Positions 1 through 64,000 of a stretch of 64,000 nucleotides of DNA are shown piece after piece. Origin of the DNA: Eledone cirrhosa (taxonomy: Eukaryota); assembly GCA_964016885.1 (NCBI GenBank), contig OZ024745.1:61318001-61382000 (forward strand), given 5' to 3'. Made by a program: the position numbers and the translations under genes. The notes under the pieces were generated by a model. It was not told the origin of the DNA. It was given only the letters and a program-made list of their open reading frames with translations, and made no database searches. Position 1 is the stretch's first letter; every line of letters begins with the position of its first letter.

Positions 1-1878
1 TGAACTATAGTAGCAGTTTTGGCAAATTTTTGCTCAACAAAATAATTTGGAGATAATTATAAAGAATTAGTATATCTACCAACATATATATACAGATGTA
101 TACCTATGCTAGCAAATATATAGGTTTTGTCTTAGTAACTTTGTGGTTCAATGCAAGGGGATGCAGAACAATTATATGAAAGACGTAAAATAAGAAAATG
201 ATAAAAATTAACTTACTTACTAAAATTTCACTCCAACTAATTAGTTTCTGAAAGGGAATAAACATGGTTTCCGAATGGAACACATGGAGAATGCCTTTCG
301 TCATCAGGAAGTCAATTCTCAGCTAAGTTCCCAGGCGATGCGTAGACACAGGGAACTTATACAAAAATAATTCAGTGGATGGAAAAAAGCAAACGAGGAC
401 TAAATTCCAAGACATTGAAAAAATCACTGTCTACTTGGTCGGTGGCAAATTCAAAAGAACCAATCACGTGACATCGAGGTTAATCAGTGAGGAGTGGGGT
501 GTTAAGAAGACAGTAGCCGAACTATTACTATGAACTATAGTAGCAGTTTTGGCAAATTTTTGCTCAACAAAATAATTTGGAGATAATTATAAAGAATTAG
601 TATATCTACCAACATATATATACAGATGTATACCTATGCTAGCAAATATATAGGTTTTGTCTTAGTAACTTTGTGGTTCAATGCAAGGGGATGCAGAACA
701 ATTATATGAAAGACGTAAAATAAGAAAATGATAAAAATTAACTTACTTACTAAAATTTCACTCCAACTAATTAGTTTCTGAAAGGGAATAAACATGGTTT
801 CCGAATGGAACACATGGAGAATGCCTTTCGTCATCAGGAAGTCAATTCTCAGCTAAGTTCCCAGGCGATGCGTAGACACAGGGAACTTATACAAAAATAA
901 TTCAGTGGATGGAAAAAAAGCAAACGAGGACTAAATTCCAAGACATTGAAAAAATCACTGTCTACTTGGTCGGTGGCAAATTCAAAAGAACCAATCACGT
1001 GACATCGAGGTTAATCAGTGAGGAGTGGGGTGTTAAGAAGACAGTAGCCGAACTATTACTATGAACTATAGTAGCAGATTTGTCAAATTTTTGCTCAACA
1101 AAATAATTTGGAGATAATTATAAAGAATTAGTATATCTACCAACATATATATACAGATGCATACCTATGCTAGCAAATATATAGGTTTTGTCTTAGTAAC
1201 TTTGTGGTTTAATGCAAGGGGATGCAGAACAATTATATGAAAGACGTAAAATAAGAAAATGATAAAAATTAACTTACTTACTAAAATTTCACTCCAACTA
1301 ATTAGTTTCTGAAAGGGAATAAACATGGTTTCCGAATGGAACACATGGAGAATGCTTTCGTCATCAGGAAGTCAATTCTCAGCTAAGTTCCCAGGCGATG
1401 CGTGGACACAGGGAACTTATACAAAAATAATTCAGTGGATGGAAAAAAGCAAGCGAGGACTAAATTCCAAGACATTGAAAAAATCACTGCCTACTTGGTC
1501 AGTGGCAAATTCAAAAGAATCAATCACGTGACATCGAGGTTAATCAGTGAGGAGTGGGGTGTTAAGAAGACAGTAGCCGAACTATTACTATGAACTATAG
1601 TAGCAGATTTGTCAATTTTTTGCTCAACAAAATAATTTGGAGATAATTATAAAGAATTAGTATATCTACCAACATATATATACAGATGCATACCTATGCT
1701 AGCAAATATATAGGTTTTGTCTTAGTAACTTTGTGGTTCAATGTATATATTCCTGATGACGAAAGGCATTCTCCATGTGTTCCATTCGGAAACCATGTTT
1801 ATTCCCTTTCAGAAACTAATTAGTTGGAGTGAAATTTTAGTAAGTAAGTTAATTTTTATAATTTTCTTATTTTATGTC

Positions 1879-1883
<5 letters not shown>
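1..1883 (-). mobile_element. Tandem array of ~530-bp HHR-bearing units (3.3 copies visible, starts before window) plus inverted terminal segment 1751-1883; retrozyme-like / non-autonomous PLE
   Basis: Near-identical units start at about 1, 531, 1062 and 1592; 1751-1883 is the reverse complement of part of the unit; ends in (TA)n; one HHR per unit. Confidence 0.8.
230..312 (-). ncRNA. Type I hammerhead ribozyme with extended stem II (copies at 760-842 and 1291-1372 on -, and 1751-1830 on +)
   Basis: Minus strand: ACTTC-CTGATGA-c-GAAAGG...CCTTTC-a-GAAAC-TAATTA-GTT-GGAGT; stem I ACTTC/GGAGT, palindromic stem III. Confidence 0.75.
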
Positions 1884-1969
<86 letters not shown>

Positions 1970-1972
<3 letters not shown>

Positions 1973-2586
1973 TAACAATAATGGAACAAAGAATCAGTGT
2001 TGCATCATAACATTTAATAACATATTACATATGTTTCACTGTCAATCAGCTCGAAGAACAATCTATTATTGATCGAACCTGACTCTGGAATCGAAAGATC
2101 CTCAGATATGCCTCAGTATGTAAGCTCGTCTCTGATTTTGTGAGAATATATCCAGTACCTTCTTACATTTAGTACATTCCAACAACGTGTATTCTGCGGT
2201 CTCCTCTCGTTGGTTCGTTATTCATCCCATAATCGGTTTATTTACAAAATTATAGGACGAATAACGAACCAATGAGAGGAGACCGCAGGATACACGTTGT
2301 TGGAATGTGCTAAATGTAAGAAGGTACTGGAGATATTCTCACAAAATCAGAGACGAGCTTACATACTGAGGCATATCTGAGGATCTTTCGATTCCAGAGT
2401 CAGGTTCGATCAATAATAGATCGTTCCTCGAGCCGATCGACAGTGAAACATATGTGATATGTTATTAAATATGTTATGACGCAACATTGATTCTTTGTTC
2501 CTTTATTCTTATACAATTATTATCTGCTCTGCGCGAGCATCGAGTGCTCACCCAGCATACCGCCTACGGACGCAATTATCTTGCAC

Positions 2587-2590
<4 letters not shown>
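1970..2590. mobile_element. Fold-back non-autonomous HHR element
   Basis: Imperfect inverted arms ~1980-2230 / ~2257-2510, flanked by (TA)n and (CA)n. Confidence 0.7.
2021..2110 (-). ncRNA. Type I hammerhead ribozyme, long stem II (plus-strand copy 2372-2461 has a GTG triplet, likely inactive)
   Basis: Minus strand: CATAT-CTGAGGA-[~60 nt]-GAAAC-ATAT-GTA-ATATG. Confidence 0.65.
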
Positions 2591-2645
<55 letters not shown>

Positions 2646-2646
2646 T

Positions 2647-2677
<31 letters not shown>

Positions 2678-2755
2678 TACATACACACACACACACACAC
2701 ATATACATACATACATACAAACATACATACATTACATACATACATACATACATAT

Positions 2756-2960
2756 GTTGGTTCACAAAGGGCCAGAAACACAAATGTAACATAGCTTCTT
2801 TGTAGATGACCTGAAACTTTATGCCAAGAATATAAATGGTAAGAAAACCCTTGACCTAGTTACGACGTTCTCAAAAGATGTAGGAATGGAGTTTGACCAG
2901 GATAAATGTTCCTATATGATTGTAAAGCGAGGTAAAACTACAAGCCAATCTAGAAACAGT
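2756..2960 (+). pseudogene. Non-LTR retrotransposon RT fragment (R4/Dong-like)
   Basis: Translates to SFFVDDLKLYAKNINGKKTLDLVTTFSKDVGMEFDQDKCSYMIVKRGK; directly follows a (TACA)n tract. Confidence 0.75.
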
Positions 2961-3054
2961 GGCCTGACACTTTCAGTGGCATCTGACGATTACTTTTGTA
3001 CACATATGCTGTACAAAAGGCTCAAAATTGAGACAGAATTGTATTTTCTATAAT

Positions 3055-3240
3055 AATTGTTTCTACTTTTGGCACAAGGCCAGAAATTATTCCAATGTAT
3101 TACTGGTACTTTATTTTATCGACCCCGTAAGGATGAAAGGCAAAGTCAACCTCGGCGGGATTTGAACTCAGATCGTAAAGGGACGTAACTATGCTGGAAA
3201 GCATGGCGTCCGACCCTCCACCGATACTGCCAATCCACCA
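3055..3240 (-). mobile_element. tRNA-type SINE (dominant family in window); partial second copy at 3317-3410
   Basis: Minus strand has A-box-like TGGCAGTATCGG, B-box GAGTTCAAATCC and core GCCTTTCATCCTTACGGGGTCGATAAAATAAAGTACC; well over 10 copies in the window. Confidence 0.85.
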
Positions 3241-5127
3241 TAATAATGTTCTACATTTTGAGAATCTATTATATATTGATAAAGGCGGATAGAACGTCGG
3301 ATAGAATGCTTTGCAGTAAGGATGAAAGGCAAAGTTAACCTCGGCAGGATTTGAACTCAGACCATAAAGGGCCGTAACTCTTTGCTACAAAGCATGGCGT
3401 CCGACCCTTAATAACGTTTAGCTTTAATTCTTTAAATTCTTTATATACAAAGTGACTGGCTTCTAACAGGAACATAGCCCCTTTATTAGTGTCTATACAA
3501 CAGCATTAATATTACATGCTAAGCTTTAAAAAATTCTTCTTATTTTCCTACTACATATCGAATGTGTATGTGAGCCTCGCGAGCTGGAATGGCTCTTCCA
3601 GCGCGTTTCTCTCACCATCCTTCTTTATTCTGTCCGCTGAGGCCGCGGGGTGGCCAGTCCGCCGTGGCTGTGGGGCAGCCAGCGTGTGGGCCGACATTTG
3701 CTCATAATAGTGAGAGATGGTGGAGAGCGGGAGAGATGGAGGCAGTGATAGGGGGGAGTTTGGTTCCGTTGTGTTCGGACCTAGTGTATATATGGATTGG
3801 CTTCACGGAGATACACTCACATTGAAGTAATTACACATAAATATAATTCACTTTTAGTATATCTATTGATATATCTGTCTATATATCGGCTTGCCTACTT
3901 GCCTGCTTGCCTGTCTGTTTAACTATTTATCTACCTGACTATCTGTTTCACTGTCGTTTGCTTACCCGTCTGTCTGTCTGTCTGTCTGCCTGTCTGTCTG
4001 TCTGTCTGTCTATGTGTGGTTGTGATCGTTTACGTGTGTCACAGCTGGATATATCAACCGACAAGGTGTGGATGTTTATCGGTTCATATTCTATTTGCCT
4101 TGTGTTTCGTCTGTGGTAAAGACACTTAAGCCTGAACAGCCCAGTCAACCTAGCTGTAAATGTTTCATACGCTTGTTGTAGGTGTGTGCATGTGTGCGTA
4201 TGTGTGTGTGTGCGCGCATGTGTCTCTGTGTGTGTGTGTGTATGTGTGTGTGTGTGTGTATGTGTGTTTGTGTGTGTGTGTGTGTGTTAGTGTGCGTGTA
4301 AATGTAAAATAATTATATAGAGCCCTTCTGTCATTCAGTTATGTTAGAATGGAATAATTTTATGTGATAGAGCAATAATCAGTGATTTCGTTCCATAGAA
4401 TTAATGGCGGAACGTAATAGCTGTCGGATAAAAGTAGGTCTTCAGTGGAGAAAGAATTAATCTGAATTAATCTAAACACATTTCCATTGGTCAGCACATC
4501 ATATATTTCGATTAAGCTAAAACTTCAAATCATCGGCCGCATGTGTGTGTGTATGCTGGCGTATGTGTGCACGTGTGCAAACTCAATATAATTACGACAG
4601 AATATAAGTGCGTGCGCATGTAACTGAGAGTATTACTGCAAATATTCTTGATGTAGGAATTCAATATTTGAATACATCTAAAACGTAGGTTAATGTCCAA
4701 GGAAAGCGTTTTAGTTTTCCGTTTTGTCTCTGTCTTCTAATCACCTTGAGGCCAGCTTACATTAAACGACACTTAGGCAGATGGCTAGTGAAATTTTACT
4801 TGCTGAGACCGAACTAATTTTCTCGGCTTTCAAAATTTTAAAAGTGATAACCGGAAAGGCTGTGTTGAAATAGTTGCATAAGTTGGAAATATCAGAAGTT
4901 TAATATGTAGTACCTAAACGGAAATCGTCTGTATGGTGTTTGTGGTAAGGTATTGATCAGCAAGCAATAATGTTACAGTTCTAGCCACAGGCCAGTCCTA
5001 ATTGAGTAGACATATATGATCAAAGTTGTTTCAACCATGACCAACCTGTCGTTTATATTCAGACAGTTTTTGGGGTGGGCTACAACGGCCAGGACTTGGC
5101 TGTAGTGGCGGTTGTATAACTGCTTCA

Positions 5128-5360
5128 GGAGAGTGCTGGAGAGGTCGAGAGAGAGAGGTAGAGAGGCGAGATAGAGCTAGAGATATGAGAGAGAGGTAGA
5201 TAGAGGGAAAGAGAAAGAGAGGTAGAGAGAGGGAAAGAGAAGGAAAAAGAAGTAGAGAGGATTAGAGAGAGGACAGAGAAGAGAGAGGTTGAGTGAGCAG
5301 AGAGTATAGAGAGAGAAGTGAGGATAGAGGAGGGAGAGAAAGAGAAGACAGAGACTGAGC
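5128..5360. repeat. Polypurine (GA-rich) low-complexity tract
   Basis: Direct inspection. Confidence 0.85.
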
Positions 5361-6447
5361 AAGGTACAGTAAGACGGGACCAATCTATAGGTCGACTTTC
5401 GATTTTTAGGATAAAAATACTATTGTTTAAAATGGTAACACTTATTTCATTTAAACACATTCACTGGTTCAATAGCTGGTTGATTTATTAGAATCGTTAG
5501 AGCTTCGAACAGAATGCCTAGTGATATTTGTAGCAGCTTTCTGCGCTCTTCGTTCAAACACTAGTACGGTCTACTTTGCTTTTCATTCTTTCTGGTTAAG
5601 AAAAAGCAGCATTAGACCAGTACTGATGCAGCACTCTCTATCACATCCGAAATATTCGCCTGGATCAAGAGTGAGAAGATCGAGAGGATGCTTGCGTCGT
5701 CACGCAACTACATTGCTACCGAAAAAAACCCATCATACATGCTACAAATTCATTTTCGATTGCGACTGACGGATGTAATTTCTTTTTATACAGGCTCAAT
5801 AGATACCCCTTCTCCATATTGTTTCTAGCTTATTTTTTGTATATCTCAAGCCCACTTTGTGAATTCTCTCTTATTTCCTTTTATCTGGAAAACTTCATCA
5901 TATTTTCCACTGCCAGATATCCTACTGAAGCGAGTGGATTAGTTGCTTGGCCGGCTTAAACAACAGTGAATATATTATTGATTTCGAAAACACTGTATGA
6001 ATAGGAGAATTATTCATTATTATTTCTAGCACTGTCACGTCACTGAAGACAGGATCTTTCGATTCGTTTCTGTCACATTCTTGGCCGATAAAAAGCAAGA
6101 AAGAAAACTGCAAAAATAAAATAAAAAACAAACAAAAACAAAAGAAATCTAAAACCCCAGCAAAAATAAAAGCGCAATGAAAAATAAAAATACTAACAAC
6201 AATTCTATTAATTTTCTTTTCCCCACCTTATATTATCTGATGTTAGGTTTCGTAGGTTATGAAGAAAGATGTGTTTTTTTTTTCTGTAGTAATGTTTAGA
6301 AGGTATTGCTTCGCAGAGAAGTGTCAACTGTCTCAACCAAATGATGAATAGAAACAAAATTTAATCTTTTAGTAAGAAATAGATTAAATATATGAATGAA
6401 TATGAATGGCACAGAAAAAAGGGACAATGATTAAGACTCATTGGAAG

Positions 6448-6566
<119 letters not shown>

Positions 6567-6589
6567 TATACATATATATATATATATTT

Positions 6590-7196
6590 AACAAAGGGTA
6601 TTATTAGTTAAAAAATCGTTAAATGGATTAACATGATTGTTAAATGAAATAACAAGAATAAAGATTTAGTTTATATATAATTGTTTACTTCATTTCAGTC
6701 AAAAAGAACAATAATCAAGTTACCACGAGTTGCAAAGGTTGACAATGTTATTTTGTTGTTGATGTGAAAACACCGAACGACCAGATAAAGAGTGTTGGTG
6801 GATGCAGTCTGTGGTAGTGGTTCTCGTCGTGAGTCTGCGACCAGGAGAGAGAGATAGGGTAATGGTCTGTAATTGACTGTAGACCACTGTGGCCTGTAGA
6901 TAACGGTGAATCCTTACATAGCTGGTCTGTATCGTAGTGCTCCGATCTCTCTGTATGTCTGTAGACCTCTGAGGCCTAAAGGTAGGGGTGAATCTTTACA
7001 TAGTTTGTTGCTAGCGTAATGCTCTGACCTCTCTGTATAAACGTGGGATGATACAGGCTTTATATACCTGTCGCTTTCTGTCTCCCACCTTGAGGGGATA
7101 GCCCACGCATGAACCTGTTCACACCAAAAGGGTGGTGACCTAGAGTTTGACCTTTAGGTGTCACCCAACGTTCAAGGCGCGAAAGACTTCGCTATA
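6590..7196 (-). mobile_element. Possible solo LTR or other repeat inserted in (TA)n
   Basis: Complex sequence between TA tracts; minus-strand GGTATATAAAG TATA-like motif; internal ~82-bp duplication (6878-7038). Confidence 0.35.
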
Positions 7197-7208
7197 TATA
7201 TATATATA

Positions 7209-7443
7209 CAGATCAGAGCAAACAGCACGGACACTCTATCTCAAAATTATTTTTGAAAAGCATTTAGAAATGCGCAACCGGTAAAAGCTTAAAAACTTAA
7301 AACCACAACTGAATACTAACCCATACAATCACTAATACTCTTTTATTCCTAATTAAACCATTTTTCAACTGTGAACAATTTGTCAGCATTTTCTATTCCG
7401 TTTACCAATATATAATAACTTGTGTGTTACACCTCTATTCTTT

Positions 7444-7446
<3 letters not shown>
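7209..7446. repeat. Dispersed repeat fragment, homologous to 22616-22841
   Basis: Shared cagat(c/t)agagcaaaca...gtgttacacctctattcttttaa. Confidence 0.85.
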
Positions 7447-7482
<36 letters not shown>

Positions 7483-7618
7483 GTTTTACACTAAGCTCAT
7501 CAAAATAATTTAAATGGTATATATATATATATATATATACACTATATATAGAGTTATAAACTCAAACAGTCTTTTACAATTAATTAGCTCAAAGAAAGAA
7601 GTATTTCTGAGGCGTGAA

Positions 7619-7772
7619 ATACAAGTTAATATAAATTAATATATATGATAAACACTAATACAATCATATAAGTGTTTGTATTGCAAATGACCAAGTTAGC
7701 TAGATTGCAATACAAACACTTATATGATTGTATTAGTGTTTATCATATATATTAATTTATATTAACTTGTAT
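7619..7772. repeat. Near-perfect fold-back (hairpin)
   Basis: atacaagttaatataaattaat...gtattgcaa followed by its reverse complement, short loop. Confidence 0.85.
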
Positions 7773-7784
7773 ATATATATATAT

Positions 7785-8319
7785 AAAATAAAATAATGAA
7801 GTCAAATATTTAAAATTTGGCTTCGTTTATTAAAGATGTACTGCTATATATATTTCGGTGACATCATTGGCTGTGACCTCTTCAAAAAGTCTATAGAAAT
7901 TTCTATAGACTTTTGACTGAGGAATGTTCTCACAACTGACCAATGGGAGGAGAGAATGTCCTATGACGCCGAAATTCGTTTGTTCGAATTCATATGATTC
8001 CAGTTCCTCAGAGAAATAACAACCCAACCAGGAGCTGGACATATCGATGTATTGACTGAGTAAAACACACTTCAACAACATGTGTACCTGTCTCTACCAC
8101 CCACACCAATTCGGACTGCCTGAAGAGGTCACAGCCAATGATGGCTGTCACCGAAATATATATAGTAGTACATCTTTAATAAATGAAGCCAAATTTTAAA
8201 TATTTGACTTCATTATTTTATTTTACATTACTCCGGAGTAACCAAACCAACCTGCGTACTTCGTCGAGTGCTCCAATCTGCATATTGAGGTGTCGGTAAA
8301 CAACCAACATATACTCAAA

Positions 8320-8322
<3 letters not shown>
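7785..8322 (+). mobile_element. HHR-bearing non-autonomous element with inverted partial terminal copy (7786-7884)
   Basis: 7786-7884 is the reverse complement of ~8121-8225; TA tracts on both sides. Confidence 0.75.
8115..8169 (+). ncRNA. Minimal type I hammerhead ribozyme
   Basis: ACTGC-CTGAAGA-GGTCACAGCCA-atga-TGGCTGTCACC-GAAA-TATATA-TA-GTAGT. Confidence 0.85.
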
Positions 8323-8375
<53 letters not shown>

Positions 8376-8408
8376 TATATATATATATAAATTATATATA
8401 TATAAATT

Positions 8409-8454
<46 letters not shown>

Positions 8455-9074
8455 TAGTATAAAGAAAGTGCTCAGTTCACTCTTTGGTTTGGGATGTCAT
8501 TGAGATTGATAATTATGCCGACAAATACATCTCTGAAGCTGCAATCCACCTGTCGAGTACTGCGACGAGAATTGAGCAAAAGAAGCGATGCCAGTAAACG
8601 TCACTGATAGACACATATATCCTTGAATCGATGGTGATAAACACAGCTGTTGTAAATACACGAAATATTTTTTTTTATTAGAGCTACCAGAGCAAAAATA
8701 GTTGAAGCGATAAGTGATGCAGCATTCACTTCATGGCCGTTGCCACGAATTGGTTTGACGATTTTAAGTGGTAATGTTCAGTCAAAATAGACAAGAAAAA
8801 TAAAGATAAAACTATTATTTAAATTCAATCATAATTACACAAACATGTACCGCTGTAAAATATAGGTTAGCGAGTTTGGCTATATTTGATACTTATCTGC
8901 AGACAAACTGGACAAGAAAGGATGGGCCAAATTCGAAGCATTCCGGACAAATGACTCACAGCGCATAGACAACCAACTCACTGCTGTCCAACCGAAACTA
9001 AAACGTGAAACTAAAAAGAAATTGTGTAATTATGGCTGTGTTGCCTTTTTTAATCATGAACTATATATATATAT

Positions 9075-9330
9075 AGAAATCACATGAATCAAAGTTCTGT
9101 TTAAACCATTTATTAGCTTACAATTGTTTCGTCCAAACCGAGGTTTGGTGTCTCCGGAGCAATTTTTCAATGATTGTTTACATACATGACCTCCTTTCTA
9201 ACACAAGAGATATACAGAAACATATGTATATATCGATGCACAATGTTATTACATTGAGCTATTTATCTTACTGGTAATAAGGTAGTAATAAATTACTGTC
9301 TTTCACTGTTTAGGGTTTAAAATATATATA
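9075..9330. mobile_element. Diverged relative of the terminal repeat of the 13925-19513 PLE, with degenerate HHR (9116-9160, -)
   Basis: 9075-9210 aligns to 14090-14225; 9245-9330 aligns to the reverse complement of ~13985-14065; core reads CCGGAGA...GAAAC-AATT-GTA. Confidence 0.7.
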
Positions 9331-9374
9331 ACTATAAAAAGTTTTAGTATATACATAATCATAAATAGTACCCT

Positions 9375-9914
9375 TAAGCACTGTATGCTTAATTAAAAGC
9401 ATTTCGAAGACCTTACGCTATTGTTTTAGAGTAGTGACAGTCTCACTTACTTCAATTTTCAGCAAACAGGGGAGATAAAGCTGACAGAGCTCTGTTTCGC
9501 ACTTTTGGTGCATATCAAAGTTAACTACTCCGCCTGTTTGCTGAAAATTATGAATGTTTGATTCTTATAGAATTCCAGTAATAATCAGGAACTGATTATA
9601 CAGAGCGGTTGCCGGTCAAGCAGAAATTAAAAATTAGAATTGGTGCTCTGAAATAGCTATATATATATGAATGTATATATAGTGTATTTTGCAATACACT
9701 GTATGCTTAATTAAAAGCATTTCGAAGACCTTATGCTATTGTTTTAGAGTAGTGACAGACTCACTTACTTTGCTGAAATTAAAGTAAGTGAGTCTGTCAC
9801 TACTCTAAAACAATAGCATAAGGTCTTCGAAATGCTTTTAATTAAGCATACAGTGTATTGCAAAATACACTATATATACATTCATATATATATATAGCTA
9901 TTTCAGAGCACCAA

Positions 9915-9921
<7 letters not shown>
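9375..9921. repeat. Tandem-plus-fold-back repeat element
   Basis: 9380-9450 repeated at ~9697-9770; ~9630-9770 inverted at ~9781-9921. Confidence 0.75.
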
Positions 9922-9973
<52 letters not shown>

Positions 9974-10086
9974 ATAATGATAAATTTGAAGACTAAAATA
10001 TGTATAATATGTATATATTTATATAATATATATACATATATATATTTATATACATATATATTAAATAAATATATACATATTATACC

Positions 10087-10124
<38 letters not shown>

Positions 10125-10140
10125 TAAAATAACAGATTAA

Positions 10141-10191
10141 AGTTTAAGCAAAGAATCGCTGCTTTCACCCTTAACGGGATCTTCTGAAACT
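10141..10191 (-). ncRNA. Variant type I hammerhead ribozyme (CAGAAGA core) in the PLE1 3' end
   Basis: Minus strand: AGTTT-CAGAAGA-tCCC-gttaa-GGGt-GAAA-GCAG-cgattct-TTGC-TT-AAACT. Confidence 0.6.
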
Positions 10192-10320
10192 AACAAAGTC
10201 AATCTGTCAACGCAGAAGTGAATATTTCAAAAAACGTTGCAAACGGAGGAAGACAGGAAGACGATACTTTGGTTCGTGGAAACGCTCCCTGGCAAAGAAC
10301 GGGAAAAAACGAAGATAATG

Positions 10321-10500
10321 TATTACTAGTACTTTATTTTATCGACCCCGTAAGGATGAAAGGCAAAGTTAACCTCGGCGGGATCTGAGTTCAAATCCCG
10401 CCGAGGTTAACTTTGCCTTTCATCCTTACGGGGTCGATAAAATAAAGTACCAGTAATACACTGGGAAATTGCTGGCCTTGTGCCTAACGTAGAAACAATT
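10321..10500. mobile_element. Head-to-head palindromic SINE pair inside the PLE1 3' UTR
   Basis: 10321-10384 is the reverse complement of ~10395-10458; centre contains the B box GAGTTCAAATCC. Confidence 0.8.
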
Positions 10501-10873
10501 ATTTGGAGCGTTGAAAACAATTACACGCAAAGACAAAACCACGTTTATGGTATAAAAGAAGTCGTAGACTAATATTCTATTAGGTGGTTCATAGAGACGT
10601 TCTCTGGCAATGAACGGAAAAAACGAAGATAATACGTCATATGTGGAGCGGGAGAACAATTGCACGCAAAGACAAAACCACGTAAATGGTATAACTGAAG
10701 TCGTAGACTAAAATTCTAACTAGGAAACCGAATGATTCTCGGCTTCAGAGTTAACAATAAAGTAAATAAAATACAGTGGTAATTGAAATTAAATAAATAC
10801 ATACACGCATCCATATCCGCACATACACAAGCATACGCGAAAACACTCGCCATAGGTATACAAATATACGCAC

Positions 10874-10904
<31 letters not shown>

Positions 10905-11295
10905 CGTGTATACAAATAATTAAATAAACGTATATAAATAAATAAATACGTATATAACAAGCGCACACACATACCTACATGTAAATACACATATGTTCGG
11001 AGACGTACGTCAACCAAAACACGAAGTACACATATACACACACCCTACATACGTACGAACCCGCATACTCACACAGACACAAAACTCACGTATACACATA
11101 ACGAAAAGTATATGTACCAGAATATATAAAATATACGCCATAACATATACAATCAAATATACGTACGAGAAAGTATACGTACTTTCACCAAACATACAGG
11201 TAATAGATACTTACCTATACAAATAAGTAATGGTATAAACATAACATATACTTAGCTACCACATCAAGACGTAAAATATCCGCGTATAGATCGTA

Positions 11296-13420
11296 CTATC
11301 CGTTAGGGTATAATGTGGGGCTGTAATACAGGAAAGTTTTGTGCAATTTATGTTTACAAGCCGAAATTGCCTCAGATTTTTTGTTTAAGATGTGGTCTTT
11401 GGCGTAGATTATTTCCAGGGCCTCAGCGGCGCAGAGGTCACATGGTCTTTTATTACCGTCATACGATCTAGCCCTAGCTAGGATCTCCCAGTGTAACTTA
11501 TATTGGGTGTTGTTGTCTTTTAGACTCCAGATATAAGCTGAACGTGACGTCATATTCCTTCTTAGAGGGTAACGAAAAGAATGGGTATGCATGTAAAGAC
11601 GCTGCTTGAATCTATTGGCGGTTAACCCTATGTAGGCCCTACGGGACGTGGGTGTTTCAACCTTACATTTGTAGACAATGTTACTAGAGAGGCATTTACC
11701 GGATAGGGGCAGTCAACCCGATTCCTACAATTACAGTTAGTACTAACTACAGGGTTGCACGTGTTCCTACGGCTAGGTAGTTTAGCTAAATTTGAAGCTG
11801 TGATGTTATGTGCAAGGTTAGGAGTCGTAGAGTAAGAAATTTTAATAGTATTTCTATTAAAAATTTTACTATATTTATGTGTAGGGGGAAAATGCTTCGT
11901 AATAAGGGAGAGAAAGATCTTAGCTAATGGTATGGCCACCTCCATATTATATGGTGGGTTATACCATATAATGCATCGGGATCTATTTCTTCTAGGTCTA
12001 TTCTCGTACTCTGTATATGCTATCTTATCGACAAATCCACTCCGAGCAAGAGCTTCATTGTAATATGTGGAATGGTCGTTGAAAATGTGCTCGTTAGTAG
12101 ATAGACGGGAAAGCCTCAAAGAAACGTTTCTTACCAGGTTCTTAGTTATGCTGGCAGGATGGTTAGAATGCTTACTTATGTAATTAAGCGTATCATTCGG
12201 CTTTCTATACCGGTAATACAAGCCATTCGATAAATTGAGGGTAACGTCGAGGTAATTAACGACCGAGAGGTTGGCCTCAACCTGTATAGAGAGGTTGAAG
12301 CCTTTAAAGAAGGCTGCGAGTCTTTTCTGAACCTGTCGCAAGCACGTGGGCCGCACCTAGTCATGGTCAAAAGACCATCATCACGGTACAAACCGCCGCC
12401 CACGTTGGCGAATTCGCTTTGATAGAGAAAAGAAGGAAAAGGCCGATAAGATCAGAAACCTCCGCAGAATCGCTGGTGCCCATACTTACGTCGAATGGGG
12501 TACTATTAGGTTTTTTAATCCAAATAGAGTCGTCGAAATTAATCACCGACTTACAGGCATTGAGGATGACATTAACTTCGAAATCCTTAACCACTGTGAG
12601 TGTTTTAGCGAAATTGATAGCTCTAAGGAGTAGTGGTAAAGTGATGGAGGAGTAGTAATTATTGATGTCGAATTGGATAAAACGGCAATGTTCCTTGTTG
12701 CATATGCAGTTGAACCAATCAATCACCGCGAAAGAATTGTTCCACAGTGCAAGAGGGGCCAAACTTCTAATTTTAGGTATAACTCTATCAAGAATCCTTT
12801 TACTAAGTCTACCTAAATCGGGCTTTGTAGGGTTAATAAGCCGAATAGAAGGGTTGTTCGGAAAATTGAATTTGTGATCCTTCAGAGTAAAATGGGGAGA
12901 AATATGGTCCAGAGGTTCAGTCCCGTCCAGGATGTTGAGATCAGAGGTGATTTTAAACCCAGCATCGTTGATTTCATTAATTACGCACCGATTAGTTTTA
13001 CGGTAATCCTTAGTTACGGCATTATGTAGTAGTTGATGGTAAGTACTGCGCTCCACTTGATATAGATTGCCAGTTTTGCTGGAATGGACGTGCACGGCAT
13101 TAGAATCCTTAATAGAACGAATTCTATTCTTCAGGTCCTGTTGGAAGTAATTGCTCCTATTCCGAAATTTGATACTCCGTATGAGTTCCAAGACATCATT
13201 TTCGAAGGGTAGCAATGTTGGGTTACACGGAACGTTATTATAGGTTTTAAACCCAAATTTATCCTGTTTGTTGTCTGCTTTTCCCTGATTATTGAAATAA
13301 AAGGCACGCCAACGCAACCTTTTAATGAACGCGTCTGTTTTCTGTATCAGGAGTTTTAGGTGTTTTCCTGCTTGGTACGGGTATGTTCTTTGTAGAAATA
13401 TTCAGATGTTGTTTCTGCAT
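11296..13420 (-). pseudogene. PLE polyprotein (RT + Cys-rich linker + GIY-YIG endonuclease), ~708 codons, four frameshifts
   Basis: Stitched: MQKQHLNISTKNIPVPS..FIKRLRWRAF..FIQFDINNYY..MGTSDSAEVSDLIG..GLYRDDGL..CNCRNRVDCP(L)SGKC..NIVYKC..AYIGLT..FKQRLYMH..CDLC..CKH; shifts near 13363, 12413, 12325 and 11707. Confidence 0.9.
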
Positions 13421-13501
13421 GATGAATATAAGTCAATAGAGTGCTCAACCAAGGGAGCCAAATAGTAATAATAATAAATTAGTCTTCAAATTTATTATTA
13501 T

Positions 13502-13813
<312 letters not shown>

Positions 13814-14129
13814 ATTATATATGTATATATTTTATATATATATATATTATATATGTATATATTTTATATATATATATAATATATATATATTATATATGCA
13901 TATATTTTATATATATATATATATAGTATTAGTTATACTATTTATGGTTATGTAAACACAAAACCTTAAGCAGTTGTAAGTATTTTACACACACCCTAAA
14001 TAGTGGTAGGCAGTAATGTATTACTACCTTATTACCAGTAAGTTAAGTAGCTCAATGTAAAAACATCAGATGATTTACAGAGCAGTTATATGAAATATAA
14101 GAATCAAAGAACTGTTCAAAACATTATTG

Positions 14130-14176
14130 TGCTTACAGCTGTTTCCTCCAAACCGAGGTTTGGATTCTTCGGAGCA
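14130..14176 (-). ncRNA. Variant hammerhead ribozyme, inverted copy of 19424-19470
   Basis: Exact reverse complement of 19424-19470. Confidence 0.7.
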
Positions 14177-15670
14177 ATTTATTAATGCATGGACAGTTAT
14201 ATGACCTCCTTTTCAGCCGAGAGACATACCAATACATATTCAAACATTGATACATATTCAAACATTGTGGGTCAACATTCATTACAGAATTTAGAGTGGC
14301 AGTACACACTTCGAGATTACATTTATATTAATAGGTACAATCAAAAATCAAAGATATAGGTTAAAGTACAACATGAAGATAAGTGGTTATATAGTGCAAA
14401 TGTTATATGTGTGGCACGCATGTGCGTCTTGTTTATATAGTGTGGCAGAGAGATATGTGTGGTAGAGGCACTTAGGTAGGTAAATAAGAGTGTTAGGTTG
14501 GTAGATCTGGTGGCAAAGTCTTTATATGATTGATGTAGTCTGTGTGTGGAGAAATATTATAAGCATTAAAGATAGTGCAAGCATTAAAAGTGTTATAAGT
14601 ATTGGAGATGCACAGCGCAGGGATGTCAAGTAATTCATGTACTTCGGCATTTTCATGGTCAAGGGAGTGTATATTTCGATTATATGCCTTTCACATAATC
14701 CACGACAATCCAGTTAGAGATCGTAGTCTGGTGTTCTTTAGTTCGATACAGGAGGTTGTTACGTTTCGAGAAACGCCATTGAATACCGGAAGAGTGTGTG
14801 TGGCTAAGGGGAGTTAATGCATGCGGGGAGGTAACTCTGGGGTTTCCATATCTAGCCATTAAAATGTGTCCCAATATAGACCCTAAAATTCTATGGTGAG
14901 GTGCACCTTCCAAGAGAGACTTTTAAAGCATAAAGTGTACTAACTATAGAGTAGTTTAACTAAATTATGCTGAAGGTGATCATATTATTATTAAGGTGGA
15001 TTAACCCATCATAAGGTGCTACAAATGGAAATTATAGATGATGAGCGAGGATTCTAAATTAATGATCTCTGTGGTTGTAGTCTGCTCATATGGCCAGGCG
15101 CGGTGATTGCAGGATTGCTTCAGGACCCAATGATCTCTGGTAAGATCTGGGTCATCACTTGCTACATTGGATGTCGAAAGATAATCGTCCCCAGGCAGGC
15201 CAAAGGTCAATCCGCAGTCCTCGCGACCCCTCTCTGACCGTCAGATCATCCATATACGTACAACCCGCACGGCAGTTGCATTGCATTCACTCACTGCGCT
15301 CCGCAGCCCGGTCCTACTGGTCAACAGCGCTAATCGATTAAATCATTTTACATCTGTCTAAGGAAGGTGTTTCCTCTGCCCAACACCATCCAACCGATCA
15401 ATTCATGCTCAAATTACCCTTAGAGCGGTGTAGTGCCGTCCAAGTGGGTGGATGTTGTCACACCTGCCGTAGAGGTATAAATGGGTATTTTCCCTGCGAA
15501 GGGTTCCAGAGGGATGTCGTTGTTTGTGTTATAATGGATCAGCTAGTGTTGGGTATGTAGTATAGGGTGTGTCTCTGGTGTTTGATGCTAGATGTGGTGT
15601 TAGGTTCCAGTCCGACATTGCTATATATAGGGCTTAAAGTTTCCATTATGATAGAAACAAATCTAACAAC

Positions 15671-17977
15671 TTGAATAATACTAACAATTTTGACTCCTTC
15701 GGCTTTAAAACCTTTAAAAGCCCCCCTCATAACACTCTACTTAACTCCTTTGAAAATGACCTAGTTAAACTAGTTAAGAACATTAAATACAATAAGCACC
15801 ATATTAGAAGCAACACCTTCCTAAACAAACTTAACACTTCTATTAGTGGATTCAAAACTAGTAATAAAATTATTGTACACGCAGATAAAACTAATAACAT
15901 ATACAGCCTAGATTATATTACTTATAGAAAGTTTATATATAATGAACTACATAAAAGCTACAAAAAAACCACCTTGAAAAACTTAGAAGATATTAATGTA
16001 GAGGGTTATAATATAGTGTCTAAACTAGGACTACAGAGGCATACACAACCTTTCACTCCGAACCCCCCTAGATTCTCTCTGAAGGACCATAAGGAGAACT
16101 TCATCAGCAACCCCACGATAAGACTTATCTGCCCTTCCAAGTCCGACATTGGTATTATCAGCAAGAAGATTTTGGATAAAATCATCCCACAAATTAAACA
16201 CAAGATACACCTTAAACAATGGGGAAATACGGGTGAAGTAATTGAATGGTTTAAGGATATCAAGAATAATAAGAACAAAAAATTTGTTCAATTTGATATC
16301 AATTCATACTACACCTCTATTTCCCCTATCCTATTAAATAAGGCACTTATCATGGCCATGGCCAATAGCGACCTGACTAGAGCCCAGGTTGATGTCATCC
16401 TTGCGGCCCGTAAAACCATAATCACCTTCGAGGACCAACTATGGACACGCAAGGATACGCACAACAACTTCGACATAACCATGGGATCTAGTGACTCGGC
16501 GCAGGTCACTGATTTGGTCGGCCTATACCTCCTCAATGAAATCCATAAAGACCTCCCTTACCTCAACGGTGGTTTGTACCGCGATGATGCACTTCTACTC
16601 ATAGAATATAAAAAATTTAATATAGAAAGAACTAGAAAACAACTGCATAAGACATTCAAAAACTTTAACCTTAGTATCACCATGGACAAAAACACTAAAA
16701 ATGTTAACTTCCTAGACGCCACACTATACCTAGACTCAAAAATATATACACCTTTCCATAAGCCTAATGAGAAACTTATTTACGTAGATACCAAGTCTAA
16801 TCACCCTAGATCAATATTAAACTCTATCTCTAAGGGGGTGTCCAATAGAATCTCTAGTCTGTCCTATAACGCAAACATATTTAGCAAAAACTCACAATAT
16901 TATAATCAAGCATTAGCTAGCTCCGGCCATAATATAGAAATTGAGTTCCTACCTAAGAAAACACATAGCTACAACATCATCTCGCACAACATGTCCATGA
17001 GGAAATCTAATAATAGGAATAGCAACCACAAGTGCACCAAAGCGGAGGGTGCCACCGGAAGTAACCATTACCATGGAAACTACTGTGAGGCCTTAGGAGG
17101 AAGCAACACACCAAACACTAAAAGCAAAAATAGAAGAAGAAATAATACATTTTTCAACCCTCCTTTCAACCTAAATGTCTCCACCAACATACCTAGGGCT
17201 TTCTTCTCACTACTAGATAAAAACTTCCCTCTAGGACACAAGTACCACAACCTCTTAAACAAAAACACCATTAAAATCTCTTACTCTACGACGCCTAACT
17301 TAGCATACCACATAGCTAGCAGCAATAATAGTAAAATTAGTTCTTACTTCCAACAAACAAAATCACAACGGGATGCAAACCCTCTAAATACCACTGTAGC
17401 AAGCAACAATAGCAACGGCAGTAACAATAGAAATAACACTAGTATAAGTAATAACACCAGGGTTGTCAACCCGAACACCCAAAATCCTATATCCACCACA
17501 CAGACTTCCGCATTGCATTATAACCAGCGGACTAACGCACAGAATAATTGTAACTGTAGAGCTAATAGAACCTGCCCTTTAGATAAAAAATGCCTAACCA
17601 AGGATGTCATATACTCATGCACAGTCACGACTAATAACTCTTCAGAAACCTATGTAGGCTCCACTTCTAACTGCTTCAAAATCAGATATAACTCGCACAT
17701 CCACTCGTTCAAAAAGCACAGCCTAGCCAACTCCACCTCACTTTCTAGCTACATACACTATCTAAAATCTAAAAATAAACCATACACACTCAAATGGGAA
17801 GTGATAGGCAGCGCGACCTCGTACAAACCACCTAATAAATTCTGTAACCTCTGTATACTAGAGACACACAATATTATCTTCTCCAACCGTAACCTACTTA
17901 ACAAAAAATCTGAGGTGTTTGCAACTTGCCAGCACCGCCTCAGACATTCCTTCCAAAACTTTAAGCCCTATATATAG
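15671..17977 (+). CDS. PLE reverse transcriptase-GIY-YIG endonuclease polyprotein, N-terminally truncated (open frame from 15638, no native ATG)
   Basis: FVQFDINSYY, MGSSDSAQVTDLVG, GLYRDDAL, CNCRANRTCPLDKKC, DVIYSC..TYVGST..FKIRYNSH, CNLCILE, CQH; homologous to the PLE1 ORF. Confidence 0.92.
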   Translation: MNNTNNFDSFGFKTFKSPPHNTLLNSFENDLVKLVKNIKYNKHHIRSNTFLNKLNTSISGFKTSNKIIVHADKTNNIYSLDYITYRKFIYNELHKSYKKTTLKNLEDINVEGYNIVSKLGLQRHTQPFTPNPPRFSLKDHKENFISNPTIRLICPSKSDIGIISKKILDKIIPQIKHKIHLKQWGNTGEVIEWFKDIKNNKNKKFVQFDINSYYTSISPILLNKALIMAMANSDLTRAQVDVILAARKTIITFEDQLWTRKDTHNNFDITMGSSDSAQVTDLVGLYLLNEIHKDLPYLNGGLYRDDALLLIEYKKFNIERTRKQLHKTFKNFNLSITMDKNTKNVNFLDATLYLDSKIYTPFHKPNEKLIYVDTKSNHPRSILNSISKGVSNRISSLSYNANIFSKNSQYYNQALASSGHNIEIEFLPKKTHSYNIISHNMSMRKSNNRNSNHKCTKAEGATGSNHYHGNYCEALGGSNTPNTKSKNRRRNNTFFNPPFNLNVSTNIPRAFFSLLDKNFPLGHKYHNLLNKNTIKISYSTTPNLAYHIASSNNSKISSYFQQTKSQRDANPLNTTVASNNSNGSNNRNNTSISNNTRVVNPNTQNPISTTQTSALHYNQRTNAQNNCNCRANRTCPLDKKCLTKDVIYSCTVTTNNSSETYVGSTSNCFKIRYNSHIHSFKKHSLANSTSLSSYIHYLKSKNKPYTLKWEVIGSATSYKPPNKFCNLCILETHNIIFSNRNLLNKKSEVFATCQHRLRHSFQNFKPYI

Positions 17978-19423
17978 CAATGTCGGACTGGAACCTAACA
18001 CCACATCTAGCATCAAACACCAGAGACACACCCTATACTACATACCCAACACTAGCTGATCCATTATAACACAAACAACGACATCCCTCTGGAACCCTTC
18101 GCAGGGAAAATACCCATTTATACCTCTACGGCAGGTGTGACAACATCCACCCACTTGGACGGCACTACACCGCTCTAAGGGTAATTTGAGCATGAATTGA
18201 TCGGTTGGATGGTGTTGGGCAGAGGAAACACCTTCCTTAGACAGATGTAAAATGATTTAATCGATTAGCGCTGTTGACCAGTAGGACCGGGCTGCGGAGC
18301 GCAGTGAGTGAATGCAATGCAACTGCCGTGCGGGTTGTACGTATATGGATGATCTGACGGTCAGAGAGGGGTCGCGAGGACTGCGGATTGACCTTTGGCC
18401 TGCCTGGGGACGATTATCTTTCGACATCCAATGTAGCAAGTGATGACCCAGATCTTACCAGAGATCATTGGGTCCTGAAGCAATCCTGCAATCACCGCGC
18501 CTGGCCATATGAGCAGACTACAACCACAGAGATCATTAATTTAGAATCCTCGCTCATCATCTATAATTTCCATTTGTAGCACCTTATGATGGGTTAATCC
18601 ACCTTAATAATAATATGATCACCTTCAGCATAATTTAGTTAAACTACTCTATAGTTAGTACACTTTATGCTTTAAAAGTCTCTCTTGGAAGGTGCACCTC
18701 ACCATAGAATTTTAGGGTCTATATTGGGACACATTTTAATGGCTAGATATGGAAACCCCAGAGTTACCTCCCCGCATGCATTAACTCCCCTTAGCCACAC
18801 ACACACTCTTCCGGTATTCAATGGCGTTTCTCGAAACGTAACAACCTCCTGTATCGAACTAAAGAACACCAGACTACGATCTCTAACTGGATTGTCGTGG
18901 ATTATGTGAAAGGCATATAATCGAAATATACACTCCCTTGACCATGAAAATGCCGAAGTACATGAATTACTTGACATCCCTGCGCTGTGCATCTCCAATA
19001 CTTATAACACTTTTAATGCTTGCACTATCTTTAATGCTTATAATATTTCTCCACACACAGACTACATCAATCATATAAAGACTTTGCCACCAGATCTACC
19101 AACCTAACACTCTTATTTACCTACCTAAGTGCCTCTACCACACATATCTCTCTGCCACACTATATAAACAAGACGCACATGCGTGCCACACATATAACAT
19201 TTGCACTATATAACCACTTATCTTCATGTTGTACTTTAACCTATATCTTTGATTTTTGATTGTACCTATTAATATAAATGTAATCTCGAAGTGTGTACTG
19301 CCACTCTAAATTCTGTAATGAATGTTGACCCACAATGTTTGAATATGTATCAATGTTTGAATATGTATTGGTATGTCTCTCGGCTGAAAAGGAGGTCATA
19401 TAACTGTCCATGCATTAATAAAT

Positions 19424-19470
19424 TGCTCCGAAGAATCCAAACCTCGGTTTGGAGGAAACAGCTGTAAGCA
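19424..19470 (+). ncRNA. Variant type I hammerhead ribozyme (CCGAAGA core) in the PLE2 3' end
   Basis: TGCT-CCGAAGA-aTCCAAACCtcGGTTTGGAg-GAAAC-AGCT-GTA-AGCA; same strand as the ORF. Confidence 0.72.
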
Positions 19471-19517
19471 CAATAATGTTTTGAACAGTTCTTTGATTCT
19501 TATATTTCATATATTTC

Positions 19518-19595
<78 letters not shown>

Positions 19596-19605
19596 GTATA
19601 TATTT

Positions 19606-19681
<76 letters not shown>

Positions 19682-19882
19682 ATATATGTCTATATTATAT
19701 ATATATATATATATTATATATGTGTATATTATATATATATATATATATGTATATTATATATATATTATATATGTATATATTATATATATATATATTATAT
19801 ATATATTATATATGTAATATATTATATATATATATATTATATATACATTATATATGTATATATTATATATATATATATATAA

Positions 19883-20343
19883 ATGTATAGAAATTTCGTA
19901 TTTCTAAAGAAACACGGTTTTGGGAAGCCGTAGCTATGCAAACACCGGGGCTAACGCCCTCTAGTGGTGTCCAGTAGAAGCAAGGGGGACAACCGTCTAT
20001 GCATTTTAGGCTTGACTGGCCTTCTTTAGGACGGCCCCTCCCTTCGCTCTGCAACTGCTGGACATGAAAACAGTCGTGAATATACAGTTTTCTCGTCTGT
20101 GTAAATGAGGTGATTAACCTCATTTGCATATGAAGCGTTTTCATATATTCTCGACTGTTTCAAGTCCAGCAGTTGCAAGCGGCGGGAGGGACCGTCTTGA
20201 AGAAGGCCAGTCAAGACTGAAATGCATAGACGCTTGTCTTCCTTGCTTCTGCTGGACGCCACCAGAGGGCGTAAGCCCCGGTGCTTGCATAGCTACGGCT
20301 TCTCAAAACAATGTTTCTTTAGAAATAGGAAATTTCTATACAT
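19883..20343. mobile_element. ~460-bp imperfect palindrome (MITE-like fold-back)
   Basis: Arms align end to end with scattered substitutions; apex near 20113; TA flanks. Confidence 0.75.
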
Positions 20344-20469
20344 ATTTGTATAACGCTATGATACTTGAAGAGAAATCCTATATATATATATAATCCTATA
20401 TATATATATATTATATATATATATAATATATATATATAGGATTATATATATATAGGATTTCTCTTCAAG

Positions 20470-20500
<31 letters not shown>

Positions 20501-20546
20501 TAATATATATATATAATATATATATTATATATATGATATATATAGT

Positions 20547-20633
<87 letters not shown>

Positions 20634-20722
20634 TATATTATATATATAATATATATATATATAATATAATGTCCAGAAATAGCCGTCGGAACGGCTTGAG
20701 CTCTGCCGTCGGAGTCATACTT

Positions 20723-20790
<68 letters not shown>

Positions 20791-20791
<1 letters not shown>

Positions 20792-21732
20792 CTCTATATA
20801 TAAAACTGAGGATGTCAGTCTGTGTGTGTGTGTGAGTTTGAATCACTAAAACTCGAGAACCACCCAATCCACTGTTTTCAAACTTTACACATCTAATACT
20901 TATGTATCAGGGAGTGTTCTGAGCAAAAAAATTTCTGAGCAATCAAAATTTTCAATGTCCTAGGGACCGCATTAGGCGATTTAGCGATCTCTCTCTATAA
21001 TTCTTAGTCTTTCTCTTTTTAGATAGATACATACATATAACGTCGCGCCCTTACAATATCTGTCTGTATGCCTGACTGTCTGCATTATGTCACTTCCCTG
21101 AGGATGTCTGTCAGTGTGTTTGTGTGTGTGTGTGTGTGTGTTTGTGAGTTTGAATCCTTAAAACTCGAGAAGTACCCAACCGATTTTTTCAAACTTTACA
21201 TGTGTATTACTTATATTTCAGGGAGTGTTATGCACATAAAAAATGCAACTTTTTGATCCACTAGGTGAAAAACTGCATTTCTTCAGGTTTTTAGGGTTTT
21301 TTTTGAGTCGTTACGTCAGACTGATTTCCTTGAAATTGTAACTATGTATTAGTCAGTCTATTCTTCATACCGTGAGCAAAGAAAATCCAACTTTTTTTAT
21401 GGCCTAGGGCTCGCATTAGGTGAAAAACTTCCTTTGTTCAGCTTTTTAGAACTTTTTGAGACGTTACGTTTCGCCGATTTTCCCGAAATTTCAAGGCATA
21501 TTATGCACATAAAAAAAAATTATTTTCTTGATCCACTAGGGCCCGCATTAGATGAAAACCTGCATTTTTCCTGCTTCATCGAGAAAAAATCTTAAAGATT
21601 ATCCAGCCATCAGAGTATTCGGTTTATTTTCTTTACATATTGTCCACGCATGCAGTTTTTCCACGATTAGGTTTGTTGGCGGCCCGCTTTCCAAAATACC
21701 TTATCCCGTGCAACGCCGGGTACCACTGCTAG
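20791..21732 (+). mobile_element. Non-autonomous Helitron
   Basis: 5' TC (TCtctatatataaaac), 3' hairpin cccgtgcaacgccggg followed by CTAG; inserted between A and T. Confidence 0.8.
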
Positions 21733-21838
21733 TATATATATATATATTATATATATATATTATATATATATATATTATATATATATATTATATATATATA
21801 TATTATATATATATAATATACATATATATATATATAAT

Positions 21839-22354
21839 ATAAGATCAAAAGATGGTTAAAAGAGTTCCAAGTATTTTATTATGCGCATTTCAAAAACAAA
21901 TATCAACATGGGATGTTATTTGCCTTCTCATCAGATAAAATAGGGAGACATGATATGAAGCTTAAAAAACACTTGCGATCAGTGAAATGTTAAATCAACA
22001 TATGAAAAATAAAGTAAGATGGATATATGAGATTGGGAAAAAAAGGAGGGGGGAGGGGTAGGAAAAGGTAAGGAAGAGGAAGAAAGAAAATAAAGGATGA
22101 CAGGGTAGGAGTATAAGAAGGAAGGATGAGAGAGGAGGAGAAATGAGTGATAGAGAGAGAGAAATAGCCTTTACAACTGAGAAAACATTGTCTTACAGAG
22201 AGAAAGTAAAAAACCGTTGAAAGATGATAGATAATATAAAAAGATTTTGAAATTAAAAGTTAATGAGGTTTATGAATGGTCAACAGGCTGCGGTTCGCAC
22301 ACACATCCCTGCTGACCATTATCACAACAACGAACCTCCTTACTACTACTACTA

Positions 22355-22396
<42 letters not shown>

Positions 22397-22840
22397 TTGT
22401 TTTGAAAGACTTATTTTTCAGTGACTTCTCAATCAGCCGACACAAACCTACATTTGGCGCAAAATCAATTTTTAACATTCACATGACCTCTACCGACCAA
22501 TCAAAATTGTTTTGACCACAAGAATTTTTGCAACACGAATTGGCGCGAAACTTATTTTAATACCTCTGGAGCCACTTTTTTCACATAAAAACAGGTAGAA
22601 TTTCCAAAACTAACCAGATTAGAGCAAACATCACGGACGCTCTATCTCAAAATTATTTTTGAAAAGCATTAGAAATGCGCAACCGGTAAAACTTAAAACC
22701 AAAACTGAATACTAACCAATACTATTACTAATTTTCACTTATTCCTAATTAAACTATTTCTCACTGGGAACAATTTGTCAGCATTTTCTTTTCCGTTTAC
22801 CAATATATCATAACTCGTGTGTTACACCTCTATTCTTTTA

Positions 22841-22841
<1 letters not shown>
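21839..22841 (-). mobile_element. HHR-bearing non-autonomous element
   Basis: TA flanks, HHR near one end, other end shared with 7209-7446. Confidence 0.6.
21873..21941 (-). ncRNA. Type I hammerhead ribozyme
   Basis: Minus strand: ATTTTAT-CTGATGA-GAAGGCAAATA...TATTTGTTTTT-GAAA-TGCGCA-TA-ATAAAAT. Confidence 0.85.
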
Positions 22842-22878
<37 letters not shown>

Positions 22879-22907
22879 CATGCCCATATGTTTATTGTGT
22901 GTACGTA

Positions 22908-22945
<38 letters not shown>

Positions 22946-22946
<1 letters not shown>

Positions 22947-23890
22947 TAGCAGAAGTACCCGGCGTTGCCCGGGTGTAAGTCGAACTTTAGTCTGTTAGAA
23001 TGTGTGAAAGTTACTTCCCGCGCATCACAGGTTCAAAACTTCGAACTTCAATGGAAAAAAATAGGTTAGTAGACACGGGTGTGTAATTTATTAATTGTAG
23101 TTACACAGTGTATCGTTGAAATTGTTCTCTGCACGACTGACGGAAGTCAAAATCGCTTGATATTGAATTTTCAGTTAATTTAAAGCAGGGTGAAAATGTC
23201 GATTACTTTGAGGGTTTTTTTTTTTTACAATTTTTGCGCTCACATGTGCAGAAGAAGAATTAAAAGGGCCTTTATCTTAACCGCGGCATAATGGCGAGTC
23301 TTTTGTGACAGTTTTCAAGAATATAGGACGTTCCTGTAAAAAGTTTTCCTATGTGTAACTTTGCCTTGTTTTTTTGCGCAAAGTCGAGCCCCGCTTCAGT
23401 TTTATTGATTTTTTACATCAATGCGTGATCTCTGAAGTAGATTTGAGTAGCTAAAAACCTGTCCCGGTAAATTTGCTATAGGTGAAAAAAAGTTGATCAA
23501 AATTGTATCTAGGGTTATTGCCCTTTGCCACAGCCTCAAGCCTCGTCTGACGGGATGTTGGTGATTCCTCCGTCAGCGACTTGTTCTTCTTTTTGGTAAA
23601 TATCATCTTGGTTAAGAGAGTGGGACTGGCTTTGTGCAGTGCCTTTGCTCACTATAAAAGCTTCACGGCACAGGCATTGCTTTGTATCTGGAGATCTCTC
23701 TGCACTTGTCGTCACATGGTACCATGGGCCCAGCACTATGTGTCAGTAATTGTCACAAGTGTAGTGTTTTTACCAGAGTTTTCAAGTCGTTGGCTGGACT
23801 AAAAAGTCACACTCGTTCAGCGCATCGGTAGGGGTTCTCCTACATGGATATAAAGTAGTGGCCGTACTCGAAAACGAGTTGGAAGCCACC
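22946..23890 (-). mobile_element. Helitron 3' portion (5' boundary uncertain)
   Basis: aCTAGcagaagtacccggcgttgcccggg terminus, same type as 21732, 39209 and 51872. Confidence 0.65.
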
Positions 23891-23929
<39 letters not shown>

Positions 23930-23931
<2 letters not shown>

Positions 23932-24130
23932 GATTTCTAATTGAGGCACACAGCCAGCAATTTGTTGAGAGGTGAAAGTCGATTACATCGATCTTAGTAC
24001 TTAACTGGTACATTATTTCATCAACATCGGAAGGATGAAAGGCAAAGTTGACCTCTGCGGGATTTGAACACGGCGGGATTTGAATGAAAAATAGCTAGAA
24101 GGAATACCGCAAAGCATTCTAGGCGACGTT
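23930..24130 (-). mobile_element. SINE copy (diverged)
   Basis: aaggatgaaaggcaaagttgacctc..gggatttgaac core. Confidence 0.75.
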
Positions 24131-24302
24131 TAACCGATATTTCGTCGTTTATATATAAATCATAAAAGCAATAATTGAGGTAACAGCTATATAACAGGCA
24201 GTTTTTATCTCTCTCCATCCTTCCATTACTCAAAACAGATTTAATGGTAGTAGTAGAATTTTTATTCTAAACATATGGTGGTTGCACCAACGATTCTTTT
24301 CT

Positions 24303-24351
<49 letters not shown>

Positions 24352-24395
24352 TATATATATATATATATGTATTTATGTATGTATGTATACGTATT

Positions 24396-24490
<95 letters not shown>

Positions 24491-24529
24491 GTATATATAT
24501 ATATATATATATATACATACATAAATGTG

Positions 24530-24664
<135 letters not shown>

Positions 24665-24822
24665 GTATGCGTATGTCTGTTCATTTCGTGAATCTCAGCA
24701 ATGAAGCCACTTGAAACGGGCAGTAACATCCTGCTTAATATTGTTTGTTCAGTCATTTGAACATATCTGCTCAACAACTACATTGGATACATTCGACTAA
24801 GTTCTTTTAACATCTTATATAA

Positions 24823-24895
<73 letters not shown>

Positions 24896-25201
24896 CACTA
24901 TCTATATCAGCCTGTAGGTTGAGGAAAAGGAGGAGGAGAGGAAAGGAGTACAAACTCTTCGTACTCCTGGAGATGAGGGTTGCACATTTTCGGGGGTATG
25001 TGTTACCCATATGAACTGTCTCCCCCTATTGGGGAAAATCGACTAATTTTTTAAATTGCATTTGTGATAACATTTTACACGTTTTTATTGTATGTAAACT
25101 GCCCCCTTTGTATTTGTCCCCTTCTTTTGTGCCCCTGTGGCTAATAATGAAACATATCTATCTATCTCACTATCTATTTATTATATATGTACAATATATA
25201 A

Positions 25202-25341
<140 letters not shown>

Positions 25342-25810
25342 GACATGACGTAAAGTTTTCATAATCTCCCTCTCTCTCTATATAATATTTCTCTCTCTTG
25401 AGTTTTTCTATCTGTCTGTTGACTTAATATCTCTCTGTTGCTTTCCTCTGTTTTTCTTATTTCTTCCTTTTTTCTTCTTTCTTCCTTTCCTCCTGTCTTT
25501 ACTTATCTCTTTCTTTTTTCTCCATGCATCTCTCTCTCCGATATTTCTCCACGTTTTTTTCTCTCTCTCCGTCTTTTTCTAATTGTCCTTAACACTATGA
25601 CTTATTAAAGTAATATAAACAAATCACTATCCGGATGGCTTCCAAAAACAATGGTTGCATTTTAATAGGGTACGTCAAAGCTTATTTGTAAAACTGTTAT
25701 ATATTGTATTTTGTCTGATGAAGGCATACCATAATTTAATTTGGTATCCTTGAAATATGTATAATGAAATAAATATGGTTTTATAAATATAGTTTCCATT
25801 TATTAATATC

Positions 25811-25852
<42 letters not shown>

Positions 25853-25911
25853 CAAGGCTCTGATACCATCAACACTATAAACACAGAGCTGGCATATCTA
25901 AGAACTGACTA

Positions 25912-25967
25912 ACTGCCTGATGAGGTCATAGCCATTCAATAGCTATCATTGAAATATATATAGCAGT
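25912..25967 (+). ncRNA. Minimal type I hammerhead ribozyme (same family as 8115-8169) in short TA-embedded insert 25848-26012
   Basis: ACTGC-CTGATGA-ggtcATAGC..GCTATcatt-GAAA-TATATA-TA-GCAGT. Confidence 0.8.
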
Positions 25968-26008
25968 AAATAAAGGATTATGAGTTCATGCAATTGACTT
26001 ATGTTTCG

Positions 26009-26047
<39 letters not shown>

Positions 26048-26413
26048 CAGTTATATATGTATATATACAGAATAGAGATAAACGAGAATGCGTAAATGTG
26101 TATATAAATTTATACAATTTTTGTATATAGACATGTAAACATATCGCATATACGTATTTTTCATGGAAATTGAAAACCTGTTTATAATGATATCTATCAT
26201 ATTGTATGTATTATACACACATACATACATATATATATATATAACCATACTATACAATCCCAAGTATCGAGTAATCTGGTGAGTATTGGTCTTACTGAAT
26301 CCATATATATATATATATTAAAATTATAAGCTTTCACCGTATTTTTGACTAAAGAAATTTTTAGCCTGATAGTGGGGTTTAGAACCCTCAGAGAAATGGA
26401 AAAAGATGAGTAT

Positions 26414-26484
26414 TGACGTACATGGGAGTCGAACCCACATCTTTGGTTATCCAGACCGCTGTGCTACCATTACACCAACACATC
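26414..26484 (-). tRNA. tRNA-like sequence (nominal GGA anticodon, short variable loop) within fold-back 26321-26665; probably pseudo-tRNA or SINE head
   Basis: GATGTGT-TG-GTGT-AATGGTA-GCAC-A-GCGGT-CTGGATA-ACCAA-AGAT-GTGGG-TTCGACT-CCCAT-GTACGTC-A, then TTTTT 9 nt downstream; plus-strand copy ~26493-26588 has an internal duplication. Confidence 0.55.
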
Positions 26485-26715
26485 ACCCATGTGATGTGTT
26501 GGTGTAATGGTAGCACAGTAGTCTGGTGTAATGGTAGCACAATAGTCTGGATAACCAAAGATGTGGGTTCGACTCCCATGTACGTCAATACTCATCTTTT
26601 TCCATTTCTCTATCAGGCTAAAAATTTCTTTAGTAAAAAATACGGTGAATGCTTATATTTCTAATTTCAAACTCGCTCACTGTTTCAAAACATACATACT
26701 TAATATATATATATA

Positions 26716-27135
26716 TATATTAATTCAAAATATTAACAAAAATAGACATTCGTGTGATCAAGTATATTTTATTATACATATTTCAGAGGTAGTGAGCTAT
26801 CTTCAACAGTACGTCCTCATCAGATAAGATAAGATGATGCATGACATACCTTGACTAAGTAGATGGTTAAAATTCTGCCATGACTGAATTTTAACCATCT
26901 ACTTAGTCAAGGTATGCCATGGATCATCTTATTTTATCTGATGAGGACGTACTGTTGAAGATAGCTCACTACCTCTGAAATATGTATAATAAAATATACT
27001 TGATCACACGAATGTCTATTTTTGTTAATATTTTGAATTAATATTAATAACTGCGGAACACCATTCTGTGGAGTGCTTCTAATCTATTGTAAAACTTTAT
27101 TCTTTGATTTATTCATTGAACCTTGTTTAACCTTT
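26716..27135. mobile_element. Fold-back HHR element
   Basis: Arms ~26716-26876 / ~26886-27045, each with an HHR; TA flanks. Confidence 0.8.
26931..26995 (+). ncRNA. Type I hammerhead ribozyme (inverted copy 26766-26830 on -)
   Basis: ATTTTAT-CTGATGA-GGAcGTA...TACcTCT-GAAA-TATGTA-TA-ATAAAAT. Confidence 0.82.
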
Positions 27136-27699
27136 AAATATATATATATATATATATATATATTTACATATATATATGTGTGTGTGTGGGTGTAAATTAA
27201 ATTAGACAGTACAAACAAACAATTTCTGATTTAAGCCATCTGTTCTGAGCATAGATGTCCAAAGATACCACAGATATCAAAGGAAATCTGAGTGGTGGAA
27301 TGCATGAGGCTGAAATAAGTACAAGAATTACAGGAGCTGGTCCAGTAAAGCACCGGCTTCTATATTCGGTCATCAGAAGAAAGGAAAGTAGGTATAAAAA
27401 CCAAACTCACTCTCTTCAATTCGGTGTTCGTGCCAGCCTTACATATGGTAATGACTGTACATATTGTTGTTTTATGGTTGGATTTGTATGGTATAATATT
27501 TTGTCTGCATTCTTTTTAATCTACGCTGTTTTGTTTATTAGTATACGTATAGAATAATGTTTACATACTTTAGTTTTAGAAGGTCAATTATTTTTAATAA
27601 ATTTTAATTTGTTTTGATGTTGGATAATCTACAAGAGACGTCTATAGTTCGTTCTTTCTTCTTTTATAGGTGCAGCTGTTACACATTTACTAAACAGAG

Positions 27700-27894
27700 C
27701 AGACCTATCAATTTACCCCGTCCGATGGGGAGATCTCCCACCCACTTTGGGGTGGGTGAGAGATGTCTTCTCTTGTGAAAATGGGTATAGTTTTCATTAT
27801 GTAAAATCTCTCCATTTTGCCTCATTTCTCCCCGTTTTGGGGCACTTTTTTTCATGGAACTCCCCTTTTGGGTTTTTAGAGGTTGGCAGGTCTG
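27700..27894. mobile_element. Short MITE with CAGACCT...AGGTCTG terminal inverted repeats (hAT-like)
   Basis: cagacctatcaa ... gttggcaggtctg. Confidence 0.5.
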
Positions 27895-28477
27895 ATAAAG
27901 GGATGTATTAAATTACAGAGTAATGGGTGTTCGAGTGTGTGAAAGGTATACAAGGGAGCAACTGAAGTGGTGATCGTTGTATTAGTTCTCTGGCCCTATT
28001 TTCGGCTATTTTTGTGGGCATGATAAGCTTGTCTTTTGGTTTGAGGTAGCTTGGATGGGAACGACACGTAGTGCTGGGCCCAGGTATTAAATTTTCTATA
28101 TCAATTTTGAGTACTAATACCAAGATCTAGTTATTAATTTTTAATATTAATTTCAGTTCTATTTTTGTACAATTCAGTTTCCAATGCTAATGTAATTGTT
28201 AAGTCTGATATTAAGTTCTTGGTTTGAATGATGAATTTTAACGTGTATTGGGTAGTTGATTGTAGATTACAGTTATGAATGGGTCAATGACTGCAAATAT
28301 CATCGAGTTTTGACTTAATTTGTTTGTTAAGTAGTAATTCAGAATTTAATGGTTAATTCTAAATGTTATTTTCTTTAAAAATTTATGGAGTGATTAGCTC
28401 GGATTTACGGCCGAAAGGAAAAGGATGGAGTCGGGGAAGGAGTCGCAACACGTCACGTCTCAGATTAGCGATTTATG

Positions 28478-28546
<69 letters not shown>

Positions 28547-28685
28547 GTTATCGCTCTACATGGCTGAATACAATAAATGTAATCTGAGTTTTTCGAATAT
28601 TAATAATAATATTCGATTCGTTTGCAATCATGCAAACAGCCTCTTTTAACCCTTGATTCTTGATCTTGTGTTGGCATGTAAACAG

Positions 28686-28733
28686 AACTGCAGACATAAT
28701 GTTTCTGGGTGATTACCCTTTATCAGTGCAGTT
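28686..28733 (-). ncRNA. Type I hammerhead ribozyme, core G8->A (CTGATAA), probably inactive; in element ~28548-29440
   Basis: Minus strand: AACTGCA-CTGATAA-aGGGT-aatc-ACCCa-GAAAC-ATTAT-GTC-TGCAGTT. Confidence 0.72.
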
Positions 28734-29461
28734 TACTGTTCACCTGCCAACTGTCAGAGCTAGTGAAAATATACAAGGAAGGGGTATCGAAAATGTGGAT
28801 AGGGATAACGTCGTCTTTCCATGCTGGTATGAGTTAGATGATGGATGTGTATGGAGGAAGGATAAAGAGCGAGACATATATAGAGACCGGAGATTAAGGT
28901 CGGGGGAAGGGGGATAGAGTGTTGGGTGAGAGAAGGAAGGATATTAACATGCAGTGGCCTTAATATCGTTTCTTATCTCTGGTGGGTGTGCTGAAAGAGG
29001 TTGTGTAGTGGACGAGGCTGAAAGGACTGAAGACAATCCCTCATCTTCCTTTCCAAGTTACAAGTTTTGGAAAGGAAGATGAGGGTGGAGAGGGAAGGGC
29101 TTCCGCCACTACGTTTGTGAAAAGGTGGGTGAATGTGGGGAGAATGGTCCGTGTGAATAGGCCTACTCTGACCATGCGCCTGTAGGCTGTCTGGTTTGGA
29201 GAGAAGGGGTGCCCTCATAGGGTACTCTTGGAGTGTTGGGTGATTTGGGATTGATGGGGTTCCTAAGTCACTCCTGGGTGGTACTTTCCCCTTATTAGGG
29301 AATTTTATTGTTATTATGTTTTTCGTTATCTTTTTTTGCATTCGATTTCCATTCTAAATCTCCACTGTCCCTGTCTATTGTATTGTCTCCCATATGTCGG
29401 CCGGCCCTTGTGGCCAATAAAGAAATTATCCTTATTATTATTATTAATAGCAATAATGATA

Positions 29462-29492
<31 letters not shown>

Positions 29493-29526
29493 CACGCATA
29501 TATATATATGTGTGTGTATATATATG

Positions 29527-29563
<37 letters not shown>

Positions 29564-29654
29564 GTCTAAATAAGTATATAAATGCATATTTCTATATATC
29601 TATATATGTGTGCGCACACACACACACATATATATGTATATATAGATGTACACA

Positions 29655-29703
<49 letters not shown>

Positions 29704-29909
29704 TATATGAGTGTGTCTATACGCATATACTCACACATGTATACCTTCTCTTTTATCTATCTATTATACACCAACAGGCACATAACATATGTAAATACAT
29801 ATACATACTTATGTAGAACAGGAGAAAGAAATATTTTCAAGAAGCAAAAGATAAATGAAAGGCGCCAGTTTATTGGAGAGAATGCATGGTTAGTTATTCA
29901 TTGGATAAC

Positions 29910-29972
<63 letters not shown>

Positions 29973-30550
29973 TTAATAGTAATATTTATAATGATAATTA
30001 TTATTATTTCTGACAACAATAACGACAACAATAATAAAAAAAAAAGGATGCGAGGATGAGAAAGAAAAGGCGTAAAAATATCAATGGCTTCTTGTAAGTG
30101 AAGTGTTATTTTCTAGATTCCATATTAAGTTAACATAACTAAGGCAGATGAAAAGGAGAAAGACCATCGGCATATATGTTTGTTATTAGAATTACATGGA
30201 CAGATACAGTGATACCTCTTTTGTATAATGGAACCGTTGAATACTGTAGCTAATGAACTTAGAAAGAAGGCTATATATATTAAAAAAATGATTTTTTTTC
30301 TGAATATTGTTTTTTTTTAGTATTACAAACTGTTTTTTTTTGTCGGGGTGTGGTGGGTGGTGGACTATGTCAGCAAAAACCCGTAAAACGTCGGTCTAAA
30401 TAATGCCTCATCAATATTCATTCTTTTCTTTTCGTTTCTGTGTTCAAATCCTGCTGGAAAAGATAATATTATTAGGGTCTGTTTAGATGAGTTTAATTCA
30501 CTACCTGCTACAGTAATCGGTTTTCTAGCCGACGAGAAAGTCTCTACGCC

Positions 30551-30712
30551 AGTCATGGGCAAACTATGGTCCGCGAATCCTATGCGGCCGATTTAACTTT
30601 CTGTATGGCACACTTAATTTCAAAATTGCCTTGAATTTTTTAGTAGTGTGGCCTGCTTTAAGATGAGCCACATCCTATGCAGCCCACTGTTCGGAAAATA
30701 TTGCCCAAGTTT
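30551..30712. mobile_element. Degenerate hAT-like MITE
   Basis: cagtcatgggcaaact...attgcccaag ends; ggtccgcg and gcggcc subterminal motifs. Confidence 0.5.
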
Positions 30713-31190
30713 TCTTCTCTATGCGGTTGCTTGACTTGCAAGAAATTTCCTATCGCCTTAAATAAGAAAGAACGCACTCGATCATGGTTCTGTTCATTCA
30801 AATCTGACTTGGTACTAAAGAACAACAAGTACAGTTAGTAGCGAAACTACCAGCTTTATGAGCTACGTTATATTACAGTCACTCATCTGACTGAATCACC
30901 TTTCAACCTACGTATACGTGTATACGTATTCGCTCTATCTGTAGTTATGTATTTTCTGAGAGATTTTCCAATGCCGATTTGTTCACGTGGTGCAACATCG
31001 GTAGGATTGAGTCAGACTGTTAGTCTCTGAGGATAGATGACAAAATGGACGTGTAATTTCGAGGTTAATAGTATCGAGTTGCATAACTACTATTGATTGG
31101 TCCTCACATCAATAATTTGTTTTCCTTTTTTATAAGTTTGTCCATGTTTATGTGTGTTTCTCTATGTGTTTGTGTGCATGCAAATGAAAG

Positions 31191-31229
<39 letters not shown>

Positions 31230-31261
31230 TTTCATTTGCATGTATTCAATATATATTCATT

Positions 31262-31336
<75 letters not shown>

Positions 31337-31446
31337 ATGTGTGTGTATATATATATATAAATCAAAATGGATGCAGCAAAAACCTGTTAGACCATTACTC
31401 ACTAGAGTACTCGATACTTGGGGTAGTAGAGTGGGGGTAATATGAA

Positions 31447-31701
<255 letters not shown>

Positions 31702-31877
31702 GATAGATAGATACATAGATAGATATAGGAGCCGAGAAGTTGTGATTGCTCCTTGTATCATATTAAGCAATGTATGTGTTATACAAAATCTATGTAACAA
31801 TATAAAACGGACACATTTAATATATTAAAAGTTCAAGAAGTGATAGAAGTAGAGCGAAACAAATTCATGAGTAAACA

Positions 31878-31995
31878 AGAAGAAGAAGAAGAAAAAGAAG
31901 AAAAAGAAGAAAAAGAAGAAAAAGAAGAAAAAGAAGAAAAAGAAGAAAAAGAAGAAAAAGAAGAAAAAGAAGAAAAAGAAGAAAAAGAAGAAGAA
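31878..31995. repeat. (GAAGAAAAA)n simple repeat
   Basis: Direct inspection. Confidence 0.9.
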
Positions 31996-32325
31996 ATTTC
32001 TTTTTAGTTCCTCTTTTCGCATAGAAAAAGAAGTTAGAATGTATAAGCACTCGACTCGTACTCACTATCATTCTACAACGCGTAGCACTGCGGTTAGTGC
32101 TTCGTTGGCATCGGCAGTGGATTGGCAATAATCGGTAGAGCGTTGGAAACAATGCTTGGCGGCAAAGCGTTACGTCCTTTTACGTTTTGAGTTCAATTTT
32201 CACTGAGGTTAAAATATTGTACCAGTAACGCATTGGAATCAATTTAATCAATTTTCCCATCTCCCAAACTTGTTGGACTTGTGCCTCTATCAGAAACCAT
32301 TATAGATCTGCTCGATAATATCCCC

Positions 32326-32700
32326 CTTCTTCTTCTTCTTCTTCTTCTTCTTCTTCTTCTTCTTCTTCTTCTTCTTCTTCTTCTTCTTCTTCTTCTTCTT
32401 CTTCTTCTTCTTCTTCTTCGTGGGAGGGTCGTGGGAGTAGAGCCCTCAAACACGCCTTCCAGTGGGTCCTGTCAGAAGCAACTTTCTCCAATTGATCTGG
32501 CTGGACGCCCAAGAGAGAGCAGTCGATCTCATGGATATTATTCAACCATCTTGCTCGAGGGTCTACCCTTGGGTCTCCTGCCGGTTGGTTTTGCCCTTAA
32601 AATCTGTTCAGCGATTCGTTCCTGAGACATTCTAACCACATGCCCGTAATATCATAGCTGTGATATCTCAATTCGAAGAAGTAGCAGTTGTACCTGGAGG
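32326..32700 (-). pseudogene. 3' end of RTE-like LINE with (GAA)n tail
   Basis: Minus-strand YYGHVVRMSQERIAEQILRAKPTGRRPKGRP..VASDRTHWKACL, then a (GAA)n tract. Confidence 0.75.
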
Positions 32701-34390
32701 AAATTTCTGATCTCTGATCAACAACAAAGAAATTAACTAACTAAAAAGATTTACTTCCTCAAATTATCCTGTTTAACCGAATTGACTTTATGGAATGAAA
32801 TTGGTGGTAGACAAACATTCTCACTGACTGGTTGGCAGTCTATGGCAGGTAACATTTCCAAAAACTTTGTTACACAACACCACAGCTATCTTTGAATATA
32901 ACTAAATGTAAGCAGCTGATTTGAACTCAAGTCATACTTTCACCTCGACTCTATCGTCTACACTATACTATAATTGAAAGCCAGTTGAAATAAAATGATT
33001 GTAGTGTTTGTTACGAAACAGCACAACACGAATAACGTCACACGATCTGTATAACTCGGTCTGAAATTCTCTTCTAAATATGGTAGATTTAGTGAATAGC
33101 AATCTATTATGACATAGGAGCTTACCTGGAGATATTTTCCATAAGTGTGTTTAAAGTTAGATAGTCTATCGTAACGCCAACAACCTCCCTAAGCTATATT
33201 TATACTAAGATATAAAATATCACTTCAAATTAACAAAACATTCAAGTAATCGATGTAATTCTTTACCATATCTATAGGACCAATTTACAATACTCAAACT
33301 TCACCCTTGACAGATATGCTAGTAACACAGAATAGCGTAGTTTAAGAGAATACAAACCACCGGCAGCTGCATTGCTAGTTCGACCACCCTAGAGATTTAG
33401 GCTTCTTTCGGCTACCTTCGGCTACCTCACAAATGAAAATGTCCCAGTAACATGGGTGGTTGAATCAGTAGTGATGGCTTAAAAAAACCTAGCAGTGTTT
33501 ATTCTTCGGCAGACTTGGAATTAGACTTGCACCAGGTGTTCATTAGAAACTACTATCGCAAGTTGTTGTTTATTTCCATGTCGGCCACAGACGTGCAGAT
33601 CTAGAGTTCAAGACTTTCGGCTGTTATCATTCTGTCTTTTTTTCTTGAATACATCAGCCAATGTATCTATCATGTTTGAGGGAATGAGTAGGAAATGATT
33701 CGAGAGAAATTTGACCGCTATTTCATAGAGGTTGAACGACCATATATAGGTTCTTTCGTTTTCTCGCTACATGCAACCGGGGAAAAAAATATCATAGACT
33801 AAGCTCATTAGAAGCTTACTGCCAGTTCACCGTGATAGTAATCTCTAAATATTGATAACATTAATTCCAGCCGATTATTTCTTCCAGTGTGGTCTCACGT
33901 CTATACACAGTATCCTCTATATTATAATTACTCGTACATACTATAAGTTGTATACATCTAATATGGTTGTTTTAATTTCTTTATCTTCGACGAGTTCTTA
34001 TTTTAGTGTAGAGATTCTATTCAGGCGTCCATCACTGGCTGATAAGTGGTTATCAGAAGTTAGGAGCCGAAGGTAACACGGTATCTTTATGGAATTTTAA
34101 TACGTAAATATATTTGTATACGGAAAGCTATGTATGGACAAGTGTATGTGTGCATGTGCATCGTTATATATGATTATGGGTGGAGAGAAAGTGAGAGAGA
34201 AAGGGAGGGAGACTGATCGGCTGCATATTAAAATCACATATATATACATATCTTAAATCAGGTATATATACTGTATATATATATGTATGTGTGTATGTGT
34301 GTAATCAAATAAAAAGGTTCCTTATGATATCAACAAAAGAGAGTGATTATTGTACTCATCTATACTCTAACATAAGCGCTGGCCCACACA

Positions 34391-34514
<124 letters not shown>

Positions 34515-34796
34515 TACGTGTATATTGTAGAAATTATGTGGAAGGAGCATTAGTTTAGAGGCTGTAAATTATAAAATTTCTTGACAGGAAATTAATGAAG
34601 CTGGTTTGATTACATCTTTATCAACGCTAGTTACCTGAAGACATTTAGATCTTCTAACCATCTTGAATAGAATGTCCATGTATACGTTGTTGTTGTGGTT
34701 TTCGCAACTAACTTCCACTACACATTGTGTTGAAGTGGCTAAATATATACGGTTATAATATAGTAGTGTATGGAGTAGGAGAGGAAAGAAAGGCTC

Positions 34797-34848
<52 letters not shown>

Positions 34849-35419
34849 TAGAACGGGGGTAAAACTGAAAAAGACACAAAGAAGAAGATGCAAAATTAAA
34901 GTAAGAAGACGAAGACAAAGAAGAAGAAGAAGAAGAAGAAGAAGAAGAAAAAGAAGCAACGAAGAAGTATAAGAAGAAAGAAATTAGAAGAGTAAAAAGA
35001 AAAAAGAAAAAAGTAAGAAGAAACGAAAGAAAAAACAAGAAGGAAAAGAAGAGCAAGAAAACGAAATAAAGAAGAGGAAGAAAAATATTACTAGATCCAG
35101 AAAATGGGGGAAAGTATTAGTATTGGTAGAAGTAATATGAAAGTGTTTGACTTAGGTTGTGGGTTCGATTCCCTGGATGAGACACACTGTGTCTTCGAGC
35201 AACATACTTCATGTGACTGCTGAAAAAAATGACTATTACCATCAACTGGAAGTTAAACTTGCGACGGACTGGTGTCTCGCACTGTCAGTTACTTCAGCCT
35301 CACCAACTTCTAGGCTAAACACATTTAACTTTTTAAGTAAAAGTAATACACATATTGAAAATAAGCGGAAGGAGAGAAGAGCCGTGGTCACTGACACGAC
35401 GTAAACATATGATGATAAT

Positions 35420-35880
35420 AATGGTTTTTGATTTAGGCACAAGGCCAGCAATTTTGGGGAGGGGAAATTCGATTAAATCGACCCCTGTTCGTGACTGGTA
35501 CTTTATTTTATCGACCCCGTAAGGATGAAAGGCAAAGCTAACCGCTTTGGGATTTGAACTTAGAATATAAAGGGACATAACTCTATGCTCCGAAATATGT
35601 CCGACTCTTTACCCATGCTGCCAATCCACTGCCCTAATAAGGATAATAATAATTGTTTCTGATTTAGGCACACAGCCAATGATTTTGGGGGTGGGGAAAG
35701 TCGATTAAATCGACCCCTGTTCGTGACTGGTACTTTATTTTATCGACCTCGTAAGGATGAAAGGCAAAGCTAACCTCGGTGAGATTTGATTTCAGAACAT
35801 AAAGGGCCGTAACTCAATGCCCCAAAGCATGTTGTTCGACGCTCTAACGATACTGCTAATCCACCACCCTCACCGCCCTA
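35420..35880 (-). mobile_element. Two tandem SINE copies
   Basis: Same core as 3055-3240. Confidence 0.85.
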
Positions 35881-36097
35881 ATAATGATGATAACAATAAA
35901 TTGATTGTTTAATTAGCTAAAAAGTGGGTTTACATAAAATAGAATAAATGTCAAAAATATGGAAGTCACAATATATTTGGTGCTGAATATACGAAATTAT
36001 AGAAAAACGAGTATAGAAGTAAAGATGTTATACAACGTGCAGGTTGGATAGTTTGATAACAGATATAAAATGTATAAAATTATACCAACAAAATATA

Positions 36098-36285
36098 ATT
36101 GTTTCTACTTTTGGCACAAGGCCAGCAATTATCCCAGTGCATTACTGGTACTCTATTTTATCGACCCCGTAAGGATGAAAGGCAAAGTTAACCTCGGCGG
36201 GATTTGAAGTTAGACGATAAAGGGCCGTAACTCTTTGCTGCAAAGCATGACGTCAGACCCTCTGCCGATACTGCCAATCCACCAC
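36098..36285 (-). mobile_element. SINE copy
   Basis: Same core as 3055-3240. Confidence 0.85.
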
Positions 36286-36287
36286 CG

Positions 36288-36438
36288 TTGGTGGACCCTC
36301 ATTTGTATGTGGTTGGGTCAACTCTAAATGATTTTTAACTTATTTATTGCCATTACATACAAACAAAATATAATGGCAATAAATAAGTTAAAAATCATTT
36401 AGAGTTGACTCAACCACAGACGAATGAGGGTCCACCAG
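36288..36438. repeat. Fold-back hairpin (MITE-like)
   Basis: tggtggaccctcatt...ttgccatta / taatggcaa...atgagggtccacca. Confidence 0.8.
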
Positions 36439-37697
36439 CTCGTTTGAGTCAGAGTACTCTATGACTCCGATTCTGCTTTTCCGCCATTGCTCGCACTGTG
36501 TTCTGGTGTATCCAAAGGTGTTTACATCTTTTGGGTTGGACAATGTAGAAGAATTTAAAAGTATTTTGTGAGATGTTCTTTTATATATTCATAGCAAGCT
36601 GCTGAGTATTTTACTCTTAATCTACCATCCGACATTTTGAACATACTTTCTTGTGCTAAGACGTTTTATGAAGATTTCTCCTCGAAGCCCACAATTGGAT
36701 CTGATTGCAGAACTCAAAAAGACAGTACAAATTCCACCAATCTACTGCCCTGGACTGGTACTTTATTGTATCTATCTGGAATGGCTGAAAGGCAAAGCTG
36801 ACTTTGACAGGATTTAAACTCAGAGTACAGAGAACTGGAACAAATTTCACCAGGCATTTTGCCTTATTCTCAAACGATCCTTCCAATTTACAACCGGTGT
36901 TGAAGATATTGTTTTTATTTAACCCTAACTCAGCTCTAATAGACCAGACTCCGATAATGAAAGACATTCCAGTCATGATCATTTCACTTTTTATTCAGAA
37001 AATGTATCTCAGACTACGTTACTTGACAGTTTTAGGTTATAATTTGAAGATTTGACTGCTATTTCTAGCGCATCGAGTGACCAGATAGAGGCGCGCAGTG
37101 TTTATAGTGGTAATTGAGGTGAAGTTGGTGTTCTGTTTAACTTAATTATATTTTAGGTTGTTTCTTTTTTTAAAAGAAAGGATGATGTATTTTGAAGGAG
37201 ACGTAGTTGCTGTTTCTAGCAGGTTGAGTGATCATATAGAGGCTTTGTTAGTGGTTCGCTCGTGGTGCTGATATAATTATGTTCGTGCAGTTGGTATATG
37301 TATGATGCTGGTCATCGTTTGGATGTTTGTTGGTCATGCTATTGTTGTTGTAGGTTTTGATATTAGTAATACTGTTGTTATTGCAGAACGGTAATATTAT
37401 TGATGTTAATGTTGGTATTAGTGTCCTTTCAGCAGCAACACGACAACATTAAGTCTATTATTCCACGAATATTAGTCATCGAGTGTTGATGAATGACAAT
37501 TCTATAAGAGCTGCTTTCTTATCTTAGCCAAAGGACATTGAGTATAACGTAGCAACTAGTTAGTTCTCTATGATTGTCATTAATAGCAATAGAATTAGAT
37601 AAGATGAACATAGCTGGAGGCTAGTCACGGACAGTAGATATAGTTTCATTATCATTGTATAAAAATATTATTATTATTGTTGTCATTGTTGTTGTTA

Positions 37698-37742
<45 letters not shown>

Positions 37743-37768
37743 GTAGTAGTAGTAGAAGAAGAAGAAGA

Positions 37769-37815
<47 letters not shown>

Positions 37816-37849
37816 AAGAAGAAGTAGTAGTAGTAGTAGTAGTAGTAGC

Positions 37850-37888
<39 letters not shown>

Positions 37889-39208
37889 TGTTGTAGTAGT
37901 TGTAGATGGTATTAATAAGATCCTGACAATAATGGTGGCAAAGAAGGTGGTGTGTGGGACGGGCTACAAACTTGCGTGAAAATAGCGAGGTTTCCTATCT
38001 TCTCCCCGGCCCTGTGAATCCAAACGTTTTAAACACAAAATTCTAGCACTTTTAAGAGAAAATAGGGATTAGCCTGAGAACCACACGATCACTGTATAGT
38101 TGTCAACGAAGCAAACAACACAGGCTCAAGTTGTGTTCATCAGTTTTCACCAAAGACACCCACTAGTTTTGATCAACTTTATGCTAGAAATCCAAGTGGT
38201 TCCGTCAGCCTTATACCAGAGGATTCGAAGAATTGGCAGAGCCGTCAGAGCATAGGACAAACTTCTCTACGGAATTTGTTGTAGGTCTTTGCAATCTGAG
38301 TTCATATCCCACCGAGTTCAACTTTGCCTTTCAATTCTTTGGGGTATATACATTAAAGTACCAGTCCTTGGTGCTGGATTGGCAGAATATTAGAGCCTCG
38401 GACGAGACGCTCTGTAGTATTTGTTCTGGCTCTTTGCGTTCTGTGGTTTTGGTTGGTAGATTTAACCAGTCAATTGTTTTAACAGCCCACTTAGTGTTTG
38501 GATGCCTTTAATGGAGCTCACTCTATATCAAGCACACGTTCCAGGTTTCCAGTTTGAATATAACTTCTTCTCTTTCTTCTACCAGTGTCGGAGGCCTTCG
38601 AAAAACAAAGAACCGCGAGCATTATTTTTCCCCTAACTGAAAACCATATAATAATAAAAATCAAAATCCAGGTAGCTTTGAACAATTCACATGGGAGACA
38701 AAGATTATTTTGATCAGCTTTTCACCAGGATTCATAAAACTTTTATAAACCCAACCACCCCCAAGAGATCCTGAAAATGTTAGTCAATTTAACCATTGGA
38801 TCTCATCGCTCGTTCTAAATATAGATCGGGTTAAACGGCTGTTGTGTAATGCTGAGCTGATCCTACGTTAAACAGACTACACATGTCGCTTACCACATGG
38901 TTTATATGAGTCTAGGTGAAATGGATGGATCCTTCATCAGTTTCGATCATGCACATTCAGCTGATCGGTGAATTATTCCACAGACACGTGTATCCTTAAC
39001 GTACTTTTCAGGCAGAATCAGCATGACACAATGCCATGGAGAGGAAGTTAGAGATGATGACAACGTCGATAGTTTTGATGTTAAAGATGATGATGATATA
39101 GATGACGACGTGAATGAGACGATGTTAGCGATGATGGTGACGTTAGTAGTTTTGATGTTAACGATGATGATGTTAAAGATGACGTAAATGAGACGAAGTT
39201 AGCGATGA

Positions 39209-39345
39209 CTAGTAGAATGGCCCGGCGTTGCTCGGTATTTGCTATATATTTATCCTTATCGAGCCTCGTGAAATAAATACGTTTGTTTATATTTTGTTAG
39301 TGTGTATGCAAAAATATCTGTACACGAATATATAATTATATACAC

Positions 39346-39409
<64 letters not shown>

Positions 39410-39520
39410 CAGATTAAAGTTTAAGCAAATAATCGCTGCTTTCACCCTTAACGGGATCTTCTGAAACTAAAAAAATCAATCTGTGAACGCAGAAGTAAAT
39501 ATTTCGAAAAACGTTACACA

Positions 39521-39567
<47 letters not shown>

Positions 39568-39884
39568 TTATACACACACACACACACACACTATACACCC
39601 CCCCACACACATAGCGTCATAATGCCGTAATGCAGACAGCCAGACATACATACAGATATTATAAGGGCGCAACGTTATAGCTATGTATCTATCTAAAAAG
39701 AAAGACTAAGAATTATAGAGAGTGATCGCAAAATCACCTAATGCGGTCCCTAGGGCAAGGACAATTTGAAATATCTTTTGCTCAAAACACTCACAGGACT
39801 ATAAGTATTACATGTGTAAAGTTTGAAAACAATCGGTTGGGTGGTTCTTGAGTTTTAGGGAGTCAGACAGACAGACATTCTCTG

Positions 39885-39956
<72 letters not shown>

Positions 39957-40409
39957 TATATTCGTGTACAGATTAAAGTTTAAGCAAAGAATCGCTGCTT
40001 TCACCCTTAACGGGATCTTTTGAAACTAAGAAAATCAATCTGTGAACGCAGAAGTAAATATTTCGAAAAACGTTACACACTGTATATATATATATATATA
40101 TACACTATATATACATATATATATACGCACACACACAGCGACGTCATAATGACGTAATGCAGAAAGCCAGACATACAGACAGATATTATAAGGGCGCAAC
40201 GTTATAGCTATGTATCTATCTAGAAAGAAAGACTAAGAATTATAGAGAGAGATCGCTAAATCGCCTAATGGGGTCCATAGGGCATTGAAAATTTGAAATA
40301 TTTTTCGCTCAAAACACTCACAGGACCATAAGTATTACATGTGTAATGTTTGAAAACAATCGGTTGGGTGGTTCTTGAGTTTTAGGGAGTCAGACAGACA
40401 GACATTCTC

Positions 40410-40496
<87 letters not shown>

Positions 40497-40619
40497 TATA
40501 TTCGTGTACAGATTAAAGTTTAAGCAAAGAATCGCTGCTTTCACCCTTAACGGGATCTTTTGAAACTAAGAAAATCAATCTGTGAACGCAGAAGTAAATA
40601 TTTCGAAAAACGTTACACA

Positions 40620-40687
<68 letters not shown>

Positions 40688-41012
40688 TATATATACATAT
40701 ATATATACACACACACACAGCGACGTCATAATGACGTAATGCAGAAAGCCAGACATACAGATAGATATTATAAGGGCGCAACGTTATAGCTATGTATCTA
40801 TCTAGAAAGAAAGACTAAGAATTATAGAGAGAGATCGCTAAATCGCCTAATGGGGTCCATAGGGCATTGAAAATTTGAAATATTTTTCGCTCAAAACACT
40901 CACAGGACCATAAGTATTACATGTGTAATGTTTGAAAACAATCGGTTGGGTGGTTCTTGAGTTTTAGGGAGTCAGACAGACATACAGACATTCTCTGTTT
41001 TAGATATATAGA
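39209..41012 (-). mobile_element. Non-autonomous Helitron, three tandem ~540-560-bp units, each carrying a PLE1-derived HHR segment
   Basis: CTAG plus hairpin at 39209, TC start at 41012, A|T insertion in a GAT-rich repeat; HHR segments at 39418-39468, ~39977-40027 and ~40517-40567. Confidence 0.8.
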
Positions 41013-41839
41013 TGATGACGTTGGTAGTTTTGATGTTAACGATGATGATGATGATATAGATGACGACGTGAAGAAATTAGAAGAATGAAACGTATAATGA
41101 CGACGACAGAGAAGTGTGGAGAAGGAGAATTGTTAATGATAGCCACGTGGACGATAATGAATAGTGAGGATGATAATGACGGAAGAAGTACATGATGTGG
41201 TGGGTGGCGTAGAATATGTCAATGTATTTCTAAGTAGGGTTGTAAGTGGTGATGATGGAATGTGACAAATGGTTGGCTATACAGAATGGAGGGGCTGGAG
41301 ATAATGGTATCTTAAGATGGAATGTAAGTGAAGAAAGAAAGATAAGATTTAGATATTCAATGGGAAAATATGATAGTCTCTTTCCCCCAGTCATTTATCG
41401 TCATTATTAATACTCACAATAGTAGTGGTGATAGGTATGAGAATAAAGGCGATGATTGTGATGATGAGGACGCCACCACCGCCACCACCACCACCACCAC
41501 CACCACCATTACAACTGTTTCAATCATCATCATCATCATAATAACCACTGTATACACCTTTTTCATTCTCAACATAGTTTATCATCATTACAATAATAAT
41601 CACCATGTTTACCTTCTTCTGATTCTCATTGTTAACATCTAAAGTCGCATTGTCCTTTCTTCTTCTTCCTACCCCAACTGTCGCTACAAACAGACCCCCG
41701 ACGCTACTCTCAACACAGTAAACAACATAAACCGTTAAACGAGTCAAACAAGGAAGTTTCTATCGTGTCGTTTGACCTGTTAGAAAAAAGCAACCAAATA
41801 TTCCTCAAATCCATCTCACCCTACAATCTTTTTAATGAA

Positions 41840-43275
41840 GTCACATTGAATAATGTGGTCCTAAATACATTGTGTAACTTTTAATGGGGTAACATTGAAT
41901 AATGTAGTCCTAAATACATTGTGTAACTTTTAATGGGGTAACATTGAATAATGTGGTCCTAAATACATTGTGTAACTTTTAATGGGGCCACATTGAATAA
42001 TGTGGTCCTAAATACATTGTGTAATTTTTAATGGGGCCACATTGAATAATGTGGTCCTAAATACATTGTGTAACTTTTAATGAAGTCACATTGAATAATG
42101 TGGTCCTAAATACATTGTGTAACTTTTAATGGGGCCACATTGAATAATGTGGTCCTAAATACATTGTATGACTTTTAATGAAGTCACATTGAATAATGTG
42201 TCCTAAATACATTGTATGACTTTTAATGGGGTAACATTGAATAATGTAGTCCTAAATACATTGTATGACTTTTAATGAAGTCACATTGAATAAGGTAGTC
42301 CTAAATACATTGTGTAACTTTTAATGGGGCCACATTGAATAATGTGGTCCTAAGTACATTGTGTAACTTTTAATGAAGTCACATTGAATAATGTGGTTCC
42401 AAATACATTGTGTAACTTTTAATGAAGTCACATTGAATAATGTAGTCCTAAATACATTGTGTAACTTTTAATCGGGTAACATTGAATAATGTGGTCCTAA
42501 ATACATTGTGTAACTTTTAATGAAGTCACATTGAATAATGTGGTCCTAAATACATTGTATGACTTTTAATGAAGTCACATTGAATAATGTAGTCCTAAAT
42601 ACATTGTGTAACTTTTAATGGGGTAACATTGAATAATGTGGTCCTAAATACATTGTATGGCTTTTAATGGGGCCACATTGAATAATGTGTCCTAAATACA
42701 TTGTATGACTTTTAATGAAGTCACATTGAATAATGTGGTCCTAAATACCTTGTGTAACTTTTAATGGGGCCACATTGAATAATGTGGTCCCAAATACATT
42801 GTGTAACTTTTAATGGGGCCACATTGAATAATGTGGTCCCAAATACATTGTGTAACTTTTAATGAAGTCACATTGAATAATGTGGTCCTAAATACATTGT
42901 GTAACTTTTAATGGGGTAACATTGAATAATGTGATCCTAAATACATTGTATGACTTTTAATGAAGTCACATTGAATAATGTGTCCTAAATACATTGTGTA
43001 ACTTTTAATTGGGCCACATTGAATAATGTGGTCTTAAATACATTGTGAAACTTTTAATGGGGTCACATTGAATAATGTGGTCCCAAATACATTGTGTAAC
43101 TTTTAATGGGACCACATTGAATAATGTGGTTTTAAATACATTGTGTAATTCTTAATGGGGTCATATTGGATAATGTGGTCCCAAATACATTGTATGGCTT
43201 TTAATGGGGGTCACATTAAATAATGTGATCTTAAATACATTGTGTAACTTTTAATGGAGATACATTGGATAATGA
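41840..43275. repeat. 49-bp minisatellite, ~29 copies
   Basis: Unit acattgaataatgtggtcctaaatacattgtgtaacttttaatggggcc, with gaagtc and ggggta variants. Confidence 0.95.
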
Positions 43276-44879
43276 ACATGTCTGCAACGTCTTTTATTAG
43301 TAGGTCTGCTTGATCATGGCTGACTTGGAATTCAACAATAACAATAACACAATTAAAACCAGCCACGACGCCTCCTTATCAGCTTTACGCTACTGCGACC
43401 TCAACTAGATCATTACTACAACCACCATCACGACCACCAAAACCATCAGCTCCGCTACTAAAACCACCAACACTACCACCACTCCCTGACCATGCATACA
43501 TGTCTTTCCTCTCCACACTATCGATATTGTCCTCAGGAAAGACAAGAACGGTTAAAGTTGGACCCAAGTGGCAGTTCAGGCGAACTCAGAACGCAAATCA
43601 CCGAAAGTAATACCATAAGACATCATGTCCGAAGCTCTAAGAATTTCGACAAAATACCACCCTGAAGTGACACTTTATTTATTGACTACGAAAGTATGAA
43701 GAGGAGAGTTCACCTCAGCAGTATTTGAAACCAGAGAGGAATGAGTCAAAATAAATACCGCGAGGTACATAATCCAATGACCCCATAATTCTATCAATTT
43801 ACTGCCTAAAGTAGGACACTGGATTGAGCTGAATAGAGCACCAGCCACACCCCAATTAACAACGAAGATACCCTGAGCCAACAAGAAAGCCTCTCTGTGG
43901 TCACTCGACGTTTTAGAAATAACTGCAAAATTGCCCTCAAATAACCCCCCTCCCCCATTCAAGGCATATTAATCAATCTAGTGAAAGATATACTTAAAAA
44001 AAAACTAAAAAAAAATAAGATTTGAAAGTATCTTTAATCCTACATCGGCAATATTAGAGCTGACCCTGGGCTGAACATTAACTAGTGTTCCTAACATAGA
44101 TACAAAGGTGGGATTTGTTTGGAGAGTGTGAGGTTTCGGGTGAGCTTTCAGTCGGATAAATAAAGGAGTACTTGACTAATACTATTTTATCGACCATGGA
44201 AGGATAAAATGCAAAGTTGACCTCGGCGGGATTTGAACTCAGAACGAAAAGAACGTAAACAGTCGACAAGCCGACGTTCTAACAATCGGTCAAACAATAA
44301 TATTATAATCATCAACAACAAAAGCAGGAACAGTAGAAACATCAACGGCATTAATGACTGACACAGCAGTGATCGACTAAAAAAAATTGTAGACGCTTCT
44401 CGAAAACATCACAAGGTAACATAAAAAAATAACAAGCCAAATTATACAGCTTAGATAGCCAGCGTGATACAAACTAAGAATAAAACCACACACACAAGAA
44501 ATAGAAATAGATACAAAGCACCAGAAAAACAAGGAAATTAAACAGTGGAAATAAAGAAGATAACTAAAGAAAATCAGAAAAATACTAAACCTTTAAGTCA
44601 AATACATTAAAATACATCAAATGGCATTTGATCCTTTGATAATTTCGACGACGATGAGCATACGGTTGTTTAGTGATCTGAACATCCAACTCGTGAATTA
44701 GCGTGTAAGCTGTTACGTATTCTACAGACATATACACCCGTAACATAATTTCCAAGTCGTATCAAAGTAATACAACAATAGGACAAGGTTGGGCCATTGA
44801 GTTACAGGTAGAATTTATTTGACGGCTTTCCACATAGTTTTCGTTGACTCACTTTCACCCACAAGAATTTGGTCGACGT

Positions 44880-45905
44880 GGCATCTGTGTCTCATGTCTT
44901 TTACCAACATCGAGCTCACAGCGTGGCATCTTGGTCTAGTGTTTTTTTTTACCACAGCATCGGGTTCACAGTGTGGCATCTTGGTTTAGTGTTTTTTACC
45001 ACAGCATCGGGTTCACAGTGCGGCATCTTGGTTTAATGTTTTTTACCACAGCATCGGGTTCACAGTGCGGCATCTTGGTTTAATGTTTTTTACCACAGCA
45101 TCGGGTTCACAGTGCGGCATCTTGGTTTAATGTTTTTTACCATAGCATCGGGTTTACAGTGTGGCATCTTGGTTTAGTGTTTTTTACCATAGCATCGGGT
45201 TTACAGTGTGGCATCTTGGTTTAATGTTTTTTACCACAGCATCGGGTTTACAGTGCGGCATCTTGGTTTAATGTTTTTTACCATAGCATCGGGTTTACAG
45301 TGTGGCATCTTGGTTTAATGTTTTTTACCACAGCATCGGGTTTACAGTGCGGCATCTTGGTCTTGTGTCTTTTACCATAGCATCGGGTTCACAGTGTGGC
45401 ATCTTGGTTTAGTGTTTTTTACCACAGCATCGGGTTCACAGTGTGGCATCTTGGTTTAATGTTTTTTACCACAGCATCGGGTTCACAGTGCGGCATCTTG
45501 GTTTAATGTTTTTTACCACAGCATCGGGTTCACAGTGTGGCATCTTGGTTTAATGTTTTTTACCATAGCATCGGGTTTACAGTGTGGCATCTTGGTTTAG
45601 TGTTTTTTACCATAGCATCGGGTTTACAGTGTGGCATCTTGGTTTAGTGTTTTTTACCATAGCATCGGGTTTACAGTGTGGCATCTTGGTTTAATGTTTT
45701 TTACCATAGCATCGGGTTTACAGTGTGGCATCTTGGTTTAGTGTTTTTTACCATAGCATCGGGTTTACAGTGTGGCATCTTGGTTTAGTGTTTTTTACCA
45801 TAGCATCGGGTTTACAGTGTGGCATCTTGGTTTAGTGTTTTTTACCATAGCATCGGGTTCACAGTGCGGCATCTTGGTCTTGTGTCTTTTACCACAGCAT
45901 CGGCT
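44880..45905. repeat. 47-bp minisatellite, ~21 copies
   Basis: Unit accacagcatcgggttcacagtgtggcatcttggtttagtgtttttt. Confidence 0.95.
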
Positions 45906-47032
45906 CCACAAAGATGCCTTTAAAAATCTTATGCGAACGGCAAGCTGTATATTGAGAGAATGAAGCCTAAGCTTAACCTTATCGCACTTATCTATTATTC
46001 TTGATTATTTCTCTAAAATGCCAACCATTGTGGTATAAACGAGGCTTTCTTATAATTCCATTACTGTGATCATATGAATGCATTTTTTTGATTTGAAAAA
46101 AAAATTGTTTTGTTTTTATTTCTATATATAAATTTGTGTTCCTTCATCTATTTTGTTTTGTTATAACTGTGTCCAATCTTTATGCGATTAAAGTTTGTTA
46201 TTTCGTTTTATCGACTTTTGATGTTATTAGATAGTGTAATTCAGAAGAATTATACAAATTCGAGACTGCAATTTTGAGAAAAGTTTATGACGGTGATTAA
46301 AAACTACAATATGCCGGAAGCATCTTTCAAATTTTCTCTATGAATAAACATAAATCCTAATTTTTTTTACATCCGAACACAAATGATTTGATTTCAAGAA
46401 AAATAAAATTCTTTTTATTGAAAAATTCAAGGATTTTGTAGGTTTACGATTGTTTGATCGAAAGTACATCTAAGCGTACATGTACACGCCCGCTCACACA
46501 TACACACACATGTCCACCCTACAAACATCTTGTGGTTTACTCAGGCATTATACATCTTATTGTGCTACTGGCTTTTGCAGTACTTGTGTTTCACAGGGGT
46601 TGTGTTACTTAATTTAACACACAACACTTCTTTTCCATACATAAGATTTTCTTATAGGGAATTTTGAACTCATAATCCGGAGATAATGATTTCTTTATTA
46701 GCAACACAGGGCTCATAATAATTCGGAGATAATGACAGTCAATGTTATAACATTGTGAGGGTGGTAAATCAGTAGAATTGGTAGAGCATCGGATAAAATA
46801 CCATTGTGGTATTTGTTCTGACTCATTATATACGTCGTAAATAGTAACATAGTTCTATTACCAAGCAAAGTACAATATATGTGCATATACGTGTGTGTAT
46901 TCACATACAAGATAACTAATAAACATATACATAAATGGACATAGACTTTATTGCGTGTTGCCTATAAACCTAATGTAAGGGATCAACAACTCTGGTGATT
47001 TATTCAAATGTATTTTGCTTTCCTCTTTTCAG

Positions 47033-47226
47033 AAATGGAACTTTCGATCAACAAATACTCCCAAAAAGAAAGTTGGTTACTGTATTCACACAATGATGCA
47101 TATAATCCAGCCTTTATGCTTGATTATCATACAGATTTGGAAAATTATCATGGGAAACCACCAGCTGGTTTGAAGCAATTAGACCAAAATGACCGTAAAT
47201 ACATGGACTCATTCACTTATTTATAA
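47033..47226 (+). CDS. Candidate terminal coding exon of an unidentified host gene
   Basis: Polypyrimidine tract + AG (ttttgctttcctcttttcag), open frame ..MELSINKYSQKESWLL..DRKYMDSFTYL*, followed by repeat-poor AT-rich sequence with AATAAA. Confidence 0.4.
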
Positions 47227-49087
47227 CAACAATGTTTACACTCATTAATACTATTTTCATATTACTTCCATTTTTTCCCTATCCACAATAACTTCAATTA
47301 TTCAATAAATAATTTTTGTAATACACGTTTAAATGTAAACTAACCACAAACAAGTGTATATAAGCATTATATAAAGTACATAAAGCTGCTGTATTCTCAC
47401 AATAGCATCTTCAGTTGAATTTTTCCTTTATTTCTGCATATTTTCCCTTGTTTAAGTGTAACCATGTAGTTCATGTTCAATCTAATGATTTTTTAAATTT
47501 CAATAATATTGTTATTTTCATTACATATCTAGAATGGAACAAGCTTTTATATTTTGTGTTTAAATTCCATCAGGGTCGACTCTACTTTTCATTGATCTGG
47601 AGTTTATGATATAAATGTTGGTTTCATTTATTGTGATTTCGTCCTAAAAATTTGTGTTCAAATGCTGAAGTTAGAAACCATTCATTTTTAGTTCTCATTA
47701 ATTTCTCTATTTATTGTTCAGTTTATTAAAAATAAAAATTTCTGATGGAAGATCCAGTGATTTGCATACACTGTCGTAAATATAATTCTCCCACCGCATT
47801 GAAGACCTTCAATTCTCACAGACCCAGTCAGTTCATTTAGCAGTAGATAATTATTATGTAGGTAAAATTCATTACTATTCACTTCAACATGACTATATAA
47901 TTACTGATTGATTAATTATTCATTAGCTTACAGTAGTGAGTTCTTTTATCAATTTTGAAAAAAGAAAAGCTATAAAGAAGACAGTCTTAAATTTTTTTCC
48001 TTAAAATCTTTTGTAGTTGTATTCTGAAGCTCTAATACATATCTGTGTATCAATGATGGTTGCTTTATAGAATAAAAAAAAATAATAATGAAAAATAAAT
48101 AAAATAAATAAATAAGCCAGTGTTGTTAATTCTCTGATGAGCCATGTTTATTTACTTTTATTTTTCAAATAAACATGTTCCTTTTAAAACTTATCACTAC
48201 ATTCACCATCATCATAATCGTATGATTTAATTTGATATATCATGAGGAAATAAAATCATTATTGGTTCATCAAAGTTAGACTTGATATTCAAATTGACTT
48301 GTAGTTCTTGTGTGCTGTATTTGCATCATATTATTTGGATATTTCACTGATTTGGCAATAATTTATTCACCAATATAACCTTTAGCTGTTGCTTCTGCAT
48401 CTGACTTTTATATTACTAGAATTATTTTCAACACGCTGACACGTATGTGTATATGTGTGTGCGTGTGTGTATGTAGATTGTATACACAAGTGTAGTGATG
48501 TTGGATGCTGTTTTCTGTAGTTTGTCATCACCCCTTCCTTCCTCAGTTATCACTAGTGTGTGACGTCATCACCCCTTCCTTCATCAGTCATCTCTAGTGT
48601 GTGACGACATCACTCTTCCTAATAAGTTAAGATAATAATTTTGAGTAAATATAATTTGAACTAAAACAACAACAGCAAAGAAAATAAATGTTTAACAGAA
48701 ACAAGTGGCAAAAGAGGGCAGAAAACATTATAGCAGAGATGAAAACATAGCGCGTACAATGAGATAAAATAGTCAAGAGAAACACAGATAACAACTATAT
48801 AAATAGCTGATGTAGAGATCATAGATAGTAGCTATAAGAGCGATGGAACAATGAGATTAAAGATAACAGTTAAACGAATGTTGGAAATTTTAAACATAAG
48901 AACTATCATACTAAAATACTAAGAGATGGAATATGAGAGAAAAATTGGAAGAGGAAAACATCATCATTTTATTTGAACAGATATTGATATTTATATCATG
49001 AGAAATATAACAAAGAGTTGTATGTATGTATGTATGTATGTATGTATGTATGTATGTATGTATGTATGTATGTATGTATGTATGTAT

Positions 49088-49349
49088 GTTCTTCTGGTTT
49101 TAAAATTTTATAAATTTTTACCAATAGAGAGAGAGTCGGTTTCCAACATAGACACAAGACTCTCTCATTGGAATTTATACAACATCAACTAGGTAGATAT
49201 GTCTGCATGCATGCATGTGTGTGCAGGTATGGATGTTAATGTATGTGTGGATGTGTATGTTTTGAGTTATATGTGTGCATGTGCATGTTCTTTGTATATG
49301 TACACGTGTATATGCAGTTATTAGATGCAGAACTTTTCGAATGTTTTAC

Positions 49350-49380
<31 letters not shown>

Positions 49381-50130
49381 TGTATGTATGTATGTATGTA
49401 TGTATGTATGTATGTATGTATGTATGTATGTATGTATGTTTATATGTATGTATGTTTATATGTATGTTCTTCTGGTTTTATAATTTCACAAAGTTTTACC
49501 AATAGAGAGAGAGTCGGTTTCTAACATAGACACTAGACTCTCTCATTGGAATTTACACAACATCAACTAGGTAGATATGTATGTATGCATGCATGTGTAG
49601 ATATGGATGTTATTGTATGTGTGGATGTGTATGTGTGCATGTGTATATGCTTTGTATCTGTACATGTGTATATGCAGTTATTAGATGCAAAATGTTTGGA
49701 ATGTTTTACATATTTTTACTGTTCCATATTTTTACTGGATTGTACTTATAGTTTCCTAATTAGTTGTGTTCTTTCTGTTCCTGTGAAGCCTAGCTTCTCA
49801 AGATTTTTATTGAGGCAGTTACTAACATACCCCAGTGCCCCAATAATCACAGGCATAAATCTGAAGGTGTAATCAGGGTGGAGTATCTGCAGATTTCTCA
49901 TCAGTTCTGCATAAATATTCTCCTTTTCACTAATCTTTGATATTATATTGGCATCTGCTGGGCAGCTAATTTCCACTACTGTGCATGTTTTCTTCTCCCT
50001 GTCCCATATCATAATATCTGGTCTGTTATGCCTGCATTTTATTGGGGTTTTTACTGGCACATTCCACCAATACTCTTTCATATTATGTACATGGATGTCT
50101 TCCACATTGTTGTAGCTTTTAATGTGTTTA
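49088..50130 (-). mobile_element. R4/Dong-like LINE 3' end (restriction-like endonuclease) plus duplicated 3' UTR, in (CATA)n tracts
   Basis: ORF 49746-50105: YWWNVPVKT..HNRPDIMIWD..VVEISCP..KENIY..PVIIGALG; 3' UTR copies ~49465-49710 and ~49088-49350 each abut (TATG)n. Confidence 0.85.
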
Positions 50131-51871
50131 TTATGTATGTATGTATGTACGCCTAAGCTACTAGCGCATAGTTATTAGTGAAACACTTGGGGAACATGTG
50201 GTTGTGAGTTTTGGTTGTTTGTATGATGTGTGGAAGGACATGTCTAAGATGAGGTTTCAGTCATACACCTAACTGTTTCTGATGGATCAGGGCTGAGGCA
50301 CACGTGTCAATGTTAATTAACAAAGTCAATTATCTCCGACAAGCTAGTTGTCCTTAAATGGGGCCGAAATGTAAGGTGTGGGCATCGAGAGAGATGTTAG
50401 AACGTCGGATAGAATGCTTTGTGGTATTCGTTTCGAATCTCTGCTCTATGAGTTCAAATCCCACCGAGGTCAACTTAGCCTTTCATCCATTCGAGGTAAA
50501 AAAAGTACTAGTCTAGTACTGCGGTTGATTCTTCATCTATATCTTCTTCTCACTTCCATTCTCTCACTCACTCTATAACTTCTCTGGAAGAAATCTGCTG
50601 TACTCAGACCAGGAGAGGAGATGTGCTCCGCCAGGCTTTAAAATGCCCTAGAAACGCCGTATGTAAATACGGCACCCCTACGACTCCAACAAAAGTTACG
50701 GGACCATGCCATGCCATTGTTTAGCAAGTGAATGTGTGGTAGGTAAGTCGAGATAAGTTAGTTTCAATGTAAAACTCCTATCACGTCTTGAAGACAAAAA
50801 TCCTTGACTATTTCTAAACAACCGGCTCCTGCTATAGATAACTTCAATATAATTTAGCAATAATTGTTAATGTTAAATTAATAGGAAGAAAATGTACAAC
50901 ACTTGTCATATGCTGAAGATCATACGCACAACATTTTTAATAACACCTGTTTTATATACTATATTGACTTGGCAGAATAATTAACTCGGATGAATAACTA
51001 TTTTTAACATCTATCTAGTGTTTACGACAAAATATTTAACTTCTTATAACATCTAGCTGTTGTTAACAAAAACATGAAGACTATATCTGACATCCAGCCG
51101 CTTGCGAAAATCTGTATAAAAATCTGTATGACCTGAAGACCCAGAAGGCTAAAATAAAATGTGTGTTGATGGCGGCAGTGCCTATGTACACAGGACCCAC
51201 TTCGGTGAATCAACCCATGGTTTCAGGAACTCACCGGTGTCACAAGCCCCAGGCACACTCAGAGTAACAAAACCGTCGGGATAAGTGAACCGAAGCTATC
51301 CAAGAGAAAGAGTGGTACTAGCTGTACGAAGATGTCGATTTCACCTTGGAAGAAGTGTCCAAGAAGAATTCTGATCGATACCTCAAGACGAGGGCCACTA
51401 TCATCTCATCAGGCTATCAGTTGATAGGTTTGAGCCGGATCGCATTCTGCTAAACTGGTTTCATTTTGTATTTGTTTTTGGTTTAAACTACGAAAATTGT
51501 TTCTTAATTCGAGGAGGCAAGGCGGTGTCACGGTGCAGTCTTTGTCCACTACGGTGGGACACACATACATATATACATACATACAAATACACACACATAC
51601 ACATACACACATAATATCTATATCTATATCTATATCTATATCTATATCTATATTTATACACTGATAATTTCTAAGATTTGCTTCGCTGAAGAGGTCTTAT
51701 AATACCAAAACATCTCCTTTATGTTCAGCCGTTACTATGAAAGAAAATCCACTTCTATCAACATCGTGTTTATTTTTGAAAAAATTTCGGTTGACGATTA
51801 TTATTGAAGCTTTTGTTTAACAATTTCACGTATAAACTTAGTAAATCTAAGTTTATCAACAATATTATATA

Positions 51872-52013
51872 CTAGCAGAATGGCCCGGCGTTGCTCGGGA
51901 TTTACTCTAGGGTTCTTATATATTTGATATATATTTATCCTTATCAAGCCTCGTGAAATAAATACGTTTGTTTATATTTTGTTATTGTGTATACAAAAAT
52001 ATCTGTACACGAA

Positions 52014-52090
<77 letters not shown>

Positions 52091-52663
52091 CAGATTAAAG
52101 TTTAAGAAAAGAATCACTGCTTTCACACTTAACGGAATCTTCTGAAACTAAAAAAATCAATCTGTGAACGCAGAAAATGAATCGCTGCTTTCACCCTTAA
52201 CGGGATCTTCTGAAACTAAAAAAATCAATCTGTGAACGCAGATGTAAATATTTTGAAAAACGTTGCAACCGAAGGAAAACAGGAAGACGATACTTTGGTT
52301 CGTGAAGACGTTCCCTGGCATAAGAATATATATATATACACACACATTATATATACATATATACACACACACACTAGTCGCGTCATAATGTCGTAATGCA
52401 GACAGCCAGGCATACAGACAGATATTATGAAGGCGCGACGTCATATCTATGTATCTATCTAAAAAGAGAAAGACTAAGAGAAAGAGAAAGAGATCGCTAA
52501 ATTGCCTAATGCGGTCATTGAAAATTGGAATTTTCTTTGCTCAAAACACTCCCGGGGCCATACGGGTTACATGTGTAAAGTTTGAAAAAAAAACGGTTGG
52601 GTACTTCTCGAGTTTTAGGGAAACAGACACACAGACAGACATCCTCTGTTTTATATATATAGA
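51872..52663 (-). mobile_element. Non-autonomous Helitron carrying PLE1 terminal fragments
   Basis: Same termini as 39209-41012; 52084-52322 aligns to ~10126-10295; 51915-51950 aligns to ~13640-13672. Confidence 0.8.
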
Positions 52664-53673
52664 TGAGAGAAACTCTACCCATAACCTATATTTACAGTAT
52701 TTAGTATACAGTCAACTGAATTCTGTTTTAAGTTGACTACACTTCTTTCATTCCTTCAAAGTCGATAACAGATAGTCGAATGAAACGAACCTGATTCTGT
52801 CCAGGAACTAAATCTCACTGTTCTAAAAATCATCCTTTTGCTTAGATTAAAAGAAATAATTATTATCATTGTTAACATCATCATCATCATTATCATCTTA
52901 TCCATAATCTTAACCTCACATGTTTTTCCTCGTGTTTTCCTCTTTTCAAAAGATTACACATCAATACGATGTTTTTTTTTGTTATTGATGATGATCGTGT
53001 TGGCGACAGCAGCAACATCTTCAGCAGAAGCAGTAGTAGTATTAGTAACAGCAGCAGCAGCAGCAGCAGCATCAGCAGCAGCATTAATAGTGGTTGTGGT
53101 AGTGAAGATGATGAGGATTATGATGTTTGGTTTGATTATTGTCCGTCTTTTTTTTTGTGTGATTTTTACACCGTCATATCAGCTCGGGAATTTCTAGTAC
53201 CGTGTATCCAATCTTCAATTAAACCATCCACATTTTCTTCAAATTTCCATTGGGCAACATTTAATCATTTCTTGTGAGTGTGTGCGTGTGTGCGTGTGCG
53301 TGTGTGCGTGTGCGTGTCGGTTTTTCCTTTTTTAATAGTGTTTCATCCCTGTTTGGTTGTTATAATTGGTATTGCACTTTTACTTTGATTCATCTTTATT
53401 TAGAAAAAAGAAAAAAAAGAAAAACTATATAAATACTTCCATCGGAGAATAATATTAAACTTACTTTTTTGACTGATGGGACTGCTTTCAAATATCGTCA
53501 TTTTGCCTACGAACAACATTGGAACCGCTGGTGGTTAGTAGTTATTTTTGTTCCTCAGTGTTTCGAAGTTGTATTTTGTGCTTATTTTCTACATATTTAT
53601 TCAAATATTTCTTTTCGATATGAGAGAATTTTCATAATTTTCATATATGTTTTTGGTTGTTTTTCAGCATCCA

Positions 53674-53729
<56 letters not shown>

Positions 53730-54122
53730 TTCATGTATGCATGTGCACGTGGGCATCTGTGTGTGCGTGTGTGTATGTGTGTGTGTGTGTGTGGGTGTAT
53801 GTGTGTGTGTGTGTGTGTGTGTATCTGTGTCTGTGTAAGTGAGTGTTCAGTTTTAGTTTTTGATTTTGTTTTTCTGCATATAATTGATCTTTCATCTCGT
53901 TCTTTTTTCTTTTTTCTTTTTGAGAATTATCTTTATTCAGTGGTGACAAGCATCATGATATAAAAAAAATAAAAGACATTACAAGCAGACAATGTGACAC
54001 AGATTGTAGGATGCTGCTAATATGTATAGAGCCAGGTTAGATCAGAAAAAGTTAGCTGCATGACGAGCCTTTGACTTCCTATAACGACGATTGTCATGAA
54101 AATAACAACAAAATTAAAATTA

Positions 54123-54215
<93 letters not shown>

Positions 54216-54256
54216 ACACACACATACACACACACACACACTCACACACACACACT

Positions 54257-54289
<33 letters not shown>

Positions 54290-54352
54290 CAATATATATA
54301 TATTTATACACATACATACACATATATACATATATACATATATATATATATG

Positions 54353-54429
<77 letters not shown>

Positions 54430-54619
54430 GTACACACACATGTATACACACATATATATATACACACATATATACACACACACATATATATATATACATA
54501 TATGCATACATATATATACATATATATATATATATATATGCATATATATATACATATATGCATACATATATATACATATATACATATATATATGCATACA
54601 TATATATACATATATATAT

Positions 54620-56184
54620 AAATGTAAGTATGTATGTATACGTACATACATATATGTATACAGACGTACTGTAGTATGTATATATATACATACTTGCACA
54701 TATATATATATATATGCACGTATCGGTTTACCGAACATTTATTATAATGCTCGGTTTGTTTGTTTGTAAACAAACAAACAGCCCGAATTACGCCGTACAG
54801 TGTTTAGGCAACCACGTCACCTTTTTGTTCAACACTGACACAGGAACGATGTACTAGTTTCAAGCTTATTAGCTATCGTCAGCATCGTATACCTTCCTGC
54901 CAGATGGTTGAACGTCTGAAAGTATATACTTTCCTTATGCATATTAACGGCTGAGCAGCAGTATACGATGTTGACGATAGCTAATAAGCTTGAAACTAGT
55001 ACATCGTTCCTGTGTCAGTGTTGAACAAAAAGGTGACGTGGTTGCCTAAACACTGTACGGCGTAATTCGGGCGGTTTGTTTGTTTACAAACAAACAAACC
55101 GAGCATTATAATAAATGTTCGGTAAACCGATACGTGCATATATATATATATATATGTGCAAGTATGTATATATATACATACTACTGTACGTCTGTATACA
55201 TATATGTATGTACGTATACATACATACATACTTACATTTAAGTAACTGCCGTACTAAGAGTGAGAAATGAAATTTCGTTTCATTCTATTCCATTTATCGT
55301 TTTCGGTGCGCCCAGCCTACTAAACTCACTCGATATGCAAATTAGGCTGCTCAGCCGTTAATATGCATAAGGAAAGTATATACTTTCAGACGTTCAACCA
55401 TCTGGCAGGAAGGTATACGATGCTGACGATAGCTAATAAGCTTGAAACTAGTACATCGTTCCTGTGTCAGTGTTGAACAAAAAGGTGACGTGGTTGCCTA
55501 AACACTGTACGGCGTAATTCGGGCTGTTTGTTTGTTTACAAACAAACAAACCGAGCATTATAATAAATGTTCGGTAAACCGATACGTGCATATATATATA
55601 TATATGTGCAAGTATGTATATATATACATACTACAGTACGTCTGTATACATATATGTATGTACGTATACATACATACATACTTACATTTAAGTAACTGCC
55701 GTACTAAGAGTGAGAAATGAAATTTCGTTTCATTCTATTCCATTTATCGTTTTCGGTGCGCCCAGCCTACTAAACTCACTCGATATGCAAATTAGGCTGC
55801 TCAGCCGTTAATATGCATAAGGAAAGTATATACTTTCAGACGTTCAACCATCTGGCAGGAAGGTATACGATGTTGACGATAGCTAATAAGCTTGAAACTA
55901 GTACATCGTTCCTGTGCCAGTGTTCAACAAAAAGGTGACGTGGTTGCCTAAACACTGTACGGCGTAATTCGGGCTGTTTGTTTGTTTACAAACAAACAAA
56001 CCGAGCATTATAATAAATGTTCGGTAAACCGATACGTACATATATATATGTGTGCATGTATGTGTATATATACATACTACTGTACGTCTGTATACATATA
56101 TGTATGTACGTATACATACATACTTACATTTAAGTAACTGCCGTACTAAGAGTGAGAAATGAAATTTCGTTTCATTCTATTCCA
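54620..56184 (+). mobile_element. Tandem array of ~450-bp HHR-bearing units (2.7 copies) preceded by an inverted segment (54620-54959); retrozyme-like
   Basis: HHRs recur at 54965, 55417 and 55867; inverted copy at 54846-54888; TA-rich flanks. Confidence 0.85.
55417..55459 (+). ncRNA. Minimal type I hammerhead ribozyme, canonical core (intact inverted copy 54846-54888; C3->T copies at 54965-55007 and 55867-55909)
   Basis: ACGATG-CTGACGA-tAGCT-aata-AGCTt-GAAAC-TA-GTA-CATCGT. Confidence 0.9.
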
Positions 56185-56218
56185 TATATATATATGTATA
56201 TGTGTATGTATATATGTG

Positions 56219-56249
<31 letters not shown>

Positions 56250-56282
56250 GTATGTATATATGTATATATATATATATATATA

Positions 56283-56538
56283 TAAAGAAAAAGAGATGAA
56301 ATCGAAAATGCAACTGGAGTCTTATTTAAAAAAAAAAATATATATATTTATTTGGTTCCTTTACCGGTTTCGCAGTTCTTCTGCTTTTCAAAAGGTGAGT
56401 TGAGATGGAGGGTCTGTGGTTTTTCTCACAGATGTGTAGAAGAACTGCGAAACCGGTAAAGGAACCAAATAAATATATATATTTAAAAAAAAAAATAAGA
56501 CTCCAGTTGCATTTTCGATTTCATCTCATTTTCTTTAT
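56283..56538. repeat. Fold-back element retaining the 3' half of an HHR
   Basis: Arms ~56283-56381 / ~56439-56538; GAAAC-CG-GTA motif present, CUGA half absent. Confidence 0.6.
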
Positions 56539-56597
56539 ACTTTCACTCGTGTAGGACACCTCAGTTATTTTTCATTTTGTAAAAAAAACAACCTCAC

Positions 56598-56687
<90 letters not shown>

Positions 56688-56756
56688 GTATATATATGTG
56701 TATGTATATATGTATATATGTATATATATATAAATGTATATATGTATGTATATATG

Positions 56757-56790
<34 letters not shown>

Positions 56791-56801
56791 TACATACATA
56801 T

Positions 56802-56842
<41 letters not shown>

Positions 56843-56845
56843 TAC

Positions 56846-56899
<54 letters not shown>

Positions 56900-57025
56900 G
56901 GAAGCCGAAAATTGCTTATTGTGATCCAGTTCTTGGTTAAGAAAGCCAGTTTCATGGATGGTTTCAACGGTCGTAAATACCTGGATAAAAATCCTTCTCT
57001 TAATGCTTACCTGTGTTCTCTCTTT

Positions 57026-57068
<43 letters not shown>

Positions 57069-57069
57069 G

Positions 57070-57100
57070 TGATGAAGGACTAGCGTCCGAAACGTTAAGA
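57070..57100 (+). ncRNA. 5'-truncated hammerhead remnant
   Basis: TGATGA-a-GGAC-tagc-GTCC-GAAACGTTA directly after a microsatellite; 5' strand of stem I missing. Confidence 0.55.
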
Positions 57101-57297
57101 CCCTCTTCCTGCTATATCAAGCGGTAACCTAATATATACCTTCCATATACTGTACCGATTGTGTTGTTATTTCTGTTTACCTTTTACATACATATATATA
57201 AATGTATATATATATGTACATATATTTATAAATATTTATATACATATATATATATATATATATACACACACATATATATATACACACATACATATAC

Positions 57298-57422
<125 letters not shown>

Positions 57423-57514
57423 CATTTATATACACATACATACATATATATACATATATAAATATAGATATATTTATGCATATATATATATTCACACACA
57501 CACACACACATATA

Positions 57515-57637
<123 letters not shown>

Positions 57638-57859
57638 TGGAATCAGATGCGGGCTCTTTGCATAGATAATTGGACGACCACTTCAAATCAGAAGAAATCT
57701 GCTGTCAGAAATATGTATCACATCTTTAATGGGAATCTTACTAATGATTCACTGATCTCCCATCCGATAAACGATTTAACACCATGAAACTGTAACTACG
57801 AATATTTTCTTTAGAGTCTTTCGTGAGTGTCTTAGATAACTGGGTTATAAATATTTTTT

Positions 57860-58225
57860 CTAGCTTTCTAGGCTCCGAATTCAAATTTCGCCGAAGTCAA
57901 TATTGCTTTTCATCTTTCCGGTGTCGATAAATGAAGTACCATTCAAATACTGGGTAGAGTTAATCGATTGACACCTACTCTCTCTAAATATTTGTCCTTG
58001 TGTCTGTATTAGAAACAGGACGCTAGATTGGCAGAATAATTAATTGTTTCTACTTTTGGCACAAGGCCAGCAATTAGCCAGTACATGACTGGTACTTTAT
58101 TTTATCGACCCCGTAAGGATGAAAGGCAAAGTTAACCTCGGCGGGAATTGAACTCAGAATGGAAAGGGCCGTAACTCTATGCGTCAAAGCATGGCGTCCG
58201 ACCCTCTACCGATACTGCCAATCCA
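57860..58225. mobile_element. SINE copies (old + copy; young - copy 58042-58225 flanked by an agattggcagaataattaat duplication)
   Basis: Same core as 3055-3240. Confidence 0.8.
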
Positions 58226-59049
58226 CAGATTGGCAGAATAATTAATGCTTTGCGATATTCAGAAACGTTTCCTTACGTTCCGAGAGAAAATCGCGGTCAA
58301 CTTCGAATTTAATCCTTCCGTGTTCGGTACCAGTAAAGTATTGGGATTGATTTGTCTACCACTCAACCACCAAAGAAAAAGAAAATTTCTGCCACTGTGT
58401 CCATTTTAGAAACAATTATTATTGTTGTTGTTGCTATTGTTGTTTGTCAAACTTTCGCCTTCAATTCTTCGGAATATTTCAACGTCTACCTCATTACTTG
58501 TGTTGTTCTCTGGATACTGTTCACTTTCTCGACCTTCCCGTGGGGCGACTGAATTCTCCATTCGTCTCTTACAGAAGCAAACGTTATTTTATCTCTTGTT
58601 TCGTCGTCGTCGTCATTGTTGTAGGAAACGATTATCTATCACTATTTTTGTGGCGGCATCGTTGTGGTCGCAGTAGATGCTGCTGTCTCTTGTTGCCATG
58701 GCTGCAGCACCAATGTCAGACGCCTATGATATTTTCCACTCTCTCTTCTCTCAAATGTCTCCTCTTCCTCTCTTTTTTTTCTCACAGTTCTCTACATCGA
58801 AAACCATTACTCATTGACACGAAGTCATCGTTTTTTAAAAGGAAAATATGACATTTTTGAATATTCGAAGCTTAAAACAGAAGAACCCCTTTCCATTCGG
58901 AGACAAGAAAATCCCATCGAAAGGTAGCGGATTAACTTCTCCAAACGACTGTCAAGAAAAAAAAATCCCATTCGAGGGATATAAAGAAATATTTTCAAAA
59001 CTTACGAAGCTGACATGCGATTGAACTTTCTTATTGGTGACAATAATAT

Positions 59050-59610
59050 TTCTTTCTAATATTAGCATAGAGCCTCCAATTTGAGAGAAGGTTTTGTAGG
59101 TTATATCAACCCCAGTTCTTTACTGGTACTTTAGTTTATCCGCTGCAGAAGGATGAAAAGCAAAATTGATCTGGACGAGGTTAGAACTAAGAACGTTTGA
59201 ACTCAGATCTAAATACCACAAATTATTTTGTCCACTGCCTTAATATACCACTAAATAATTGTTTCTACTTAAGGCACAAGGCCAGCAATTATCCAGTGAA
59301 TTACTGGCACTTTATTTTATCGACCCCGTAAGGATGAAAGGCAAAGTCAACCTCGGCGGGATTTGAACTCAGATCGTAAAGGGACCACTAAATAATAATG
59401 TTTTCTAACAAAGGCAGAAGGCTAGCAAATTAAGGGATGAAGAAAGTCGAATATATTGACCCCAGTTGTTAACTGGTATTTATTTTATCAACTTCGGAAC
59501 AATAAAAGGCAAAGTTGAACTCGGCGGGATTTGAACCGAGAACATAGAAAATCGTAACTAAATGCCACAAAACATTTTATCCAACGCTCTACCTATTACT
59601 GCCAAGCCAA
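59050..59610 (-). mobile_element. Cluster of three SINE copies
   Basis: Same core, variable divergence. Confidence 0.75.
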
Positions 59611-61729
59611 CACCATGTCGTTAGAGACAATAATAATAAATGCTTCTAACATAGGCGTGGGAGGGCCGCAGTCGATGACTACTGATGATTCATTTTATCA
59701 AGCTCGGAAAAGCAAAGTTGACCGAAGTGGGATTTAAACTATACTTTTTCTTGGATAGTACAATTAAGTCACTGTCCAGGTTAAAGCCATTACCAGGTAC
59801 TTGGGTACCTTTAAAGACCTATAAATTAGGTGGTGGCGTTAAACTGAGTGGACCCACAGACTATCTGGTTGTTGGGTTTACGTGATTGTAAGCATTCGGA
59901 CTACGTCTTAAGTTTGAAGTTGCTCGTGGGTTAGGATTTCTTTGCCACAGTCTCAGAAACCACGAATGCGCAAATACCAGAATGTATGTTTAGTACCACT
60001 GTTGGTTCTTTGAGTAGGTGTTTTCTATCATAGATTCGAGTCAACCCGAATCAAAAGTTAATTTGAGCATACAGAAATTGTATAGAAGTTCTTCAGATAG
60101 ATTATATCCGTTCTTGGATGTTAGACATAACCCGTCGCCTAATTTAACATCCCCATCTGATCCTTAGGTGCCTTTAGCTAAGTCCACTCCGTCGCAAAGA
60201 TTAGAACCAGAGTTTCTAGCCTGAGAATAATTTGATATCTTCTTGTATTGCTTCAAACTGTAACAACTCAAGCGGTGTGATTTACTCCCTCATTTCCTTA
60301 TTAGTATCGGCGCCCCAATTAGACGAAAATTGACTAAGACATGAATGTTTTCCAAATTTATGACTTGGCAGAAGCGTTAAGCGTCGTAAGAAATGCTTTG
60401 CAGTATATATTCTGACCTTTTGCGATATGGGTTCAAAACGTACTGGCATCGAAAACAAAATACCAGACAGGATGGTGGACTGGCAGAATCGTCGTCTTGC
60501 GGTATTTGTTCTGGCTATTTTTGATCTGAATTCAAATACCACCATGGCTTACATGGGTGATAGACTTATTCGGATTTGGTCTCCGGTTTGAGAATAACTT
60601 CCTCCCTTCTCTCCACGCAGTCACAGAGGCCCTGATAAAGGTCATGATAATTGCCATTCTTCCTCACTAAGCGATATAAAATACGGTATGATATTTTGTT
60701 CAAAGCTCTATCGATTCTACCATCTTCAATCATAGCACAGGAACGAATGTTTATAGATAAGACATTGAGAACTTGTGGTAGTCATACTTCTTACAAGGGA
60801 AATCGAAGTGGTTTATACATAAAATAAATAATAACATAAAAATAAACACCCCCTTAGCAATATTTTGAGTTTTCCATCTAAATCAAATTGAAAATTAATG
60901 ACTAAATTGAACCATTAACGGAAACAGAAAATACAAACTCCATCATCCTTTATTTACTCATGCTAATACAAAATGGTTAATGGGATTCATGCAGGGCATG
61001 CTACTTGCTTAGTCCCGGATTAGATGAGCGAAAGATTATGTTGGATTAAGTCCAACTGATACATTCAATATTGTTGCTGCGAATAAAGCAAAACAATTTG
61101 AGTATCTGAATAAGAAAGATTGACTAATAATAATACTACTACTAATAATAATAACAATAATGATGACGATAATAGTAATAATGATGATGATGTTGATGAT
61201 GATGATAATGATGATGATGGTGATGATAAATAATGGTAATTGTAATAATAATAGTAATAATAACATCAATAAACATTATCATTTTCAGCAAAAGGAAGAG
61301 GATTGTGAGGCTGAATTTCGTATGCTTGGCGTTGGAAATCTTCCTACTTCAGATTAAAGGATTATCCACAAAGCAATTGTTATTCAATCAATTCTTAGAA
61401 TGTGCACCATTGCATATGTTCCTGATATCTCTTCTTACTGTTAATTCTCACATTGATCACACTATCTCACCGTATTTGTTTCTTTATCAACGCAACACAC
61501 AGACACAGGTTCATAAAATGCTTGCAAAATACACTCACTTGATCAAACAGTTAAAGGAATAGATATGTAACATAAGCAGAAATACAGAGACACAGGCAAA
61601 TAGATTGATTGATTCATAGAAAGAATGTGCAAACAGACTGAAAAAAACAAATACAAATAACAATATTACAGACTAATATATTGTTATATAAGATAGGATA
61701 ACAAACCGATATACACACACACGCATACA

Positions 61730-61775
<46 letters not shown>

Positions 61776-62267
61776 CATACATACACATATACATGTATAT
61801 GTGTACTCACACGCACATATTTATATATATATATATATACGTGTGCGTATCGACACACACACATAAATACGTGCATATATATAGAGTTATATATAGAGAT
61901 ATATACCGATTCACCTACCTAAGTTGAGGAATCTATAAACTCATGCATAATAACCGTACTAAAGCGAATATAGAAGATTAAAGAAGCGCAAAATTATTCT
62001 TATTGATAAACCTGATGTGCATAAACCTTCATGCCAGCTTATATAGTCAGCATTTCATTTTCGTTTGCCTAAAACAATCAAAGAATTCTAATAAGTAACT
62101 GGTTCTTAGTGTTAAAGCCACATTGTAATTCCTGAACTTTCTTCACAATTCTTGTAAATGCTTCGACATTTGAAACGAACATAAGCGTTCTTGGGATTTA
62201 TTCATGAAATGTGTGGATATAGAGTAAAAAGAGAGTGATTTAATACGACTAATAAAGGGTGATGTGA

Positions 62268-62470
62268 TGGATAGGCAGAGCGTAGGATAAGCTGCAATTG
62301 TGGTATTTGTGTTGGTTCTTTACGTTCTGACTTCAAATCCAGCCGAGATCAACTTTACCCTTCATCCATCAGAGGGTCGATAAAATAAACGTAATATTCA
62401 GGTACTGGAGTTAATTTAAACAATGTTGCCCACTAACCAACTTTGCTGGCTTTGTGTCTAAATTAGAAAT
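62268..62470 (+). mobile_element. SINE copy (diverged)
   Basis: gacttcaaatccagccgagatcaactttacccttcatcc..gggtcgataaaataa. Confidence 0.7.
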
Positions 62471-64000
62471 CAAAATAAATGTAATACAACTAATATATTT
62501 TCTTTTGAACATAATATGTTATATATTGTATTGAAATGAAAAAAGTGATACATTTTTAATAAAACAATGTTGACGTTTATCATATAATATTAACTACACT
62601 GTTTTTTCAACATTTACAACAAATCACTATATTTTCCATGATATATATTTCATCTAAATAACTATTGCAGAAGATAGAACGAGGACATTTTATGTGAGCC
62701 ATATGTATCTCAGTAATCTCAAGTCAGCCAAGGTCTAAGAAGCAGTGTTAATACGAATGACATTACATTTAACACACAAGAAGTCAGAACAAATATCATC
62801 CAGGCATCTCACCTGACATTCTACCAATTCCATCATTTAACTATCCAGGACTGGTGATATATTTCGACCCCTGAGATCAACAGACTGAGCCGAGGTATTT
62901 GAACCAATTAACAGCGTGATAAATCTTATCGGTCAAAAACGTTTCCTATCAGCGGTATTTGGTGCCAATAGATAAGTTATTATATAAATCCCAGGCCCCT
63001 TTATCTAAATGCAATTATTTTATTAAGCCTAGTAGTATATATCAAAATTAACGCTTGTTTTTCACTACTTATCTGTAAATAGCTGAGCAGGTACAGTTTA
63101 GCCCTGTAAAATACTGTAAATTGATAACTGTAAATTGATACAATGCAGAGTAACGATTAAGATTAACGATAAGTTTAGCTCGATAACTTAAATACTTTTC
63201 TGTAGTTAATAAAGTAAATTGTTCTTGCTGGAGGAATCTTCGTAAATAAAATCGAGCAATATGTTCTATATACCACATTTATACGAGATAAATAAACGTC
63301 AGTCGATTGAGAGAGGCGAGCATGGGAAAATTCAAACCCACCGAACTCAACTTTGCTTTCAACATTTCGGGGTCGATAAATTAAAGTACCAGTCCAGAGC
63401 AGTGTATTGGAACAGTTGTTATAGTCTGGGAGACAGTATTATTTAACGGCACTTTGAGATGTATGTTTCGAGTAGTAGAATTAATCCGTCGCTCAGTTAA
63501 CCACCACCTTATGGATTCCTTTAGTATAGTTCAACTAATCATGTCTCCTATGTGAGTATAACTTAATCCTTTCCTTTCACCAGTTACGGAAACTCTGAAA
63601 AAGTAAAGGCCCGTGGACACTGGCCTCCCCTACCTGATCAAGATGAAAAGAAACACGATGAGATTTGAATGCGAATTAAACTGCTAGCATACAATATTTA
63701 CGAAAGCTCTTTTCACAAACTTCATTTTTAGATACTTTGTTATTGACATTAATTTCGAAACTTCAGAGAGAAATGTTGAAACTAGAAACCACGAATAAAT
63801 ATATTTTGTTTTTCTCAGAAGTCTTTCATAGATGTTCTCCCCTTTTCATTTAAGAAATTGGTATGGGAATGATGTCTTTATCTGAATAACCACTATATTT
63901 GCAAGGGCATGATTTTAGTTCTCAGTTCCAGATAATGATGTTAGGTGTTTGTTATCTTAACATTTCATTTTGATGCCTTATCAAAATATTTCATTTACTA

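Follow-up and report, generated by a model that had tools for sequence, protein, structure and literature searches.

Architecture of the PLE2 insertion

Within the window, the 64,000-nt stretch of Eledone cirrhosa DNA that was analyzed, lies an insertion of a Penelope-like element (PLE), PLE2, which is made up of two 5′-truncated copies in head-to-head orientation with differing fixed outer ends, set in a single TA tract. Its parts are as follows:

13709..13925, unstranded: left flank, a compound (TA)n microsatellite that is the target site, with a 42-nt compound unit common to the right flank in the same orientation
13926..14086, minus strand: 161-nt tail beyond the short end, found in the inverted copy only, with the long end at 13926 (run contigs; 81% alike to 9243-9370)
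14087..15642, minus strand: left arm, an inverted 5′-truncated copy that comprises the 3′ UTR together with the final 22 nt of the ORF (self-comparison)
14130..14176, minus strand: hammerhead-like motif, left-arm copy (relaxed pattern)
15641..15642, unstranded: head-to-head junction with a probable 2-nt (perhaps 3-nt) microhomology; the arm end holds the first two bases of a conserved Phe codon, and a contig of run X1 starts at 15641
15641..17977, plus strand: 5′-truncated RT and GIY-YIG ORF of the Hydra type (ORF, alignment, folds, motifs)
16961..17140, plus strand: second, low-confidence insert, 18.3% N (alignment, model)
17375..17551, plus strand: Asn-rich low-complexity insert, 30.5% N, in the thumb-to-EN linker (alignment, model)
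17956..19513, plus strand: right arm, the ORF end and a 1,536-nt 3′ UTR finishing at the short end (self-comparison; run X6 has the same end followed by (TA)n)
19424..19470, plus strand: minimal type I hammerhead-like motif (relaxed pattern, fold)
19514..19885, unstranded: short stutter at the terminus, reaching about 19526 and followed by the right-hand stretch of the compound (TA)n microsatellite (sequence)

Comparison of the window with itself aligns the left arm (1556 nt) and the right arm (1558 nt) at 99.87% identity over 1,558 aligned bases, with 0 mismatches and 1 gap, their only difference being a 2-nt indel in a CA/GT run; an exact inverted repeat of 1.55 kb is far beyond chance expectation. 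The right arm starts 22 nt ahead of the end of the stop codon, and hence the inverted copy comprises the complete 3′ UTR and the last 7 codons of the ORF. On the outer side, the left arm reaches 161 nt further than the right one before (TA)n begins, whereas the right arm ends at 19513 and passes through the short stutter into the TA tract. The initial annotation had thus described this arrangement accurately: a near-perfect 1.55-kb inverted repeat around an ORF, arms trivially different in the length of a CA repeat, a whole 3′ UTR copied in inverted orientation upstream and a left arm longer by about 160 bp. The truncated sense copy by itself measures 3,873 nt, and the whole unit of the family probably spans about 4.2 kb.

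Both flanks belong to one target microsatellite. All three exact matches in the window to a 27-nt compound TA unit fall in the two flanks of PLE2, which share 42 nt in the same orientation; in 11 other TA-rich stretches the corresponding figure is 4-16 nt. A target-site duplication cannot be read within such a TA tract.

A resemblance to a TIR transposon, to which the initial annotation had likened the unit, is superficial, given its asymmetric ends and an ORF without a transposase. We accordingly rejected a TIR DNA transposon as a candidate: symmetric termini are absent, the repeat is flanked by the 161-nt tail at one end alone, and the predicted folds of the ORF are those of an RT and a GIY-YIG nuclease. 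A DDE transposase was likewise discarded, the Pfam DDE_3 match scoring 14.5 bits against a cut-off of 28.6. In annotation, copies of this kind can be taken for fold-back or TIR elements, and their ORF escapes Pfam.

The truncated ORF and its Hydra-type protein

The open frame (15638-17977, 779 codons from stop to stop) opens with SFHYDRN after an upstream stop at 15635-15637, has its first Met at codon 239 and runs without an internal stop or frameshift over 2.3 kb. Its Phe-2 aligns with the Phe that immediately follows the RWxA motif in homologues and in PLE1, another PLE of the window; this confirms the earlier placement of the cut just after RWxA and suggests that about 42 N-terminal codons are absent. 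The truncation has also removed the region of the RWK motif, which reads RWR in PLE1 and RWK or RWR in the homologues. With no start before codon 239 this copy is unable to yield a full-length protein; its start codon missing and its sense half devoid of the tail, it is probably inactive and most likely was dead on arrival.

No Pfam match to the ORF was obtained at E<=0.01, and a sequence search of the PDB did not recognize it. Among 8,000 scored candidates we recovered 209 homologues, the best of them 36-40% identical over nearly the full length. In a structure model of the whole ORF, built from a 13-sequence alignment (mean pLDDT 73), TERT structures are the top three fold matches (3du5, E 5.2e-9), consistent with the presence of YRDD at residue 314. 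The endonuclease fold was searched with a separate model of the last 145 residues, whose top three matches are I-TevI (Z 8.2, rmsd 2.5, 89 aligned), T4 EndoII (6.9) and UvrC (5.7); Foldseek ranked the same GIY-YIG folds first, none of them at E<=0.001. The Y, Y-G, R, H, E and N of the GIY-YIG region are invariant in 12 aligned sequences. The protein further displays the Hydra-type motifs DKT (83), CxCX5C as CNCRANRTC (638), CxxC as CNLC (736) and CxH as CQH (764). There is no CCHH, a single, unconserved Cys lying between the IY and YVG motifs, and no insertion-in-fingers domain, the RT3-RT4 spacing being that of the homologues and, by eye, that of the Hydra rows in the text of Fig. S1. The first reading of the element as a PLE with RT and GIY-YIG domains is therefore upheld by the best fold matches and the motifs.

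Two low-confidence inserts, one of them the Asn-rich segment, break up the C-terminal half. A quick-method tree of 47 proteins, drawn from unnamed homologues and one Argonauta protein, has a fully supported branch that separates PLE2, PLE1 and 7 homologues (one being that from Argonauta hians) from the other proteins; the named Hydra proteins were compared by eye only.

A long 3′ region and two family ends

Part of the stretch is present in fifteen runs, and contigs from four of them (X1, X2, X3 and X6, representing four organism labels and three studies) were compared with positions 13926-17955. The tail is joined to the arm with 0 differences in the X1 and X2 contigs, whereas the X6 contig stops at the short end (a loose end at 14087) and continues as (TA)n. 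The family thus has two fixed ends that lie 161 nt apart, the short one 47 nt and the long one 208 nt past the predicted hammerhead cut.

From stop codon to hammerhead PLE2 has 1,451 nt, in contrast to 48-516 nt (median 112) in 24 related loci, and its 161-nt tail compares with 30-40 nt in published elements. The long 3′ region is common to copies under all four organism labels; the arms are long because the 3′ UTR of the family is long, and not because the repeat is functional. The view that the arm and its ~1.45-kb 3′ region are of unusual length therefore holds for the distance between stop and hammerhead, but long inverted copies and long spacers had already been described: File S1 of PMC8557442, among the available parts of that work, gives a 966-nt inverted copy for Penelope-13_HM of the Hydra clade, and the text available for PMC3846280 reports spacers of 0.9-1.5 kb before the 3′ pLTR of Pen1_Av.

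A fossil inverted piece of the ORF in the antisense UTR, hinted at by a weak tblastn match to the C-terminus of one homologue (E 8e-4), was considered and rejected: the homologue profile scores -5.2 bits at best, within the range of 40 shuffles (best -1.1). No tRNA was detected within the element.

A variant hammerhead-like motif in both arms

Each arm carries a hammerhead-like motif whose core reads CCGAAGA (at 19428 on the plus strand and 14172 on the minus strand), the canonical form being CUGANGA. A pattern for the canonical core finds nothing in either arm, and a relaxed pattern finds the motif at 19424-19470 with its mirror at 14176-14130. It comprises a 4-bp stem I, the U4C core, a 7-bp stem II, GAAA and a short stem III with a palindromic loop, with cleavage predicted after GUA at 19466. 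The MFE structure is predicted to form stems I and II, with a stability that is not significant (z -1.54, 17/200 shuffles equally good); among 27 UTR windows folded, none goes past z -2.05, the value of the window with the hammerhead. A hammerhead is not among the Rfam matches to 9000-22000 at E<=1, which are miRNA-like hairpins, all below gathering scores and outside the arms. Of the claim that the 3′ UTR carries an HHR, what remains is a hammerhead-like motif in both arms, but with a U4C variant in place of a canonical core.

The variant is not private to this copy, as U4C is present in the contigs of runs X1, X2 and X6, with no other letters covering the site, and the C recurs at 9157 in a 77%-alike older copy, the mini-copy described below, whose core reads CCGGAGA. 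In the PLE1 family position 4 is an A in 5/5 copies inspected, two of which are also altered at position 5. The downstream motif was found in 24/77 related metagenome loci, all 24 reading CTGA, the remaining 53 being too short or missed by the pattern. Further, U4C occurs in one unrelated PLE in L032 and so is not unique to the PLE2 family.

According to the available text of PMC3088659, a viroid hammerhead with the U4C variant has far lower activity in vitro and is functional in vivo. Canonical hammerhead motifs are described as universal in the Hydra clade in the accessible portion of PMC8557442, and the accessible portion of PMC11167929 reports self-cleavage to be dispensable for PLE insertion in vitro. 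A conserved change at position 4 in a clade described as having canonical cores offers a natural test of whether PLE hammerheads must cleave.

Head-to-head pieces elsewhere in the window

An older relative with the same geometry lies upstream of PLE2:

9063..9370, minus strand: related mini-insertion of greater age that has both ends as in PLE2, an inverted tail piece (9243-9370) joined to a sense, hammerhead-bearing 3′ end (9063-9225), then (TA)n (window comparison)

The two pieces of this mini-copy have no template overlap, their stops being about 20 nt apart. PLE1 also begins with a short inverted tail piece, and its own two ends are about 149 nt apart. Including this PLE1 5′ end, ends of PLEs or ends with a hammerhead meet head-to-head in five more inverted pairs of the window, at 173-1887, 7781-8228, 13463-13506, 13554-13624 and 54619-55690, and palindromic junctions are found at three places (near 7870-7900, 13463-13506 and 13554-13624). 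The arms of older inverted pairs have diverged, being 93.5% and 98.8% alike. The head-to-head arrangement is therefore routine in this genome, with PLE2 as its longest and least diverged case. Opposite-strand pairs of hammerheads, 100-700 bp apart, are on record in the text available for PMC4209133. Short inverted pieces of 31-188 nt are present in 8/77 related metagenome loci, where short-read contigs are unable to hold long ones and so permit no comparison. With its two fixed ends, long UTR and both a large and a tiny insertion of the same geometry, the family makes a good test case for the formation of inverted copies in PLEs.

In run X3, depth over 13926-14195 is very high and mostly carries the letters of the older mini-copy; no copy number was taken from it.

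Two-ended priming as the probable origin of the inverted copy

We favor, with a probability of roughly 0.7, the interpretation that PLE2 is a genuine and probably young Hydra-type PLE insertion into (TA)n, in which two 5′-truncated copies were laid down head-to-head by two-ended priming. The GIY-YIG nuclease of the element would have nicked the TA tract on either strand, and from each of the two 3′-OH groups cDNA synthesis would then have begun on element RNA, in one case at the short end and in the other at the long end. The first cDNA, of 3.87 kb, would have halted with about 42 codons of the ORF still uncopied, and the second, of 1.72 kb, 22 nt into the ORF end, after which the two could have been joined at a 2-nt microhomology. 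One donor lineage would have served as template for both arms, and letters common to both arms would then be shared because the same donor lineage was copied twice.

In L1 twin priming two cDNAs are made from opposite target strands and joined at a microhomology; the two pieces do not overlap, and hence no long inverted repeat is produced. This geometry fits the non-overlapping mini-copy at 9063-9370, whereas the pieces of PLE2 both cover the same 1.55 kb. The two-primer step proposed here is drawn by analogy from L1 and from one in vitro study of another PLE clade. In that study, as far as its available text goes, the PLE protein PAc nicks and extends both strands, and reverse transcription has two internal start sites, one at either limit of the tail (PMC11167929).

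Whether the family shares the inversion point, a matter raised by the initial annotation, was examined in the run contigs. None of those listed (32 of 2,634 records, 4 runs) bridges the junction at 15642/15643, and contigs of X1, X2 and X6 continue without a break from arm sequence into the end of the ORF. The head-to-head junction is thus not a shared feature of the family and looks specific to this copy.

An unlikely, albeit credible, alternative is that the insertion is genuine and that its inverted arm was made in one track of synthesis, through template switching or fold-back self-priming. Self-priming from palindromes at head-to-head junctions has indeed been proposed in the available part of PMC3846280, and the three palindromic junctions elsewhere in the window would suit it. 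At the PLE2 junction, however, the palindrome is <=3 bp, the places joined are 2.3 kb apart on the template, and the outer ends, both here and in the mini-copy, are two different fixed ends of the family, all of which argue against it.

Age of the insertion and identity of the arms

The insertion had been regarded as very recent. The lack of substitutions between the arms makes this likely but does not prove it, for the argument presumes that the arms evolved independently, yet 7 letters stand in common in both arms. At 7/11 variant rows within the arm (among 40/192 variant rows listed) all depth of X2, X3 and X6 has the other letter, a divergence of 0.45%. Both arms carry the window letter at the variant sites, 9/11 of which were checked singly, and the arms are free of any substitution. 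Were changes gained independently at 0.2% per arm, zero differences would have P = 0.002. The 7 shared letters hence imply either a donor that had already diverged or a later homogenization of the arms.

Under the latter alternative the insertion is older than it appears and the arms were kept identical by arm-to-arm gene conversion, a process that occurs in chromosomal palindromes. It would account for the 7 arm sites that are equal in both arms and differ from the copies of three other organisms, as well as for the low P of zero differences, and would accord with the fact that all three ORF sites unlike all covering depth are non-synonymous; with 14/27 of the listed ORF sites silent, these numbers are too small to decide. 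Against it, an already-diverged donor explains the shared letters with no need of conversion, the fast-changing CA run does differ between the arms, the 2.3-kb ORF is free of stops and frameshifts, and older pairs in the window have the diverged arms noted above. The open frame and the diverged older arms favor a diverged donor over homogenization, and we regard gene conversion as quite improbable.

Relationship to described PLEs

Inverted 5′-truncated copies and one-sided tails of 30-40 nt are typical of PLEs (PMC8557442, available part). In that work (Craig et al. 2021) the proteins of the Hydra clade are characterized by an RWK motif near the N-terminus, DKT in place of DKG, a CxCX5C linker, and CxxC and CxH around E and N, with neither CCHH nor an insertion in the fingers. 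PLE2 agrees with members such as Hydra-1_Obim and Penelope-13_HM in having a single ORF with RT followed by GIY-YIG, these same motifs and no CCHH, as well as in its (TA)n target on both flanks, 3′ hammerhead-type motif and inverted 5′-truncated copy. It departs from two descriptors of the clade, which is generally short (<3 kb) and has a canonical hammerhead core: the Hydra families listed in the accessible portion of PMC8557442 measure 1,080-3,045 bp with canonical cores, as opposed to the unit of probably about 4.2 kb and the U4C core of PLE2. Its stop-to-hammerhead distance, its tail and its Asn-rich inserts likewise set it apart from those families, and judged by eye its protein belongs to a family different from that of Hydra-1_Obim. 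PLE2 thus works like a Hydra-clade PLE and possesses the protein motifs of that clade, and we class it as a variant.

Several of these traits recur outside the Hydra clade. The Penelope families of Adineta vaga, as described in the available text of Arkhipova et al. 2013 (PMC3846280), resemble PLE2 in the inverted pLTR, the optional one-sided tail, the spacer of Pen1_Av, the Asn-rich ORF inserts (seen in Pen2a-4) and the microhomology junctions. They differ in belonging to another clade, in pLTRs of about 200 bp and in a tail of 31 bp; moreover, the spacer of Pen1_Av varies among copies, whereas the long 3′ region of PLE2 is shared by copies under four organism labels. Similarly, PAc, a Poseidon element from Anolis (Frangieh et al. 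2024, PMC11167929, available part), has two internal ends that bound the tail, an AT-rich target, use of both strands and a hammerhead near the start sites. Reverse transcription of PAc starts about 111-118 nt within the ORF, and the PAc tail measures 30-40 nt, whereas the two ends of PLE2 lie further apart and, by analogy with PLE1, would be upstream of the start codon.

The headline structure of PLE2 is therefore known PLE biology, and what sets it apart are three family-level departures of degree, namely the long 3′ region, the long tail and the U4C core. In the literature consulted we found no description of a Hydra family with a long UTR, a long tail and a variant position 4; the consensus file of Craig et al., Repbase or Dfam may include this family. 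In its available part, a 2026 octopus repeat annotation mentions neither Hydra nor hammerheads (PMC13282606). The available portions of PMC9977147 and of a retrozyme preprint (10.64898/2026.07.22.740005) hold nothing decisive on PLE2.

As a tentative extension, it is conceivable that PLE2 and PLE1 belong to a Hydra-type sub-lineage, probably of cephalopods, in which the 3′ UTR was lengthened to 1-1.5 kb, the two RT start sites moved about 150-160 nt apart and position 4 of the hammerhead changed in two families (U4C and U4A) with the helices kept. The motif, cleaving weakly or not at all, might then mark where RT initiation takes place; and if a single RNA were primed at two ends, with displacement of strands, inverted repeats of kilobase length might arise as a matter of routine, with even the changes peculiar to the template present in both arms. 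If true, such repeats would continually supply the host with long dsRNA.

Possible consequences and integrity of the locus

Formation of dsRNA from the arms of PLE2 needs read-through transcription. A transcript of this kind would pair across 1.55 kb by construction, and PLE copies do yield small RNAs in rotifers according to the available text of PMC3846280, which could prompt the view that the unit now behaves like a DNA element of TIR type, or that it has been selected as a hairpin-RNA locus silencing its family. We deem this very improbable: the two ends are not symmetric, the unit encodes no transposase, the junction is not seen in X2 or X6, whose contigs continue unbroken from arm to ORF end, and the locus bears no sign of selection.

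Run X1 matches the window letter for letter, with low depth; it is possibly the source sample of the window, and so is not independent. Its contigs break at 14802 and 14794, where the arms part, beside 16286, 16361 and 16868, three positions at which other runs carry alternative letters, and at 15641. A model with one two-armed locus and one other copy, each seen once, places the arm breaks correctly and predicts a depth of 2.64 for record 3, for which 2.6 is reported. The X1 pattern would thus imply that both arms exist and that the second copy matches only from 15641, pointing to the 2-nt microhomology.

That assembly or library preparation created the left arm as an artefact (a fold-back chimera or misjoin), a reading akin to the assembly chimera named in the initial annotation, is very improbable, for, despite the lack of a listed contig across the junction and arms identical save for one microsatellite unit, the left arm runs on into 161 nt that are missing from the right arm and are genuine family sequence in X1, X2 and the mini-copy, where a fold-back of the right arm would instead continue into the right flank. 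Consistent with a genuine insertion, other runs and the mini-copy again show the tail and the short end, the X1 breakpoints are compatible with two arm alleles, and the two flanks derive from one compound microsatellite.

The neighbouring element PLE1 and its hammerheads

Copies of PLE2, the Hydra-type Penelope-like element with head-to-head copies, that are about 99.5% alike over 13926-17955 were recovered in four sequencing runs (X1, X2, X3 and X6) spanning four organism labels and three studies, and their depth varies by orders of magnitude among these runs. At the short end of PLE2, the last 7 bases are stuttered at 19514-19526 and followed by a TA run, as if synthesis had restarted at the end. 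The surrounding window features are:

173-1887, 7781-8228, 13554-13624, 54619-56189: further head-to-head pairs, their ends belonging to a PLE or carrying a hammerhead
9379-9921, 10319-10460, 19900-20340: a set of small hairpin elements, fold-back or MITE-like, around the PLE2 locus
9972-13506 (-): PLE1, a frameshifted Hydra-type element
10186, 39463, 52212, about 40020 and 40560 (all -): PLE1-family hammerhead motifs
26413-26485 (-): predicted tRNA-Ser(GGA)-like sequence, perhaps the head of a SINE
41830-43274, 44878-45910: two minisatellite arrays (49-bp and 47-bp units)

PLE1, which shares about 42% identity with PLE2, also has a long 3′ region, its hammerhead lying ~1.1 kb past the ORF end, a stretch that includes one small fold-back/MITE-like hairpin interrupting this region. 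Its ATG is at 13420, with its long end 45 nt upstream; its two ends are spaced by about 149 nt, and a short inverted tail piece forms the start of PLE1. The PLE1 5′ end lies ~500 nt from the PLE2 left arm, in the path of the arm's sense direction (13420-14086, -); hence, a putative promoter within this arm or its tail could read through into PLE1.

The five PLE1-family hammerheads inspected retain full helices, yet their cores are altered, reading CAGAAGA in three copies and CAAAAGA in two. The U4C change in the core of PLE2 (there CCGAAGA) is also seen, at 2928, in the hammerhead of a PLE of another type in the metagenome locus L032 (181-2990; DKG motif, 833-codon frame), which is situated directly upstream of a Hydra-type ORF.

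Other head-to-head pairs

Two of the further head-to-head pairs contain retrozyme-like tandem units (about 530 and 450 bp). The head-to-head junction near 7870-7900 forms a perfect palindrome.
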